Assembly (NCBI GenBank): GCA_016222815.1
Contig: JACRQE010000007.1
Location: 3,073-67,072, forward strand
From: Candidatus Uhrbacteria bacterium
GTDB taxonomy: Bacteria > Patescibacteriota > Patescibacteriia > 2-12-FULL-60-25
Length of the DNA: 64,000 nucleotides
Direction of reading: 5' to 3'
In this document: positions 1-64,000 of the stretch, piece by piece
Layout: each line of letters opens with the position of its first letter
Numbering within the stretch: position 1 is the stretch's first letter
Notes under the pieces: generated by a model
Databases searched by the model: none
What the model was told of the DNA's origin: nothing
Seen by the model: the letters and a program-made list of their open reading frames with translations, nothing else
Made by a program: the position numbers and the translations under genes

Positions 1-68
1 GATTTCTTTATCTCATCCTCGCTCGCCCCTTTCTCGACACCTAGGATTTTGTAATAGTCTTTGGACAT
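1..68 (-). CDS. dnaJ: Chaperone DnaJ, N-terminal fragment (continues beyond window start)
   Basis: Hand translation of the minus strand from ATG at 68-66 gives MSKDYYKILGVEKGASEDEIKK, the canonical J-domain opening. Too short for the ORF track. Confidence 0.8.
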   Translation of the reverse strand, partial: MSKDYYKILGVEKGASEDEIKK

Positions 69-93
69 TAGCTTTCTAGTTCTTAAACATTCT

Positions 94-169
94 GTCATCC
101 CACGGCTTGACCGGGGGACCTTACAAACAGCAATTCAGGTAAGATTCCCCGGTTCAACCGGGGAACGAC
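94..169. repeat. Inverted pair of 27-nt palindromic elements (GTCATCCC..GGGGGACC and its reverse complement GATTCCCC..GGGAACGAC), 22-nt spacer
   Basis: 94-120 gtcatcccacggcttgaccgggggacc and 143-169 gattccccggttcaaccggggaacgac. Each has an internal hairpin and the two are mutually inverted. They explain the spurious ORF 61..264 (VIPRLDRGT). Confidence 0.75.
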
Positions 170-178
170 AGATTCTAA

Positions 179-472
179 TTACATTTTATTTTCCTCTACT
201 GGCGGTACAGCCCGCTCATACCTTACCTTTTCCCATTGCGTCAGTGTTTGGTCCAGCATTTTAATCAAATCGCGGGCCGTGAAATGGTTCAGGAAGATAC
301 GTCCAACAAGCTGGGCAGGTTGGTTGGCTGCGTTCACGTGGCTGAAAAAATCGATGGCCACATCGCGTTCCTGCGAAGTTATCGAGAAAGCATTGGCGTA
401 ACGGCCCTTTAATTCGTCGGTTTCCCCATGAAGAGTCGTTTGCTGCTGCGGCTGTTGTTGTTCGTCGGACAT
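179..472 (-). CDS. Small conserved protein, DUF3467-like (97 aa)
   Basis: ORF 179..691 trimmed to ATG at 472 (MSDEQQQPQQ...). The upstream part overlaps dnaK and is a translation of palindromic repeats. DUF3467 assignment is from memory, unverified. Confidence 0.55.
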   Translation of the reverse strand: MSDEQQQPQQQTTLHGETDELKGRYANAFSITSQERDVAIDFFSHVNAANQPAQLVGRIFLNHFTARDLIKMLDQTLTQWEKVRYERAVPPVEENKM

Positions 473-480
473 ATGTTTTT

Positions 481-529
481 GTAGGGGCAAGGCATGCCTT
501 GCCCCGGGCGACGCATGCGTCGCCCCTAC
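481..529 (-). terminator. Nested GCATGC-centred palindromes downstream of dnaK (putative intrinsic terminator / repeat element)
   Basis: Perfect 22-nt palindrome 484-505 (ggggcaaggcatgccttgcccc) and perfect 20-nt palindrome 506-525 (gggcgacgcatgcgtcgccc), enclosed by gtagggg (481-487) / cccctac (523-529). Confidence 0.55.
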
Positions 530-536
530 GAATAAA

Positions 537-2456
<1,920 letters not shown>

Positions 2457-2458
2457 AG

Positions 2459-2881
2459 TTATTTCACGTCAATCTTAATCGTTTTAGGTTTCGGTTCCTC
2501 CAGTTTATCGAGTTCAATCTTCAGGATGCCATCTTTGAATGAGGCTTTGGCGTTTTCCGTCTGCACGCCCGAGGGCAATGCCAACTGGCGCATGAACTGG
2601 CCGGAACGGATTTCTTTGCGGTAATAATCCTTCTCGTCGACTTCGGTCTTGCGCTCTGACTTGCCGCTGATGGTGAGGACGCCGTCATTGATGGAAAGCT
2701 CGACATCCTTCGGATTCACGCCCGGCAAAGCCGTTTCCACGACCAATGATTTACCTGAATCATAGACGTCTATCGCCGGCATCAAACCATTGCTGCGCGA
2801 CGGATTGCTCGGCATTCCGTCAAAGAACTTATCCATGCCCTCGAAAGGTTCAAAGAAAGGAGACCATTTGATGAGTGACAT
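2459..2881 (-). CDS. Hsp20 / alpha-crystallin family small heat-shock protein
   Basis: 140 aa with an alpha-crystallin core ([21 protein letters not shown]...GVLTISG...GILKIEL). Sits between grpE and dnaK. Confidence 0.9.
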
Positions 2882-2895
2882 ATATTTTATTGGTT

Positions 2896-2939
2896 GTCGT
2901 CCTGAGCGTAGGCCGTCAGACGGCCGTAGCCGAAGGATC
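2896..2939. repeat. Dispersed palindromic element, family S (GTCRTCCTGA..cgtcagacg..GAAGGAYC), full-length copy
   Basis: gtcgtcctgagcgtaggccgtcagacggccgtagccgaaggatc, with central hairpin ggccg-tcaga-cggcc. Overlaps the last codons and the stop of grpE. Confidence 0.8.
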
Positions 2940-3500
2940 TTTATTAACTGGTTTAGAGACGCTTACTCTCGCCGGACGCAGGAGCTTCCCATTCAGCCTC
3001 CAGCCTGACTGGATCGCCCTGACGACATTCCCTTCTTCGACTGTTTCCGACGGTTCATGCGCCACGGCTTCATGAATCAGAGGGTCGAACGCGCCATCGG
3101 TCGGGACTTTCTCCAATCCGATGTCCTTAAATACCGTTTCCCATGAACCGCGTACCGCCTGCAGTCCTGTTATCCAGTTCGTAAGCTTCTTCTTGTCGTC
3201 TTCCGGAAGGCTGGATGTGTCAGGCGTGAATGCGAGCGCCGTCTCAAACTGGTCAATGGCCGGCAAAAGCCGTTCCAGTAACCTTTCGTTTGCGTACATC
3301 GCGAATTCAGCCTTCTCCTTATCCGTCTCGCGTTTCAGATTCGCATAATCAGCCTGCGCGCGCTTCCAACCCGCTAGATAGTCTGGGCATTTGGCGCAAT
3401 CATCAGGTTCCTGACCTTGTGATTCTCCTTGCTTGTCGTCCTGAGCTTGTCGAAGGACCTTTTCTAGTGGTTCTTTTTCCAATTCATCGTTCATATTCAT
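2916..3500 (-). CDS. grpE: Nucleotide exchange factor GrpE
   Basis: 194 aa with a GrpE coiled-coil plus beta-domain (..LLPAIDQFETAL.., ..GWRLNGKLLRPARVSVS). 4-nt overlap with hrcA. Confidence 0.93.
   Translation of the reverse strand: MNMNDELEKEPLEKVLRQAQDDKQGESQGQEPDDCAKCPDYLAGWKRAQADYANLKRETDKEKAEFAMYANERLLERLLPAIDQFETALAFTPDTSSLPEDDKKKLTNWITGLQAVRGSWETVFKDIGLEKVPTDGAFDPLIHEAVAHEPSETVEEGNVVRAIQSGWRLNGKLLRPARVSVSKPVNKDPSATAV
3435..3459. repeat. Family S element, core-less 25-nt copy inside grpE coding sequence
   Basis: gtcgtcctgagcttgtcgaaggacc, translated in frame on the minus strand as KVLRQAQDDK in the variable GrpE N-terminus. Confidence 0.7.
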
Positions 3501-4177
3501 TTCAATCGTTGTTTAATGGCCAGCATGAGCGCGCAGGCTTTGGCATAATCCATGCGCATCGGACCCAAGAATCCCAAAAACGTCCCGTCATCTAAAGTCA
3601 GCATGACCGAACCGCAGATGGAACCGAAAGGACATTCGCGCCCGATCATGATTGTCGGATCCATGAACGTCTTCTGCCTGATGGCCTGCAGCATGTCGTC
3701 CAGCTGGTCGAGTATGCCGCTGAAATTCACGACCCTGCTCCAATCCCCGAATTCCGGTTGTGCGAACAGCTGTGATAACCCGGTGTAATAAGTATCCGCC
3801 GTGTGGAGCCCAAGAACGACTGCATTGCCCATGCTCTCCGCCGCGAACTTCGCCGCTGCTTTGCTTTTTTGGTCATCCGTCTCCGCTATGTCGATGGCTT
3901 TTTCCAGATCCTGCAGCTCGCGCTTGTTCAAAGTCCGCTTATGCATCAGTTCCTCGACATAAAGTTTATAACCTTTTTCGGTCGGCAACCTTCCGGATGA
4001 TGTATGCGTCTGGGCCAGATAACCCTGTTCTTCCAGTTCAGCGAACCAATTCCTGACTGTCGCCGAAGACATCTCCAGCTCGTACTCTTCGACCAGATGC
4101 TGCGAACCTACCGGGTTGCCGGTCTGGATCACATCTTCGATGGCCACGGCCAACAGTTTTTTCAGGCGTTCATCCAT
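3497..4177 (-). CDS. hrcA: Heat-inducible transcription repressor HrcA (compact, 226 aa)
   Basis: N-terminal winged helix (..VGSQHLVEEYELEMSSATVRNWFAELEEQGYL..SSGRLPTEKGY..) and C-terminal ..GFLGPMRMDY.. motif. A CIRCE operator lies directly upstream. Confidence 0.85.
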   Translation of the reverse strand: MDERLKKLLAVAIEDVIQTGNPVGSQHLVEEYELEMSSATVRNWFAELEEQGYLAQTHTSSGRLPTEKGYKLYVEELMHKRTLNKRELQDLEKAIDIAETDDQKSKAAAKFAAESMGNAVVLGLHTADTYYTGLSQLFAQPEFGDWSRVVNFSGILDQLDDMLQAIRQKTFMDPTIMIGRECPFGSICGSVMLTLDDGTFLGFLGPMRMDYAKACALMLAIKQRLK

Positions 4178-4179
4178 GG

Positions 4180-4206
4180 TTAGCAGTCAATAAATTTGAC
4201 TGCTAA
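4180..4206 (-). promoter_or_regulatory. CIRCE operator (TTAGCAGTC-N9-GACTGCTAA)
   Basis: Perfect 9-nt inverted repeat with a 9-nt spacer, matching the CIRCE consensus TTAGCACTC-N9-GAGTGCTAA in 8 of 9 positions per arm. Ends 2 nt from the hrcA ATG. Confidence 0.9.
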
Positions 4207-4235
4207 AGATTAACGCGCCACTAAAAGCGCGTCAA
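4207..4235 (-). promoter_or_regulatory. Sigma-70-type promoter of the hrcA operon (TTGACG-17-TAATCT)
   Basis: On the minus strand: -35 at 4235-4230, 17-nt spacer, -10 at 4212-4207, abutting CIRCE. Confidence 0.55.
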
Positions 4236-4277
4236 GGGCTTGAAAACAGCTCTGTTGATAGGAAAAAGTCAGCGTTT

Positions 4278-4808
4278 TCAAAGCCTATACATCCTCACGT
4301 TCCCGACTTCTTTTTCTGGGGATACCTCCGGAAAACTGAAAGCGTGTGAAATGATTCTGGTGCCAGGACGCAGTTCATTTTTCAACTTCGTCCATAACGG
4401 CCTCATCTTCTCCGGCATCCCGTACACGAAAACCACCTGCGTCATGTCAGGAAATCTGTAATGCCACAAATCAGCGCGGACGAACGTCGCCTTATCCGTA
4501 AGGTCTTTCCGCTTTGACTTGAAGTTTGAAAGCCAAACAAGCAGTGGGTTGATCTCCAACCCGACTGCATTCGCTCCCCTGGTCGCCGCCAGGATGCACA
4601 AATCGCCATTCCCTGATCCCAAATCCAAAATCGTCATCCCCTCTTCCACGTTTGCCAAATCCAACATGGTCAAAATCTTCTTTTTGCCTGAATGCACGTA
4701 CGGAGCGAACGAGATGGTCGCAAAAAGCGAATACACTGCATACACCAGCATGAATATCAAAAAAATGATGAGTGCCGCTTCAAGCAATGTCGCAAACCAC
4801 AGGTTCAT
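4278..4808 (-). CDS. Class I SAM-dependent methyltransferase with N-terminal TM helix
   Basis: 176 aa with a hydrophobic N-terminus followed by SAM motif I ILDLGSGNGDL. Confidence 0.7.
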   Translation of the reverse strand: MNLWFATLLEAALIIFLIFMLVYAVYSLFATISFAPYVHSGKKKILTMLDLANVEEGMTILDLGSGNGDLCILAATRGANAVGLEINPLLVWLSNFKSKRKDLTDKATFVRADLWHYRFPDMTQVVFVYGMPEKMRPLWTKLKNELRPGTRIISHAFSFPEVSPEKEVGNVRMYRL

Positions 4809-4820
4809 TACTTTATCGTT

Positions 4821-6059
4821 TTACTCATACCTTAAAGCTTCGATCGGTTTGAGCTTTGCCGCCTTACGCGCCGGAAAATAGCCGAAGATGATGCCAATAG
4901 CGACTGAAACCCCGAAACCCATTCCCACGCCAGACCACGGGACAGAGAATGTCCAGCCTTGTTGGTAGGCGGCAAGCCCCTTAAGTCCGATCCAGGACAA
5001 TCCGACGCCGCATGCGACGCCGATAAGGCCTGCAAAAACCGACAAGAGAAGGGCTTCGTAGAGGAATTGACGCAAGATGTCGCCATACAATGCACCAATG
5101 GCTTTCCGTAAACCAATCTCACGCGTCCGCTCGGTGACCGTGACGTACATTATGTTCATGATTCCCACGCCTCCGACGATGAGTGAGATGGCGGCAATCG
5201 AACTCAACAAAACCCCCAAAATCGTACCGATTGCTCCGGCGCGCTCAGCCGTATCTTCCTGCGAACCGATGAAGAAATCATCCTTCGACAGATCCCCTGT
5301 CGGATTATCGATACGATGGAGATCCCGCAAAAGCACACGGACGCGTTCCTTGGCCTCATTCGTAGCTACGCTGCCGGTTTTAACGTTGATGAATTGGATG
5401 TGTTCCATGTTGAACTCTTCCATCATGGTCGTGTACGGGATATAAGCCTGCCTGTCCAGGTTTGTGAAGAAGCGCGTTCCTGCCGGCTTCAGGACGCCGA
5501 TGACCTTATATGAACGCTTGCTTATTTTGATCGTCTTGCCGAGCGAATCTTCTTCGCCGAACAGGTCTTTGGCCAAATCCATGCCGAGTACCGCAATGTT
5601 CGCTTTCGCGTCTACATCCTCAAGCGTGAAGAAGCTCCCCCTGTCTACTTCAGCGTTGTACATCACGAGTCCGTTCTCGGCCACGCCTGCGATTTGCGAA
5701 CGGATGGTTTCGCTCGAATATTCGACGTTCACGTTATTGAACAGGTTGGCGCTGGCTAACCTGACCCAGCCTTGCTGCTTGAGCCGCTTATAATCCTTGA
5801 CCGTCAGCGTCTGCTTGACGACCGAGGTCGGCGGACCGGAGCTCTGTTTGCCGTCCCCGGAACCGCTGCGGATGATGAGCATATCCGAGCCGAACGACGC
5901 GACCTGGGACATGATGAAACTTTCCGCGGCATTGCCCACGGACATCATCAAGATAACCGACGAGATGCCGATGATGATACCGAGCATGGTCAAAGCCGCG
6001 CGGCTTTTGTTTCGCGTGAGGCTTGCCATGCTTATCTTGATGACGTCTCTGAGCAACAT
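4821..6059 (-). CDS. ABC transporter permease, MacB/FtsX family (paralogue 2)
   Basis: 412 aa with an N-terminal TM, a large extracytoplasmic domain and a C-terminal FtsX-type 3-TM bundle (..ERTREIGLRKAIGA..PARKAAKLKPIEALRYE). Confidence 0.9.
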   Translation of the reverse strand: MLLRDVIKISMASLTRNKSRAALTMLGIIIGISSVILMMSVGNAAESFIMSQVASFGSDMLIIRSGSGDGKQSSGPPTSVVKQTLTVKDYKRLKQQGWVRLASANLFNNVNVEYSSETIRSQIAGVAENGLVMYNAEVDRGSFFTLEDVDAKANIAVLGMDLAKDLFGEEDSLGKTIKISKRSYKVIGVLKPAGTRFFTNLDRQAYIPYTTMMEEFNMEHIQFINVKTGSVATNEAKERVRVLLRDLHRIDNPTGDLSKDDFFIGSQEDTAERAGAIGTILGVLLSSIAAISLIVGGVGIMNIMYVTVTERTREIGLRKAIGALYGDILRQFLYEALLLSVFAGLIGVACGVGLSWIGLKGLAAYQQGWTFSVPWSGVGMGFGVSVAIGIIFGYFPARKAAKLKPIEALRYE

Positions 6060-6063
6060 GTGT

Positions 6064-7302
6064 TTATTCCGCCCTCAAAGCTTCGATCGGGCTTAGTTTG
6101 GCTGCTTTACGCGCCGGCAAGTAGCCGAACAGCAGACCGATGGCCGTCGAAACTCCGGCACCCAACAGCACTCCCCGCCAAGATACGATGTACACCCAGC
6201 CCGGCGTGTAGTGGTTGATGATCTGTATCGCGATATATGCGACCAACGAACCGAAGATTATCCCAGCCAAACCGCCGACTACTGTCAGCATGGTGGCTTC
6301 GGCCAGGAACTGGCGCAAAACATCGCTGAATTTCGCGCCAATGGCTTTCCGCAGGCCAATTTCCGAAATGCGTTCCGTCACGCTCACGAACATGATGTTC
6401 ATGATCCCGATACCTCCGACCAGCAGGGAAATCGCGGCGATGGATGACAACAGAATCTGCAGTACTGACGTAATCTGGTTCACGGTTTTGACTGCATCCG
6501 CCTGGGTCATGATGAAAAAATCATCCTTGGTCAAATCGCCCTCCGGGTTGTCGAGGTTGTGTAGGTCGCGCATGATTTCCTCGATGCGCCGCTGGGCCTC
6601 ATCCAGCGGAATCGTGGTCTTGGCGTAGATGTATTCGAAATGCTCCTTGGCATATAGATCCATCATTGTCGTCGCCGGGATATAGACCATGTCGTCCAAG
6701 TTCTGGAAGAATTGCGTCCCTGCCTTGTTCATCACGCCCAAGATGCGGTATGAATTCGTCCCGAGCTTGATGCTTTTGCCCACCGCTTCGTTTTGGCCGA
6801 AAATTTCCTCCGCCAAAGTGTACCCGAGTACGGCGACACGGGAATGGCCCTCAATATCCGGATCACTGAGGAAAAAGCCGGATTTCATGCCATATCCACC
6901 GATTTCTATCTCATCCGGCGTCGTCCCGACTATGGTCACGTTCTTGTTGGTCCCCTGGGCCATCAGCATGTCAGTTTGGATCAAATCCGCCGAGACCAGC
7001 GGCAACCACGGACCGGCCTTGCGCAGTCGTTTATAGTCCTTGTAAGTCAGCGTCATCTCGACGAACGGACTCGGGTTATCGGTTATGGATTTTGGTCCAG
7101 GATGGACGATGAGCTTATCCGGCCCGAAACTCGAAAGTTGCGACAGTATGAAGGCCTGGGCCGCTTCTCCGATGGACATCGCCAAAATGACCGCCGAGAT
7201 GCCGATCACGATGCCGAGCATCGTGAGGAGCGATCGGTTACGCGTGCGGCGCAGGCTTTGCCAGGCGCTTTGGGTTAGATCGCTGAATGTCATACCGGTC
7301 AC
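6064..7302 (-). CDS. ABC transporter permease, MacB/FtsX family (paralogue 1)
   Basis: 412 aa with the same architecture and motifs (..ERISEIGLRKAIGA..PARKAAKLSPIEALRAE). Tandem duplicate of the neighbouring permease. Confidence 0.9.
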   Translation of the reverse strand: MTGMTFSDLTQSAWQSLRRTRNRSLLTMLGIVIGISAVILAMSIGEAAQAFILSQLSSFGPDKLIVHPGPKSITDNPSPFVEMTLTYKDYKRLRKAGPWLPLVSADLIQTDMLMAQGTNKNVTIVGTTPDEIEIGGYGMKSGFFLSDPDIEGHSRVAVLGYTLAEEIFGQNEAVGKSIKLGTNSYRILGVMNKAGTQFFQNLDDMVYIPATTMMDLYAKEHFEYIYAKTTIPLDEAQRRIEEIMRDLHNLDNPEGDLTKDDFFIMTQADAVKTVNQITSVLQILLSSIAAISLLVGGIGIMNIMFVSVTERISEIGLRKAIGAKFSDVLRQFLAEATMLTVVGGLAGIIFGSLVAYIAIQIINHYTPGWVYIVSWRGVLLGAGVSTAIGLLFGYLPARKAAKLSPIEALRAE

Positions 7303-8033
7303 TTCTTGAGTTCGTCCCCGTCCGAAGCTATAAAACGCTTGCTGACCAAATCGTCTTTAACCAACAACCCATCCTTGATTTTGATGATTCTCTCGGCATG
7401 TTCGGCCGTATATGTCTCGTGGGTGACCAGGATGATCGTATGGCCTCGCTCCCTTTCGAGATCCTGGAGGATGCGCATGACCTGTGCACCAGACTTCGAG
7501 TCAAGGTTGCCCGTAGGTTCGTCCGCAAATATGACAGGCGGTCTTCGGATCAAAGCCCTGGCGATGGCGACACGCTGCCTTTCTCCTCCTGACAATTGGT
7601 TTGACAGGTTCAAGGCTCGATGTCCCAATCCTACAGATTCGATCGCCAACATCGCCATTTCCTTCCGTTTTCCCGGCGGCACATCTGAATACAGCAGGGG
7701 CAGCATGACATTATCCAGTACCGACGTCTTAGGCAAAAGATTGAAGGCTTGGAATATGAATCCGACTTTTTCACCTCGCATTTGGGCCAATTGGTCTTCG
7801 TCCAAGGTCGAGACGTCTCGTCCCTCGAAGAAATATTTTCCGCCCGTCAACCCGTCCAAAAAACCCAAGATATGCATGAGCGTCGATTTTCCTGAACCGG
7901 AAGGCCCCATGATAGCCACGAACTGACCTTTCGGAATCATAAAATCTATGCCGTGCAGGACCGGCGTCTCTATGCCTTCGTTGAAATAGCTCTTTTTAAG
8001 TCCTTCTACTCGTATGACTTCATCATTAGGCAT
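7299..8033 (-). CDS. ABC transporter ATP-binding protein (MacB/LolD-type)
   Basis: Walker A GPSGSGKST, signature LSGGERQRV and Walker B IFADEPTGNLD. 4-nt overlap with the permease gene. Confidence 0.95.
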   Translation of the reverse strand: MPNDEVIRVEGLKKSYFNEGIETPVLHGIDFMIPKGQFVAIMGPSGSGKSTLMHILGFLDGLTGGKYFFEGRDVSTLDEDQLAQMRGEKVGFIFQAFNLLPKTSVLDNVMLPLLYSDVPPGKRKEMAMLAIESVGLGHRALNLSNQLSGGERQRVAIARALIRRPPVIFADEPTGNLDSKSGAQVMRILQDLERERGHTIILVTHETYTAEHAERIIKIKDGLLVKDDLVSKRFIASDGDELKK

Positions 8034-8058
8034 AAAATCGGTTCTCCTTGAGCTTGCA

Positions 8059-9900
8059 TCACGACCCGGTCTTTTCGCTGGCGATCACCTGGTCGCCTTC
8101 GGATAATCCCGATTTCACTTCTACCTTGCCTTCATCGCCCTTTATGCCGATGGTAATGGTCTTATCTTGCGGTTTGCCGTCCAAGAGGATGCGCACTGTT
8201 TTCGTTCCTCCATTCGCGGTTTTGATGGTCCGTAATGGTATGATCATGGCGTTCTTGACCTCCGCGGTCGTTACAATCACGTTGGCCGTCATTTTCGGTT
8301 TGACCTCTTTGCCTTGGGGATCTATCTGTACACGGATTTTATAATAGACCGCATCTTGGACCATTGTCTCTGCGGGATCCTTAGCTGTCACCGAACCCAC
8401 GAATTTGACCTCATCGCCATAAGCATCAAGTGTAATCTCTGCCGTTTGGCCGACGGAAATCTTCGCAATATCCGTTTCCGGTACATTAGCTTCGATATCG
8501 TACGAGCTCGTCCCCACCATTCGGACTGCCGTCGTATTCATCACAATTTGTTCCCCCACATCAGGCAGGACTTCCGAAACAATACCGTCGACAGGTGCCA
8601 GGATTTGGACATCCTCCAGGTCGTTCATGGCTTTTTCGTAGTTGACCTGCGCCTGCATGACTGTCGCACGCAGCGAAGCCAAATCTACAGCTCTCGGCCC
8701 TGCCTTTTTCTGATCTAGGCTGGCTTTTGCCGCATCTACCGCCGCCTGCTGCACGGTGACGTTTGTCTGTGCTGATTTTACCTGGACATCCGCATTGGTT
8801 TTTGCCGTATCCCAAGCCACTTGGGCCGTCCTGACTGCGTCCTGCAATTGCTGGACGGTCTGCGTTTTCGCGAGTTCTGAATTTTTGATGGTCTGGACAG
8901 CGCCTTCCACGATTGTCTTCTGCGAAGATACCGATGTCCTGTCCGCATCTATTGTCGTCTTTTTTGCCGTCAAATCAGTTGTCGTGAAATAAGAACTCGT
9001 CAGGCTGGCTGCCAAAACTTTCTGGACGTCGGACAGGTAAGCCTGGACCAGAGTCACCGCGTTCTGCACCAAATCCGCAGCAGCTAAAATCGCTTCCTTG
9101 CTGGAAGATGCAGTCAATCCCTTGACAGCTGTTTCGGCGACAGCCTTAGCGCTCTTAGCTGCAGCATACGAGCTTTTAGCCCTGTCCATGGAACCCAAGT
9201 CCAAGATGCCCAATAGGCTCGAGTAGTAAGAGTTAGCCGCCGAATTGTCCACGCCGATTATCTGGTCGCCGTCAGTCAGTCCGGTCTGCAAAGGTCCCAA
9301 AGCACTCAATAGGGTCGAGCGCGAGGTATCATAAGCGTTCTGTGTCGTTTGGCTTGCGATAGCATCCGCATTCGTAAGGCTGTTCTGCGCCGTCTCGAAC
9401 GAAATTTGGGCTACCGTGACCGCATCGGCCGACGTTTTCCTTATTGAATCCAAATCATTCAATGCCTTCTCCAAAGAAGCTTGGGCTTGTTCAACTTGGG
9501 TTTCGCTCACCCGAATCGATTGCTTCGTCTCACCCGCGATTTTCGCATCCAGATTCGCCTGCGCGATGGACAATGCCGCCTTGGCATTCTGGACCGCGAA
9601 ATGAGCATCTTGTGCATCGAGTTCGGCCAGGATATCGCCGACTTTGACCGTATCCCCGACTTTCACATTGACGGCACTGATTTTTCCGCTGTTCCTGAAA
9701 GCTAAATCAATCCTCTCCGCCGGCTTGATCTCGCCCGTGACTTCCACCGTCTGCTTCAGGTCTTGCTTGGCCACCGCTACAGTCTCGTAGGTCGTTTTCC
9801 CCGACTGGCTTTTGCCGTACCAAAGCCATCCTGCTCCTGCCAAAACCAAAATCAGGACGATGTAGGTACTTTTCCGTTTTAAGAATGTAGGTATCGCCAT
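8059..9900 (-). CDS. HlyD/MacA-family periplasmic adaptor with very long helical insert (613 aa)
   Basis: N-terminal TM and lipoyl-like halves (VKVGDTVKVGDILAELD ... VQILAPVDGIV) separated by about 340 aa of Ala/Gln/Thr-rich helical sequence, plus a C-terminal beta-barrel domain. Confidence 0.85.
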   Translation of the reverse strand: MAIPTFLKRKSTYIVLILVLAGAGWLWYGKSQSGKTTYETVAVAKQDLKQTVEVTGEIKPAERIDLAFRNSGKISAVNVKVGDTVKVGDILAELDAQDAHFAVQNAKAALSIAQANLDAKIAGETKQSIRVSETQVEQAQASLEKALNDLDSIRKTSADAVTVAQISFETAQNSLTNADAIASQTTQNAYDTSRSTLLSALGPLQTGLTDGDQIIGVDNSAANSYYSSLLGILDLGSMDRAKSSYAAAKSAKAVAETAVKGLTASSSKEAILAAADLVQNAVTLVQAYLSDVQKVLAASLTSSYFTTTDLTAKKTTIDADRTSVSSQKTIVEGAVQTIKNSELAKTQTVQQLQDAVRTAQVAWDTAKTNADVQVKSAQTNVTVQQAAVDAAKASLDQKKAGPRAVDLASLRATVMQAQVNYEKAMNDLEDVQILAPVDGIVSEVLPDVGEQIVMNTTAVRMVGTSSYDIEANVPETDIAKISVGQTAEITLDAYGDEVKFVGSVTAKDPAETMVQDAVYYKIRVQIDPQGKEVKPKMTANVIVTTAEVKNAMIIPLRTIKTANGGTKTVRILLDGKPQDKTITIGIKGDEGKVEVKSGLSEGDQVIASEKTGS

Positions 9901-9902
9901 AT

Positions 9903-10154
9903 TTATGTCTTCAATAGTTTATCCGCCTCGGTAAGTCGCTTATGCATCTCTTTCATTATCGACTTCATTTTGTCTGCCGGGACCAGTATCAACGATCCGT
10001 TGCCGTGGTGGATGACCATCATTTTGGAGCCGGCTTTCAGATCGAGCATGTCACGCATCTTTTTTGGGATCACGATCTGCCCGCGCTCCCCCATGACCGT
10101 GATATCGAGCATGTCCGGCATTATCATTGATTTTCCGTTGCTTTTGGTTTTCAT
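9903..10154 (-). CDS. AbrB/SpoVT/MazE-family DNA-binding protein
   Basis: GERGQIVIPKKMRDMLDLKAGSKMMV is a swapped-hairpin AbrB motif. Start placed at ATG 10154; the ORF track's GTG start at 10205 is an alternative. Confidence 0.7.
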   Translation of the reverse strand: MKTKSNGKSMIMPDMLDITVMGERGQIVIPKKMRDMLDLKAGSKMMVIHHGNGSLILVPADKMKSIMKEMHKRLTEADKLLKT

Positions 10155-10201
10155 ACAAGTATGATTCTGAAGACTTAACCATCCATGACGAATCTTGTCA
10201 A

Positions 10202-10870
10202 TCACCTGAATTCTCGCTTCAATCTCCCCAACCTGACCATAGCCATGGCTTTAACGATCTGGTAGCCCATATGCATATATTCCTTCAGCCCTTTCAGAAA
10301 ACCGACTTTCTGCATCTTGCGACGGATATGCAGTCCCGGCAGTTCAACCGTGCCGTATTTCAGATGGTGCGATCGGCAATAATAATTCAAAGCCGATTCG
10401 ACCATGAATCCCTGCAGGAATTTATCCGGAATATCCTCGAAAACATGTCTCTCCATTATCCTCTCTCCGCCGATAAGCGGCAAATATGCCGCCAGCTTCA
10501 TGCCCCATTTTCCGCGGTCCCGTATCCCGACGCACATCGCCAACTTCCCGCTCATCACCGGCTGCATTATCTTTTTCAGGTGCTCCGTACTTAAACCTTT
10601 CAAATCCGCATCAAGAAAAAACAGTATCGGCGCATCGGTATGCGCCACGCCGTGCATCATGGCCGCGCCCTTACCGTGCTTCCAGGGCATCTGATGCACC
10701 AGTGAGGCTCCGGCTGCCCGTGAAATCTCCGCCGTCCTGTCCGTGGATCCGTCGCTAATCACGATGACATCGCGAAAAAGCTTGGAATTCACCAAGGTAC
10801 TGACAATGGGCCCGATAGTCTGTTCTTCGTTATATGCCGCCACTATCGCCGCTACTGGTTTATCATTCAT
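10202..10870 (-). CDS. Glycosyltransferase family 2 (short, 222 aa)
   Basis: AAIVAAYNEEQTIGPIV..VIVISDGSTDRT..FLDADL, typical GT-A motifs. Confidence 0.85.
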   Translation of the reverse strand: MNDKPVAAIVAAYNEEQTIGPIVSTLVNSKLFRDVIVISDGSTDRTAEISRAAGASLVHQMPWKHGKGAAMMHGVAHTDAPILFFLDADLKGLSTEHLKKIMQPVMSGKLAMCVGIRDRGKWGMKLAAYLPLIGGERIMERHVFEDIPDKFLQGFMVESALNYYCRSHHLKYGTVELPGLHIRRKMQKVGFLKGLKEYMHMGYQIVKAMAMVRLGRLKREFR

Positions 10871-10894
10871 AATTCATCTTCCGATTCAAACTGT

Positions 10895-11467
10895 TTATCT
10901 GATCTTGGCTAAGTCGTATCTGATCTCTTCCAGCTTACGTAGGTGCTGTCTTGCTTGATCGATCTTATTCCTCAAATTTCCCGTAGCATCCAGCGACAAC
11001 AAAAACTCGACCATGCCTTCGGATATCCCATAAAGTTCGTCCACCTTTTCGGCATCATGCTCGATTGCCGCTTTCGTGGCTAAACGCACGAATTCGCCGA
11101 TCAAATCCGATAAACCTCCGATGAGGATGTCCGGCTCGTCCGTGATGCGCTGCGGCGGAAACAGGTCCTTGCCCTTTATGGCTTTGTCGAAAAAACAAGC
11201 TTCGCAATATTCCTCCAATGAAGCCCGCCACATCCCTTCGTTATTCAACCGCGGCTGTTTTTTTATCAAAGACAATCCTTTTGCCAGCGCTTCCTCGGCT
11301 TCGACCAGAAGCTTATCAGATTTATCGACTTCACCTCTTTGCAACGCAAAAATGGATTGTTTTGAGTTCCTTTGGGCCAACTGGCTCAACTCCTGGAGTT
11401 TCCTGCGGTCAGTATTTATCGCGGCGTAACGCGAGGCCAACGATTTCAGCGCGACTTGGGTTTTCAT
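10895..11467 (-). CDS. Translin-family protein (often mis-annotated as haloacid dehalogenase-like)
   Basis: 190 aa, all-helical. ..LEEYCEACFFDKAI.. and ..ILIGGLSDLIGEFVRLATKAAIEHD.. resemble the translin C-terminal signature. Recognised by eye only. Confidence 0.55.
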   Translation of the reverse strand: MKTQVALKSLASRYAAINTDRRKLQELSQLAQRNSKQSIFALQRGEVDKSDKLLVEAEEALAKGLSLIKKQPRLNNEGMWRASLEEYCEACFFDKAIKGKDLFPPQRITDEPDILIGGLSDLIGEFVRLATKAAIEHDAEKVDELYGISEGMVEFLLSLDATGNLRNKIDQARQHLRKLEEIRYDLAKIR

Positions 11468-11472
11468 GTTGA

Positions 11473-12606
11473 TTATTTGGTATGGATTAGCGAGTAATAA
11501 AGCGCTTCAGTCCGGTTGACCACCGAATTCCATGAATAGAGCCGCATCGCCACTTCGCGTGCCCGCTGGCCGCGCTCACGCACGATCTTGGGGTCATTGA
11601 CCAGCCATTGCAAAGTGTCGCGCAACGCTCCGATATCCCCGACTTTATACGCAACACCTGAATGGTCTATGAGTTCCAAATTCTCCGGGATGTCGCTCAT
11701 CACGACCAAACGGCCGTACGACATGGTTTCCAGGATGGAAAACGCCAAACCCTCACTGCGCGAAGCATGGATGAGGGCATAGGCGTTAGCCGTAAGCTGT
11801 TTCAGCGTTTCTCCCGTCTGCTTTCCGGTGAATACTATCCGCGGATCTCCGTGCGCCAATTTACGGATATATTCCTCGTAATCCTGCTCCTTCCTGTTTT
11901 TGGCCGAAAAACCCACGATCGCCAGCTTCATATCCGTCTCGACCAGCCTGAACGCCCTGATCGCATCATCGATGGCTTTATGCGGGATGAAACGGCATAG
12001 CGTGAAAAAATACTTATTCGGTTCTAACCCGAACAGTTTCAGGTCTTCGTGGCCAACATCGGCCGAGGGGATATCCACCCCGTTCGGGATGTACCAGGCG
12101 AATCGTTTGAATTTACTTCGGCATAGGATCTGGATGGAATGCGAAACTGCAATCGTCGCATCCGGAAAAACAACCGAGGTCCATTCGCCCAAAGCCAAAT
12201 ACATCTTCGCGAACCAGCCCCACTTCTCATGGAATCGGTCGCGGCTATGGAACGTGACCACGACCTTTGCTCTTGGCTTGAAAAACCTCGGTATCCAGGA
12301 CAAGGTGGACGGCCCTACTCCGTGGTAATGGACGATGTCGGCCCGACGGAACAAGACGTGGACCGAAGAAAGGAGCGTGTGCGTGATGGTATCCAGATTC
12401 TTGCTCCGGATGGTCGGCAGAGTAATCAACCTTACGCCCTTATAGAACTTCAATCGACGCGGATTAGCATACGGCCGCACATAAACCGTGACCTTATGGC
12501 CTCGTCCGACTAGTCGCGTAGCCAGCTCTTCGACATGCGTCTCAATACCGCCGCCTAGCGACAAGGCGGCTGGAATACCCTTGCATCCGATGATCGAGAT
12601 ACGCAT
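11473..12606 (-). CDS. Glycosyltransferase family 1 (GT4-like)
   Basis: ORF 11473..12795 trimmed to ATG 12606 (MRISIIGCKGIPAA..). The upstream 63 codons are the antisense translation of the tRNA and a repeat. C-terminal ..SRSEGLAFSILETMSYGRLVV.. is the GT1 E-x7-E region. Confidence 0.88.
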   Translation of the reverse strand: MRISIIGCKGIPAALSLGGGIETHVEELATRLVGRGHKVTVYVRPYANPRRLKFYKGVRLITLPTIRSKNLDTITHTLLSSVHVLFRRADIVHYHGVGPSTLSWIPRFFKPRAKVVVTFHSRDRFHEKWGWFAKMYLALGEWTSVVFPDATIAVSHSIQILCRSKFKRFAWYIPNGVDIPSADVGHEDLKLFGLEPNKYFFTLCRFIPHKAIDDAIRAFRLVETDMKLAIVGFSAKNRKEQDYEEYIRKLAHGDPRIVFTGKQTGETLKQLTANAYALIHASRSEGLAFSILETMSYGRLVVMSDIPENLELIDHSGVAYKVGDIGALRDTLQWLVNDPKIVRERGQRAREVAMRLYSWNSVVNRTEALYYSLIHTK

Positions 12607-12607
12607 C

Positions 12608-12636
12608 TTGATTAATTTACGTGATTCTTGTATTAT
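12608..12636 (+). promoter_or_regulatory. Candidate promoter for tRNA-Lys (TTGATT-17-TATTAT)
   Basis: -35 at 12608-12613, 17-nt spacer, -10 at 12631-12636. Would give a leader of roughly 77 nt containing a family S repeat. Confidence 0.4.
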
Positions 12637-12673
12637 CTTAGCACGAAAATAGACCTCAGTCACGTCAATGCAG

Positions 12674-12709
12674 GTCATCCTAAGCGGAGTCTGACGGAGT
12701 CGAAAGACC
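12674..12709. repeat. Family S element copy (GTCATCCTAAGCG..gtctgac..GAAAGACC)
   Basis: gtcatcctaagcggagtctgacggagtcgaaagacc, located between the candidate promoter and the tRNA. Confidence 0.65.
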
Positions 12710-12719
12710 TTTAAAGCTT

Positions 12720-12794
12720 GCGCCTGTAGCTCAGTGGTAGAGCAGTGGCCTTTTAAGCCAACGGTCGTGGGTTCGATCCCCACCGGGCGCACCA
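12720..12794 (+). tRNA. tRNA-Lys (anticodon UUU), CCA encoded
   Basis: Folded by hand. Acceptor gcgcctg/cgggcgc, D-arm gctc-agtggta-gagc, anticodon loop cTTTTaa, T-arm gtggg-ttcgatc-cccac, discriminator A, then CCA. Confidence 0.9.
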
Positions 12795-12797
12795 AAC

Positions 12798-12825
12798 AAA
12801 AAGCTCCGCTTCTGCGGGGCTTTTT
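12798..12825 (+). terminator. Intrinsic terminator after tRNA-Lys (bidirectional A/T flanks)
   Basis: aaaaa-gctccgc-ttct-gcggggc-ttttt. Confidence 0.75.
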
Positions 12826-12843
12826 GTTTGGTAAAATATGGAA

Positions 12844-12869
12844 AGCGGCACCATTTTTGGGGTGCCGCT
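12844..12869 (-). terminator. Hairpin terminator of the small gene 12883..13185
   Basis: 9-bp stem agcggcacc/ggtgccgct with an 8-nt loop, 14 nt after the stop codon on the minus strand. Confidence 0.55.
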
Positions 12870-12882
12870 GGAGCGGAGGGCG

Positions 12883-13185
12883 TCAGCTCAGGTGATTCGG
12901 GACCTTACGCGCAGCTTTGATCTTCTTCGCTTTGCGCTGCAGGATGGCGTTGACCGTCGGCTTGATCTCGAGCTGGACAAGCCGACGCTTATCCGGGGTG
13001 AGGCTCGCGATGAGCTCGTCGTCGCAGAGCAGCTTGACGAAGTCCGCCAGCTCATCCGGGGTGAAGCTCTGTTTCGCCAAGCAGCGTTCGACATAGTCGT
13101 TCAGACGCTCGAGCGGAAAGCCTTCAGTCGGCGGACAGATGACACGCGATTCACTGCTCTGGGTGTAGCTGACTTTGTTGGCCAT
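12883..13185 (-). CDS. Hypothetical protein (100 aa), own promoter and SD
   Basis: ORF trimmed to ATG 13185 (MANKVSYTQ...). GGAGA lies 7 nt upstream. Strongly C/G-ending codons, like rpmA. No family recognised. Confidence 0.6.
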   Translation of the reverse strand: MANKVSYTQSSESRVICPPTEGFPLERLNDYVERCLAKQSFTPDELADFVKLLCDDELIASLTPDKRRLVQLEIKPTVNAILQRKAKKIKAARKVPNHLS

Positions 13186-13215
13186 TCGTAAATCTCCGGG
13201 TGAAAGAACCCGGTG

Positions 13216-13244
13216 AAAATACAACATTTTAGGCGTTTTGTCAA
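13216..13244 (-). promoter_or_regulatory. Promoter TTGACA-17-TATTTT
   Basis: On the minus strand: -35 at 13244-13239 (context TTGACAAAA), 17-nt spacer, -10 at 13221-13216. Confidence 0.55.
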
Positions 13245-13251
13245 TTCTCGC

Positions 13252-14340
13252 CTAACGGTCAATCAACCCCAGCCATCTTTCTGCCAATTCCCTTCCGTCA
13301 TCCGTAGGCAGTTTCTGTCGTAAGCTCCGGCCCAGTTTTTCGCGAGTCGAACTGTCGTCCAAAAGCCTCGATATCTGTTGTTTCAGGTTTTCCGCAAAAC
13401 CCGTCCCCTGATGCACGCTCACGATGGAATCGCCCAAAGCTCTTATGTTTTCCTCTTGCGGGCTGTTTGGTAAAGGAATCGCGATTGTCGGTTTTCCCAA
13501 AGATGCCAATTCGGACAATGCGCCGAAACCGGCTCTCGATACAACCAGGTCCGAAGCGCAATATGCGTTCAACATCTGGATTTCGTTGAAGAACTCATAC
13601 GGTCTGTAACCGTCCCTAGCAAGCGTATCCCCCATCTTCCCCTTACCGGTCAGATGGATTACCTGCGTTTTTTCCGGCAAACCGTCCAATATGCCCGCTA
13701 TAGCCTCGTTGAGTGAAATAGCTCCCGTCCCTCCGCCGGTCACGAAAACGATCGGTTTCTCCGGATCAAATCCGAATTCAGCCGCTGCCGCCTCTCTTGA
13801 CGGAGTCGGGACATTGGCGAAACGACATGGCGTAGCGACCCTGATCGCCTTCACACCTCCGAATTGGGGCGAAGGATAATCGAAGGACGCGGTCAGCAAC
13901 TCGCATTTTCCGGCTACAGCTTTATTTGAAAGCAAAGGAGTGTAATCAAGCTGATGCACGGCGCATGGAATCCCCATCTTCGATGCCAGCCTGATGATCG
14001 GGACCTGCATGAAACCCCCGGCAGAAAATACCGCTTTGGGCATGATTCCTTCCAAAAGACGCTTGGCTTCAGTCCTGGCTTTCAGGTAATCGAACGGGAA
14101 AGTGAACCATGACTTGTCCGGATAACGCGCTACTTTGGCCACAGGTAATGCATGGAATCCGACGCCTTCGCCCTCGACCAACGGCGCCTCCGGCCCTTGA
14201 GCCGTGCCGATCCAGGAAAATTCCAAATCCGGCCGCACTTCGCGCATCCTGCGCAATACCGCTAAGAGCGGCGTCACCGGACCCAGCGTTCCCCCGCCGC
14301 AAAACAAAACTCTATTTTTTTGTTGGTTGTTCGTTTTCAT
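13252..14340 (-). CDS. murG: UDP-GlcNAc:undecaprenyl-PP-MurNAc-pentapeptide GlcNAc transferase MurG
   Basis: 362 aa with N-terminal GGGTLGPVTPLLAV and a GT28 architecture. Follows ftsW with a 4-nt overlap. Confidence 0.92.
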   Translation of the reverse strand: MKTNNQQKNRVLFCGGGTLGPVTPLLAVLRRMREVRPDLEFSWIGTAQGPEAPLVEGEGVGFHALPVAKVARYPDKSWFTFPFDYLKARTEAKRLLEGIMPKAVFSAGGFMQVPIIRLASKMGIPCAVHQLDYTPLLSNKAVAGKCELLTASFDYPSPQFGGVKAIRVATPCRFANVPTPSREAAAAEFGFDPEKPIVFVTGGGTGAISLNEAIAGILDGLPEKTQVIHLTGKGKMGDTLARDGYRPYEFFNEIQMLNAYCASDLVVSRAGFGALSELASLGKPTIAIPLPNSPQEENIRALGDSIVSVHQGTGFAENLKQQISRLLDDSSTREKLGRSLRQKLPTDDGRELAERWLGLIDR

Positions 14341-15440
14341 ACTCTCGACTGTCTAGAGACTGAAGCCATTATCCCCATACCGATAGCCAGTGCCGCTAAC
14401 GCCGAGCTCCCATAGCTCACGAACGGAAGTGTGACGCCGGTGATAGGCATGAGTCCGATCATGGAAGATACGTTCAATATCGTCTGTACCGCAATCCAAC
14501 ATCCGATGCCCGTGGCCAAAAACCTTCCAAATACGTCAGGTGCGCCGCGCGCAATCGCCAAACAGCGGTTGACCAAAAAAGCCATAGCCACTAAAAACGC
14601 GACCATCATGAAAAATCCCAATTCTTCTGCCATGACTGCGAATATGGAATCTCCGGCGACTTCGGGCAAATACAGGTATTTCTGCCGTGAATGTCCGTAG
14701 CCGACACCGAACAATCCGCCCGAACCGATGGCCAAAAATGCCTGGTTGATGTGGTAGCCGATGCCTTGCGGATCAAGCTCCGGATGCAGGAACGTCATGA
14801 AACGCGCCGCGCGATATGGTGTGACTTTGATGAGCAGCGCTATGAGCGCGACCCCCATCATGCCTAAAGTCACGAACCATCCAATCGGCGCTCCGGCGAT
14901 GAAATATGTCAAAAGTGCTGACATGGTGATGACGGTCATCGAGCCTGTGTTCGGCTGCATGATGAGCAAACCCATCACGATGCCGAGCGCGGCCAAAAAC
15001 GGGAACAAGCCTTCCTGCAGTGTCCTGGCCTTGTTGTCATGCCGCGCAGCCAACCACGCCGCCGCGTAAACCAGGAAAGTGACTTTTACGAATTCCGAAG
15101 GTTGGAAAGATATGGGCCCCAAGTTCACCCAACGCCCGGCACCGCCGAAACGCAATCCTAGGCCCGGGACATAAACCATCACGAGCAAAACGATCGACGC
15201 CACCAGGGCGGGTATGGCCAAAGGCTGGAGTCTGCGGTAATCGATACGCGAGAAGATGAAGAACAGGAAAATCCCGGGGATGAAACCCTTGGTCAGCTGT
15301 TGTTTGAAAAAGAACCAGGTATCGCCGAAATGCTGCAACCCGAGAGGTCCGCTGGCCGATAAAAGCATGAGTAAACCGAATATGGACAAACCGGCGACAA
15401 GCGCCAAGAACTTCTTGTCTATCGGTGCGACATGCCGCAT
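14337..15440 (-). CDS. ftsW: SEDS-family peptidoglycan polymerase FtsW/RodA
   Basis: 367 aa, about 10 TM, typical FtsW/RodA/SpoVE sequence (..QPSEFVK.., ..GVTLPFVSYGSSA..). Confidence 0.9.
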   Translation of the reverse strand: MRHVAPIDKKFLALVAGLSIFGLLMLLSASGPLGLQHFGDTWFFFKQQLTKGFIPGIFLFFIFSRIDYRRLQPLAIPALVASIVLLVMVYVPGLGLRFGGAGRWVNLGPISFQPSEFVKVTFLVYAAAWLAARHDNKARTLQEGLFPFLAALGIVMGLLIMQPNTGSMTVITMSALLTYFIAGAPIGWFVTLGMMGVALIALLIKVTPYRAARFMTFLHPELDPQGIGYHINQAFLAIGSGGLFGVGYGHSRQKYLYLPEVAGDSIFAVMAEELGFFMMVAFLVAMAFLVNRCLAIARGAPDVFGRFLATGIGCWIAVQTILNVSSMIGLMPITGVTLPFVSYGSSALAALAIGMGIMASVSRQSRV

Positions 15441-15443
15441 AGG

Positions 15444-16490
15444 CTACATCCGGTCCGTAAGCGCCAAAACCACGCCCACGCCTGCCGAAAACATGGAGAT
15501 GAGCCATGTCCTGAATACGATTTGCGACTCTTTCCATCCGATGGCTTGCAGATGGTGGTGCACCGGTGCGCTCAGGAACACTTTCTTCTTGCGGATTTTC
15601 TTTGAGGCGACCTGGATGATGACGGACAGCGACTCGAGCACGAACGGCAAGCCGATGATGGGCAATAACAACGGCTGATTGGTCAGCATGGCTACGACGC
15701 CTAATGCCGTGCCTAAAGACATCGCCCCGGTGTCACCCATGAAAAACGAAGCCGGTGTCACGTTGTACCAGAGAAAGGCCATCAAAGCGCCGACGATGGC
15801 CACGCAAAATACGGCCAAATCCATTTTGCCCTGGGCGAATGCGATGACCGCGTAACCTGTGAACGCGGCCATGAGCGGCCCTCCTGCTAGACCATCCAAA
15901 CCATCGGTCTCGTTGACCGAGAAAGAAGTCGCGATAATGACGATGGCGAATATCGGGATGTAAAGCCAACCCACTTCAAAATTCCCTACGAACGGAATGT
16001 GGATGAAATCCCAACCTAGTTTGGAGTAGAACCACCAAGCGCCGCCTAATGCGATAAGCGAATACGAAATAAGTCGGTGGCGCATGCGCAACCCCCCGCC
16101 TGCCGCACCGATTTTCTTAACGTTCAGATAATCATCCACCAAACCGACCATGGCCGCAGCCAGAAGCGCTCCGATGGGCAATAGCGTCTGTGACCTCGAC
16201 AGGAAATTCCAGGAACACCACGCACCGTCGATGAAAGCGCATCCGCTCGAGAGGATGAGCGTCACGACCAGGACCGTTACCCATACGACCAAACCGCCCA
16301 TGACTGGCGTGCCCGATTTATGCGCGTGCAATCCACCGGCTATCGGCGCCACTTCGGCTGACCGGATAGTCTTTCCCATGCCGTACCGCTTCAGGAGCCT
16401 GATGAGGAACGGCGCCCAAGCCATGGCCAACGCAAAACAACCGAAAGTGATGACGATCAAGCGGATGACGACGAAAGCATTCAGGTTCAT
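15444..16490 (-). CDS. mraY: Phospho-N-acetylmuramoyl-pentapeptide transferase MraY
   Basis: 348 aa polytopic protein with ..NVKKIGAAGGGL.., ..NETDGLDGLAGG.. and ..APVHHHLQ.. motifs. Confidence 0.93.
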   Translation of the reverse strand: MNLNAFVVIRLIVITFGCFALAMAWAPFLIRLLKRYGMGKTIRSAEVAPIAGGLHAHKSGTPVMGGLVVWVTVLVVTLILSSGCAFIDGAWCSWNFLSRSQTLLPIGALLAAAMVGLVDDYLNVKKIGAAGGGLRMRHRLISYSLIALGGAWWFYSKLGWDFIHIPFVGNFEVGWLYIPIFAIVIIATSFSVNETDGLDGLAGGPLMAAFTGYAVIAFAQGKMDLAVFCVAIVGALMAFLWYNVTPASFFMGDTGAMSLGTALGVVAMLTNQPLLLPIIGLPFVLESLSVIIQVASKKIRKKKVFLSAPVHHHLQAIGWKESQIVFRTWLISMFSAGVGVVLALTDRM

Positions 16491-16493
16491 ATC

Positions 16494-16521
16494 GTAGTAC
16501 GCGGTACGAAGTACGAGGTAC
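16494..16521. repeat. Tandem heptamer repeat, 4 units (plus strand GNRGTAC; mraY strand GTACNNC)
   Basis: gtagtac gcggtac gaagtac gaggtac. Ends 3 nt from the mraY ATG and fills most of the 36-nt intergenic gap. Confidence 0.85.
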
Positions 16522-16526
16522 GATTA

Positions 16527-16916
16527 TTAAAGATTAATCAAAACCAAGAAAAACAGGCCTGTACACCACAAGACCGTCAATGCGGCCGTAAACCCAACCA
16601 AAGTCTTGGCCGCAAGTTCGTCGGGCCGATATAAGCCCAAGGCGGTCAGAATGTTGATCAGGAATATGGCCATCATACCAGCCGGTAAGACCATTATCCA
16701 CTGCCACGACTGGACGCTGTCTATGCCGAGGTACACGTTGTAGTGCATCACTAAGATGCCTGAACGCCAACCCTCGGGAATCAACCTCCACAGGAAAAAC
16801 ACCGAGGCCGCGATGATGACTACACCGGTCACGATCGAAGTCCAGCGGATGAAATGGTTTTGCCAGGCGCGTTTGGCCGAAAAGCGCCAGTCGTCCAATC
16901 GCATGAAGTGTATCAA
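16527..16916 (-). CDS. Hypothetical membrane protein (129 aa, about 4 TM)
   Basis: Hydrophobic segments throughout; no family recognised. Immediately upstream of mraY. Confidence 0.55.
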   Translation of the reverse strand: MIHFMRLDDWRFSAKRAWQNHFIRWTSIVTGVVIIAASVFFLWRLIPEGWRSGILVMHYNVYLGIDSVQSWQWIMVLPAGMMAIFLINILTALGLYRPDELAAKTLVGFTAALTVLWCTGLFFLVLINL

Positions 16917-16924
16917 GATATTAT

Positions 16925-17016
16925 GTCATCCTGAACGAAGCGTAGCGCAGTTGAAGGACCTTTTTAAAAAGATCCTTCAACTCCGTCCCGTCTGACGGGA
17001 CTCCATTCAGGACGAC
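16925..17016. repeat. Two family S elements in inverted orientation (long hairpin, 10-nt TTTTTAAAAA centre)
   Basis: 16925-16960 gtcatcctgaacgaagcgtagcgcagttgaaggacc, then tttttaaaaa, then 16971-17016 gatccttcaactccgtcccgtctgacgggactccattcaggacgac. Confidence 0.8.
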
Positions 17017-17025
17017 GGAATACTA

Positions 17026-17274
17026 TCATTCCACCGCCACCACCTGCTTGATCCCGGGCACCATCTCGCATAGCGTCTCCTCGATTCCCGCCTTCAAAGT
17101 CATGTCAGAAAATGGACAACCAACGCAAGCTCCTTTCAATTTGACCTCGACTTTCCCTGTTTCGCTGTCAACCGACACCAATTCCACATCCCCGCCATGC
17201 ATCTGTATGCCGTCCCGAAGCTGATCCAACACCTTTTGTACCTCTTGTGCCAAATTTTCGCTGTTTTGAGCCAT
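17026..17274 (-). CDS. NifU-like Fe-S cluster assembly domain protein
   Basis: 82 aa; ..HGGDVELV..GACVGCPFSDMTLK.. is the NifU C-terminal CxxC domain. Confidence 0.85.
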   Translation of the reverse strand: MAQNSENLAQEVQKVLDQLRDGIQMHGGDVELVSVDSETGKVEVKLKGACVGCPFSDMTLKAGIEETLCEMVPGIKQVVAVE

Positions 17275-17308
17275 ATATTACCACCCAATGTACCTGTCCT
17301 TCCGCGCC

Positions 17309-17337
17309 TTGACAAGCACCCAATTTTAGCTTAATCT
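17309..17337 (+). promoter_or_regulatory. Promoter of rpmA (TTGACA-17-TAATCT)
   Basis: -35 at 17309-17314, 17-nt spacer, -10 at 17332-17337. Leaves a leader of roughly 80 nt. Confidence 0.55.
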
Positions 17338-17386
17338 TGTGGCTATCTAAACATTATCACTTAGAGACTGATCGGCGGCCCCCTCT

Positions 17387-17421
17387 GGCTACAGCCTACC
17401 GCCTACCACCTACATCCTAAC
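17387..17421. repeat. Tandem heptamer repeat, 5 units (NCCTACN)
   Basis: ggctaca gcctacc gcctacc acctaca tcctaac. Ends 3 nt from the rpmA ATG, with no SD. Confidence 0.8.
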
Positions 17422-17424
17422 CAT

Positions 17425-17712
17425 ATGGCACATAAGAAAGCTGGCGGCAGTACTAGTAATGTCCGCGATTCCCAGGGTCAGCGCCTGGGCACAAAACTCT
17501 ACGCCGGCGAGTTCGCCAAGGTCGGCAACATCATCGTCCGCCAACGCGGCACGGCCATCCGTCCGGGATTGAACGTGCGCAAAGGCAGCGACGACACCCT
17601 CTTCGCCGTAGCCGACGGCATCGTCAAGTTCACGGAAAAAAAGGTCCGCCGCTTCACCGGAGCTTTCAAGAAGGTCAAGCTGGCAAACGTCATCCCGGCC
17701 GAGGCGAAGTAA
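17425..17712 (+). CDS. rpmA: 50S ribosomal protein L27
   Basis: [22 protein letters not shown].., canonical L27. No rplU is adjacent. Confidence 0.97.
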
Positions 17713-17727
17713 TCCAAACCGAGATTC

Positions 17728-17754
17728 AAAAAAGCAGCCGCACGGCTGCTTTTT
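17728..17754 (+). terminator. Bidirectional intrinsic terminator
   Basis: aaaaaa-gcagcc-gcac-ggctgc-ttttt, between convergent rpmA and ORF 17770..18360. Confidence 0.8.
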
Positions 17755-17769
17755 GGTTTCAACGTAGAC

Positions 17770-18360
17770 TTATCCTTCCGGTTCCTTGCCGTAGAGGACG
17801 CGATAGAGCTCTTTAGTTTCATCCGCGGTCCATCCTTCATAATGACCGCCGCCACTTTCATCCTCTGGGTCTATGGCTAGACTTAAGAAAGAATTTTCAT
17901 TATGATCTAAAAAAATTTCGAATTCATCTTCACCGAATTTTTGCAACCGGGGCATGAACCTTTCGAGTACCCTCTGCTTGACCTTCGGACTCGCGTCTTC
18001 AAGACGCATGTTCAAGGCATCGGATAGGCTCTCCTTCTTCGTTTCCGCTTTAGCTTTCTTACTCGAACCTAACTCCCTGCCATACATTACCGAAAACAGC
18101 TCTTTGATTTCTTCGCCCGACCAACCCGCATATCGTCCGCCAAAATCGGGTGAATCAGGATTCTCGGCTAATACATAAAAATCCCCTTCTAGTCGGTCGA
18201 GTTCATGCTCGATTTCATCTTCATCCATCTTTGAAAAACGTTTCAGGAACCTGTTGTTCATGGCTTCCTGAACCTTTTCGCTAGCCCAACCTGTCCTGTC
18301 TTGCATCCCCTCCAGCAATTTATTCGGCTTTTCCTTGCTTGGTCCTGCTTCGAATTTCAT
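17770..18360 (-). CDS. Hypothetical protein with internal tandem duplication (196 aa)
   Basis: Two modules of about 72 aa align residue by residue (..RFLKRFSKMDEDEIEHELD..GGRYAGWSGEEIKELFSVMYGRE / ..RFMPRLQKFGEDEFEIFLD..GGHYEGWTADETKELYRVLYGKE). Confidence 0.6.
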   Translation of the reverse strand: MKFEAGPSKEKPNKLLEGMQDRTGWASEKVQEAMNNRFLKRFSKMDEDEIEHELDRLEGDFYVLAENPDSPDFGGRYAGWSGEEIKELFSVMYGRELGSSKKAKAETKKESLSDALNMRLEDASPKVKQRVLERFMPRLQKFGEDEFEIFLDHNENSFLSLAIDPEDESGGGHYEGWTADETKELYRVLYGKEPEG

Positions 18361-18372
18361 AGTTTTTGAATT

Positions 18373-20028
18373 CTAGCGCTTAGCCGCCGCCTTTGCAAAT
18401 CCCAGAAACAACGGATTCGGCCTGAATGGTCTTGATGTAAGCTCGGGATGGAACTGCGAGGCCATGAAGAACGAGTGGTTCTTGAGTTCGATTATCTCGG
18501 CCAGCTTCTCGTCCGGCGACATGCCCGAGAAGACTACGCCGACCTTTTCGAACTCCTTGCGATATTCCGGATTGGCTTCGTAGCGATGGCGATGGCGTTC
18601 GCGCACGATCTCCAGATCATAGAGTGCCCGCGCTTTACTCCCCTTTTTCAGCACGCACGGATATTCACCCAGGCGCATGGTGCCTCCGTAATTTTTGTCT
18701 TCCATCTTTTTCTGCTGTTCGTCCATCAAATGGATGACCGGGTGAGATGTATTCGGGTCGATTTCCGTGGTATTCGCGTCCTTCCAGCCAAGCACGTCCC
18801 TGGCGATCTCAATCAAACCCAACTGCATGCCATAGCACAATCCGAGATACGGCAGTTTATGTTCCCTAGCATATTTCATGGCCATGAGCTTACCCTCTAT
18901 GCCGCGCGCCCCGAAACCTCCGGGGATTATGATGCCGTCGAGTTTCTTCAGCGTCGTCGCGACTGTCCCCGGGTTTTTCTCGAAATCCTCGCTGTTCAGC
19001 CACACTATCTCCGGTTTGCGGCGGATTGCCCAAGCCGCGTGCTTGATTGCTTCCAAGACCGAAAGATAGGCGTCGCTCAACGTGAAATCACCTGTGGAAA
19101 AATATTTACCCACCACCCCGATTTTAATGGGTTTGGTCGATGATTTGATGTTTTTTATGAGATCTCTCCAATGCTTTCCGTCTTTTTTCGGTGCTTTCAA
19201 TCCGAGTTTGCTGACTATCCTGTCACCTACTCCTTCTTCCTCGAATTTCACCGGAACGGCGTATATCGATTCCACGTCAGGAGCCGCAATCACATCCTCG
19301 GCCGCCACATTACAGCTGATCGAAAGCTTCCTCTTCCGCGGTTCATCGATGGGGAAAGCGGATCGGCAAATTATGAAATCAGGCTGCAGACCGGCCGCAT
19401 TCAAGCTCCTCGCCGCATACTGCGTCGGCTTGGTCTTCATCTCACCGAGATTGCCTGGGACCGGAAGATAACTTACCAACGCCAGCAATACGTCCTTCGG
19501 GCTCTCAAGATGCATCATACGGCATGCTTCGAGATATAGCAGGTTCTGGTACTCGCCCACTGTGCCGCCGATTTCGACCAGCGTTACGTCCGCATCCGCA
19601 TCATTCGCCGCAGTTTTTATCCTCGAGATTATTTCGTTCGGCACATCCGGCACCCATTCGACCGTCTTGCCGTGGTAACCCATGGCCCGTTCGCGGTTGA
19701 TTATGGTCTGGAAGATACTGCCAGAAGTCATGTAATTTACGCGGCTCAAGTCTTCATCCAAGAAACGTTCATAGTTGCCGATGTCCTGATCCGTCTCCAA
19801 ACCGTCTTTTGTCACGAAAACCTCGCCGTGTTCCGTAGGATTCAAAGTCCCCGGATCCACATTCAGGTAGGGATCGATCTTCACAGCCGTGACTTTGAGG
19901 CCGCGCGCCTTGAGCAGCGCCCCCATGGACGCGACCGACACGCCTTTCCCCACCCCGCTCATGACTCCGCCAGTAACAAAAATAGTCGTTCTGCGACGAC
20001 CTTTAGTCTTCCCCCGTGGTTTGTTCAT
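18373..20028 (-). CDS. pyrG: CTP synthase
   Basis: 551 aa with an N-terminal synthetase (GGVMSGVGKG) and a C-terminal GATase (GLCYGMQ, HRHRYE). Confidence 0.97.
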   Translation of the reverse strand: MNKPRGKTKGRRRTTIFVTGGVMSGVGKGVSVASMGALLKARGLKVTAVKIDPYLNVDPGTLNPTEHGEVFVTKDGLETDQDIGNYERFLDEDLSRVNYMTSGSIFQTIINRERAMGYHGKTVEWVPDVPNEIISRIKTAANDADADVTLVEIGGTVGEYQNLLYLEACRMMHLESPKDVLLALVSYLPVPGNLGEMKTKPTQYAARSLNAAGLQPDFIICRSAFPIDEPRKRKLSISCNVAAEDVIAAPDVESIYAVPVKFEEEGVGDRIVSKLGLKAPKKDGKHWRDLIKNIKSSTKPIKIGVVGKYFSTGDFTLSDAYLSVLEAIKHAAWAIRRKPEIVWLNSEDFEKNPGTVATTLKKLDGIIIPGGFGARGIEGKLMAMKYAREHKLPYLGLCYGMQLGLIEIARDVLGWKDANTTEIDPNTSHPVIHLMDEQQKKMEDKNYGGTMRLGEYPCVLKKGSKARALYDLEIVRERHRHRYEANPEYRKEFEKVGVVFSGMSPDEKLAEIIELKNHSFFMASQFHPELTSRPFRPNPLFLGFAKAAAKR

Positions 20029-20064
20029 ACGGTGCTAAATTATAGCACACGGACAACTCACCAG

Positions 20065-20640
20065 CTATCGTCTTATCCCCTGTCTCTGGATGCTGGTGAT
20101 CGACCTCAAAGCCCTGGCCAATATCCGGTCCAGATTCTTGTACCCGCTGATGGAAAAAACCTTATAACCTTTGACCCATTGGCCTTCGAAGATAGCCCCC
20201 TCCCCGGTCAAAACTTCCTTGGCGTCCGGAGGAGCTTCGAATAAAAACAAGTGGACGGTTTTTTGGATAGTCCCTGTCTGTCGCCTGAAAGTGAAAGACG
20301 TCCGTCCCAACGGAGCCAGATATTTGAGGCCGGTAAGACCGGTTTCTTCCTTTATTTCGCGCAACGCCGTCTGCACCAAAGTCTCTCCCCTTTCCTGGTG
20401 CCCTTTGGGGAAGGTCCACCGGTTAAACGGGTCTTTGATGAAAAAAATCTCGATATTATGACCCCGCCGGCGGAAGATTATCCCGCCGGCTGAAATCTCA
20501 TGGCTAACCCGAAAGCTAGTTGGCTTTCGGATCGTCAGGCTTGGCCTGCGTTTTGGATGATACGGCCGGCGCGGGTTTCCCTCCGAGGAGTTCAACGGCC
20601 TTATCGAGCTGGGGATCTCTGTTTGCATTGTAGTCTTCAT
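20065..20640 (-). CDS. NUDIX hydrolase
   Basis: Nudix box GHQERGETLVQTALREIKEETGL. Start uncertain: no in-frame ATG/GTG/TTG lies downstream of the 125-nt overlap with the protease gene. Confidence 0.75.
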   Translation of the reverse strand: MKTTMQTEIPSSIRPLNSSEGNPRRPYHPKRRPSLTIRKPTSFRVSHEISAGGIIFRRRGHNIEIFFIKDPFNRWTFPKGHQERGETLVQTALREIKEETGLTGLKYLAPLGRTSFTFRRQTGTIQKTVHLFLFEAPPDAKEVLTGEGAIFEGQWVKGYKVFSISGYKNLDRILARALRSITSIQRQGIRR

Positions 20641-21859
20641 CAGTTATTTCCACTTTGACGTCCGGTTCGATGCCGATCTTGTTGATCGACCTCTCTTTAG
20701 GCGTCAGCCACTCGGCAATCGTTATCTTGACCGAGCTCTTGTCCGGGAACTCTGAATAATCCTGGACCGAACCCTTACCGAATGTAGTCGTGCCCAATAT
20801 CTTGGCTAACCCGTAATCCTGCAGGCACCCGGCCACGATCTCGGAGGCTGAAGCCGAACCCTGGTTGACCAAGACGACGGTCGGGATATCTTTCAACCGT
20901 CCACCAGCCGTTCCGTAATACTCGTCCACGATTTTACCCTGTCTTCGTTCCTTGACCACCACCTGTTCGCCCGTCCATTCTCCGGCCACACTGATGGCGC
21001 GATCCAGATAACCGCCCGGATCGTTCCGCAAATCGATAATCAGGCCTTTGACATTCTTGGTCAGGATTTCATCCACCGCTTTCGTGAACAAGTTGCCCGT
21101 ATCCTGGTTGAAGCTCGTGATTTCCACCAAGGCGATATCGTCATCCAGATATTTCGTCTTGACGCTCTTTACCACTATCACGTCGCGGACAATCACGAAT
21201 TCCTGGGTGTATGGCGTCCGTTTTTCCTTGCCGTTCGCATCCGTTTCCTCCTTGTACCTCCCAATGGTCAAGTTCACCGGCGTACCTTTTTTGCCGCGGA
21301 TGAGCGAGACCGCTTTCTCGACCGACATCCCGGCCGTATCTTGGTTGTCGATTTTGAGGATCAGGTCGCCGGCTTTCAGACCGACCTTCTCAGCCGGATT
21401 ATCCGGAAGCGGTGCAATTATCTGCAACAAATCGTCTTTGATGCCGATTTCAGCGCCTATGCCCTCAAACTTACCTTGCAGCGACTCTTGAAATTGGGTC
21501 GCTGTCTTGGGGTCAAAATAAACCGTGTACGGATCTCCCAATGATGCCGCCAGCCCCTGCATGGCCCCTTGGAACATCTTTTCTTCATCCACCGGTTGTT
21601 CGTAATATTGATCCCTCAACCTCCGCCAAAGCTCCCAAAACTGCTTGAAGTCGGCCGGCGCCATCATGTCTGCCGGCGGATTCGTTCCGACGCCGATCAA
21701 AGTCGCCATCGACGTGCCGCTAGCCGAAGACAGGCCCGCCGCCATCGAACCGTAGGGCTTGCTGACGAACCAGCCGGCCGTGAAAGCGAGGCCCACGGCA
21801 AGTACGAAAGCAATACCTACAAGAGCCGTCCGGAGACGGTTACGGTTTGACGTTTGCAT
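20516..21859 (-). CDS. S41-family carboxy-terminal processing protease
   Basis: Trimmed to ATG 21859 (MQTSNRNRL.. plus TM). PDZ (GLKAGDLILKIDNQ), S41 core (GSASASEI..GTTTFGKGSVQ). Low-complexity C-terminal tail. Confidence 0.88.
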   Translation of the reverse strand: MQTSNRNRLRTALVGIAFVLAVGLAFTAGWFVSKPYGSMAAGLSSASGTSMATLIGVGTNPPADMMAPADFKQFWELWRRLRDQYYEQPVDEEKMFQGAMQGLAASLGDPYTVYFDPKTATQFQESLQGKFEGIGAEIGIKDDLLQIIAPLPDNPAEKVGLKAGDLILKIDNQDTAGMSVEKAVSLIRGKKGTPVNLTIGRYKEETDANGKEKRTPYTQEFVIVRDVIVVKSVKTKYLDDDIALVEITSFNQDTGNLFTKAVDEILTKNVKGLIIDLRNDPGGYLDRAISVAGEWTGEQVVVKERRQGKIVDEYYGTAGGRLKDIPTVVLVNQGSASASEIVAGCLQDYGLAKILGTTTFGKGSVQDYSEFPDKSSVKITIAEWLTPKERSINKIGIEPDVKVEITDEDYNANRDPQLDKAVELLGGKPAPAVSSKTQAKPDDPKAN

Positions 21860-21920
21860 AATTGCGATGATAGGAGAATAATTAAGCCTAGTCAATGACC
21901 CGAAGTCAATTTTTTTCCCC

Positions 21921-23213
21921 ATGCCAAAAATCCCTTTCCATCGGCGCATTTTCCCCTTAATCATCATAATCATATTTTTCGTGGTCGCTCCGATCCTGCT
22001 TTTTTACACAGCCGGTTACCGCTGGAACCCGAAGAAAGGCCAGGTCGAACGAAACGGAACCGTCATATTCGACAGTACGCCGACCGGTGCCGACATCTCG
22101 ATTGACGGCCGTTCAATAGGCCAAAAGACCCCAATCACCATCCAAGATGTCACACCGGGTTTACACAGTTTCAGCTTGTCCAAGGACGGTTACTACGGTT
22201 GGGAAAAATCCTTGGACGTTTACCCGGAAAAAGTCACTTTCATCAACGGTATTTGGCTCTGGAAAAAAGCCGGATCAGCGCTTCTTTATCCCTCGGACGC
22301 CGTCTACCAAGCGCTTTCGCCTGACGGATCCAAGCTGCTGCTCGCTTCGGCTTCACCGACACAAACTGTCATTTACGGTTTAAACGGCGCGATTGTCACG
22401 AGCCTGGCTTTCGCAGAAGAATATAAACCCACGAACGACCTCATCTGGTCCGACAATAGCCGCTATATCCTGTCCGGCGATTCCGGCAATGACTCCCAAA
22501 ATTGGATAATCGATGCCTATGGAACCAACGCGCCAATGAAGCTACTGCCGGGCGATTACCGATGGTCTGGTACTGACCTTGTGGGCAACGACGGCAAGAC
22601 CCAATCCGTGCTCCATACTTCCGACTACAGTCTGGCCCGAAATCCATTAACCGAGAATCTCGTGGATTCCATACCCACAGCCGAAATCCGCCACGCCAGT
22701 GGTACGAACGACCTGGTTTATGTATCCCTTGACCAGCCGAAACGCGGTTTGGTCCTGCCCGAAGGAGATTGGCGGATCGATTCAGTCAGTAAAGACCGAG
22801 CCATCCTGCGCGACGATCACCGCTGGCTTTCGCTGGACTTCAACAAAACCGTGCCCGAGTACCATTCCGCCGACAGCGACCGTTTGCGCCCCATCACCAT
22901 CAAAAAACAAACTTCTTATCTGCTTATCAACGGAACCGAGCTTTCGGTTTGGGACCCTTCCTCTGAACCCGAACTGATCCAGCGCCAAAGCGAAAAGATC
23001 GTGGACGCCGCTTGGCATCGTGAGGGCACCGACATCTTCTTTGCTACTGAACACGCTGTTTTCGCCCTTGGTCTGGATGCACGCGACAGACGGCTGATAA
23101 CCCAACTCGACACTTTCGACCAAGTCCGCGGTTTAGCCGTCGACGGCCAGCGACTGCTTATCCTTGGGGACAAAGGGAGCGAATCAGGCGTCTGGTCTTT
23201 GGACGTGGAATGA
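21921..23213 (+). CDS. PEGA-domain membrane-anchored protein with beta-propeller-like C-terminal region
   Basis: N-terminal TM, then a PEGA domain (GTVIFDSTPTGADISIDGRSIGQKTPITIQDVTPGLHSFSLSKDGY). Confidence 0.7.
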   Translation: MPKIPFHRRIFPLIIIIIFFVVAPILLFYTAGYRWNPKKGQVERNGTVIFDSTPTGADISIDGRSIGQKTPITIQDVTPGLHSFSLSKDGYYGWEKSLDVYPEKVTFINGIWLWKKAGSALLYPSDAVYQALSPDGSKLLLASASPTQTVIYGLNGAIVTSLAFAEEYKPTNDLIWSDNSRYILSGDSGNDSQNWIIDAYGTNAPMKLLPGDYRWSGTDLVGNDGKTQSVLHTSDYSLARNPLTENLVDSIPTAEIRHASGTNDLVYVSLDQPKRGLVLPEGDWRIDSVSKDRAILRDDHRWLSLDFNKTVPEYHSADSDRLRPITIKKQTSYLLINGTELSVWDPSSEPELIQRQSEKIVDAAWHREGTDIFFATEHAVFALGLDARDRRLITQLDTFDQVRGLAVDGQRLLILGDKGSESGVWSLDVE

Positions 23214-23281
23214 CCGATTTTTGACAAAATTCTGAAACCGACCGAAGATACGGCCGGTTCTTTCAACAAAGGAGAAATCCC

Positions 23282-23764
23282 ATGAGCGACGGTTTGACTG
23301 ATGCGAATCGCTCCACCCAGGCAGCGGAACGTCGCTGCATGCTGCTCCGCTCCGTCGTCGAGTGTCTCGAGGGATGGGACGATGAGACAAAGCGCCAGAC
23401 AGCCGCGAACGACGTCGTGGCTTTCTATCAGGCGCTCGTCAACTTAAACGCCGGCCTTGATCGCGAAACCGGCGCCCTGATGTTTCTCGATAGTCTGCGG
23501 ACGCAGTATCCGCAATCCTGGGCCGTCCTGCTCGCCTTCGCCCTGAAGTACGGCACCGCTTCCGAGGTCGATGCACTCAAAAACCTGTCGCCGTTCAGGG
23601 GCAAAACGCTTGTCATCATGCCCACCAAGCGCCTCAACCTCGCTGATGACCTGATGCGGACCCTGAGGGATCAAGTGGACGATTTGGAAACATTTGATGA
23701 CGATGCACCCGTGTTGGTAGTCCTGGACCTCCACGTCGAATCAGCCTTCAATCTGAGATACTGA
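23282..23764 (+). CDS. Hypothetical protein (160 aa), own SD
   Basis: AGGAG lies 7 nt upstream of the ATG and TTGACAAAAT sits at 23221. C/G-ending codon bias. No family recognised. Confidence 0.55.
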   Translation: MSDGLTDANRSTQAAERRCMLLRSVVECLEGWDDETKRQTAANDVVAFYQALVNLNAGLDRETGALMFLDSLRTQYPQSWAVLLAFALKYGTASEVDALKNLSPFRGKTLVIMPTKRLNLADDLMRTLRDQVDDLETFDDDAPVLVVLDLHVESAFNLRY

Positions 23765-23804
23765 ATCCCGCTCGCGGCCCGACATCTCGTCCGGCCGCTT
23801 TGCT

Positions 23805-24212
23805 TTAAAGCGAATTTTTAATTTTTTCCGCCACCGTGGCCGCCTCACCTTCGGCATACGACTTTCCCGGCCAGTGTTTCAACCCGTCTTCAGCGTAGCG
23901 CGGCACGATATGCAGATGGAGGTGCGGGATTACCTGCCCGGCCACCGGACCGCAATTCATCTCCAGGTTGAACGCATCCGTCTCCAAGCCTTTGGTGATG
24001 GCTTCCGCAATCTTGCGCGTCGCAGCCATTAGTTCACGCACCGTTTCTTCCGAAGCGTCCAACAGCTGGACCGTGTGCGCCTTCGGCATGACAAGCGTAT
24101 GCCCCGGATTCACCGGATGGATATCTAAAATTGCGATGACCTTATCGTCTTCGTAAACGATATCGGCCGGCAGATCCTTAGAGATGATTTTGCAGAAAAG
24201 GCAGTCGCTCAT
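23805..24212 (-). CDS. HIT-family (histidine triad) nucleotide hydrolase/transferase
   Basis: 135 aa with the HLHLHIVPR histidine triad. Confidence 0.92.
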   Translation of the reverse strand: MSDCLFCKIISKDLPADIVYEDDKVIAILDIHPVNPGHTLVMPKAHTVQLLDASEETVRELMAATRKIAEAITKGLETDAFNLEMNCGPVAGQVIPHLHLHIVPRYAEDGLKHWPGKSYAEGEAATVAEKIKNSL

Positions 24213-24257
24213 ATGTGTTTAGAGATTAATGGTTATAAGTGAATATACTACATAAAA

Positions 24258-24629
24258 CTACTCCTTCGCCCTATCCATCCAAAGTTCAAAAAACGCAGCC
24301 AACGCCAGAGCTACGCCCACGCCGATGAGCATGTAAGCCGGCCAACCCAAACCGTTGAACCTCGTCAGGATATACGCCAAAGCCGCGGCTAAAAGCGCGA
24401 AAAAGGCCAAAGCGTCCAACACCAAGTGCCAACGCGTCCGCAAACCTTTGACCAAATACACCGCGGTTCCACTGATCGCCAGTGTGCTTAGGCCTATTTG
24501 CGCCAGATCCACGAATGGCGAAACGAATCCCGGGATGAGTTTTTCGACCACGACCAAACCGCCATACCACAAACCCAAAGCTATTCCCGTGTGGACCAGC
24601 AACCGTTTGGAGAATTCGATCAAATCCAT
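24258..24629 (-). CDS. Hypothetical membrane protein (about 4 TM)
   Basis: 123 aa, hydrophobic. Last gene of the GT39 operon. Confidence 0.5.
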   Translation of the reverse strand: MDLIEFSKRLLVHTGIALGLWYGGLVVVEKLIPGFVSPFVDLAQIGLSTLAISGTAVYLVKGLRTRWHLVLDALAFFALLAAALAYILTRFNGLGWPAYMLIGVGVALALAAFFELWMDRAKE

Positions 24630-24631
24630 AT

Positions 24632-26083
24632 TCAGAGCCTATGCCAGGCATTAGCCAATTCTTGGCGGATTATGAACCACCAATCCTCCAGATTGATGGC
24701 TTGGCGACGGAAGGTCAAAGTCGCGCGCCGGACATCCACAGCCGCCGACCGCGTCAGCACTCCCGGCGCCGACAACACGAACCGCAATCTGTCCATGGTC
24801 GGATTAAGCGCGAACCTGAAATCCGATCTCAACCAATCGCCATCGAGCTTTTCCGGTTGTCCATAATCCGTCAGGACCGCTTCCGTGTTTTCGGCTTTAA
24901 GGTCAGTCGAATCCGTCATGCGCCGCGGTTTAGGTTCGAAAAAAGCGTCTTCCGAAAAAGCGAAGTATCCATCGCCCACGATCCTGACGTCGCCTTGCGG
25001 CGCCCTGAGTTGCACGGTCTTTTTGCCGTCTCCGCGATCCATCCTGATGGTCGAATGTGTCCGCTTCAGCCATGATGAGCTGTCGCCGAAAAAAATCTGC
25101 TGCAGGCCTTCTTTGTGGAAAGTCTCAAGCACGATATGCCGCGAATTGGTATAGGCAAGACCTTCGTATGTCGTGGTCGCGAATCCCACCACATCGCCGA
25201 ACACCAGCCTCGGACCCACGACCCAGCGCCGGCTCGTCGTCTTGATGCCGCGGATGAACACATCATCGCTCGCCACAAAAGATATCCGGTAGACGCACGA
25301 TTTGGCTTGCGGAACTCTTATGGCGTGCGTAATCGTCTTTCCCATGCGTCGATCCTGGCTGCCGGAAATGCTGAACGCATCTTGTTTGATTTCCTCATCC
25401 GCGCAGAAAACGCGGAACGCCGCCAAGTCCTCATTCACGCTCCGGTTAGCGGCTTGGAGCGAGAATGTCACGTCCAAATCAGCCGTTGGGACGAAGAAGA
25501 AATCATGCGAACCGCGCAAAGAAAGCGTCCAATCCCTTTCCGGTCCAGTCTCATCCTGCATGCTCGGTGAAGTGCTCGACGAATTCCAAACCGCCAATCC
25601 TTGCGTGTCCTGGTCAGCCAATCTCGTCGCTGGGACTCCCCGCCTCACGTAGCCCTCCCGTCCTGAAGCCGATCCCTTGATCCACTCCCCGTTCTCGAGC
25701 TGGCTCGAATACAGTGGATGCATCTCGAGCATCTTGCCCTCCGGGTCATGGACCAATCCGAATTCCAAAAGAGGCTGATTCATCGGCCGATATTCCAACG
25801 ACACCTCCACGCTTTCATAAGGACCAGGGACCAAAGCCGAAAAATACACCGGATCATCCGTAATCCTTTGGCCGACCCAACCTTCTGGCTGCAATCCCGG
25901 TTTCGAAGCCCTTTCGCCTGGCAAAAATGGATTGATCCAAGGGCTACCTCCGTCCAATATGGCTGATGTCTGGAAAATCCCTGAAGGCGGAAACCTCAAC
26001 AACGCCAACCAGACCGCAGCTGATCCAGCCAGGACCCAAGGGATGGTCAAAAATGCATATGCTAGGGGCTTTGGGATGGTCAT
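24632..26083 (-). CDS. Hypothetical membrane-anchored extracytoplasmic protein (483 aa)
   Basis: N-terminal TM helix and no recognisable domain. 4-nt overlap with the upstream GT39-like gene suggests translational coupling. Confidence 0.6.
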   Translation of the reverse strand: MTIPKPLAYAFLTIPWVLAGSAAVWLALLRFPPSGIFQTSAILDGGSPWINPFLPGERASKPGLQPEGWVGQRITDDPVYFSALVPGPYESVEVSLEYRPMNQPLLEFGLVHDPEGKMLEMHPLYSSQLENGEWIKGSASGREGYVRRGVPATRLADQDTQGLAVWNSSSTSPSMQDETGPERDWTLSLRGSHDFFFVPTADLDVTFSLQAANRSVNEDLAAFRVFCADEEIKQDAFSISGSQDRRMGKTITHAIRVPQAKSCVYRISFVASDDVFIRGIKTTSRRWVVGPRLVFGDVVGFATTTYEGLAYTNSRHIVLETFHKEGLQQIFFGDSSSWLKRTHSTIRMDRGDGKKTVQLRAPQGDVRIVGDGYFAFSEDAFFEPKPRRMTDSTDLKAENTEAVLTDYGQPEKLDGDWLRSDFRFALNPTMDRLRFVLSAPGVLTRSAAVDVRRATLTFRRQAINLEDWWFIIRQELANAWHRL

Positions 26084-27675
26084 GGTTGTGGTTCGATGTC
26101 CATATCCGGTTCGCTCGTTACCGGCAACAACGTCACTTCGTACAAAGTCTGGTTTTTGGTCGCCAAGACCGGATTCAGGTATAAGCCGCGCTCAGCCATA
26201 TCTTGGATTTTTTCCGGACCGTACGTGGTATCGAACAACAACACACTGTCCGAATAGTACGCCGCCAAATCTTTCAACCTTTCATCGTCCGGCACAGGCG
26301 TCACGGCGCGCATGACCGGGAAGAATATCTTGTCGCTCCGTTCCGAGACTACGATGGCATTGCGGCCGTAGTTCTTGTACGCGGTTTCACGGATCGTCTC
26401 GTAACGCACTAGTTCCGGCACCGATGAATTCAAACCCTCGTCATCTTTGGAGAACGCGGTCCAGATGCCAAGCGCGACCAGAACTGCCGCCAAAACGCTC
26501 ACGCCCAGCTTTGCCCGATTGCGAGGCAATATCTCGACCAATCTTGCGCTTACAGCCCCGACCGCCAAAGCGAAAAACGGTGCCAGCGGCAAAAGATAAC
26601 GCAAATAAGAATTCCCTACTGATACGATATTATGTCCCACATGGTCTTGGTAAACCGTATTCCCGTAAATCAAGCACAATACAGCTGCGGTCCAGGCGCC
26701 GGCCATGATGGCAATCCTCGAATTTTCTCGTTTTATCCAAAGTACTGTCGCAACCAGCGCCGTAGCCGCCCATGGTCCGAGGATATACACCAGATAATTT
26801 TCCGCGTTATTCAGGACCGCCCGCGGATGGAAACCGAATGGCCAGATACGTCCCGGATTTTGCAGCAAAGCTGTGGCTTCTGCAGACTGTACCGTGACTT
26901 CCGCAGAATCTCGCAGCCAGTAACCGATCATCCATGGCGCACCATAAGTCTTCCATGCCAATAACGCGGTAATGGCCGGGACCACAGCTGACGTAGCCAG
27001 GAACGTCGCTATATTCTTCCAATCATGTCTGCTGAACTTGGATCCACTGCCCGCCACCCAAGCCGCGGCAATCCACACCCCAGCCCAAACGATTTCTGTC
27101 GGACGGATAGCGACTGCCATGCCTGTAAGCAGACCGGCGATGATCAACGCTTTGGTATCAAGTTTTTTCCAAACCAAGAAAGCCGCCCAAAGCATCAGAC
27201 AAACCATGGCCAAATTCGGGAACAGACCGCGGTTCGCATACAAAATGACCATGGGGAATGAAAGCCATGCGGCCACGCCCGCGACCTGCGCCGCAAAACC
27301 AAATCCGCGCATGAATCGCCAAAGTGGATATATGCAGGCGAGCACCAAGCAAGGCGTGAGCAACAACAAGCCGAACTCGCCCAAAAACTTCCAAACCATT
27401 CCGGCTAAAAGTGGCATGCCCAAAAATCCAACCGGTACCAAGGCAGCATCGTGAGTCACGAAGCTCCTCGGGCGTATCCACGGCCCGTCTTTGAGAATAT
27501 TGTCCGGCAACCTGAAACTCCAATCTGTCCCGAATTCCCGCGCCGTCACGGCCACTGCCGTTTCATCCGGTGACAGGTAGATTTGGGGCAAATTTGACGG
27601 AATGACCAAAAAAAGCAAGCCTTGGGCCGTAAAGAGAAAGGCTACGGCTGCGTATTTAGTCCAGCCCATTTTCAT
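26080..27675 (-). CDS. GT-C fold glycosyltransferase, family 39 / ArnT-PMT-like
   Basis: 531 aa polytopic protein with an Asp-Glu pair in the first loop (LSPDETAV) and many TM helices followed by a soluble C-terminal domain. Confidence 0.75.
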   Translation of the reverse strand: MKMGWTKYAAVAFLFTAQGLLFLVIPSNLPQIYLSPDETAVAVTAREFGTDWSFRLPDNILKDGPWIRPRSFVTHDAALVPVGFLGMPLLAGMVWKFLGEFGLLLLTPCLVLACIYPLWRFMRGFGFAAQVAGVAAWLSFPMVILYANRGLFPNLAMVCLMLWAAFLVWKKLDTKALIIAGLLTGMAVAIRPTEIVWAGVWIAAAWVAGSGSKFSRHDWKNIATFLATSAVVPAITALLAWKTYGAPWMIGYWLRDSAEVTVQSAEATALLQNPGRIWPFGFHPRAVLNNAENYLVYILGPWAATALVATVLWIKRENSRIAIMAGAWTAAVLCLIYGNTVYQDHVGHNIVSVGNSYLRYLLPLAPFFALAVGAVSARLVEILPRNRAKLGVSVLAAVLVALGIWTAFSKDDEGLNSSVPELVRYETIRETAYKNYGRNAIVVSERSDKIFFPVMRAVTPVPDDERLKDLAAYYSDSVLLFDTTYGPEKIQDMAERGLYLNPVLATKNQTLYEVTLLPVTSEPDMDIEPQP

Positions 27676-27746
27676 GTCCCGAATGGTAACACATGTGTTG
27701 CCGCTCCGGTAAACATCTCCCCTACACGGTCAAATGATATTATGTT

Positions 27747-29225
27747 ATGTTATTTGACATGAAGATTACCCGCAGAATCTTAATTTTTACGTTATTATTG
27801 GCCTGCGTTTTCCCGAACGTATCGCCTAATTCAGCAAAGGCCCAAGAGCTCAATTTGGACCCGGGTTTTGACCCAAACCACGTGCTTGAGGATGAAGACA
27901 TCTTCGACGTCAACGGCATGTCTTATGACCGGATGGTCAGTTTTTTGCGCACCAAAGGCACGCTGGCCGACTACCGCACCCCCGACATAGACGGCGTCCC
28001 GAAAACCGCAGCCGAAATCATCTGGCGCGTCGCCAATTCCTACAAGATAAACCCCAAATACCTGATGGTCCTGATACAAAAGGAGCAATCCCTGGTCGAG
28101 GACCCGCACCCCTCACAGAAACAGTTCGACTGGGCCGCCGGTTACGGTGTCTGCGATTCCTGCAGCATGAACGATCCCGCCATCCAGAATTACAAAGGCT
28201 TCGCTTCGCAGATGGAGTGGGCAGCCAAACAGCACCGTGAAAAATATCTGATCCAGATCTTAGGCAACGGCAAGACCATCGCCGGCAAGGCCCCTGGCAA
28301 ACCCATGAACATCGATGGTGAGATCGTCACCCCGAAAAATAACGCCACAGCCATGCTGTACAGTTACACGCCGCACATCCATGGCAACCTCAACCTATGG
28401 CGCATCTGGCGCCGCTGGTTCAGCCTGGTCTTCCCTGACGGTACAGTTGTTCGCGGCATCCCGTCGGGCAAAACTTACCTGTTGCGGCTGGGACAAAAGA
28501 GACCGTTCGCCTCACCGGTCGTGACCGAATCGTTGGTTGATCCGGAAAAAGCGGTCGAAGTTTCGGACACCGAACTCGACGCATATCCTGACGGTCCTAC
28601 CATCCAGTTCCCCAAGTTCGCCCTGCTTAAAGACCCGAAAAACGCCATCTGGCTCTTGACCGAAGGCGGTCGTCGTCATATCACCGACATGGAGACCTTC
28701 AACAGATTCGGTTTCAATGCTGACGAGATAATCGATGTCCAGGATACCGATCTGCAAGACTACGAAATCCTGCCTCCAATCGACCAAAAGACCGAATTCC
28801 CCCAAGGACGCGTCCTGCAGGATACGGGCGATAAAAGCTACTGGTATGTAGAAGATGACGTAAAACAGCTGATTCCTGACAAGGCTTTTTTGTCGCTGTA
28901 CTTCAGCGGCCGTAACATCAAAAAAGTAAGCTCAAAGGCTCTGGCTAAATATAAGGTCGGCGAAACCTACCGTTTCCACGACGCCGAATTGGTTCGCGGC
29001 ATAAAATCACCGGCGGTCAGCGTCATCCAGGACGGCAAGCTCCGTCCCATACCGAGCGCCGAAGTCTTTGAGACTTTGGGCTGGAAATGGAAAAATGTCG
29101 TGACGGTTCCCGACAACCTTCTTTCGGCGTATCCTGTTGGCGAACCGTTTTCGCTCAATTACGTGGCACCGCCCGAAGCGCCTGCCGTTGACGACACCGT
29201 TGATGCGGTTTTGACCCAAAATTGA
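27747..29225 (+). CDS. Secreted protein, possible peptidoglycan hydrolase-like N-terminal domain
   Basis: Signal peptide (alternative start ATG 27759, MKITRR..). ..YKINPKYLMVLIQKEQSL.. resembles the glucosaminidase / lytic transglycosylase substrate-groove motif; weak call. Confidence 0.45.
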   Translation: MLFDMKITRRILIFTLLLACVFPNVSPNSAKAQELNLDPGFDPNHVLEDEDIFDVNGMSYDRMVSFLRTKGTLADYRTPDIDGVPKTAAEIIWRVANSYKINPKYLMVLIQKEQSLVEDPHPSQKQFDWAAGYGVCDSCSMNDPAIQNYKGFASQMEWAAKQHREKYLIQILGNGKTIAGKAPGKPMNIDGEIVTPKNNATAMLYSYTPHIHGNLNLWRIWRRWFSLVFPDGTVVRGIPSGKTYLLRLGQKRPFASPVVTESLVDPEKAVEVSDTELDAYPDGPTIQFPKFALLKDPKNAIWLLTEGGRRHITDMETFNRFGFNADEIIDVQDTDLQDYEILPPIDQKTEFPQGRVLQDTGDKSYWYVEDDVKQLIPDKAFLSLYFSGRNIKKVSSKALAKYKVGETYRFHDAELVRGIKSPAVSVIQDGKLRPIPSAEVFETLGWKWKNVVTVPDNLLSAYPVGEPFSLNYVAPPEAPAVDDTVDAVLTQN

Positions 29226-29240
29226 TCCAAAAAGCAAACT

Positions 29241-30032
29241 ATGATTGTCTTTGCGGCCATCGTGCCCCACTCCCCGCTCCTAGTCCCGACCATCGGCAAA
29301 GAACATCGCCAAAAACTTGCCGGGACCACGGCCGCAATAGCCGAAATCGAGCAAGCACTGTATCTGTCTAAACCGGACACCATCTGCATCATGGCGCCAC
29401 ACGGCTCCCGCTATCCCGACGCTTTCAGCATCAATCTGGCGCAAAAATATTCCGGCAACTTCAAGGCCTTTGGTGATTTTTCGACCGTAGTCGAAGCCAA
29501 AGGTGATTTCTTGATGATCGACCACCTGCAACGGAAACTCCGCGAAGAAAACGTCCCGTTCACTCTGACATCAAATGAGGAGCTCGATTACAGCTTCAGC
29601 GTCCCCATTCTGCTTTTGACCACGCATCTGACCAACTGGAAGCTCATTCCCGTTTCACCATCCATGCACGACGGCAAATCACACTACGATTTCGGTACGC
29701 AACTCAAACGTATCCTGCACGCCGAAGAACGACGCGTAGCCGTCATCGCCAGCGCCGATCTTTCGCACAAGGTCACCAAAGACTCACCAGGCGGAGCCAC
29801 CCCGGAAGGCGAAAAATTCGACGCCGCAATGGTTGAATTCGCCGTGGCCAATAAACCAGACCAACTCTTCGCTTTGCCGCCTGATATCATCGAAAACGCC
29901 AGCCAGTGCGGTTATCGCCCTATCATGACCCTGCTAGGGACCCTGAACGAAATCAACGTCACGCCCAAAAAGCTTTGCTACGAAGCTCCGTTCGGCGTCG
30001 GCTACCTGACGGTCAGGTACGATATCGTGTAG
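29241..30032 (+). CDS. LigB/MEMO-superfamily protein (class III extradiol dioxygenase subunit B-like)
   Basis: ..VPHSPLLVP.., ..MAPHG.., ..ASADLSHK.., ..QCGYRPIMTLLG.. resemble LigB/MEMO metal-site motifs. Confidence 0.5.
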   Translation: MIVFAAIVPHSPLLVPTIGKEHRQKLAGTTAAIAEIEQALYLSKPDTICIMAPHGSRYPDAFSINLAQKYSGNFKAFGDFSTVVEAKGDFLMIDHLQRKLREENVPFTLTSNEELDYSFSVPILLLTTHLTNWKLIPVSPSMHDGKSHYDFGTQLKRILHAEERRVAVIASADLSHKVTKDSPGGATPEGEKFDAAMVEFAVANKPDQLFALPPDIIENASQCGYRPIMTLLGTLNEINVTPKKLCYEAPFGVGYLTVRYDIV

Positions 30033-30101
30033 CGGTGTCAACATATAGCCTGTAACACAAAACATGTGGTAGAAACATGTCGTATTGATGATTTTCATCC
30101 C

Positions 30102-30122
30102 ATGCTACATGCTACATGCTAC
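30102..30122. repeat. Tandem heptamer repeat, 3 x ATGCTAC, abutting the priA ATG
   Basis: atgctac atgctac atgctac ATG. Each unit contains an ATG, and together the ATGs cover all three frames. Confidence 0.85.
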
Positions 30123-31856
30123 ATGAGGTTCGTTTCCGTCGTTCCGGCAATCCGCACCATTCCCGGTGTGGAGTCATTTGACTATTCCATCAGCCCCGAA
30201 GGTACCCTTGAGATAGGTGACCTCATCCGCGTCCCTTTCCGAAACCGACAAATACCAGCAATCGTGGTCGGTTTTTCCGACTCGAGCCAGTACGCCGCAA
30301 AAGCCAAGAACCTCGAAGACCCGCAAATTTTACTTCGTCTCGGTCCGGCGGTCGTAGATTTGCTCGAACGGACGTCCCGTCGAACATTCTCCTCCCACCC
30401 TTCAGTCCTGCTCGCCTGGCTTAGGGAAGTCCCCAAAAGATTCAAATTGCCGCCTGCCCGCGCCTCCAATGCCGATCAACTCGGGATATCGTTCGCCAAA
30501 AAAGAAACCCGCTATCTGGCGGATATACTCCATGCCCAGGATGGGCTGGTGCCGACCGCCAGTTCCTGCAACGGACGTACGCTTATCCTTTCTGCCTGGA
30601 AAAATCCTGCAACCTCTTTGGCCGCAGAATTAGGCTGTCCGGTCCTGCATTCCGACATTCCGGCTGGAGCAGCTTGGAAAATCCTCGTGGACTTCGTCAC
30701 TAGTGACGCACATCAGCTCGTCACTACGAAACTTGGTGCCTGGTTAGCCTGCTTCGCAGACACGGTACTCATCGAAGAACCGGAAAACGACGACCATAAA
30801 CAAGACGAGCTTGCACCCCGCATTGATGCCCGTTGGCTCGTAGCCGAATGCGCTAAAATCCGTCCCAACTTATCTGTCATCGGATTCAGTTTAACCCCCG
30901 GACTGGATGTGGATACTCCATCCCTGCCTGCACTGACACCTGAAACCATTTTCGAGACATTCAGCCGCAGCGGCCGTTCTTCGTTCGACGGTCTGACTGC
31001 CTCGACTATGAATCGCGTAGAGGAGGCGCTGGTCGAAAAGCGCCCTGTCACCATCATCCATCCGGTGCGCGGAGAACGCGCAAGATTTTCCTGCTCCAAC
31101 TGCGGCTGGACCGCGACCTGTCCGGCCTGCGGCTATCAATTGGGGCAATACGGCTCTTCCGGCTTATGCCGAAAATGCGGTCGCAAATCACCCCTGCCTC
31201 TCGATTGTCCGCAATGCGGCGGCACTGACTTCTCGCGCGGCCGACCCGGGTTGGACCGCCTGGTCGAGCAAATCTCCAAAATGGAGTCAGGCTCGACAAT
31301 CAGCATCATCAACCTGACGCAAGCCCAAGAAAACCGATTCCCGCAAACTTCCCTGGTCGTCATCAATGACGCAGCTTTATTAGCCGGAGCAGTTGAAGAC
31401 ATCCGCCGTCGCGAACGCCTAGTGGTCGCCTGGCGGAGACTTGCGGCCAAAGCCCAAATCGCAGGTGCAACCCTCGTGGTACAAGCCAAAGACGAGGTCC
31501 TGGCGCTCTGCCAAAGAACCATGTCATCCGAAGGGTTGGAAGAGGAACGGAAACTCGAAAAAAATGAACGTCGCCTCTTCAACTTCCCGCCTGCGTCCAG
31601 ATTGGTTAAAATGCTGGTGGATGGAGACGAGCACAACGCCGCCGCCCTATTCAAGCATCTGACCGAGGCTTTTCCCCAGGACTGGAATATCTCCGGTCCA
31701 TTCCCTGTTCCTTACCGTTCCTCGACCCGCACTCCCAGGTCCATAATCCAAGTCACTCTTCCGCTTTCTGTCTCTGAACAGGATCTATACGCCGCCTTTG
31801 ACCCGTACAAGCTTGATGCATACATTGACCTTGACCCAATCGCCTTTTTCTGCTAA
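30123..31856 (+). CDS. priA: Primosomal protein N' (PriA) homologue with degenerate helicase motifs
   Basis: N-terminal 3'-BD-like region (..GDLIRVPFRNRQIPAIVVG..) and a PriA Cys-rich zinc region (CSNCGWTATCPACG..CRKCG..CPQCGG). Alternative starts at 30102 and 30066. Confidence 0.75.
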   Translation: MRFVSVVPAIRTIPGVESFDYSISPEGTLEIGDLIRVPFRNRQIPAIVVGFSDSSQYAAKAKNLEDPQILLRLGPAVVDLLERTSRRTFSSHPSVLLAWLREVPKRFKLPPARASNADQLGISFAKKETRYLADILHAQDGLVPTASSCNGRTLILSAWKNPATSLAAELGCPVLHSDIPAGAAWKILVDFVTSDAHQLVTTKLGAWLACFADTVLIEEPENDDHKQDELAPRIDARWLVAECAKIRPNLSVIGFSLTPGLDVDTPSLPALTPETIFETFSRSGRSSFDGLTASTMNRVEEALVEKRPVTIIHPVRGERARFSCSNCGWTATCPACGYQLGQYGSSGLCRKCGRKSPLPLDCPQCGGTDFSRGRPGLDRLVEQISKMESGSTISIINLTQAQENRFPQTSLVVINDAALLAGAVEDIRRRERLVVAWRRLAAKAQIAGATLVVQAKDEVLALCQRTMSSEGLEEERKLEKNERRLFNFPPASRLVKMLVDGDEHNAAALFKHLTEAFPQDWNISGPFPVPYRSSTRTPRSIIQVTLPLSVSEQDLYAAFDPYKLDAYIDLDPIAFFC

Positions 31857-31876
31857 GATTACCCATTAATAAGACC

Positions 31877-32365
31877 ATGCCGAAAATCCTTGATGTCGTG
31901 ACCATCCCAGCCAAATCCCTGCGCCAGCGTTCGCAGGAGGTTGAGGTTACGCAAATCGGCACGCCCGATTTCCAAGGATTTTTGGATGATTTGATAGCCA
32001 CCATGGAGGTCCAGCACAACGCCGCCGGCCTGGCCGCACCGCAAGTCGGCCGCAACATCCGTGTCTTCGTGGTAAACGAAAATACCGGACCAAAAGTCTA
32101 CATCAACCCGGAGATCGAAGTCATGTCTGAAACCGTAGTCGAAAGCGAAGAAGGCTGCTTCAGCGTTCCCGGCGTCTGGGGCATGGTCCCGCGCGCCAAA
32201 AAGGTCCGCCTCAAATCCCTAGACCGCCATGGCCGTCGGCTTGAGACTGCCGCCAAAGGTTTCCAGGCCATCGTCTTCCAACACGAATTCGATCATCTTG
32301 AAGGCGTACTCTTCATCGACAAGATGACCCACAAAACCCAAGGCCTGGGTACGAAATCCGTCTGA
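31877..32365 (+). CDS. def: Peptide deformylase
   Basis: GLAAPQVG, EGCFSVPG and HEFDHLEG motifs. Confidence 0.96.
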   Translation: MPKILDVVTIPAKSLRQRSQEVEVTQIGTPDFQGFLDDLIATMEVQHNAAGLAAPQVGRNIRVFVVNENTGPKVYINPEIEVMSETVVESEEGCFSVPGVWGMVPRAKKVRLKSLDRHGRRLETAAKGFQAIVFQHEFDHLEGVLFIDKMTHKTQGLGTKSV

Positions 32366-32372
32366 CATCTGC

Positions 32373-33296
32373 ATGCATAAAATCATCTTCTTCGGGACGT
32401 CCAATTTCGCGGTCCCTTCGCTCCAATCACTGGCTAGCGACGAAAGGTTCGAAATCGCCGGCATCGTGACCCAACCAGACCGTCCCGTGGGCCGCCACGC
32501 CGTCCTGACTCCACCGGCCGTAAAGATCGCCGCTCCGAAAGGAACACTCGTCTTCCAACCCGAAAAACTCAAAGACGAATCATTCAAAGCCTGGGTAACC
32601 GAGTTTGGCCCAACTTGCGACGCCTTCGTAATAGTTTCGTACGGCAAAATCCTCCCCCAGTGGCTCTTGGACCTGCCGAAAAAAGGCATCGTCAATGTCC
32701 ACGGTTCGCTCCTCCCTCGCTGGCGCGGCGCATCCCCTATCCAGGCTGCTATAGCCGCCGGCGACACTGCTACGGGCGTTACCGTCATGCTGATTGATGC
32801 CGAGATGGACCACGGACCGATTCTGGCCCAAGCCGAAGAGCCCATCATGTCCGACGACACGGGCGGCGAACTCCACGACCGCCTGGCCAAACTCGGCGGA
32901 GAACTTCTCCCAGGCGTCTTAGCCGATTATTTGGACGGCAGAATCGAACCAAAAGAACAGAAGCATGAAGACGCTACCTACTGTAAGATTTTGACGCGTG
33001 ACGACGGAAAACTTGATCCGAACGATACAGCGGAAAATCTCGAACAGCTTGTTTTTGCCTACGACCCCTGGCCCGGCACGTGGATCGAAAAAAACGGCAA
33101 ACGCCTGAAGATCCTCGAAGCCATGGAAGGCGACCCTGATAAAACACGCAATCCCGGAGACTTTTTTGTCCGCAACGGACTCCCCTGCCTCGCCTGCGCC
33201 GCCGGCACTGTCTTGGTAATCAAACGTCTCCAACCCGAAGGCAAAAAGCCTATGTCAGGGCAAGAATATTTGCGCGGCAAAAATAGCTGGATATAA
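32373..33296 (+). CDS. fmt: Methionyl-tRNA formyltransferase
   Basis: 307 aa with ..NVHGSLLPRWRGASPIQ.. and a C-terminal tRNA-binding domain. Confidence 0.95.
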   Translation: MHKIIFFGTSNFAVPSLQSLASDERFEIAGIVTQPDRPVGRHAVLTPPAVKIAAPKGTLVFQPEKLKDESFKAWVTEFGPTCDAFVIVSYGKILPQWLLDLPKKGIVNVHGSLLPRWRGASPIQAAIAAGDTATGVTVMLIDAEMDHGPILAQAEEPIMSDDTGGELHDRLAKLGGELLPGVLADYLDGRIEPKEQKHEDATYCKILTRDDGKLDPNDTAENLEQLVFAYDPWPGTWIEKNGKRLKILEAMEGDPDKTRNPGDFFVRNGLPCLACAAGTVLVIKRLQPEGKKPMSGQEYLRGKNSWI

Positions 33297-33297
33297 T

Positions 33298-33522
33298 ATG
33301 GAAACTGCTATTCAAATAGGTACATACCGGCACTATTCAGGAAAAGCCTACAAAGTCATCGGCATAGGAAAACATAGCGAGACTCTCGAGGACATGGTCA
33401 TTTACGAGGCGCTTTACGACAACCAACTCTCAAAAATCTGGATCAGACCTGTAGCCATGTTCACTGAAATCGTTCCCTGGCCGGACGGCAACTCAAGACC
33501 GCGCTTTGAGTTCATTGGATAG
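33298..33522 (+). CDS. DUF1653-family small protein
   Basis: 74 aa; YRHYSGKAYKVIGIGKHSETLEDMVIYEALY matches my memory of the DUF1653 pattern. Confidence 0.65.
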   Translation: METAIQIGTYRHYSGKAYKVIGIGKHSETLEDMVIYEALYDNQLSKIWIRPVAMFTEIVPWPDGNSRPRFEFIG

Positions 33523-35808
33523 TCCTCGTTTTAACTCAATCATCCCCTCTCCCAGGAACAAAAACGCGAAACCCAGCGGATGGTTCAGATACGGCGTGAA
33601 GAAATGGAGCACGGCCAAAGCCACGAGCGACGAAACCGCTCCGAGGCGCAGCCAGCGCGGTTCTTCCAGTTTCCATATCCTCCAACCCAGCGAAATCAAT
33701 ATCCAAAGCATGACCGGGATGCCTAAAATCCCGAATTTTATCCAATGTTCCAGCCAGCCCCACTCGAACGCATAGGTTTCCTGCATGCCTCCGGTCGCTT
33801 TGACGATACGCGGATCTTTTGATTCGTAAGTCACAGTTGCACCGAAACCCGAACCAAGGACCGGATGCTCGGAAATCTTCTCCCACATTTTAGGCAGAAG
33901 CTTCCAGCGGCTGACCGCCGCATCTTCATCCATGTCCACTCGTTTTATCACCGCATCAGCGAAAGACCCGAACGGGACGTAGGGGATGGGGAAAAGCAAA
34001 GCCGCCAAAACCAAAACGACGGAAATGATACCCGCAGTTACCACCGGCTTGATTTGTCTTGAAAACAATGATCTGTAAGCCGATATCGCGACGACAATCG
34101 CTCCCGCAACCGCTCCCATCCAAAAACTGCGCGATAAGCTGATGAGGAGCACGGCGCCGCTCGCTGCCAACATCCACCATGCAATCCTCGTTTGTACGCG
34201 GTACGCGGTACGCGGTACGTCCAAAAGCCACGCCATCGCCAAGAGCCAAGCTGCCACCTCAAAGACGTGCGACTGGAAGAACACGCGCCACACGTTCTGT
34301 CCGGCGAACGTAATCTCGCCCACTCCACTACGCCGAATCCAGATATATAGACTGTCAGCAAACCACAAGCCGTGCGAAAACACGTATTCGATGAAAAGAG
34401 TCTTCAAAGCGACCCAGAAAACCGCCACAACCGCGGTCGGCACCAATGTTTTAACCAACTTGTCTCCGCGACGCCGGACTATATCCAAAATCGGTACGAG
34501 TAGCAGCAAGTCGAACCAAGCATTCGCGTCGCTGAACAGAAATCTATGGTCACCGCTCTGCCAGCCTCGGAATATCGCGAAAACGATCAACACCGCCAAA
34601 ACCAGATATTGCGACCTCCCTCGTATAATCTGCTTCACGTCATCTCGACTGAAACGGAGAAATCTCCCTAATAAGGCCAATCCCCACCCGAAAAAGATCG
34701 CGGCAAACAAAACCATCCTCAACGAAACCGTCTGCGGCCAAACTCCGATTTGAAACAAATAACCTTTAGACCCCAACGTCAACTCCAAAAGCAATGCGGT
34801 CAGTGCGTATTCAGGCTTTTTCCATGCCCAATACGACACCATGAGAGCTAAAGCGATCGCGATACAGCTATTCAACCAGCTGACACCCAAAACGAAATAC
34901 GAGATGATCTCGAGACCTGCAATCGCCAACAACCATTTCCCAGCCGTCTGGCTGAAAAAATTTATCATATCCACTGATGCCAGCCCGAATGGCACGACAA
35001 CCGCAATCAACCAATATCTCCAGCCAGGATGCCACTTGGCGAAATACCGCTTCAAGCTGGTAGTGAAATACCTTTGGCGCAACGGTTGGAACTCCTTGGC
35101 AAAAGATTGTCCCAGATGATGCACGACTGTGACTTGCGGTAGGTAGACAACGTCCCAGCCTTCCACTTTAGCCGTCTTGCAAAAATCAACTTCCTCCATC
35201 CAGATGAAATATCGCTCGTCATATCCGAGCTTTTGATCAATGAGTTCCTTACGCACCAAAAAACACGCACCCATGACCTGATCCACGGACTGTTCTTTTT
35301 CAAGGTCGACATCCGCCCCTGAATACCTTTTCAAGACCGGAAGCCACGGCATGAAATGCGCCAGCTTCAAGACAAGTGCCGCTTGGTCCCAAACTCCGGG
35401 GAAACGACGCACACTGGCTTGTACGCGACCGTCCGGATATACAAGTTTCGGCCCTAAAATACCGGCCCTTGGACGTTCATCCGCCAACTTCACGAGCTTG
35501 GTCAGGGAACCAGCCGGACATTCCGTATCCGGATTCAGGAACAAAACGTATCGCGCATCAGCTCCCTGGGCGCCGATATTGCAGGCCTTCGCGAATCCGA
35601 GATTTTGTGTGTTACGTGTCACCCGTAGGGGGACTGCATGCCGTGCCCCGATCGATTCGGCGATCGCCACGCTGTCATCGCTCGACGCATTATCCACAAC
35701 CACGCATTCCCAATCCAAACCCTCACAGGCTTTCGGCAAACTCAAAAGATTTTTCTCCAAAAGGTCAGAGACATTCCAAGATACGATGACGATACGCAGA
35801 TCTTTCAT
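33493..35808 (-). CDS. Fusion protein: N-terminal GT2 glycosyltransferase plus C-terminal O-antigen ligase/polymerase-like (Wzy_C) membrane domain
   Basis: 771 aa. GT-A motifs (IVIVSWN.., VVDNASSDDS, NLGFAKACN, LNPD), then about 12 TM with ..LLISLSRSFWMG.. and ..HPVLGSGFG... Confidence 0.85.
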   Translation of the reverse strand: MKDLRIVIVSWNVSDLLEKNLLSLPKACEGLDWECVVVDNASSDDSVAIAESIGARHAVPLRVTRNTQNLGFAKACNIGAQGADARYVLFLNPDTECPAGSLTKLVKLADERPRAGILGPKLVYPDGRVQASVRRFPGVWDQAALVLKLAHFMPWLPVLKRYSGADVDLEKEQSVDQVMGACFLVRKELIDQKLGYDERYFIWMEEVDFCKTAKVEGWDVVYLPQVTVVHHLGQSFAKEFQPLRQRYFTTSLKRYFAKWHPGWRYWLIAVVVPFGLASVDMINFFSQTAGKWLLAIAGLEIISYFVLGVSWLNSCIAIALALMVSYWAWKKPEYALTALLLELTLGSKGYLFQIGVWPQTVSLRMVLFAAIFFGWGLALLGRFLRFSRDDVKQIIRGRSQYLVLAVLIVFAIFRGWQSGDHRFLFSDANAWFDLLLLVPILDIVRRRGDKLVKTLVPTAVVAVFWVALKTLFIEYVFSHGLWFADSLYIWIRRSGVGEITFAGQNVWRVFFQSHVFEVAAWLLAMAWLLDVPRTAYRVQTRIAWWMLAASGAVLLISLSRSFWMGAVAGAIVVAISAYRSLFSRQIKPVVTAGIISVVLVLAALLFPIPYVPFGSFADAVIKRVDMDEDAAVSRWKLLPKMWEKISEHPVLGSGFGATVTYESKDPRIVKATGGMQETYAFEWGWLEHWIKFGILGIPVMLWILISLGWRIWKLEEPRWLRLGAVSSLVALAVLHFFTPYLNHPLGFAFLFLGEGMIELKRGLSNELKARS
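34194..34221. repeat. Tandem heptamer repeat inside a CDS: 3 x GTACGCG plus GTACGTC
   Basis: gtacgcg gtacgcg gtacgcg gtacgtc, translated on the minus strand as DVPRTAYRVQ in a loop of the ligase domain. Confidence 0.85.
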
Positions 35809-36518
35809 ATCTTATGCTTCTCCCTGATTATTTTTTCCGCATCCTGGTATCTCTTGATCACTTTCGGCATCCAACCGAATATTGGCCAGGGAATCTTATG
35901 CATAAAACTCGGAAGCCAGGAACTTATTCCTGCCTTGCGTTGCTTGACCCTGAACAGATACTCATCGACAAAAATGCCCGAGAGCCCTTTTTCCGCCATC
36001 GTAAGCCACACATCCCAGTCCTGGAATTTCTTGAGGCTCTCGTCGAAACTCGGAAAATCCTTACGCCTGATCAATGATGAAGTATGGATATAATTCAATC
36101 TCTTCAAAGCATCCGCATTCCAGGCTTGAGACGGAAATTTCTTGAAATCCCAAAAAAAACTCGAATACGCGAACGATGCTTTCGGATTCGACTCCAAAGC
36201 TTCGGTTAATCGCAATAGCGCATCTGGAGCCAACTCCACATCTGCATCCAAAAACATGAGATTGGCGGAATCAGTCACGCTGGCCCCATAATTCCTGGCC
36301 GCCGGCGCTCCCCTGCGTTCCGTGAACCTGTCGAGCTTAATCGGTAACTTGTCTCTAAATTTATCAACCGTCGTTTCCGGATGGTCATCCGAACCATTGT
36401 CCACGACCACGACTTCGGCCGGCAGCAGTGTCTGCCGAGACAAAGACTCCAATGTCCCGTCAAGTTCATTGGCGTGGTTGAAACACGGTATGACGATGGC
36501 GATTGGCTCATGACTCAT
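35805..36518 (-). CDS. Glycosyltransferase family 2
   Basis: Start placed at ATG 36518 (MSHEPIAIVIPCFNHAN..VVVVDNGSDD..FLDADV). ATGA overlaps at both ends. Confidence 0.85.
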   Translation of the reverse strand: MSHEPIAIVIPCFNHANELDGTLESLSRQTLLPAEVVVVDNGSDDHPETTVDKFRDKLPIKLDRFTERRGAPAARNYGASVTDSANLMFLDADVELAPDALLRLTEALESNPKASFAYSSFFWDFKKFPSQAWNADALKRLNYIHTSSLIRRKDFPSFDESLKKFQDWDVWLTMAEKGLSGIFVDEYLFRVKQRKAGISSWLPSFMHKIPWPIFGWMPKVIKRYQDAEKIIREKHKI

Positions 36519-37588
36519 ATTCTGGAAGACAAAAGCCGCCACCTTTCCTCCCATTTGAAATCCATAAGCGCTCTTTCGCGTCCCTGGCTGCCCAGCTTGA
36601 CCGCCAATTCCTTGTCATCCAACAGCCTCAAAACCGCCTCCTCGATTTCGTCGATAGAATTCGGCTTCACCAGCAAACCCGTAGCGTCATTTTTGACCGC
36701 CTCCCCTGCCCCGCCGCTTTTGCCCGCAATTGACGGCACTCCGGCCAAAGCCGCTTCCAGATAGACGATGCCGAAACCTTCCATATCGTTCTCCTCCTCA
36801 CGTACCGGCAATAGGAAGATGTCAGCTGCCGCGAACCACAGCCATTTCTCTTGGTCGTCCGCATCCGTGATCCAACGGACAACGGTCCTGGATTCTTCAG
36901 CTGTCTTCTGTAAGCGCTCTTTGTCCGGCCCATTTCCAATCACCACATATTCGACGTCGCGTTTCGCCTGGATTCGCGCCATGGCATGCAGCGAAACATC
37001 GATCCCTTTTCGCGGCACAAGTCGCGTCACCGACAGCACGACCTCTTTTTCTGGATCCAGTCCGAGGTTACGGCGTGCCTCACCTCTTGTCGGGACATGG
37101 AGCTTCTCGATACCCGGTGTCATGACGATCGCTTCAGCACTTTGCACTGACTTCTTCAATTCATCCAGCGTGGCTCGGCTGTTCGTGAACAACGCTTTCG
37201 CCCCACCGCAAATCCTCCGCAGCAGCCACCTCTTCCATGCGCTGTTCGCCAATTTCAGGTCCAACCCGTGGAACAAAACTACGTATTCCGGTCCGCCCCA
37301 CAGTTTCGAAATCCAGGCCGCCGTCCCCACCGGAAAAACCTGGCTCACGAACACGATGGCTGCCTCGCGTTTCAATTTGTGGATTTCTGGCACCATCGGC
37401 CACCAACGCGGCCAGGCTTGGCGGAACATTTTTACCGCTGAGATTTTCCCCGGTCCATCAGTCGCATGGCCCTCGGGCACCAAAACTTTCATCGCGCCAT
37501 CGGACTCTCCGACCAAATTACCCAAAAACCTGGCCACGCCGCCGCGGTCTGGCGGATAATCTAAAGTCACAAGGGTAATGTTAGACAT
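36515..37588 (-). CDS. Glycosyltransferase family 1 (GT4)
   Basis: Start placed at ATG 37588 (MSNITLVTLDYPPDRGG..). C-terminal ..EGFGIVYLEAALAGVPSIAGKSGGAGE... Confidence 0.88.
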   Translation of the reverse strand: MSNITLVTLDYPPDRGGVARFLGNLVGESDGAMKVLVPEGHATDGPGKISAVKMFRQAWPRWWPMVPEIHKLKREAAIVFVSQVFPVGTAAWISKLWGGPEYVVLFHGLDLKLANSAWKRWLLRRICGGAKALFTNSRATLDELKKSVQSAEAIVMTPGIEKLHVPTRGEARRNLGLDPEKEVVLSVTRLVPRKGIDVSLHAMARIQAKRDVEYVVIGNGPDKERLQKTAEESRTVVRWITDADDQEKWLWFAAADIFLLPVREEENDMEGFGIVYLEAALAGVPSIAGKSGGAGEAVKNDATGLLVKPNSIDEIEEAVLRLLDDKELAVKLGSQGRERALMDFKWEERWRLLSSRI

Positions 37589-39047
37589 CGACGTGGACCT
37601 CCTCCTCTTCATTCATCTTGAACTTACGCAATTTCAAGATAAATTCCAAGTCTCGGTAAGTGATTATCCTGAAAAGGAATGCCATGGCGACCGCAACAGC
37701 CGAACCTAGCACGAAAGCCGCCGGGAACGGCAGAAATGAGCTAATTTCTCTCCAAACATACCAGCATATCGCAGCCGCGACTCCCGCTCGTGCCAGGATC
37801 CAAGCTACGACCTTCCAGCCTCCAGCGTCGTTCCGCGCGAAGAACGCACCCATCAGGAATAAACAGTAAAAAGTTATAACACTTGCCCAAGCCGCCCCGA
37901 TAGTCCCGAAAGTCGGCACCAGCAATACGTTCATGACTATGCAGACGAACATGGTTATGACCATGGCCGTAGTCTTCAGATGCGCTCGGTTCGAAGCATT
38001 CAACAGTGCCCCAATCGGGAAATCCATGAAAATCGCCAAGAGCACCCACGGCAGTATCTCGAACGGTGCGATTGCGCCGTTGAATTTGTGGCCGTAAAAA
38101 ATCGGGATAATCTTCGGCGCCAGTGCGGAGAGTCCCGCTGCGATTGAAAATCCAAGGAACGCCATAAGCCTCAAAGCGCCCGTATACGCCTTCCGCACCT
38201 TCTCCGTATCTTTCCGGGCCCATGCCGCGGCCAAAGCCGGATAAACGGCCGCTATGACCGTCATAGGGATGAACTGCGGCGCATACGTCATCTTGTAAGC
38301 CACGGAATAAACGCCCACTGCCGTCAAACCTTGGAACGCCTCCACAAACAGCGTGTCCAGGAATGAATATGTCTTGACCGCCAAACCGGCGATGGCGAAC
38401 GGCAACGCCATCTTAACCAAATACTTGATATCCTGGAGCGTCGGTTTGACCAGATGTATTCCGTATTGCCGTGATTTGCGCCAAGCCCAAATCAAGTTCC
38501 ACGTGCTACCAAGCAGTAAGCCACCGACCAGTCCCTTTGCGCCCAAACCCAACCAGGCTGCAGACAACGAAAACACTGCCGTCAAAGACTGTCCAATAAG
38601 CATACCCAGTGCCTCCGGCCGTAAATCCTGTTTGCCGCGCAACGCTCCATACAGCATCAGATGGAACGTATCCGCCGCCATGACCAGACACGCCAATCCG
38701 ATGGCCGCCAATGTCGTCGCATCAGCCTCCTTGAAATATCCGTAGCCGAACGATGCCAGGATGGCGATAGGCAAAAGCAGGAGTTTGATCCTCACCGCCG
38801 AACCCAAAATCCGGTCCGCGTTTTCCTTAGCTCCGGCGTAGGTCAGGATGATGACCTGGGTGATGCCTAAATCCGCCAAAACCACGAAAATCGAGGTCAC
38901 GGAAACGCTGAAAAAATAGGTCCCTGTTATCTGCGGCCCCAGCATCTTGGCCACAGCCCAAAAATACCCAAATGCGATGAGTTTATTCAGGCTCATGGCT
39001 ATCACCAGCCAGGAGGCATTTTTGGCTATCCTAGAACCTTCAGGCAC
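37581..39047 (-). CDS. Polysaccharide flippase (MOP/Wzx family)
   Basis: 488 aa, about 14 TM, typical polysaccharide biosynthesis protein profile. First gene of the cluster. Confidence 0.8.
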   Translation of the reverse strand: MPEGSRIAKNASWLVIAMSLNKLIAFGYFWAVAKMLGPQITGTYFFSVSVTSIFVVLADLGITQVIILTYAGAKENADRILGSAVRIKLLLLPIAILASFGYGYFKEADATTLAAIGLACLVMAADTFHLMLYGALRGKQDLRPEALGMLIGQSLTAVFSLSAAWLGLGAKGLVGGLLLGSTWNLIWAWRKSRQYGIHLVKPTLQDIKYLVKMALPFAIAGLAVKTYSFLDTLFVEAFQGLTAVGVYSVAYKMTYAPQFIPMTVIAAVYPALAAAWARKDTEKVRKAYTGALRLMAFLGFSIAAGLSALAPKIIPIFYGHKFNGAIAPFEILPWVLLAIFMDFPIGALLNASNRAHLKTTAMVITMFVCIVMNVLLVPTFGTIGAAWASVITFYCLFLMGAFFARNDAGGWKVVAWILARAGVAAAICWYVWREISSFLPFPAAFVLGSAVAVAMAFLFRIITYRDLEFILKLRKFKMNEEEEVHVDV

Positions 39048-39105
39048 CCTAAAAGCTTAGCTTATTTTAGCAAAACAGGCTAGTTAGCCGATGTATATGG
39101 AGGGG

Positions 39106-39134
39106 TTGACAAAATGCCTTATTTGTGTTATATT
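39106..39134 (+). promoter_or_regulatory. Near-consensus promoter TTGACA-17-(TGT)TATATT
   Basis: -35 at 39106-39111 (context TTGACAAAAT), 17-nt spacer, extended -10 TGTTATATT at 39126-39134. Confidence 0.6.
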
Positions 39135-39169
39135 GTTTAGTCAAAATAGCCCTTTTCCGGAGGATTCCA

Positions 39170-39367
39170 ATGACGCTCGGACAAGCGATTTACAGAGCAT
39201 TCGTCGCCGCATTCGCCATCGCCTTCGTCATCATGGCGCTTCTGCTCATCGGCGGCATCGCCCTTCTCTCCCTCGTCTTCAGCCTGCTCCTCGGGGTCGC
39301 CTGGTACAAGGTCCTGATCATCGTCTCCGCAACGGCGTTGATCACATTCCTTCTCACCAAGGACTAG
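39170..39367 (+). CDS. Small hydrophobic protein (65 aa, 2 TM)
   Basis: ATG 39170 preceded by GGAGGA (39159-39164). MTLGQAIYRAFVAAFAIAFVIMALLLIGGIALLSLVFSLLLGVAWYKVLIIVSATALITFLLTKD. Confidence 0.6.
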   Translation: MTLGQAIYRAFVAAFAIAFVIMALLLIGGIALLSLVFSLLLGVAWYKVLIIVSATALITFLLTKD

Positions 39368-39383
39368 CCCCTCCCCACTCGAC

Positions 39384-39434
39384 GCACCCGCGCCGCCTGC
39401 CTCCTCGCAAGCGCCGCCGGGTGCTTCTTCTTTT
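39384..39434 (+). terminator. GC-rich hairpin plus T-rich tract between convergent genes
   Basis: gcacccg (39384-39390) pairs with cgggtgc (39418-39424), followed by ttcttctttt. The internal loop is probably structured. Confidence 0.4.
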
Positions 39435-39443
39435 ATTCAGAAA

Positions 39444-40154
39444 TCATCTTTTCTCTTTGATTTTCCTCAACACGAAAAACCCATGTCTAACTTTCCCTGG
39501 TTTGACTTCATGGCTCTCAACTACCTCAAATCCGTGTTCTGCGAAATACTCTTTCCATCCGTTCACGCTCCGGTAATTATGCGGCGCATCCGCTGATATC
39601 TCCATATTGATCTTCCTGTCTTCTCTTTCTACCAACTTCTGTTCTTCTGCCGAGTCCACAAGATCCTCTGCCATGAACAGATAACCGTCAGGTTTCAGCA
39701 CGCGACGTATTTCATCTAAGATTTTCGAGTGCGCAGCGGAGTCAATATGGTGCATCACGAAATTCAAAGTCACCCCATCGGCAGTTTCATCTGGTACATC
39801 ACGCATGTTTTCTGCCCTGTTATGGGTCTCAAGATAGGTAGAGTCATGTGCCAGAGTACGCAATCGTTCAGCCACAGGTACGGTCATGTAGTCATCCGGA
39901 TCTAGTCCAATGATCTTGGACCCCGGCAGGATTTTATCCATTTCATCAATTTCGTGTCCTTTTCCCGAGCCGATGCTCACGACCGTCACCCCCTGTTCGA
40001 CGTTATTCTGTTTCAAGACCCGCGGTTCTATATATCTAATTTTAGGCGCCAAATACTTTCCAACCCTCAATTCTTCTACCATCCAATCAGCTCTTTGTTC
40101 CAAAGCCTTATCGGCAGGACCTCTGGTAAGTGCTCTTATCAGCTTTTCACGCAC
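39444..40154 (-). CDS. Class I SAM-dependent methyltransferase
   Basis: 236 aa with motif I VVSIGSGKGHE and ..VTLNFVMHH.. GTG start at 40154. Confidence 0.75.
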   Translation of the reverse strand: MREKLIRALTRGPADKALEQRADWMVEELRVGKYLAPKIRYIEPRVLKQNNVEQGVTVVSIGSGKGHEIDEMDKILPGSKIIGLDPDDYMTVPVAERLRTLAHDSTYLETHNRAENMRDVPDETADGVTLNFVMHHIDSAAHSKILDEIRRVLKPDGYLFMAEDLVDSAEEQKLVEREDRKINMEISADAPHNYRSVNGWKEYFAEHGFEVVESHEVKPGKVRHGFFVLRKIKEKR

Positions 40155-40249
40155 GCCATGCCGTTTCGGCGCTGATTGATCTACGTTTTGTTTAAATGAT
40201 TCATTTTCATATTTTCAGTACGATAACTCTTGGACCATGCTCTGTAAAA

Positions 40250-40280
40250 TCAAAACACCCTGCTTTTCGGCAGGATGTTT
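40250..40280 (-). terminator. Intrinsic terminator after rpsI
   Basis: On the minus strand: acatcctgc-cgaaaa-gcagggtgt (one mismatch), followed by tttgatttta. Confidence 0.5.
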
Positions 40281-40291
40281 CAGTCTTTCTT

Positions 40292-40894
40292 TTAGCGCTT
40301 GCTCCACTGCGGGCTGCGGCGCGCTCCCTTGAGGCCGAACTTCTTGCGCTCCTTCTTGCGTGAGTCGCGTTCCAGGTAGCCGAGTTTCTTGAGCGTTTTT
40401 CGGAATGTCGGGTTCAGTTGGATCAAAGCGCGTGAGATGCCGTGGCGGACCGCTTCGGCCTGGCCGCGGATGCCTCCGCCCAAGACGCGGGCGCTGATGT
40501 CGACTGCCGTTTCTTGTCCCGTTACCTTAAGCGGCGAAACGATTTCGTCGCGCAGGTCATAGGTCCCGAAATATTCATTGTAGAGTTTTCCGTTGACCGT
40601 GACCGTGCCCTTACCGTTCTTGATCAAGCGCACGCGGGCCACCGAAGTCTTGCGGCGTCCGATAGCCGGGATGAACGAGCCGCCTTTGGCCGCCTTGCTG
40701 GCCACCAAATCAGCCGCTTCCAATGCTTCAATCTTGGCTGCTTCTTTTTCGGCCATCAAAACTTCGTTCTCTTCCGAGGTTTCCTTCTTTTTGGCCGGTG
40801 CTTTCTTCTCTTTAATCTCCGCCTTCTTGGCCGGCGCCTTCTTCTTGGCCGGTTCTTTTGCTTCGTCCTTGGTTGCTTTGGTCGGCATAGTCAT
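40292..40894 (-). CDS. rpsI: 30S ribosomal protein S9 with Lys/Ala-rich N-terminal extension of about 70 aa
   Basis: C-terminal 130 aa is canonical S9 (..GRRKTSVARVRL..ERKKFGLKGARRSPQWSKR). The N-terminus is KKAPAKK-type low complexity. Confidence 0.95.
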   Translation of the reverse strand: MTMPTKATKDEAKEPAKKKAPAKKAEIKEKKAPAKKKETSEENEVLMAEKEAAKIEALEAADLVASKAAKGGSFIPAIGRRKTSVARVRLIKNGKGTVTVNGKLYNEYFGTYDLRDEIVSPLKVTGQETAVDISARVLGGGIRGQAEAVRHGISRALIQLNPTFRKTLKKLGYLERDSRKKERKKFGLKGARRSPQWSKR

Positions 40895-41274
40895 TAGGCG
40901 ATGATCAATCTTTTAAGTCTGGCCGTCTGTTGGCGGTTCTTAGGCAGCATGTACTTCACGGCGTGGCGCAGGATTTCTCCCGGATTCTCTTCGCGTAATT
41001 TCGATACCGGCTTGCGCTTCAGGCCGCCTGGGCGGTTCGAGGTGCTGAAGTGGACTTTCTGTTCCCACTTCTTGCCCGTGAATACGACCTTGTCGGCGTT
41101 CTTGATCTTCACGAAATCTCCGGCATCAATATGCGGTTCGTAGCCCGGCTTGTGTTTGCCGATGAGCAGAGTGGCCACGCGCGTCGCCAACCTTCCGACC
41201 ACCAATCCGGTGGCGTCGATCTCGTGCGTCTCGCGTTTTACTTGCGGCATCCCGCGTGTGTTTTTCCAGGTCAT
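40894..41274 (-). CDS. rplM: 50S ribosomal protein L13
   Basis: ..IDATGLVVGRLATRVATLLIGKHKP..; TAATG overlap with rpsI. Confidence 0.95.
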   Translation of the reverse strand: MTWKNTRGMPQVKRETHEIDATGLVVGRLATRVATLLIGKHKPGYEPHIDAGDFVKIKNADKVVFTGKKWEQKVHFSTSNRPGGLKRKPVSKLREENPGEILRHAVKYMLPKNRQQTARLKRLIIA

Positions 41275-41275
41275 A

Positions 41276-41632
41276 TTAGTCTTTCACCAGTTGAATCTGG
41301 GCGATTTCAGCGCCATCACCCTGACGCGTGCCGAGTTTGATGATCCGGGTATAACCGCCAGGTCTGGTCGCATAGCGCGGACCCAGCTCTTCCAAGACCT
41401 TATTGACGGCTGATTCAACCGTCAAAACCTTAGCTAGTTGGCGGCGTGAGGTCAAAGTCTTGGTGCGACCGGTCGTGATGAGTTTCTCGACCATGGGGCG
41501 CACAGCTTTGGCCTTGGCCAGAGTCGTATTCATCTTTTCGTACAAAACCAAGCTCGTCGCCAAATTTCGGAGCAACGCCAGCCTGGGTCCGGCTTTACGG
41601 TCAAGTGTCTTTCCTTTGCGGTTATGCTTCAT
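41276..41632 (-). CDS. rplQ: 50S ribosomal protein L17
   Basis: MKHNRKGKTLDRKAGPRLALLRNLATSL.., canonical L17. Confidence 0.96.
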   Translation of the reverse strand: MKHNRKGKTLDRKAGPRLALLRNLATSLVLYEKMNTTLAKAKAVRPMVEKLITTGRTKTLTSRRQLAKVLTVESAVNKVLEELGPRYATRPGGYTRIIKLGTRQGDGAEIAQIQLVKD

Positions 41633-42320
41633 ATTCTACGTCCTTAAGCAGGTTCAAGTGATCTAGCAAGATTCCGACTGCCGTGCGACAGGCATCCAGG
41701 GCATCCGTAGTCCCGTCCGTTTCGATGGTCAAAACCAATTTATCGTAGTCCGTCTTTTCGCCCAGACGCGTAGCTTCGACTTTGTACGACACGTTCATCA
41801 CCGGATTGTACAAAGCATCTATGGCGATTGTGCCCAAATCCAGTTTTTCTTTGGCCCGTTCTTCGGTCGAGCGGTATCCGCGACCCTGGGCTACGGTGAT
41901 TTCCATCTCGATCGAAGCATTCTTATCGGTCAGCGTGGCGATCGCCAAATCCGGATTCATGATCTCCACGTCGGCGTTCTTCTCGAAATCCCCTGCCGTC
42001 ACGGTCTTTTCGCCCTTGACCGTCAAGGACAGCTTGACCGGTTCTTCGGCGTGGCATTTGAGTCGCAGGGTCTTGAGGTTCAGGATTATCTCCAAAACAT
42101 CTTCCTTGACGTTCGGGATGGTGGAAAATTCATGTTCTACGCCCCGGATCTTGACCGCCGTCACTGAAGCGCCAGGCAATGAAGACAGCAAAACGCGGCG
42201 CAGTGCGTTGCCGATGGTGGTGCCGAAACCCGGCATGCACGGTTCGACCGTCAGCATGCCTTCGTTGGGCCTCTCGCCTCGGCTGAAGCGAATCTTGGTT
42301 GGGAGAAGAAATGACTCCAT
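41622..42320 (-). CDS. rpoA: DNA-directed RNA polymerase subunit alpha, N-terminal domain only (232 aa)
   Basis: ..GFGTTIGNALRRVLLSSLPGASVTAVKI.GVEHEF.. and the dimerisation/assembly domain. Ends where the alpha-NTD ends, and its 3' end overlaps rplQ by 11 nt. Confidence 0.9.
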   Translation of the reverse strand: MESFLLPTKIRFSRGERPNEGMLTVEPCMPGFGTTIGNALRRVLLSSLPGASVTAVKIRGVEHEFSTIPNVKEDVLEIILNLKTLRLKCHAEEPVKLSLTVKGEKTVTAGDFEKNADVEIMNPDLAIATLTDKNASIEMEITVAQGRGYRSTEERAKEKLDLGTIAIDALYNPVMNVSYKVEATRLGEKTDYDKLVLTIETDGTTDALDACRTAVGILLDHLNLLKDVEYEA

Positions 42321-42337
42321 ATGATAAAAAAGGAACG

Positions 42338-42949
42338 TTAGCGCGAATAAAATTCAATGATAAGTTGGGGCTCGAAAACCTGTTTCAGCTCTTCTCCAGC
42401 CGGCAGGCTCGTTACCTTGGCCGTCAATTCTTTCATGTCAGAAGTTATCCACGAAGGAGATTCGGTTTTGGATGCCGCTTCGGCGAAAGCTTTCCAGATC
42501 TTCTTTTCGCGCTTGCCCTGGCGGATGGCGATGATGTCACCGGGCTTGACCGAGTATGAGGCAATCGTGACCTTCTTGCCGTTCACGTCCACATGCGCAT
42601 GCGAGACCAGCTGACGGGCGGCAGCGCGTGTCTTGGCGAAACCGGCGCGGAAGACCGCGTTGTCCAACCGCAATTCGAGCAGGCGGACAAGGTTGGCGGC
42701 AGTATCGCCCTTCATGTTGGTCGCTTTCTCGAAATAGTTGCGGAATTGGCGTTCAGCCACCCCGAATACAAGCTTGGCACGCTGTTTCTCGCGCAGCTGC
42801 TTGCCGTAATCCGTTTGGCGGGTGCGGCTCGTCGGCCCGTGGACGCCAGGACCATAAGGACGCCGTTCCAGGATGCGCGCCATCTTTTCGCGCCCGTCCA
42901 GGTTCAGACCTTCCCGGCGGACCCTTTTTGCTGTGACTCGTAATCTCAT
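42338..42949 (-). CDS. rpsD: 30S ribosomal protein S4
   Basis: ..SDYGKQLREKQRAKLVFGVAERQFRNYFEKA.. plus an S4 RNA-binding domain. Confidence 0.96.
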   Translation of the reverse strand: MRLRVTAKRVRREGLNLDGREKMARILERRPYGPGVHGPTSRTRQTDYGKQLREKQRAKLVFGVAERQFRNYFEKATNMKGDTAANLVRLLELRLDNAVFRAGFAKTRAAARQLVSHAHVDVNGKKVTIASYSVKPGDIIAIRQGKREKKIWKAFAEAASKTESPSWITSDMKELTAKVTSLPAGEELKQVFEPQLIIEFYSR

Positions 42950-42967
42950 ATCTGGTGGTAGTTCAGG

Positions 42968-43417
42968 TTAGACGCGGCGCGGTCGCGGTGCGCGGCAGCC
43001 GTTATGGGGAATCGGTGTTACGTCCTTGATGCTCAAAACCGAGATGTTGTTTGCCTGGAAAGCGCGGATAGCGCCTTCGCGTCCCTGGCCCACGCCGGAG
43101 ATGAAGACGTTCACTTCCTTGATGCCTGAATCACCGGCTTTGTCCAAAGCATTCTTGACCACCAACGAAGCTGCGTACGGGGTGGATTTCTTCGGGCCTT
43201 TGAAACCGGAAGAACCGGCGCTTGACCACGACACGACATTGCCGTTCAGGTCCGTCAGGGTCACGATGGTGTTGTTGTAAGTCGCCTGGATGTACGCCCG
43301 GCCGTGTGAAATCGAAGGCTTGGCCTTGTTGGTCTTGCGCTTCGGTTTGGCCGATTTGGCTGACTTCGCTTTTTCCGCGGTCTGTTCGACGGCGGTTGTG
43401 GTCTGCTTGTCTTCCAT
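42968..43417 (-). CDS. rpsK: 30S ribosomal protein S11 (short Lys-rich N-terminal extension)
   Basis: ..GRAYIQATYNNTIVTLTDLNGNVVSWSSAG... Confidence 0.96.
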   Translation of the reverse strand: MEDKQTTTAVEQTAEKAKSAKSAKPKRKTNKAKPSISHGRAYIQATYNNTIVTLTDLNGNVVSWSSAGSSGFKGPKKSTPYAASLVVKNALDKAGDSGIKEVNVFISGVGQGREGAIRAFQANNISVLSIKDVTPIPHNGCRAPRPRRV

Positions 43418-43420
43418 AGA

Positions 43421-43807
43421 TTACTTCTTTTCGAGTTTACGTTTACCGGATCCCATCGTGCGGCGCGTATTGCCCCTCACGGTGCGGCAGTTCGTCTTGG
43501 TCCGTTGTCCGCGTGCCGGCAAGCCCTTGATGTGACGGGTCCCGCGGAAGCATCCGATATCTTTCAGGCGCTTGACGTTGCCCAAAACCTCGCGACGCAG
43601 TTCACCTTCGACCTTATGGGTCTTTTCGACGATGTCGCGCAACGTGTTCGCCTGGGCTTCGGTCAAATCCTTGACCCGGGTATCCGGCGAGATGTCAGTT
43701 TCTTTCAGGATCTTTTTGGCGGTATGCAAACCGATACCGTAGATATACGTCAAACCGACCTCGATTCGCTTTTGGGCCGGGAGCGTTACGCCTGCGATGC
43801 GTGCCAT
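43421..43807 (-). CDS. rpsM: 30S ribosomal protein S13
   Basis: [26 protein letters not shown]... Confidence 0.97.
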
Positions 43808-43852
43808 AGGATATTTATTGAGACCGTTCAGCCAAAGATTTAATTCGTAATA

Positions 43853-43969
43853 TTAGCCTTGCCGCTGTTTATGCTTGGGGCTCTTTTTGCAGATAACCAC
43901 CACGCGGCCCTTCCGACGGATGACCTGGCAATCTCGACACATGGATTTCACGGATGCTCGGACTTTCAT
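43853..43969 (-). CDS. rpmJ: 50S ribosomal protein L36
   Basis: Hand translation gives [38 protein letters not shown] (38 aa). Below the ORF-track length cutoff. Confidence 0.93.
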
Positions 43970-44117
43970 AGGGTTTGCGTTTCAGTGGTGATTTGATAAG
44001 AAACTTTCTATTTCGACGCAGGCGGACCGGATAGAGCGTAATAAGCCGTACTGGTGTACGGCGCCTAGCTCAAGTGGTTTCGCTTGATTGCGCCAAAATA
44101 AAAGGTTCTCAAGTGGG

Positions 44118-44351
44118 CTATAGTCTATATGTAATCCGACCCTTTGTCAAATCGTAGGGGGTGATTTCGACCTGGACCTCGTCTCCAGGGGTCAGCCGGA
44201 TCCGGTTCATCCTCAATTTTCCTGCTAAATGACACAAAATCGTGTGTCCGTTATCCAGTTTTACACGGAAAGCCGTGGCCGGCAAAGCCTCTTCGACTAC
44301 GCCTTTGACTACTAAAAAATCCTTGTTGCCAGGATTATTGGATGCTGCCAT
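44118..44351 (-). CDS. infA: Translation initiation factor IF-1
   Basis: 77 aa S1-like OB fold (..[42 protein letters not shown]..). Confidence 0.95.
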
Positions 44352-44476
44352 AAATAGCTTGTTGTTGGGACATGCTTGGGATGATAAGCGCGTTGATTAT
44401 CGAAATAATGTCAAAAGGATAGCAGTATTGGGCTAAATGGGTCAAATCTAGGCCGTCTGGAGATTGTTTCGTGAAT

Positions 44477-44866
44477 TCACTCGGTATCACACAGCATGTC
44501 TTCAGGCTTGGTGCATCTCGTGCTATTTATCTTGCCTTCTATCATGCCTTGCGAGAAAACTTCCTCCAATTTAGCATTCGGATTCTTACATGACACGCCT
44601 TCGACGTTAATACCATCTGAATCCTCGCCGGTAATTTGGGCGCAGACTATTCCGCCTTCGGGGCCGATCTTTTCACACAGCTCTTCTGCCTGTTCGACGC
44701 TGGTGGCGGTAGGACCGGTTGTTCTGCAGCTTTCCTTCTCGGTCTGTGCGCAACCGAATGGTCCGCAATTCGCTGCTGCCGCTAAGGCTAAAGCTGATGC
44801 GATTTTCTTTCCCTTTTCCGTGATACTAGCGGCTTTCTTAGGCGCTCTTTGTTCGAAACTTGGCAT
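44477..44866 (-). CDS. Small cysteine-rich, probably exported protein (129 aa, 8 Cys)
   Basis: Basic N-terminus followed by ALALAAAANC, with eight Cys spread through an acidic sequence. No family recognised. Confidence 0.5.
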   Translation of the reverse strand: MPSFEQRAPKKAASITEKGKKIASALALAAAANCGPFGCAQTEKESCRTTGPTATSVEQAEELCEKIGPEGGIVCAQITGEDSDGINVEGVSCKNPNAKLEEVFSQGMIEGKINSTRCTKPEDMLCDTE

Positions 44867-44889
44867 AGTTTATTAATTATACCTTAAAT

Positions 44890-45291
44890 TCAAGGTGAAG
44901 CGTTATTTTCCGGGTACTTTCCGTCATAACCCCCGACCCTAGGATCGGTCGTGGCGCTGCCGTTCGTCTTGTCTACCGGAAACCTATCCGGAAATTCAGC
45001 GGCAATGAAGTCCATGGCGTCACGCAAATCCACCCGGCAATAGTCAGCTAAAGTCGAGAGATACCACAGCATATCGCCGAAAAAATCCACCACTTCCTCC
45101 TTCATTTCCGGAGTCGGCTCATCCACCAGCATCCTGCGGATCTCCGTATCCGGCTTCCATTTGATCAAGTTCCTGAATTCCCCGATCTCTTCGACCAATC
45201 CGAGCAAGAGATCCTTGGGTTCGTGATGCTTCTCCCAGCCACGCGCATATTTGAACTCATGCACGAATTTCTGGAATTCTTGGATTTCCAT
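44890..45291 (-). CDS. MazG-like nucleotide pyrophosphohydrolase
   Basis: 133 aa all-alpha protein with ..LVEEIGEF.. and ..DFFGDMLWYL.. metal-binding helices. Confidence 0.8.
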   Translation of the reverse strand: MEIQEFQKFVHEFKYARGWEKHHEPKDLLLGLVEEIGEFRNLIKWKPDTEIRRMLVDEPTPEMKEEVVDFFGDMLWYLSTLADYCRVDLRDAMDFIAAEFPDRFPVDKTNGSATTDPRVGGYDGKYPENNASP

Positions 45292-45299
45292 AGTCTTGT

Positions 45300-47153
45300 T
45301 CAGCGCTTCTCGCCCTCGACCGTCGCCTTGATCCGCCTCACCCCAGCAGACACCGCCTCTTCCTTTTGTATCTTGAACGCCCCCAACTCGCCCGTATGCG
45401 TCACATGAGGCCCGCCGCAGATTTCTTTCGAAAAATCACCCACCGTGTAGACGCTGACCTTATCGCCGTATTTCTGCTCGAATAACCCGATAGCGCCTGT
45501 GGATTTAGCTTCATCAACAGTCATCTCTTCACGCGTCACCGGCAAGTCGCGCCGGATTGCATCGTTCACCAAATCCTCGACCTGTTTGATTTCTTCGGGT
45601 GTCATCTTTTGGGCATGCGAAAAATCGAAACGCAGCCTTTCCGCGGTGATATTGCTCCCCTTCTGCGCCACATGGTCGCCGAGGACGCTTCTCAAAGCCT
45701 TTTGGAGCAGATGCGTCGCCGTATGCAGCCGTGTCGTCTCGACCGAATGTTCGGCTAAACCGCCCTTAAAGGCACCGGCTGAAGCTGTCCGCGACAGTTC
45801 CTGATGTTTTTCGAACTCACGTTTGAAGGCTTCGACATCCAGATTGCCGCCCCGCTCCCCGACCAGCTCTTGCGTCAATTCCAACGGGAATCCATAGGTC
45901 GAGAAAAGGATGAAAGCCTCCTCGCCCGTAATTACGTGGTCGGCCATCATGCTTTCGAATTCCTTCAGTCCCTTCTCTATGGTTTTATCGAATTTTTCCT
46001 CTTCCTGCATGATGGCATCGATGACTTTGGTTCGGTTCGTCTCCAGTTCGGCATAATGTCCGCCGAATTCGCCGATGACTACGCCGGCCAAATGCGACAG
46101 AAACGGTTCGCGGATGCCCAGTCTCCGGCCTTCGCGCACCGCCCGACGGATAAGCCGACGGACGATATATCCCTGGCCAACGTTTGAGGGCAAAACGCCG
46201 CGCGGATCGCCGATGATGAAGGTCGCGGCCCGTGCGTGGTCTGCGATGATACGCATGGACCGCGTTGCCGCATCGTCAGTCCCGTATTTCTTGCCCGACT
46301 TCCCCTCGACAGCCGAAATCAGCACCTGGAACTCCTGAAGATCGAAAACCGTCTGAGCGCCGTTCAACACGGCGGTCGTCCTTTCCAATCCCATGCCCGT
46401 ATCCACGTTCTTCGAGGGCAGCGGTTTGAGTTGGCCGCCCTCCTCTTCGCGCTGGAACTGCATGAACACATTGTTCCAAATCTCGACAAACCTGCCGCAA
46501 TCACAGTTGGGATGGCAGACCTGGCCGTATGCCGGGTCATGGGCTTTTCCGGTATCGTAAAAAATCTCGGTATCCGGTCCGCACAGTCCCTTCATCTTCG
46601 GATCAGGCCACCAATTCTTGGATTTCGGGTATGCGAAGATGCGCGCTCCCCTGTTGGTTGACGCCGGCTCATCCCGTCCCGCCACACCGACCTCTGCCGC
46701 GATGTCGTGCATCCCGAACTGGGCTTGCCAGATGGCGACCGACTCCTCGTCCCGCGGCGCATCCTGGTCGCCTTCGAAAACGGAAACGTAAATCTTCAAC
46801 GGATCAAGGCCCAGCCATTCTTTATCGGTCAGGAATTCATACGACCAACCGATCGATTCAGGTTTGAAGTAATCCCCCAGGGACCAGTTCCCCAGCATTT
46901 CGAAGAACGTCAGGTGTCTATTGTCTCCGACTTCTTCGATATCACCGGTCCGGATGCACTTTTGGCTGTTTGCCAGACGGACACCCATAGGATGCGCCTG
47001 TCCTTTCAGATATGGGATAAGCGGATGCATCCCGGCCATGGTGAACAGCACCGTGGGGTCGTTTTCGGGGATCAATGATGCCGAAGGTATCACGGCATGT
47101 CCTTTGCTCTTGAAGAAATCAAGATATTTTTGGCGTATTTCGGATAATGTCAT
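45300..47153 (-). CDS. alaS: Alanine--tRNA ligase, short form lacking the C-Ala/DHHA1 domain (617 aa)
   Basis: Class II catalytic core, tRNA-recognition domain and editing domain (HTATHLL, CGGPHV). Ends after the editing domain. Confidence 0.93.
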   Translation of the reverse strand: MTLSEIRQKYLDFFKSKGHAVIPSASLIPENDPTVLFTMAGMHPLIPYLKGQAHPMGVRLANSQKCIRTGDIEEVGDNRHLTFFEMLGNWSLGDYFKPESIGWSYEFLTDKEWLGLDPLKIYVSVFEGDQDAPRDEESVAIWQAQFGMHDIAAEVGVAGRDEPASTNRGARIFAYPKSKNWWPDPKMKGLCGPDTEIFYDTGKAHDPAYGQVCHPNCDCGRFVEIWNNVFMQFQREEEGGQLKPLPSKNVDTGMGLERTTAVLNGAQTVFDLQEFQVLISAVEGKSGKKYGTDDAATRSMRIIADHARAATFIIGDPRGVLPSNVGQGYIVRRLIRRAVREGRRLGIREPFLSHLAGVVIGEFGGHYAELETNRTKVIDAIMQEEEKFDKTIEKGLKEFESMMADHVITGEEAFILFSTYGFPLELTQELVGERGGNLDVEAFKREFEKHQELSRTASAGAFKGGLAEHSVETTRLHTATHLLQKALRSVLGDHVAQKGSNITAERLRFDFSHAQKMTPEEIKQVEDLVNDAIRRDLPVTREEMTVDEAKSTGAIGLFEQKYGDKVSVYTVGDFSKEICGGPHVTHTGELGAFKIQKEEAVSAGVRRIKATVEGEKR

Positions 47154-47171
47154 ATGCGGCTTTTCGGTCGT

Positions 47172-47192
47172 ATGCTACATGCTACATGCTTC
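47172..47192. repeat. Tandem heptamer repeat ATGCTAC ATGCTAC ATGCTTC
   Basis: Same unit as at priA but inverted relative to the downstream gene. Lies 18 nt 5' of the alaS ATG (minus strand), in a 50-nt intergenic gap. Confidence 0.85.
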
Positions 47193-47203
47193 ATGACTCG
47201 TGT

Positions 47204-48034
47204 TCAAGACACGTCACCCACGGACATGCTGGTCACATTTTCCACCGTATTCAGCGGCTCCGGCGGATTCACAGACCCTTTTTTGCTGAAGAGCTGATGG
47301 TAAACGAGCTCGGCCTGGTTGGCGAAAACTTTCAGCAGCGAAATCTCGACGTCATTGATCTTCGCGGCATCTACCGCCAACAGTAGATAAGCCTTGACCG
47401 CCGAATCCTTGCGGTCAGAAGGGATGGCTAAAATCTCACGGCCGTCTTCAGTCTGCATGAACGCATGCGTAGAGCCGAACTGGTGCAAGTTGCGCAGCTC
47501 TTTATTCGCCACCTTCAAAGCCTTGCCGCGCAGATTCTCGTGGTAATACTCGCGTTCCGTCCTGAGCCGCTCAAGTTCGATGAACCTGATCATGGCGCCC
47601 TTGGCATTGACGCTGGCTGAGGCATTAGATACCAGGGCTTTCATCAAATCCTTCTCGTAAGCCTCGGATCCGACTAGGGTCAACGAGGTCTGGTTGACCA
47701 GCGATTTCAGCACGTCGATTTGTCGGTTGACCGAACCGATATATTTATAAGACTCGAGCAGCTCTTTCACTGCCCGTTCCGACTGTGATACGGCCTCATC
47801 CCTTTCTTTGAGGCGCCTCTCCATCATGCGTTCGAACAACGAAACGGTCATCAAGCCGGCCATGCCGAAGATGAATATCAGTACCTCTTCGAAGTGCTCT
47901 TCAGGTATGCCGAAAAAACCCCTCCGCACCAAAGAAGGCGAGAGCACGGCTAAAACGAAAAACAAAAGGTAGACCAACGAAATCCACTCCGGTTTTTTGA
48001 TTAATTCGTTTTTGATGCTCATTCTTTTATCCAT
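47204..48034 (-). CDS. Membrane-anchored hypothetical protein (possible GAF-like sensor domain)
   Basis: Start placed at ATG 48034. 2 TM, a coiled coil and an alpha/beta C-terminal domain. Weak assignment. Confidence 0.45.
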   Translation of the reverse strand: MDKRMSIKNELIKKPEWISLVYLLFFVLAVLSPSLVRRGFFGIPEEHFEEVLIFIFGMAGLMTVSLFERMMERRLKERDEAVSQSERAVKELLESYKYIGSVNRQIDVLKSLVNQTSLTLVGSEAYEKDLMKALVSNASASVNAKGAMIRFIELERLRTEREYYHENLRGKALKVANKELRNLHQFGSTHAFMQTEDGREILAIPSDRKDSAVKAYLLLAVDAAKINDVEISLLKVFANQAELVYHQLFSKKGSVNPPEPLNTVENVTSMSVGDVS

Positions 48035-48057
48035 ACGACCGATCCGGTTGATTCGAT

Positions 48058-49137
48058 TCAGGCGATCAAGCCTCCGCCAAGGCACTCCATGCCGCGATAA
48101 ATCACGGCTGATTGGCCAGATGCCACGGCTTTGACCGGTTGCCTAAAATTTAATTTGAATGCGCCTTTGCTCCCCGCGGCAAGTACGGCCTTTACCGAGC
48201 TTTGACGGTACCGTACCTGCACCGAACAGTCCAAAGGCAGTTTCGGGACCTTACCGGTACACCATCGCACGTCGTGTATCTCGAGGCTATTCCGGTAAAG
48301 CAGCGGATTATCCGCGCCCTGCACCACGACCAGCCTGTTGTTTTTTACGTCCTTCCCGGCTACGAACCATGGCGACGTTCCTTTGGCCACCTGAATCCGT
48401 TCACGCTGGCCGATTGTGAATGCATCCAGGCCTTGATGTCTGCCGATTACCGCGCCATCTTGGTCCACGATATCCCCCGGTTTAGGTTTGATTTTCTTGC
48501 GTAAGAAGTCGACCATGTCCAATTTGCCGATGAAGCAAATCCCCTGGCTATCCGGTTTTTCCGCGACTGGCAGTTTCAGCCTCCGCGCCAAATCCCTGAC
48601 CTGGGACTTCTTCATCTGTCCGATCGGGAAAAACGTGCGGCCCAGTGCCTCTTGCGGTACGCGGTATAAAAAATAGGATTGGTCTTTGTCGGGATCCAAA
48701 CCTCGAAGCAGATGCGCCACGCCATCCCGACCGCGTTTGACGCGAGCATAATGGCCGGTGGCGATGAATTCGGCGCCAAGCCTTTTAGCCGCTTCGAAGA
48801 ACATCCCGAATTTGATTGCCTCATTGCACAACACGTCTGGATTCGGCGTTTCGCCCGCCGCATAACCTCGGAACAAATCTCCCACGATTTTTTTTCGGTA
48901 TTCTTTCTCGAAATCAAAAGTCAGGAGCGGCACGCCAAGCTTGGCCGCGACCCGCATGGCATCCCGCCTCTCGCCGCGCCATGCGCACTCCCCCGTCTGC
49001 AGGTCCTTCGAATCGCTCCAATTCTTGATAAAACCGCCAACCACCCGATATCCGCGCTTCACGAGCAAAGCCGCGGCTACGCTAGAATCCACGCCGCCCG
49101 ACATACCGACCAGGACTGTCGCTCCTGCCTTTGGCAT
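48058..49137 (-). CDS. mnmA: tRNA 2-thiouridine(34) synthase MnmA
   Basis: PP-loop VGMSGGVDSSVAA and ..KDQSYFLY... Confidence 0.95.
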   Translation of the reverse strand: MPKAGATVLVGMSGGVDSSVAAALLVKRGYRVVGGFIKNWSDSKDLQTGECAWRGERRDAMRVAAKLGVPLLTFDFEKEYRKKIVGDLFRGYAAGETPNPDVLCNEAIKFGMFFEAAKRLGAEFIATGHYARVKRGRDGVAHLLRGLDPDKDQSYFLYRVPQEALGRTFFPIGQMKKSQVRDLARRLKLPVAEKPDSQGICFIGKLDMVDFLRKKIKPKPGDIVDQDGAVIGRHQGLDAFTIGQRERIQVAKGTSPWFVAGKDVKNNRLVVVQGADNPLLYRNSLEIHDVRWCTGKVPKLPLDCSVQVRYRQSSVKAVLAAGSKGAFKLNFRQPVKAVASGQSAVIYRGMECLGGGLIA

Positions 49138-49140
49138 AAG

Positions 49141-50178
49141 CTATTCCTCCTCGTCCTTTTTGTTCCCGGCCAGTCCAGCCAATTGTCCGCAGGCGGCTTT
49201 GATGTCTTCGCCGAACGAAACCCTGAATGTGACGGGTATGCCGCGGTCCCGTAGGATCTGCATGAACCTGTCGCGAGTGTCTTGCCCAGATGCTTTGAAT
49301 TTCCCTGTATCGTGGTATTTGATCAGGTTCACCTGGTATAGACGGGCATTGTGCCCCAAAAGCTCTGCCAATTCATGCGCTGCGGAGTCCGAATCGTTCA
49401 CGTCTTCGAGCAGCAGATATTCGAACATGACTTTGCGGTTTGTTTTGGCCGTATATTCATCCAGAGCATCCATCAGGGCATTCAGCGGATAGGCCTTGTT
49501 GACCGGCATTATCTGCGTCCTGACGCGATCATCGGCCGAATGCAGCGATATCGCGAGGTTCACCTGCATATCCTCATCCGCCATTTTCTTGATGCCCGGG
49601 ACTATACCGCAGGTCGAAACCGTGATGTGGCGTGCTCCCAGCCCAAAACCATCCGGGTCGTTCAGCATGCGCACGGCCTGCATCACGCTGTCGTAATTAT
49701 TGAAAGGTTCGCCCATGCCCATGAAAACCACGTTGGTCACATGCGCACCCTCTGCCTTCAGACGCCGGGCGAAAAAAATAACCTGTTCTACGATCTCATC
49801 GGCAGTCAGATTACGCTTGAAACCCTGGGCCCCGGTGGCGCAGAAAGAACAGCCCATCGGACAACCGGCCTGGCTCGAAACGCACACCGTATTCCGACCC
49901 GACCTGCTCCGCATGAGCACCGCTTCAATCAATTGTCCGTCCGCGCAAGAGAATAAGACCTTATCCGTATCCCCGCGCTTGCTTGATTGCACGGTCACGG
50001 CCTTTAACGAATCCCAAGGCACTTGTTCTTCCAACGCTTCACGTAACGCCTTAGGGAAGGTGGAGAGGTTCTCCCAACCACCTTGAAGTTCGACATAAAA
50101 AGCCCGCTTGGCTTGGGCCAAACGGAATGCCGGTTCCCGGCGGTCATCTAGGGTCTTTTGGACTGCGTCAATATTCAT
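49141..50178 (-). CDS. rlmN: 23S rRNA/tRNA adenine-C2 methyltransferase RlmN (radical SAM)
   Basis: CPMGCSFCATG radical-SAM cluster motif. Start placed at ATG 50178, giving an ATGA overlap with the upstream gene. Confidence 0.93.
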   Translation of the reverse strand: MNIDAVQKTLDDRREPAFRLAQAKRAFYVELQGGWENLSTFPKALREALEEQVPWDSLKAVTVQSSKRGDTDKVLFSCADGQLIEAVLMRSRSGRNTVCVSSQAGCPMGCSFCATGAQGFKRNLTADEIVEQVIFFARRLKAEGAHVTNVVFMGMGEPFNNYDSVMQAVRMLNDPDGFGLGARHITVSTCGIVPGIKKMADEDMQVNLAISLHSADDRVRTQIMPVNKAYPLNALMDALDEYTAKTNRKVMFEYLLLEDVNDSDSAAHELAELLGHNARLYQVNLIKYHDTGKFKASGQDTRDRFMQILRDRGIPVTFRVSFGEDIKAACGQLAGLAGNKKDEEE

Positions 50179-51101
50179 TTTGCGACCGTCAATTGGGATG
50201 ACGGACTCCAATCATAGGCTTTCCAGGCCCAGTTGGCAAGGGATTTGGCCGAGGCAAAACTAGCGTTCTTGGTCGGCGAACCCAAAACCACCACTAAGAC
50301 CTGGGGACCTCCATCCATGGGCCTCATCTGGACCACCAGGTTATACAACGCCTCATCGATATAGCCGGTCTTGCCTCCGATAACCCACAAATCATCATCC
50401 ATGGTCAAAAGATGGTTCGTGTTTTTGACTGTTTTCACGACCTTGGGATTAGCGACCGTGAACTTATAAGCCATAGTCGAAGCCGCCCGCCTGATCGTCA
50501 TATTAGAAAAAGCGGTTTGGGCCAGCTTCGCCATCTCGGCTGCGGTCGTCACGTTTTTTTCGCTTAAACCAGTCGGTTCCTCAAATTTCGTGTCTTTTAG
50601 TCCCAAAGCCTTGGCTTTGGCGTTCATCTCTTTAACAAAACCCTTGATCCCCAGGCCAGATAACCTGGCCAACGACATGGTCGTATTGTTAGCGCTTCCC
50701 ACGATACTCGAATAGAACATGTCTTGGACCGTCATTTTTGATCCGGCTTTGACCGCCAACCTACCTCCGCCGACCTCATCCTGTCCTAGCAGTGAAACCG
50801 TCTTACCCCAAGGCTGATGATGGTCGAGCGTGACCAATGCGGACATCAATTTTGACAAACTGGCCGCCGGCCACTGCTTTCCTGATTGGTATGCGTAAAG
50901 CGTCTCCCCGCTTTTGGCGTCAATCACTACGGCACTCACGAACTCACTGTCCGCCCGCTGGTACCGCATTGCTCCAGACCTGAATTCCGGACCGGTTCCG
51001 GCCGCATTTGCCGGTGAAATCGATAAAATCAGCGCTGCTAATGCCGTGATTATGACCAAATATCCCGATTTCATGCCGCTCATGATGCTATTTTCTCTCA
51101 T
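50175..51101 (-). CDS. D-alanyl-D-alanine carboxypeptidase (S11 PBP)
   Basis: Signal peptide plus SxxK (ASLSKLM), SxN (GSANN) and KTG (GGKTGY). Confidence 0.88.
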   Translation of the reverse strand: MRENSIMSGMKSGYLVIITALAALILSISPANAAGTGPEFRSGAMRYQRADSEFVSAVVIDAKSGETLYAYQSGKQWPAASLSKLMSALVTLDHHQPWGKTVSLLGQDEVGGGRLAVKAGSKMTVQDMFYSSIVGSANNTTMSLARLSGLGIKGFVKEMNAKAKALGLKDTKFEEPTGLSEKNVTTAAEMAKLAQTAFSNMTIRRAASTMAYKFTVANPKVVKTVKNTNHLLTMDDDLWVIGGKTGYIDEALYNLVVQMRPMDGGPQVLVVVLGSPTKNASFASAKSLANWAWKAYDWSPSSQLTVAK

Positions 51102-51114
51102 ACGCTGATTTCGG

Positions 51115-51921
51115 TCAACGAACTATGCTTATCCTTGTCCCTACCGGTGTCCAATCATACATGGTTTTGGCCGGCCCGACGCCCAAACGCACACAGCCTC
51201 CAGAGGCCGGTGTTCCCAGGTGGTTTTCCCCTTCCTTGCGTCCGTTTGGCCACTCCGGCAGTTCATGGATACCCATACCGCTCAACGAAAACTGCATCCA
51301 CCAAGGCATCCAAAGTTTCGCGTGGTTCGACCAGGCGCGTGGGTTCTTGTTCATCACTTTATATTCACCGGGCGGTGTTGCCGCGCCTTTGCGGCCGGTA
51401 GACACCTTATACTTGGCCACCACGACCCCGCCCAAGGTTTGACTCATCTCCTGGGTCGATAATTTAATCAAAATCTTTTTGGCCAAAGGCGCTTTTGATG
51501 TAGAGGTTGGGGAAAAAGCCGAGTCGACTTCCTTACCATCCGAAAAACCGTCACCGTCAGTATCAGCGTCCGTCGGATCTGCTCCGAAAAGCAGCTCCAT
51601 GCGGTCATCCAATCCATCAATATCAAAATCCTTGGGCGACGTCTCCCCTTTGCCTAACGGATTGAATCCATTCTTCACCTCCAGGAAATCGGCGTAACCG
51701 TCGGAATCCGTATCAGCTTTCGACGGATCTGTCCCGAAAACGCGACTCTCCCATTCATCCGGCAAACCATCGCAGTCAGCGTCGGCCGTGCCGCGTATTT
51801 GGCAGTTGGATTTTTCGGCCGCATAGGCTCTTTGCGGCGCGCCAAAACAAATCATTAAAGCAACAGCCAGCAGGAACGGCAGTCCCAGTCCTCCGACGAT
51901 TTTTATACGTTGGAGTTTCAT
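51115..51921 (-). CDS. L,D-transpeptidase (YkuD) with N-terminal thrombospondin-type-3-like Ca-binding repeats
   Basis: Repeated DxDxDGxxDxxE motifs (DADCDGLPDEWE, DTDSDGYADFLE, DTDGDGFSDGKE). YkuD catalytic end ..HLGTPASGGCVRL... Confidence 0.85.
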   Translation of the reverse strand: MKLQRIKIVGGLGLPFLLAVALMICFGAPQRAYAAEKSNCQIRGTADADCDGLPDEWESRVFGTDPSKADTDSDGYADFLEVKNGFNPLGKGETSPKDFDIDGLDDRMELLFGADPTDADTDGDGFSDGKEVDSAFSPTSTSKAPLAKKILIKLSTQEMSQTLGGVVVAKYKVSTGRKGAATPPGEYKVMNKNPRAWSNHAKLWMPWWMQFSLSGMGIHELPEWPNGRKEGENHLGTPASGGCVRLGVGPAKTMYDWTPVGTRISIVR

Positions 51922-51922
51922 C

Positions 51923-52597
51923 TCATCCGCGCATTATTTCCAACAGCCAATCTGCGATCTTGTCAGGGAGTTTGCTGTCTGTCTTGAACAAATCAGTACC
52001 GTGCGCCGGTCCCTTGTATGGCAAAAATATCTTTTTCTCTACCGGTGCTATCTCAAAAAGCTTCTGGCTATCCTTGAAGCTTTGTTCATCCTGTTCTGCC
52101 GCCGCTATGTAGAGGGCTTGATATTCAGGCAAGTTTTGAGATTCCTCCAACGCGCTGATGCCTCGGTAATCCGCTCCGGGCGAGAGCAATACCCCGCAGG
52201 GCGTGCTCGGACGGCTGACCATGGTCGCAATCGCCAAATTCGCCCCGAACGACGCACCTCCCAGTGCGATGCGGCTGATATCCAAACCCCGGTTCGCGAC
52301 CCAATCCACTGCAGTATACGCATCATTCAGGGAGAGCCTGTGTTCCGCATCCGTAAACTCGCGATGGTCCAAAATCGCTCCCTCGTAACCCTTGGTGCTC
52401 TCCCCGTGCCCGCGCAAGTCTATAGCCAATGATGCGATGCCTCTTTTGGCGCAAGCGGACTGCAACGGCGCCCAAGAAGTTTTTGTCTCGCGCATCATGT
52501 GGAACAGGACGATGGCTCCGATCATGGTCGGTGTCGTATACCAGTCCCCGACGATCGTTATCTCATCTGCCGTCTTGAAAGTAATTCGTTCTGGCAT
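51923..52597 (-). CDS. Alpha/beta hydrolase (dienelactone-hydrolase-like)
   Basis: 224 aa with nucleophile elbow GGASFGA and ..GPAHGTDLF... Confidence 0.7.
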   Translation of the reverse strand: MPERITFKTADEITIVGDWYTTPTMIGAIVLFHMMRETKTSWAPLQSACAKRGIASLAIDLRGHGESTKGYEGAILDHREFTDAEHRLSLNDAYTAVDWVANRGLDISRIALGGASFGANLAIATMVSRPSTPCGVLLSPGADYRGISALEESQNLPEYQALYIAAAEQDEQSFKDSQKLFEIAPVEKKIFLPYKGPAHGTDLFKTDSKLPDKIADWLLEIMRG

Positions 52598-52621
52598 ATT
52601 TCTGGGATTAACATTTGTGAT

Positions 52622-54850
52622 CTAAAGCTGAATGTCGGTTTCCGTAGGCTCGCCGTCCTTCGTCATCCCCGGTGCCGCTTTAGGCGCATGCCCCGAAGCA
52701 TACGGGTTTTTCCCATGCGAGAAACGCTTATCCAGCGGATTCACGGTGGCTGGGAGTTCAACCCGGACCTCGAAAGCTCCCGGCTCTGATGGCTGGTTTT
52801 GCGTTGTCGGACGGTTGGTGGGCGGTGAATGCTTGAACACGGTCGGCGTGGCCGGTGCCGTCTCATTGGCCGATGTTCCCTGATGTCTGATGTCCTGTGT
52901 CAGTTTATCTTTGTCGGTCTCGACTTTTCCGCCTTTTCCTTTGGTCAGCTCGGCCAACAAACTCATCCGGTCGTCGTCGCCAGTGTCCGCCGGTACGAAC
53001 CTTATCGTGGCCTTGGGCGGAGCCGGAGGCAAAGACCTGGTTTCGCCGGTGAACCTTGGCTTATTCGGTTGATGCTTAGGCGGCCGGCTCGGTCCGCGTT
53101 CCGCTGCCGAAAAAGTATCCCGCAATTTCGTTTCGAGCTTGTTGGCCGGCCGTGCATCCTCGAATTTCCCGCCTCGCAATTCGGCAGCCCTCGTATCGCC
53201 ATGCAATCCGACGCGCGAAACCGTGGTCTTAAGCTTCCGTTCTTCACGGACGATCGGCAGGCACTCGGCGCAATAGATGGGCCGTGACGCATCAAGCTGG
53301 ATGGGCATATCCCAAACTTTTCCGCATCGGGTGCACGTATGGCTGAATTTCGGCTTGTCTTTCTTTTGTCCTTGCGGTGGTTTGACGATGGACGCTAGTC
53401 TCTCGTCTGAAATCTTGAGATATTCGCCTCCGCCACCGCTTTCGTTTTCTTCTTCGAAAGATTTCGGTTTTTCCGTCCCTCCACTGGCTTCTTCGGCTTC
53501 CCGCTCATCCTCCGTCTTTATGTCCGGATATTCCAATTTCTCGCCATCGCCTAATTCCATGCCGCTCCAACGCAAGACCTTTTCTTCGATCAACGCTTTC
53601 GGCGTAGCGTAGCGTTCGCGCGATACCGCGATAACCTTTTCCGTGCTCTGTGTCCGCTGTGCGATCGGCGGCAGGGTGTTGGCCGAAAAAGGCTGAGTCG
53701 CGGCGCCATCCACCATGAGTTTCAGGTAAATCTCGAATTTAGTCAGGTTGACCAGGTCTTCAGGCGTATACACGGGCATGAACTCGTTCTCCATGAAAGC
53801 CGCGTCCTCGGTGCCGACACGGAAGATAATCAGCGTTCCGACGTTGCCGAACACGGCCCAAGCCACCTCTTCGGCCAGCTGCTTGATGTACTGGTGCGCC
53901 ACAATCAGGTTCAGGTGGTATTTGCGCGCTTCAGACAGGATGTTGGCGAAAGATTCGTTCGCGAAGTTCTGGAATTCGTCGACGTACAGATAGAAATCGC
54001 GGCGCTCGGCTTCCGGCATGTCCACGCGCTCCATGGCTGTCAATTGGAGTTTGGTGATGATGATGCCGCCCAAAAGCCGCATGTTATCTTCACCGATGCG
54101 TCCTTTCGACAGGTTCACGATCAGAATCTTCCCCTCGTCCATGATGCGCCGCATGTCCACCGTGGATTTGACTTGCGCCACGATGTTGCGGATGACGGAC
54201 GCGGACAAGAATTGCCCGACCTTGTTCTGCACCGGCGCGATTGCTTCTGTCGCGTATTTCTCAGACCATGAGGAGAATTCCGCCACCCAAAAAGTCTTGA
54301 CTATCGGGTCGCGGATTTTGGCGATGACGCGTTTGCGGTATTCGACATCGACCAGCAGGCGGCTGATGCCGAGCAGGGTCGCTCCCGGATAATCCAGCAG
54401 GGCTAAGACGCAGTTCTGCAGGATGTATTCCATGCGCGGGCTCCACACATCCGGCCAGATCTTCTTGAACACGTTCATGAGCCCGGCGGCTATCAGGTGC
54501 TTTTGGCTGTCGTCTACGGTCTCTAGGATGTTGAACCCCAGCGGGTAATCCATGTCCGCCGGATTGAAATAGACCACGTCATTGATGCGGTAAGACGGGA
54601 TGTAATCCAGTATCTTCTCTGCCGTATCGCCGTGCGGATCCACGTAACACACGCCGTGCCCGGCCATGATGTCGGACAGGATCATATTCTCCATGAGCGT
54701 GGTCTTGCCCATGCCGGTTTTGCCCAGGATGTACATGTGCCGACGCCTGTCGTCCGTCTTGATGCCGAAACGCCTCTTCGCATTCCTAAAATTCGTCTCT
54801 GCGAAGAGCGTTATCTCGTTTTCATGGTCATGGTTATATTCAATCGGCAT
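52622..54850 (-). CDS. VirD4/TraD-like (DUF87/HerA-like) P-loop ATPase with C-terminal zinc ribbon and long disordered tail
   Basis: Walker A GKTGMGKTT, ..CYVDPHGD.., Walker B FYLYVDEFQNFA. CxxC-x17-CxxC at aa 506-530 (CTRCGKVWDMPIQLDASRPIYCAEC), then about 210 aa rich in Pro, Gly, Lys and Thr. Confidence 0.8.
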   Translation of the reverse strand: MPIEYNHDHENEITLFAETNFRNAKRRFGIKTDDRRRHMYILGKTGMGKTTLMENMILSDIMAGHGVCYVDPHGDTAEKILDYIPSYRINDVVYFNPADMDYPLGFNILETVDDSQKHLIAAGLMNVFKKIWPDVWSPRMEYILQNCVLALLDYPGATLLGISRLLVDVEYRKRVIAKIRDPIVKTFWVAEFSSWSEKYATEAIAPVQNKVGQFLSASVIRNIVAQVKSTVDMRRIMDEGKILIVNLSKGRIGEDNMRLLGGIIITKLQLTAMERVDMPEAERRDFYLYVDEFQNFANESFANILSEARKYHLNLIVAHQYIKQLAEEVAWAVFGNVGTLIIFRVGTEDAAFMENEFMPVYTPEDLVNLTKFEIYLKLMVDGAATQPFSANTLPPIAQRTQSTEKVIAVSRERYATPKALIEEKVLRWSGMELGDGEKLEYPDIKTEDEREAEEASGGTEKPKSFEEENESGGGGEYLKISDERLASIVKPPQGQKKDKPKFSHTCTRCGKVWDMPIQLDASRPIYCAECLPIVREERKLKTTVSRVGLHGDTRAAELRGGKFEDARPANKLETKLRDTFSAAERGPSRPPKHQPNKPRFTGETRSLPPAPPKATIRFVPADTGDDDRMSLLAELTKGKGGKVETDKDKLTQDIRHQGTSANETAPATPTVFKHSPPTNRPTTQNQPSEPGAFEVRVELPATVNPLDKRFSHGKNPYASGHAPKAAPGMTKDGEPTETDIQL

Positions 54851-54884
54851 AAGAGGGAAAGATCGGACGAAAGAGCGAATCTCT

Positions 54885-54912
54885 GTACCAAGTACTAAGT
54901 ACCAGGTACTGA
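54885..54912. repeat. Tandem heptamer repeat, 4 units GTACYRR
   Basis: gtaccaa gtactaa gtaccag gtactga. Lies 3 nt from the stop of the upstream gene and 34 nt 5' of the ATPase ATG (minus strand). Confidence 0.85.
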
Positions 54913-54915
54913 TTG

Positions 54916-56229
54916 CTATCCGAACGGGATATTCGGCGGCGGTGCGGAACGTTTAGCTTCTGTTTTCTTGAGTTGCGGCGCTTTGACCTGGAGCGTATGC
55001 GGGAAATGCCAGAGCGATGCCAGTTCCTCGGTGCACAGATGGAAATTCGGCGCGCCGACCCAGTTCGACCGTTTGCGGTAAGCTGTTATGAGCCGCCGCT
55101 TCCTGCCGTTATTGCGCCAGTCTTTGAAAAACCACAATGCACCGCTCATGCCGACCTTCTTCAGTTCCGGTTTAAGCGACTGCATGTTGTTGGTATTGAA
55201 TTGTTTGATGGATCCGAAGAACGGCTGGACGATGCGCGGATTGGATTTCACGGCCTTCTTGGCGACGTAGACGAACCTGATTTTGCACAGGTAAACGATT
55301 TTGGACATCTTGTTCTCGATGGCCTCGACCACCACGCGTTCCCCTGGCGTCATGTTGAGCATGCGGAAATCCGGCTGCTTCACATCCTTCTTGGCCGGTG
55401 CCGCCCCGCTGCCTACGATGGCATCTGCGGTGTAGCTCAAAGTCTGGAGCGGCAAGTCAATCGCCTTATCCAAAAAGGTTTTCTTTGCCTCAACTTTTTG
55501 CCCGGTCAGCTTTTTTATGGCCGCAGTCGCAGCCGTGACATAATCGCCCTGCGCTATGGGCGTCAGTACGATCTGGAACCAAGCCTGTTCGCCTACGCCC
55601 ATGCGTCCGAAGCTCTCGAACATGGCCGAAAGCGGATCCTTGAATTCCATCGAGACTTTATCTTCGAAATACGGATATGTTTTCAGCGGATAATAATCCT
55701 TCTTCACCGGGATAAGTTCCGCGCCCCACACATCCCATTCTTCATCCGGATATTGGTTCGGGACTTTGTACGCATAATCCTCCACTTCCACGATTTGGGC
55801 GTCCGTATACTGGGCGTAAATAGCAGCTTCGACCAAATCGCGCAGCTTGCGCGTGGTCCGGATGATGAACTGGATATGGCCCTCGATAGAGACGAGTTCC
55901 ACGGCAATCGTGTCTTGGGTATAACCATCGATCCATTTGTCTTTCCAGCTGGGTCCGCTATGCGCTCCCGCAAGATACGCGAACATGTTGTCTACGGCGC
56001 GCGGTCCCTGCTCGGTCAATCGCGGTATATCAATAGCCAAGACTATGTACGTCTTCTTGGTCATATTCAGCGTCTGCCGCCATTCCAGCCATAGCCTCGA
56101 GCAGCCCCAAAGTATGACCGCCAACAAAACTACCCAACCGCCATTGGCTAAAAAGAAACCCATGGCGATAAAGGGGTTATCGCCTATCTGATCAATGAAC
56201 GACCAGTCAAAATTGAGGAATTCGTCCAT
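54916..56229 (-). CDS. Membrane protein partner of the VirD4-like ATPase (437 aa, 2 N-terminal TM)
   Basis: Two TM helices (aa about 20-50), then a large soluble domain (..ASLWHFPH.. near the C-terminus). No named family recalled. Confidence 0.65.
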   Translation of the reverse strand: MDEFLNFDWSFIDQIGDNPFIAMGFFLANGGWVVLLAVILWGCSRLWLEWRQTLNMTKKTYIVLAIDIPRLTEQGPRAVDNMFAYLAGAHSGPSWKDKWIDGYTQDTIAVELVSIEGHIQFIIRTTRKLRDLVEAAIYAQYTDAQIVEVEDYAYKVPNQYPDEEWDVWGAELIPVKKDYYPLKTYPYFEDKVSMEFKDPLSAMFESFGRMGVGEQAWFQIVLTPIAQGDYVTAATAAIKKLTGQKVEAKKTFLDKAIDLPLQTLSYTADAIVGSGAAPAKKDVKQPDFRMLNMTPGERVVVEAIENKMSKIVYLCKIRFVYVAKKAVKSNPRIVQPFFGSIKQFNTNNMQSLKPELKKVGMSGALWFFKDWRNNGRKRRLITAYRKRSNWVGAPNFHLCTEELASLWHFPHTLQVKAPQLKKTEAKRSAPPPNIPFG

Positions 56230-56245
56230 GTGTTTAGTCGCTGTG

Positions 56246-56275
56246 ATTATAGCAGATATGGAGCTGGATTGTCAC
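56246..56275 (-). promoter_or_regulatory. Candidate promoter GTGACA-18-TATAAT
   Basis: On the minus strand: -35 at 56275-56270, -10 at 56251-56246, 16 nt upstream of the ATG at 56229. Follows an imperfect hairpin after secF. Confidence 0.45.
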
Positions 56276-56328
56276 CACAAAAAGACGCGGAGTATTCCAC
56301 GTCTTTTGAAAGCTATTGGTTGGCTTCG

Positions 56329-57234
56329 CTATCTCCCCGCCTTCGCCGTCGCCTTACGTCTGCTAAAACCGTTCCAAGTCACAAGCAGCGGTGAGGCTAT
56401 GAAGATGGATGAATACGTCCCGGTGATGATACCGACGATGAGCGCCAAAGCGAAATCCTTGATGGAATCGCCGCCGAAGAAAAGCACGGCGAGCAGAGCC
56501 AGGACCGTGGTCATTGACGTGTTGAACGAGCGGAACATGGTCTGCTTGACCGAATGTTCCACGATCTCTTCGAATGTACCCGTCGTCTTCTGCAGGTTTT
56601 CGCGGATACGGTCCAGCACCACGATGGTGTCGTTGATCGAATAGCCCATGATTGTCAGGATAGCCGCGATGAACGGCGTCCCGATTTCGACGTTCATGAA
56701 ATGCCCTAAAAGCGCGAACAGGCCGATCGGGACGAACACGTCATGGAACGCCGATACGAGCACGATCACGCCGTATTTCCAGCTCTGCACCGGCGCCGAG
56801 ACCTTGCGGAACGACCAGGCGATGAACCCCAGGATGAGCAGGAAAATAACGACCAGCGAAGAGACCGCCTTTTGGCGAAGCTCGACGCCGACAGCCGGCC
56901 CGATGGCGTTGTATTGGAGTTCCGTGGTCTTGCCGAACGTCGACTCCAGCGTCTGGTTGATCTTTTGGTGCGTATCCTCTTCCACCGATTTGAAACGCAG
57001 GATCAAATCCGTGTCCCCAGCCGGCTGGATGGTCACGGCGCTCAAGTTGAGTGCTGACAGCGCCTTCTCGGCTTCGACAGCGGTCGGGCGTTTTTCGAAA
57101 CGGACCGACATGAGCGTGCCGCCGGTGAAATCTATCCCTTGCTTCAGGCCGAAGACAGATAACAGGACGATGGAACCGCCCACCAATACGCCGGAGAGCA
57201 GGTACCAAATCCAACGGTTCTTGATTATTTTCAT
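56329..57234 (-). CDS. secF: Protein translocase subunit SecF
   Basis: 301 aa, 6 TM, with ..GIDFTGGT.. and ..YSINDTIVVLDRIRE... Confidence 0.94.
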   Translation of the reverse strand: MKIIKNRWIWYLLSGVLVGGSIVLLSVFGLKQGIDFTGGTLMSVRFEKRPTAVEAEKALSALNLSAVTIQPAGDTDLILRFKSVEEDTHQKINQTLESTFGKTTELQYNAIGPAVGVELRQKAVSSLVVIFLLILGFIAWSFRKVSAPVQSWKYGVIVLVSAFHDVFVPIGLFALLGHFMNVEIGTPFIAAILTIMGYSINDTIVVLDRIRENLQKTTGTFEEIVEHSVKQTMFRSFNTSMTTVLALLAVLFFGGDSIKDFALALIVGIITGTYSSIFIASPLLVTWNGFSRRKATAKAGR

Positions 57235-57238
57235 ACGT

Positions 57239-59290
57239 TTATTTCTTGTCTTCAGTCTTATTTAGGAAGAGCCAGCCAAAACGCTTCGGTATCGAAGTGG
57301 TCGCCACCAGCCGCAACAATGTGCGCGTCACGATGATGGAGGTGAAGAGCGAAGTCAGGATGCCGATCGCCAGGGTCAACGCGAAGCCCTTGATGATCGA
57401 AGACGAGAACCAATACAGGACAGCGCACGAGATGAGCGTCGTCGTGTTTCCGTCGCGAATTGAAGGCCAGGCGCGCCTGAAGGCTTCTTCGATTGCCAAG
57501 ATCCAGCTCTTGCCTGATTTAAGTTCTTCCTTGAGGCGCTCGAACACCAGTACGTTAGCGTCCACCGCGATGCCGAGCGACAATATGAAGCCCGCGATGC
57601 CCGACAGGGTCAAAGTCACGGGCAAGAGCTTGAAGATCGAGAAAGATATGCCGACGTATAATCCCAGCGAAACGACCGCCAACAAACCAGCCGCCCGGTA
57701 CCAGATCAACATGAACAGGGCGACGAACACAAAACCCCAGATACCTGCTACCAGCGACTTGTTGACCGAGTCCTGGCCTAACGTGGATCCGACCGTTTGC
57801 TGGGCGATGAGTTTGATCGGCACCGGCAAAGCGCCCTGCTGCAGCCGCATGGCCTTAGTCTTGGCTTCTTCAATCGAATAGTTTCCTGTGATCACGGCCT
57901 GACCGTTGCTGATCTCGGTTTGGACCACCGGCGCAATTTCCACGTTACCGTCGAGGAAGATTGCGACGCGCTTGCCCACGTTGCGCTTGGTGATGTCAGC
58001 GAACATCTTGGTGCCTTCATCGTCGAACTGCAGGGCTATCTGCGGACTGCCTGTGCGCTGGTCGAAATCCAGCTTGGCGCTCTTGAGCTGTTTGCCGCCC
58101 AATTGCGTATCCTTCCATTCTCCCTGCGCCGGCAGGATGTCTGTGGATTGGGTCTTCTTGAAGAACACGGCGCGGACACGGACGTCATTTGCCGTCCGTT
58201 CATCCGACTTATAAATCAGGTGATAACCGAACTGCGTCTCAACGATATCGGAGACATCCCCCTTCTTCATTGCGTAAATGGCGTTCTCGAACGGTTCGAC
58301 CATCGCCCCCTTGCCGAACCAGCCCAAATCCCCGCCCATCTCTGACGCACCCGGTTCTTCGGAATACTTTTTCGCTTGCGCCACGAAATTCTGGGCTGTG
58401 GTCTCCTTCTTGATGTCTTCGATGACCTTCTTGGCTTCTTCCTTGGTCCGCGTCGTGGAAGTCGGAGCGCTTTGCGCCCCAGCCCACTGGATCAGGAGGT
58501 GGCTCCCCTTGACTTCCGGGTCCGCCGCTTTTAACTCTTCGGCCTTGGCGACGACGTAAGCTTCGGGCAAATCAATCACCCTGTTCAGCACTTCCCCGGA
58601 TTTGAGGTTCTTTACCGCATCATAAACGACTGCATATTGGGTCTTATCCTTGATGAAACCTAAATCCCCGCCCAAAACCTTGCTCGTCTCATCATCCGAA
58701 TGGTCTTTGGCCATCGCTTCCACCGAACCGGGATCTTTCATCGCCTTGGCCAAATCAGCCTCCGCATCCTTTTTGGCTGCGGCATTCTGTTCGTCCATCT
58801 TCTTCTGTTCGTCCGCGGTCAAGGAACGCGGCGGTTCGTTATTCTCTTCCTTGAACTCAAGGATGGGGGTTTCGCCGATGAGCTTGATCGCCTGGTTGAC
58901 ATCTTTGATACCTGCCAGTTCGACCGACACGCGCCATGAATCACCGGCCTGCGCCGTGGTGATGAGCGGTTCCGAGACGCCTAGCGAATTGACGCGTCTC
59001 TCGATGACGTCGCGTACGCCGTCCAACGATGTCGAACGGTCCGTCGCCGGGACCTTGGAGACGTCGGCTTCGTACTCAAGACGAGTTCCGCCCTGGAGGT
59101 CCAGGCCGAGCACAAAGCCTTTTTCCACATGGCCCAAATGCGTCCCGACCCAGTAATTCAACCAATCGATGGCTCGGTTGGTGGCCGGCGGATAAGCGAT
59201 GCCTCCGACCAGCAGAGCTAAAACCAACAATAGCAAAGCGCGCTTTCTGACGGCTGAGCGCGGTAAAGAAACCGTAGTGGGTTTTGACAT
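57239..59290 (-). CDS. secD: Protein translocase subunit SecD with inserted tandem parvulin-type PPIase domains
   Basis: GLDLQGGTRLEYEA, P1 domain and C-terminal 6-TM bundle. About 220 aa inserted with ..GGDLGWFGKGAMVEPFENA..GYHLIYK.. ATG at 59290 preferred over TTG at 59305. Confidence 0.9.
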   Translation of the reverse strand: MSKPTTVSLPRSAVRKRALLLLVLALLVGGIAYPPATNRAIDWLNYWVGTHLGHVEKGFVLGLDLQGGTRLEYEADVSKVPATDRSTSLDGVRDVIERRVNSLGVSEPLITTAQAGDSWRVSVELAGIKDVNQAIKLIGETPILEFKEENNEPPRSLTADEQKKMDEQNAAAKKDAEADLAKAMKDPGSVEAMAKDHSDDETSKVLGGDLGFIKDKTQYAVVYDAVKNLKSGEVLNRVIDLPEAYVVAKAEELKAADPEVKGSHLLIQWAGAQSAPTSTTRTKEEAKKVIEDIKKETTAQNFVAQAKKYSEEPGASEMGGDLGWFGKGAMVEPFENAIYAMKKGDVSDIVETQFGYHLIYKSDERTANDVRVRAVFFKKTQSTDILPAQGEWKDTQLGGKQLKSAKLDFDQRTGSPQIALQFDDEGTKMFADITKRNVGKRVAIFLDGNVEIAPVVQTEISNGQAVITGNYSIEEAKTKAMRLQQGALPVPIKLIAQQTVGSTLGQDSVNKSLVAGIWGFVFVALFMLIWYRAAGLLAVVSLGLYVGISFSIFKLLPVTLTLSGIAGFILSLGIAVDANVLVFERLKEELKSGKSWILAIEEAFRRAWPSIRDGNTTTLISCAVLYWFSSSIIKGFALTLAIGILTSLFTSIIVTRTLLRLVATTSIPKRFGWLFLNKTEDKK

Positions 59291-59304
59291 ATAGAATCTG
59301 GCCA

Positions 59305-59333
59305 AGTCTAGCTAAAAGACGCGGTTTAGGCAA
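59305..59333 (-). promoter_or_regulatory. Candidate secDF promoter TTGCCT-17-TAGACT
   Basis: On the minus strand: -35 at 59333-59328, -10 at 59310-59305. Would give a very short leader to ATG 59290. Confidence 0.3.
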
Positions 59334-59416
59334 GAACCGGATATGAACAGCCTCCGTTGAGGCCTCGATGGGCCAAATATCAGGGAAAATTCGAAAAATT
59401 CTACCCTTTCCAGAAA

Positions 59417-60364
59417 CTACTCCTCAAATTCGTATTTATACTTCGTCACGCCCTTGCGATACGCCGAAAGTTTGTCCAAATTTTCATGAATGAATTCCGT
59501 CCGATTGCCATCTTTGTCATGTTTGACCGTTTGTCGCCAAATCGGCCGATTCGTATCTCCGAAATAATTCGTTTCGACCACTGTCCGTCCATCGTCAGAA
59601 TATTCGAACACTGTTTCACCGAATGGTTCATTTTCGTTCCCCACATAGCCCCGTTCGACCCTGATGAGCTTGTCGCCGTCATAGATGCTCCGATACCAAG
59701 TGCCCCTGCCTGTTGATACGTCCTCGACCCATCGCTCCATTGTCTTTCGGCCTTGGTCGTCGTATTCGTAGGACTTGACTCCCCTTTCATGCTTCACCAT
59801 CTTCCCTTGTTCCGCATCGAAGACTTCACCTATGGTCGCTTCTTTGGCCAGATTACCTTGTCCGTCATATTCAAGTTTATGCGTAGAACCGCCGTATGCC
59901 GACTCTATCTCGACGATTTTAGGTTTGCGCGAATCTCCGTCATATTCATAAACCATGGCGCTTGTCCGCTTCTGCTCGGCGGATTTCCCTGACCATGGAT
60001 CGAGCCTGCCCTTGAATGTCCATTCCCGATAGCTCATCTCCAGCCTCCCGCGCTCATCGTACGCGAATGTTTCCTCGATGTGGTGACTGGTCTCTGGAGT
60101 GCGTCTGTTGGTGTTTCCGATCAGATTCCCTTCTTCTATGGCTTTCGCGATCCTGCTTGCCCGTTCGAGTTCTTTAGCCGGATAAACATCCGTCACGGTC
60201 TTGATCAACCTGCCTTTGTCATCGTATTCATGGACCGTCTCCCAAGTCGAGCCGTCATGCAATTCGATTTTCTTTCGTATCCGCGGTTTTTCCTTCTCTT
60301 TCGATTCGGCCGCCGGCTTGAACGGGGTTTCGGCGATACCTCCCGGCACTTTGAAGTTCGGCAT
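59417..60364 (-). CDS. Stand-alone YD/RHS-repeat protein (315 aa, no signal peptide or toxin tip seen)
   Basis: At least 8 repeats of the YD type (HEYDDKGRLIKTV, FAYDERGRLEMSY, YEYDGDSRKP, LEYDGQGNLAKE, YEYDDQGRKTME, FEYSDDGRTVVE, VKHDKDGNRTEF). Confidence 0.65.
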   Translation of the reverse strand: MPNFKVPGGIAETPFKPAAESKEKEKPRIRKKIELHDGSTWETVHEYDDKGRLIKTVTDVYPAKELERASRIAKAIEEGNLIGNTNRRTPETSHHIEETFAYDERGRLEMSYREWTFKGRLDPWSGKSAEQKRTSAMVYEYDGDSRKPKIVEIESAYGGSTHKLEYDGQGNLAKEATIGEVFDAEQGKMVKHERGVKSYEYDDQGRKTMERWVEDVSTGRGTWYRSIYDGDKLIRVERGYVGNENEPFGETVFEYSDDGRTVVETNYFGDTNRPIWRQTVKHDKDGNRTEFIHENLDKLSAYRKGVTKYKYEFEE

Positions 60365-60426
60365 ATTGGTCCAATCATAGCAAATCCTCGCGCTTCGGTT
60401 AATCCCTTCTTCCGCAAATCCATCCC

Positions 60427-60455
60427 TTTACAAAAATTCAGTTTAAGTGTATTTT
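60427..60455 (+). promoter_or_regulatory. Candidate promoter TTTACA-17-TATTTT
   Basis: -35 at 60427-60432 (context TTTACAAAAAT), -10 at 60450-60455. GAGG lies 7-8 nt upstream of ATG 60473. Confidence 0.45.
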
Positions 60456-60472
60456 CCGAGCGAGGTTGAAAA

Positions 60473-60991
60473 ATGAAGAAAGGAACCAAGCTCTTTATAC
60501 TTATCGGGCCTCCTGAAGCCGGGAAGATGGTCCTGGCCGAAGCCTTGGCCAAAACCTACGGCAACAAGATCGAACTCATGCCGCGTTTGACCAACAAGCC
60601 GCCGAATATGATCAATCGGTCGGCTGGCTACGTCCGGCGCGTGACTCCGACGACCCTCAAACGCCATTTCCAAGACGGTCGCCTGATCTTAACCCGCGAA
60701 AACGAGTACATGTCCGGTTTCGACCGGGAACGGCTCGACCGTCTGCTCCAGAAAAAACATGTAGTCATCGTCACTGATGAGGACGGCGTCCGCGAACTCA
60801 AAAGCCAGACCAACGACGATGGTCGCCCCAAATACCGCATCTTCGTCATTCGCGTCGTCTTGCGCAAAAAAGAGACGGACTCGAATCCTCCACCCTCGGA
60901 CCTGACGGTCGATATGGAAATCCTGACCGGTTTCGGTCCAGACTGGGCGGTCCATGAACTCTCGCGTCACCTGCCCAGGCTCATCGCTTGA
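60473..60991 (+). CDS. Guanylate-kinase-like P-loop protein with degenerate catalytic motifs
   Basis: GPPEAGKM in place of GPSGxGKS/T. The region aligning to the GMP-binding S-TTR-PR-GE-Y segment reads MPRLTNKPPNMINRSAGY. GK-like spacing is otherwise retained. Confidence 0.55.
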   Translation: MKKGTKLFILIGPPEAGKMVLAEALAKTYGNKIELMPRLTNKPPNMINRSAGYVRRVTPTTLKRHFQDGRLILTRENEYMSGFDRERLDRLLQKKHVVIVTDEDGVRELKSQTNDDGRPKYRIFVIRVVLRKKETDSNPPPSDLTVDMEILTGFGPDWAVHELSRHLPRLIA

Positions 60992-61005
60992 CCACTCCTA
61001 CAACG

Positions 61006-61042
61006 CAGCCCCGCGCTCCCCGCCGGGCTGCTTTCTTTTTTT
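61006..61042 (+). terminator. Intrinsic terminator
   Basis: gcagccc-(12 nt)-gggctgc followed by tttcttttttt, between convergent genes. Confidence 0.7.
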
Positions 61043-61073
61043 CATCTGACCCTTTATCGGCGCGTCCGCTGTA

Positions 61074-63824
61074 TCAGAGGCTCTGGCCGTGGCACTTCTT
61101 GAATTTTTTCCCTGACCCGCAAGGGCAAGGGTCGTTCCGGCCGACCTTGTCGAACTGTCCGCCGGTCTGCGTCGCCTCGCCCGATAGCCCGGACGAAGCC
61201 GTGACGGCGTTGTCTTTCGATGGTCCCGAAAACTGGAGCGCGTTCTGTCCGCGCACCTGCCGCCGTTCCTCGAAAGCCGCCACGTCCTTGACCAGCTGTA
61301 TCTTGAAGATGGTATTGGCGACCTGCTTGTCGATCGTGGCCAAAAGCTCGTTGAACATGCGGTATGCTTCGCGTTTGTATTCCACCAGCGGATCGCGCTG
61401 GCCATAGCCCTGGAGACCGATGCCGTGGCGCAAGTGGTCCATGGAATCCAGATGTTCGACCCACAACGTGTCTATGGCATGGACGAGCAATGTCTTCTCG
61501 ACTTCATTCATGCGCACCGAATCGCCGACCGCATCTTCGATTTCCTGGTAGGCTTTACGCGCCGGCTCCATCAGCCCTTCGATGATCGATGTCCGTTTGA
61601 CCGCGATATCCGCGCGGCCTTCAAGCTCGGTCGCTATCAATTCGAGTTTTCCTTTGACGTTGGCCGTGGGCGGCAGCATGGTCACGCACGCCTTCTCGAT
61701 CTCGTCCAGATGCCAGGCCGACGGATCCTCTTCGGCCGTATGGAACAGCACGATCTGTTCTATCTCCGCCTCAATCGCCTGCATGACGATGGTCTTGAGC
61801 GGCCGCTCGCCTTCCGTCGTCCGTTCGCCGGATTGCTTCAGGGTTTCGCGCCGTTTGTTGTAGATGACCGTGCGGTGGCGGTTGAGCACATCGTCGTATT
61901 CGAGCAGATGTTTGCGGATGTCGAAGTTATGGCCTTCGACTTTCTTCTGCGCCGACTCGATGGCCCGCGACAAGACCCGGCTCTCGATAGGCTGATCATC
62001 CGGCAACCCGAGCATATCCATGCGTTTCTTCATCTTTTCCGAACCGAAGATACGCATCAAATCGTCTTCCATGGAAACGCAGAACTGGGTGGAACCTGGG
62101 TCACCTTGGCGTCCGGCGCGGCCGCGCAGCTGGTTGTCGATGCGCCGCGATTCGTGACGTTCGGTGCCGAGGACATGCAACCCGCCCAAACCCTTCACCT
62201 CTTCCGCTTCTTCCGCAGTCGGCGGATTTCCGCCCAGGATGATGTCCACGCCGCGTCCGGCCATGTTGGTCGCCAGCGTCACCGCGCCTCTGCGTCCGGC
62301 CTGGGCGATATATTCGGCTTCGCGTTCATGGTTCTTGGCGTTCAGCATGTTGAACGGGATGCCTTCGGTCTTGAGCAATTCAGCCAGGAGCTCGTTTTTC
62401 TCAATCGAAGCCGTACCTATCAAAATCGGCTGGCCTTTCTCGTGGCGCTCCCTGATTTCCTGGACAACGGCTTTGAATTTCCCGAGCTCGTTCTTGTATA
62501 CGCGGTCTTGCAAGTCTTTGCGCTGAGTCGTCTTGTTCGTCGGGATGGTCAGCACCTCAAGCTTGTAGATCTTGTGGAATTCTTCCGCTTCGGTCACGGC
62601 CGTACCGGTCATGCCGGCCAGTTTCCCGTACATGCGGAACAGGTTCTGGAAGGTGATGGTGGCCATGGTCACGGATTCGCGCTGGATATCCGCGTGTTCC
62701 TTGGCTTCTATAGCCTGGTGCAAGCCTTCAGAATAACGTCGTCCATGCATCAAGCGTCCCGTGAATTCGTCCACAATGATGACTTCGCCGTCTTTGACCA
62801 CATAATCTTTGTCCAGTTTGAACAGGGTCTGCGCGCGCAATGCCTGCTCCAGGTGATGGACCAGACGCACTCCACCTTGGACGTAAAGGTTGTCCACGCC
62901 CAGCATCTTCTCGATCTTCTCGATGCCTGATTCGGTGATGGTCGCGGTCCGCAGTTTCTCGTCGATGACGTAATCCGAGGCTGCGTCCAAACGCGTCACC
63001 AAATCAGCGAAACGATAATAGAGCTCCGCCGCTTCTTCGGCCGGTGCCGAGATGATGAGCGGCGTACGCGCTTCGTCGATCAGAATGGAGTCGACTTCGT
63101 CCACGATGGCGTAATTCAATTCGCGCTGCACCATGTCTTCCAGGCGCGGCGCCATGTTGTCGCGCAGATAATCGAAACCGAATTCGTTGTTCGTCCCGTA
63201 AGTTATATCCGCGGTATAAGCCTCCTTCCGGCTGACCGGTCGCAGATAATCCATATCCACCCGGAAACTCCCCGTCTCGTCGCGCTCCTCGTCGTGTTCA
63301 GGTTCAGCTTTGAAACCAGGGTCATATCGGAACCCGCTCTCATGCTGGATACAGCCGATGGTCAAACCCAACGCATGGTAGACCTGGCCCATCCAAGCTG
63401 TATCGCGGCGCGCCAGGTAATCGTTGACCGTGACCAGATGCACGCCCTTGCCGGTCAAAGCGTTGAGATAAATCGGCGCCACGGCCGTCAAAGTCTTGCC
63501 TTCACCAGTCCTCATTTCCGCGATCATGCCCCGATGCAGGACTATGCCGCCGATGAGCTGGACATCGTATTGCCTCTGCTTCAACGCCCGGGAAGACGCT
63601 TCACGCACCACGGCGAAAGCTTCGGGCAAAATATCATCCAAAGTCTCGCCTTTTTCCAGGCGTTCCTTGAATTCAGCGGTCTTTGCTTTCAAACCTTCGT
63701 CAGACAATGTCTTGATCGTCGGCTCTAAAGCATTAATCTGCTCAAGAATTGGGCTTAGCTTGGCGATTTCTTTGGCATTCGGGTCTCCGAAGAGTTTGGT
63801 CAGGATGCTCATAAGTAGAGGCAT
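61074..63824 (-). CDS. secA: Preprotein translocase ATPase SecA
   Basis: 916 aa with [27 protein letters not shown] and the C-terminal zinc finger [14 protein letters not shown]. Confidence 0.98.
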
Positions 63825-63863
63825 TCTAGACCGGAAAGCTGAATTTTACAATCAGCTGATCGC

Positions 63864-63891
63864 AAAAGGGTGCGGCATGCCGCACCCTTTT
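63864..63891. terminator. Perfect 28-nt GCATGC-centred palindrome (bidirectional terminator / repeat family P)
   Basis: aaaagggtgcggcatgccgcaccctttt, 18 nt after the stop of the partial upstream ORF on the minus strand. Confidence 0.7.
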
Positions 63892-63909
63892 GCTGTCTAT
63901 CAGGCTATC

Positions 63910-64000
63910 CTATCTAGTTGCCCTGCAGGCATTATAATCTGCCTTCATCGTGTCTTTAGCTGCTTTCATCGCGGTCGAATAAGCCTGGTTGGCGGATTTC
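63910..64000 (-). CDS. C-terminal fragment of an unidentified protein (enters from beyond window end)
   Basis: Hand translation gives ..KSANQAYSTAMKAAKDTMKADYNACRATR, with stop TAG at 63912-63910. Supported only by the open frame and the following terminator. Confidence 0.3.
   Translation of the reverse strand, partial: KSANQAYSTAMKAAKDTMKADYNACRATR

Follow-up and report, generated by a model that had tools for sequence, protein, structure and literature searches.

The DNA analysed in this study (the window) is a stretch of 64,000 nt from a genome of Candidatus Uhrbacteria. Six arrays of tandem 7-nt units were detected in it by TRF, with 3.4-4.4 units each; two of the arrays are 100% perfect, and three of the six are degenerate. 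An earlier analysis made from the letters alone (the sequence-only reading) had described six tandem 7-nt runs with a TAC-containing core, and all of them are indeed present. Their units belong to three families, namely GTACYNN, CTACNNC and ATGCTAC, with GTACYNN recurring at three loci and ATGCTAC at two within the 64 kb. The identities of the genes at the array loci were confirmed by Pfam.

The array preceding mraY lies on the minus strand at 16494-16521 and is composed of four GTACYNC units (GTACCTC, GTACTTC, GTACCGC and GTACTAC), with a higher-order period of 14 nt. On the mraY strand it is preceded by TAA-TAATC and followed by GAT-ATG, and it occupies the 36-nt spacer between the stop codon of an ftsL-like gene (16527-16529) and the ATG of mraY (16490). 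A CTAC-family array is located on the plus strand at 17384-17421, where TCTGG is followed by the heptamers CTACAGC, CTACCGC, CTACCAC and CTACATC (starting from 17389) and by CTAAC; then come CAT and the ATG of rpmA (L27) at 17425.

The array at priA (plus strand, 30101-30125) is a perfect repetition of CATGCTA (3.6 units), the final ATG of which (30123) is the start codon of priA. The array contains ATG in all three reading frames, and the start of priA is placed at 30123 in two Logan assemblies and at 30102 in one. Arrays of this kind interrupt assemblies and shift gene-start calls, the predicted PriA being 577 or 584 aa long; one Logan contig ends inside an array. A 13-nt repeat located farther upstream (30060-30084) is predicted to pair weakly with the priA array (fold z = -1.85). 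The only array within a coding sequence is a perfect repetition of GTACCGC (3.7 units; GTACGCG on the plus strand) on the minus strand at about 34194-34219/34221, in a GT2/Wzy_C gene (33493-35808). It codes for ..D-VPRTAYR-VQ.. (aa 529-538) of the 771-aa product, and is the only one of the six where gain or loss of one unit would switch a gene, by a frame shift.

The 50-nt gap 5′ of alaS contains an array on the minus strand at 47172-47195, 3.4 units of ATGCTAC when read on the plus strand. In the sense direction its sequence is CATGAAG CATGTAG CATGTAG CAT, so that on the alaS coding strand the unit is GTAGCAT, in the opposite orientation to the priA copy. Finally, a GTAC-family array on the minus strand at 54885-54912 is found in the 65-nt gap between a DUF8128 gene and the gene of a TrwB/VirD4-like ATPase (ATG at 54850). 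Its sense strand is GTACCTG GTACTTA GTACTTG GTACAGA, listed on the other strand as GTACCAA GTACTAA GTACCAG GTACTGA, and it is partly self-complementary (fold z = -1.8). The distances from array to ATG are 3, 3, 0, 18 (alaS ATG at 47153) and 34 nt for mraY, rpmA, priA, alaS and the VirD4-like gene, respectively.

The five genes preceded by an array had been regarded in the sequence-only reading as likely first genes of transcription units. This could not be upheld: mraY comes after the ftsL-like gene, and the genes 5′ of alaS and of the VirD4-like gene, at 50 and 65 nt, have the same direction as these. In more than 20 relatives the ftsL-like/mraY junction measures 0-12 nt and has no array, which implies a coupled junction inside an operon, and mraY is therefore probably not a first gene; these relatives include L029, L030 and L005, whose MraY proteins are 90%, 86% and 84% identical, respectively. 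The same reading was right that a Shine-Dalgarno (SD) sequence is absent, but this is not special to the array genes, as 52 of the 62 genes in the window lack one. An SD-like match, even of 4 nt, is present in only 10 of the 62, and leaders are A-rich throughout. An SD-independent initiation element specific to the array genes was discarded as a candidate because of the same 52 genes.

Consensus scans for promoters and terminators returned nothing at the mraY, priA and VirD4 arrays, and a promoter or terminator role of the arrays was rejected on this ground; the intrinsic terminators of the host look different (e.g. 17729-17754). A weak promoter candidate for alaS, absent from the scan output and read from the sequence, is TTGAAC-17-TAGCAT (8 of 12 matches), and its -10 box would be inside the array. 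As context of the rpmA array, and outside the repeat family, a putative rpmA promoter was recognized on the plus strand at 17309-17337, composed of a -35 box TTGACA (17309-17314), a 17-nt spacer and a -10 box TAATCT (17332-17337). This -10 box matches three of the six consensus positions and therefore falls below the level reported by the promoter scan. The palindrome CTTGACAAG contains the rpmA -35 box and also supplies the -35 box (TTGTCA) of the divergent NifU promoter, TTGTCA-17-TACATT, which was found by the scan. The blocks CTTGTCAAG and AGATTA are kept across relatives, and from this promoter we infer that the rpmA array is within the rpmA 5′ UTR. The only Rfam match in the window is a tRNA. 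A common RNA structure was likewise rejected, because the five leader folds (z = 0.0, 0.5, -1.85, 0.3 and -1.8) are unrelated structures.

It should be noted that the arrays largely exceed what is expected by chance. For arrays of at least four units with an invariant 4-nt core, period 7 gave five loci, where 100 simulations with a first-order Markov model predict 0.01, while periods 5, 6 and 8-15 gave none; with at least three units, period 7 gave eight loci against 1.35 expected. Five of the six arrays are intergenic, though intergenic DNA makes up only 5.6% of the window (binomial P = 3.2e-6); among the 29 gaps with a length of 30 nt or more, 24 have no array. Moreover, each of the six arrays was recovered with 100% identity from 3-4 independent Logan assemblies (SRR12113394, SRR12113395, SRR12113397, SRR12113407). 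The earlier proposals of a non-random family, and of its placement almost only in non-coding spacers and mostly just 5′ of a start codon, are thus borne out, and the reproduction of the runs in independent assemblies answers the concern about assembly artefacts. That the arrays are chance similarities or artefacts of assembly can be taken as refuted: the shortness of each run is the sole point in favour, against the excess of loci at period 7 only, the identical sequence in four independent assemblies and the presence of the same phenomenon in relatives sequenced in other studies.

Variation in the three degenerate arrays is confined to the 3-nt spacer, and the 4-nt xTAC core contains none of the variant cells. 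The P value for this core invariance is about 0.003-0.03, according to the way in which mutational events are counted, the core having been defined after the data were seen. Neutral decay alone would not yield such a pattern, while concerted evolution or a recent 14-nt duplication could. Two further ideas on unit composition were discarded. The arrays might have been leftover or decoy RsaI-type restriction sites, but GTAC occurs 125 times in the window against 128 expected, and is therefore neither avoided nor enriched. Poverty in G of the sense strand does not hold as a general rule (8 versus 11 unpaired arrays).

The comparison with related genomes showed a rapid turnover. The rpmA leader, which contains (CTACNNC)x4-5 in the window genome, contains (AGTCGTT AGTCGTG)x6.6, i.e. 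13.3 heptamers, in L030 and (ACAGGTT)x5.6 in L012, and has no array in L029 and L005. In the alaS gap, GTAC-type direct and inverted arrays are present in L121 (AlaS 84% identical), and no array is present in L117-L120 (85%). The orthologous gap upstream of the VirD4-like gene contains degenerate period-7 inverted arrays in L117, and the Wzy_C orthologue of L117 has no array, the aligned region being an indel-rich stretch. The sequence-only reading had named absence from orthologous positions in every relative as evidence against its proposal. Arrays do exist in relatives, but at the orthologous spacers of the closest ones (flanking proteins 84-90% identical) they are missing or made of unrelated units. 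The arrays have been added, in a lineage-specific manner, to intergenic spacers that are very short where no array is present.

Some relatives are much richer in arrays than others. In L025 (MraY 78% identical), 12 arrays of period 7 were counted within 21 kb. Nearly all gaps are occupied, including one between convergent genes, and arrays are also found on either side of a tRNA gene. More than five unit families occur in L025, with CTACCCT/CTACCGT-type units at 4-5 loci. No arrays above chance level were found in L008, L013, L018 and L029 in 21 kb each. Over 1.24 Mb of related loci, tandem arrays of at least three copies numbered 51 for period 7, and the next most frequent period reached 14. 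Of the 51, 32 are located in intergenic DNA, which makes up 8.1% of the sequence. The density of period-7 arrays is 4.3 per 10 kb in intergenic DNA and 0.2 per 10 kb in coding DNA. Core-invariant arrays in 810 kb of alaS loci numbered 27 for period 7 and 0-10 for every other period; the metagenome AlaRS scan retrieved distant relatives only (50-58% identity) and served as a background census, not as a source of orthologues. Period 7 is dominant among the intergenic tandem repeats of this group. Only one array was observed between convergent genes, where about 5.5 were expected from gap length, and higher-order periods of 14 and 21 nt were seen at mraY, in L030 and in L121. Units containing GTA or TAC predominate in the clade as judged by eye (all six arrays of the window, most of those of L025 and both of L121), and this bias implies biased seeding or some recognition.

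Similarities were found at the array boundaries. The CTAC array of the window and three others at non-orthologous loci of L025 all begin with TCTGGCTAC, and three of these four, namely the rpmA array and two of the three from L025, end with CTAAC. Likewise, the mraY and VirD4-gap arrays can be aligned in sense orientation across both flanks (stop-N-AATC...GAT). The CTAC and GTAC arrays each keep a single orientation relative to the coding strand of the flanking or host gene. L025 also contains, at 2695-2785 and 12140-12228, paralogous palindromic elements of about 75 nt made of heptads. Because the shared boundary sequences are at non-orthologous loci, they point to copying between loci as the possible origin of the family members. 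In scans of viral contigs, the pattern TCTGGCTAC-N3-CTAC-N3-CTAC gave six matches, by our estimate roughly the chance level, and three of these are arrays of the (CTACTGG)n or (CTACTGA)n type, where TCTGG simply belongs to a repeat unit. GTACYNN x3.6 gave about 80 loci (100 stretches), and the ten loci inspected are long, mostly perfect arrays, e.g. (AGTACTG)n, with one of higher order. The viral scans show that such units are widespread, and nothing more.

With a little better than even confidence, we regard the arrays as heptanucleotide repeats similar to the short tandemly repeated repetitive (STRR) sequences, spread by copying and slippage and tolerated in the spacers of a streamlined Candidatus Uhrbacteria genome (Patescibacteria/CPR), with incidental effects. 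An existing array would be copied into a new spacer, and recombination, template switching and mobilization are candidate routes for this seeding. Growth, shrinkage and the formation of 14- and 21-nt higher-order units would then follow from slipped-strand mispairing, slippage during bacterial replication appearing to prefer a 7-nt register (hypothesis of Mrazek 2007, cited in both PMC4679880 and PMC4692102). Selection would purge arrays from ORFs, where a unit of 7 nt causes a frame shift, and would tolerate them in spacers, because SD-less initiation sets few sequence demands ahead of the start codon. Effects on expression would most likely be incidental, such as the uncoupling of the ftsL-like gene and mraY by 32 nt, extra AUGs or a small uORF 5′ of priA and of alaS, and weak hairpins. 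The arrays do not look like a dedicated regulatory mechanism.

Several observations fit this explanation less well. The xTAC core never varies (P of about 0.003-0.03, with the core chosen post hoc), the units appear by eye to be biased toward GTA/TAC, the CTAC and GTAC arrays hold one orientation relative to the coding strand, and the scarcity of arrays between convergent genes (1 versus about 5.5) fits a link with gene 5′ ends. No mechanism of copying was identified, and no transposase is present in the window. Slippage is inferred and not observed: no difference in unit number was seen in four assemblies of the window genome (10 Logan contigs), a weak result because these belong to a single run series and seem to derive from the same population, nor in L123, the one independent Logan assembly recovered for L025.

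Alternatively, the arrays could be cis-regulatory sites at which a multimeric protein, binding cooperatively, reads the 4-nt xTAC core every 7 nt, with mraY, rpmA, priA, alaS and the VirD4-like gene forming a growth-related regulon. This would account for the invariant core and variable spacer in all three degenerate arrays, for the consistent orientation within the CTAC and GTAC families and for the depletion between convergent genes; the GTAC core is palindromic and suits a symmetric dimer, L121 and L025 contain direct and inverted heptad arrays as at the omega operators, the rpmA array would be in a transcribed leader (judging from the promoter kept across relatives), and the TAACTGA repeats have been interpreted likewise (PMC4679880). 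However, the unit families, three in the 64-kb window and more than five in L025, are too many for a single factor to read them all, and the same spacer bears unrelated units or none in genomes whose flanking proteins share 84-90% identity. With respect to the downstream gene, ATGCTAC is found in both orientations, the mraY array is inside an operon junction with no predicted promoter, and the positions of the arrays relative to -10 and -35 boxes are inconsistent. A composition bias of the sense strand is absent across 21 unpaired arrays (8 versus 11), and no candidate binding protein was identified. A conserved operator, as the sequence-only reading had proposed among other roles, is thus at odds with the closest relatives, with the three families and with the two orientations of ATGCTAC, and we consider a regulatory role of this kind unlikely. 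A broader version, according to which the TAC-core heptads are the footprint of an activity widespread in Patescibacteria (either a multimeric reader of one xTAC per 7 nt controlling SD-less genes, or an enzyme writing or mobilizing arrays into spacers), appears rather improbable; if true, an array-writing enzyme would explain the dominance of period 7, the invariant cores and the shared ends TCTGGCTAC...CTAAC and AATC...GAT.

The shared ends also bring to mind non-autonomous REP- or MITE-like mobile elements, recognized at GTAG/CTAC beside a hairpin by a RAYT/IS200-type HUH enzyme, the heptads being structural and not a product of slippage. The boundaries TCTGGCTAC...CTAAC recur at non-orthologous loci of two genomes, L025 has its palindromic paralogues, inverted pairs are common among the arrays of relatives, the largest REP superfamily is marked by a GTAG tag (PMC3733652), and the window contains at 481-529 a pair of 21-nt palindromes flanked by GTAG...CTAC. 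Nevertheless, this pair has no further copy in the window or in any fetched locus, and a REP family at 481-529 was rejected for this reason. The arrays of the window are direct repeats with no partner arm, three of five have no significant fold, REPs are not made of tandem heptads, and copies differ in unit number and sequence, as slippage predicts; the Pfam lists of the 64-kb window include no transposase gene, and specifically no RAYT (HUH Y1 transposase). Such a mobile origin is, in our opinion, distinctly doubtful. A further possibility is that the arrays are contingency loci, where slippage changes the unit number and thereby switches or tunes expression; the best candidate would be the perfect GTACCGC array of the GT2/Wzy_C gene, followed by the priA start. 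The Haemophilus hmw genes are tuned by 7-bp promoter repeats. Two arrays are 100% perfect, one is in a cell-envelope glycan gene, a classical setting for phase variation, and the 13-unit array of L030 shows that expansion does occur in the group; phase variation by intergenic simple sequence repeats has been described in Haemophilus (PMC12721329). Yet the arrays have 3.4-4.4 units only, three of six are degenerate, and no unit-number difference was seen at any of the six loci in 3-4 independent assemblies. In addition, mraY, rpmA, priA and alaS are housekeeping genes with no obvious gain from switching, and a unit change 5′ of the start codon leaves the frame of priA unshifted. We regard this as very unlikely.

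Among the known systems, heptad operators resemble the arrays in their contiguous 7-bp units with a conserved core, direct and (for omega) also inverted, each bound by one protein in a cooperative manner. The omega repressor of pSM19035 binds WATCACW heptads as ribbon-helix-helix dimers, and parallels on the RNA side are the cold-shock or S1 domains, which cover about 7 nt each, and HutP, which binds UAG-N4 repeats. ToxR binds TTTTGAT heptads at ctxAB (10.1101/2021.05.14.444153). At least two contiguous heptads with a conserved core are found in the window as well. In contrast, heptad operators lie over defined promoters and have one heptad type per regulator and a known protein, while the mraY array is not at a promoter, none is predicted at mraY, priA and VirD4, and no candidate protein was identified here. 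The GTAG-tagged REPs with their RAYT (PMC3733652) are similarly small, dispersed, intergenic, marked by GTAG/CTAC, often in inverted pairs and organized in species-specific families. However, a REP is a single imperfect palindrome of 20-40 bp with a stem-loop, while the window arrays are tandem heptads with no palindrome or inverted partner, with fold z about 0 in three of five and no RAYT found in the window.

The closest match is with heptanucleotide repeats. The sequence-only reading knew of no described element with this architecture, but such families have been known since 1990 in cyanobacteria (STRR) and later in Xanthomonas and Beggiatoaceae, according to the accounts in PMC4692102 and PMC4679880. 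The STRR sequences of heterocystous cyanobacteria, together with the excess of long heptanucleotide simple sequence repeats that is general in prokaryotes (Mazel 1990, Mrazek 2007, as cited there), share with the arrays the tandem 7-nt units, the few families per genome, the many intergenic loci, the lineage specificity and the proposed origin by polymerase slippage in a 7-nt register; STRR arrays are usually longer and near-perfect, while ours are short, at 3-5 units, and vary in the 3-nt spacer but not in the 4-nt core. Head-to-tail 7-nt units exceed chance in the window (six TRF arrays; 5 loci versus 0.01), they are mostly intergenic (5 of 6; 32 of 51 in 1.24 Mb), few families recur at dispersed loci within 64 kb of this genome and in L025, and the distribution is patchy, with rapid turnover between close relatives. 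The GGGAATC (Xanthomonas) and GGGGAYT (Nostoc) repeats (Rehm 2015, PMC4692102) are also heptameric, intergenic and over-represented with respect to other periods, vary in length and sequence between close relatives at the same intergenic position, and include inverted pairs able to form stem-loops; they are G-rich and G-quadruplex-capable, and the TAC-core units are not.

The TAACTGA repeats (MacGregor 2015, PMC4679880) of marine Beggiatoaceae, some cyanobacteria and Bacteroidetes form sets of 2-6 tandem heptamers, often interrupted by related 7-mers. As with our arrays, almost all are intergenic, they precede housekeeping genes, including those of ribosomal proteins, and their phylogenetic spread is patchy. 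Many of the TAACTGA sets end one to a few nt before an SD-less start (some overlap the end of the upstream ORF); of our arrays, those at mraY, rpmA and priA end 0-3 nt from the ATG, and those at alaS and the VirD4-like gene 18 and 34 nt from it. There, one unit dominates a genome, with 169 sets in a strong forward orientation, whereas the 64 kb studied here contain at least three families, and one of these occurs in both orientations. Unit sequences are also different, being GTACYNN, CTACNNC and ATGCTAC instead of TAACTGA (GTACTGA and CTACTGA-like units share ACTGA), and the host phylum is Patescibacteria. Heptanucleotide arrays of the STRR type are new for Patescibacteria, and any function is a candidate only. 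The same phenomenon is now seen in ultra-small CPR genomes, where intergenic DNA is 5-8% of the sequence examined and, in some lineages, is to a large extent made of period-7 arrays, thus providing a simple system for asking why 7 nt is favoured, and whether arrays influence SD-independent translation and gene coupling.

All six tandem heptanucleotide runs proposed in the sequence-only reading are present in the window. On the minus strand at 16490-16529, the mraY run reads TAA-TAATC-GTACCTC-GTACTTC-GTACCGC-GTACTAC-GAT-ATG, as that reading stated, and the five others also match its description. According to Pfam, the neighbouring genes encode MraY, ribosomal protein L27, PriA, a short AlaRS (617 aa) and a TrwB/VirD4-like ATPase, and the sixth run sits within a gene for a GT2/Wzy_C fusion protein. 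The suspicion of an assembly artefact can be dismissed, because all six runs are 100% identical across three or four independent Logan assemblies of public sequencing runs; no unit-number polymorphism was seen among the assemblies compared, either of the window genome or of L025, a relative with 78% MraY identity. The observation is also statistically strong. Period-7 arrays with four or more units and an invariant 4-nt core were counted at five loci in the window, compared with 0.01 in first-order Markov simulations, and the other periods between 5 and 15 gave no such array. Non-coding DNA, which makes up 5.6% of the window, contains five of the six runs (P = 3e-6). GTAC is not avoided in the window. 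Neither a common RNA fold nor an Rfam family was found for the arrays, and no promoters or terminators coincide with them, except for one weak candidate -10 at alaS.

Period-7 arrays are a general feature of this group. In 1.24 Mb of fetched loci, 51 of the TRF arrays with at least three copies had period 7, compared with 14 arrays at the next commonest period, and 32 of these 51 were intergenic, compared with 8.1% intergenic DNA; a tolerance-based scan gave 4.3 period-7 arrays per 10 kb of intergenic and 0.2 per 10 kb of coding sequence. Over 21 kb, L025 has 12 such arrays, which occupy almost all of its intergenic gaps, one of them between convergent genes; a tRNA gene is also flanked by arrays. 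Inverted pairs are frequent in the group and could form long hairpins, and unpaired arrays showed no general sense-strand composition bias. A contig of an independent assembly of the L025 strain (L123, Logan SRR8449812) ends inside an array, at the equivalent of L025 12181, so short-read assemblies can break at heptamer arrays. Viral-labelled IMG/VR contigs (L125, L127, L129, L140, L158, L177, L182 and L193) also carry heptamer arrays, which are long and mostly perfect, with the related units (CTACTGG)n, (AGTACTG)n, (GGTACTA)n, (GGTACTT)n and (GTACCGT)n; ACTGA or TACTG is common to several of these and to the TAACTGA repeat of Beggiatoaceae.

Comparison with relatives indicates that the window arrays are not conserved elements. 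The 28-nt mraY array is absent from the mraY junction in every relative examined, including L029 (MraY 90% identical; TGA-cat-ATG), L030 (86%) and L005 (84%). The rpmA leader is a hotspot whose repeats differ by lineage, namely (CTACNNC)x4-5 in the window, (AGTCGTT AGTCGTG)x6.6 in L030, (ACAGGTT)x5.6 in L012, a degenerate remnant in L025 and no array in L029 and L005. The L030 array (2757-2849, JGI 3300042903), with 13.3 units and 12 nt from the L27 start codon, is the longest seen in the clade. The alaS gap is devoid of an array in L117-L120 (AlaRS 85%) and contains GTAC-type heptads, in direct plus inverted arrays, in L121 (84%). Degenerate period-7 inverted arrays occupy the VirD4 gap of L117, and the Wzy run lies in an indel-rich stretch, where the L117 orthologue has no array. 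A Translin-family (PF01997) gene at 10895-11467 is conserved in L029 and L025. The family consists of single-strand nucleic-acid-binding proteins. Presence of the gene and presence of arrays do not go together, because L029 has the former and lacks the latter.

Five of the six arrays had further been placed at what look like first genes of transcription units. The order pyrG - L27 - NifU - ftsL-like - mraY - ftsW - murG is conserved in relatives, and the window genome is very compact. Over 20 relatives have a junction of 0-12 nt between the ftsL-like gene and mraY, and in the window no promoter is predicted at this junction, so mraY is unlikely to be a first gene. The missing Shine-Dalgarno motif, which had been pointed out at mraY, is the genomic norm, because only 10 of the 62 window genes are preceded by a Shine-Dalgarno-like motif; the other 52 are not. 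Leaders are generally rich in A, and in several genes a TATAAT-like box lies no more than about 20 nt from the ATG (e.g. upstream of pyrG at 20029-20050, and of genes 54916-56229 and 44477-44866), which suggests that leaderless or short-leader mRNAs are widespread. Between NifU and rpmA, a putative bidirectional promoter (17287-17337) uses the palindrome CTTGACAAG as -35 in both directions (TTGTCA-17-TACATT towards NifU, TTGACA-17-TAATCT towards rpmA). Uhrbacteria relatives retain both blocks, and only about 12 nt lie between the end of the NifU -10 and the NifU ATG, implying a very short leader. The bidirectional intrinsic terminator AAAAAGCAGCCG-CA-CGGCTGCTTTTT (17729-17754), between the convergent rpmA and a 196-aa gene, shows that this genome does have canonical terminators, which do not resemble the heptamer arrays.

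Several sequence similarities provide evidence that arrays may have been copied between loci. Four CTAC arrays at non-orthologous sites (one in the window, three in L025) all begin with TCTGGCTAC, and three of them end with CTAAC. The mraY and VirD4 arrays align in sense orientation, flanks included (stop-N-AATC ... GAT). L025 2695-2785 and 12140-12228 are clear paralogues. Each is a palindrome of about 75 nt made up of heptads, with the centre AGTAGTTAGGG-loop-CCCTAACTACT; one copy is flanked by convergent genes, and ftsW and murG flank the other. At mraY, L030 and L121 there are also higher-order periods of 14 and 21 nt, as slippage on multi-unit blocks usually leaves behind.

The best-supported interpretation is that the arrays are STRR-like heptanucleotide simple-sequence repeats. 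New arrays would be seeded by copying of existing ones between spacers. Slipped-strand mispairing in a 7-nt register would then reshape them; ORFs would be purged of them, and the spacers of a genome that is SD-independent would tolerate them. Four points speak for some constraint or recognition: an xTAC core that stays the same while the spacer varies (P about 0.003 to 0.03), an apparent excess of GTA/TAC-containing units in the clade, an orientation that is kept in the CTAC family and in the GTAC family, and the depletion between convergent genes (1 array observed, about 5.5 predicted from gap length). These keep alive two other models, namely that the arrays are sites of protein binding, which we consider unlikely, or mobile elements, which seems slightly less probable still. 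The runs are real and non-random, as first read. The interpretation given to them in the sequence-only reading is upheld only in part, and nothing here shows a new regulatory element.

The effects of the arrays on expression are probably incidental. The ftsL-like gene and mraY stand 32 nt further apart. At priA (30102-30125), the array provides ATG in all three frames, and the second ATG opens a 5-codon ORF ending in an ATGA overlap with the priA start, where gene callers differ (577 or 584 aa). As read from the sequence of the alaS gap (47154-47196), a uORF of 14 codons starts at the first ATG of the array, and its TGA overlaps the alaS ATG (ATGA).

Other features of the window were noted. 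Two abutting 21-nt GC-rich palindromes (481-529; GTAG-GGGCAAGGCATGCCTTGCCCC-GGGCGACGCATGCGTCGCCC-CTAC), just past the 3' end of gene 537-2456, resemble an inverted pair of GTAG-tagged REPs; no further copy was found in the window or any fetched locus. A perfect 32-nt palindrome, GCAAAAGGGTGCGGCATGCCGCACCCTTTTGC, lies upstream of secA (63862-63893) and, like the two at 484-525, is centred on GCATGC, so these may form a small family. In SecD (57239-59305), the first P1 segment and the P1 head are separated by a PpiC-type peptidyl-prolyl isomerase (rotamase) domain (aa 256-367), an unusual domain fusion.

No described element with this architecture had been known to the sequence-only reading, but intergenic heptamer repeats are already on record. 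In many prokaryotes, heptanucleotides are reported to outnumber all other long simple-sequence repeats, and polymerase slippage has been proposed to produce them (Mrazek 2007, as cited in PMC4679880 and PMC4692102). They include the cyanobacterial STRR families and GGGAATC or GGGGAYT in Xanthomonas and Nostoc; the Xanthomonas set differs between close relatives and sometimes forms inverted pairs (PMC4692102). Full-text literature searches turned up no account of arrays of this kind in Patescibacteria. A partial likeness is shown by heptad operators (omega repressor, ToxR) and GTAG-tagged REPs (PMC3733652), but the window arrays fall short on defining features. The closest match is the Beggiatoaceae TAACTGA repeats, 2-6 units ending 1 to a few nt ahead of start codons that lack an SD, with ribosomal protein genes among those preceded and no known function (PMC4679880). 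The arrays represent a kind of repeat that is already known, though unexplained, and are a new instance of it at the level of the phylum.
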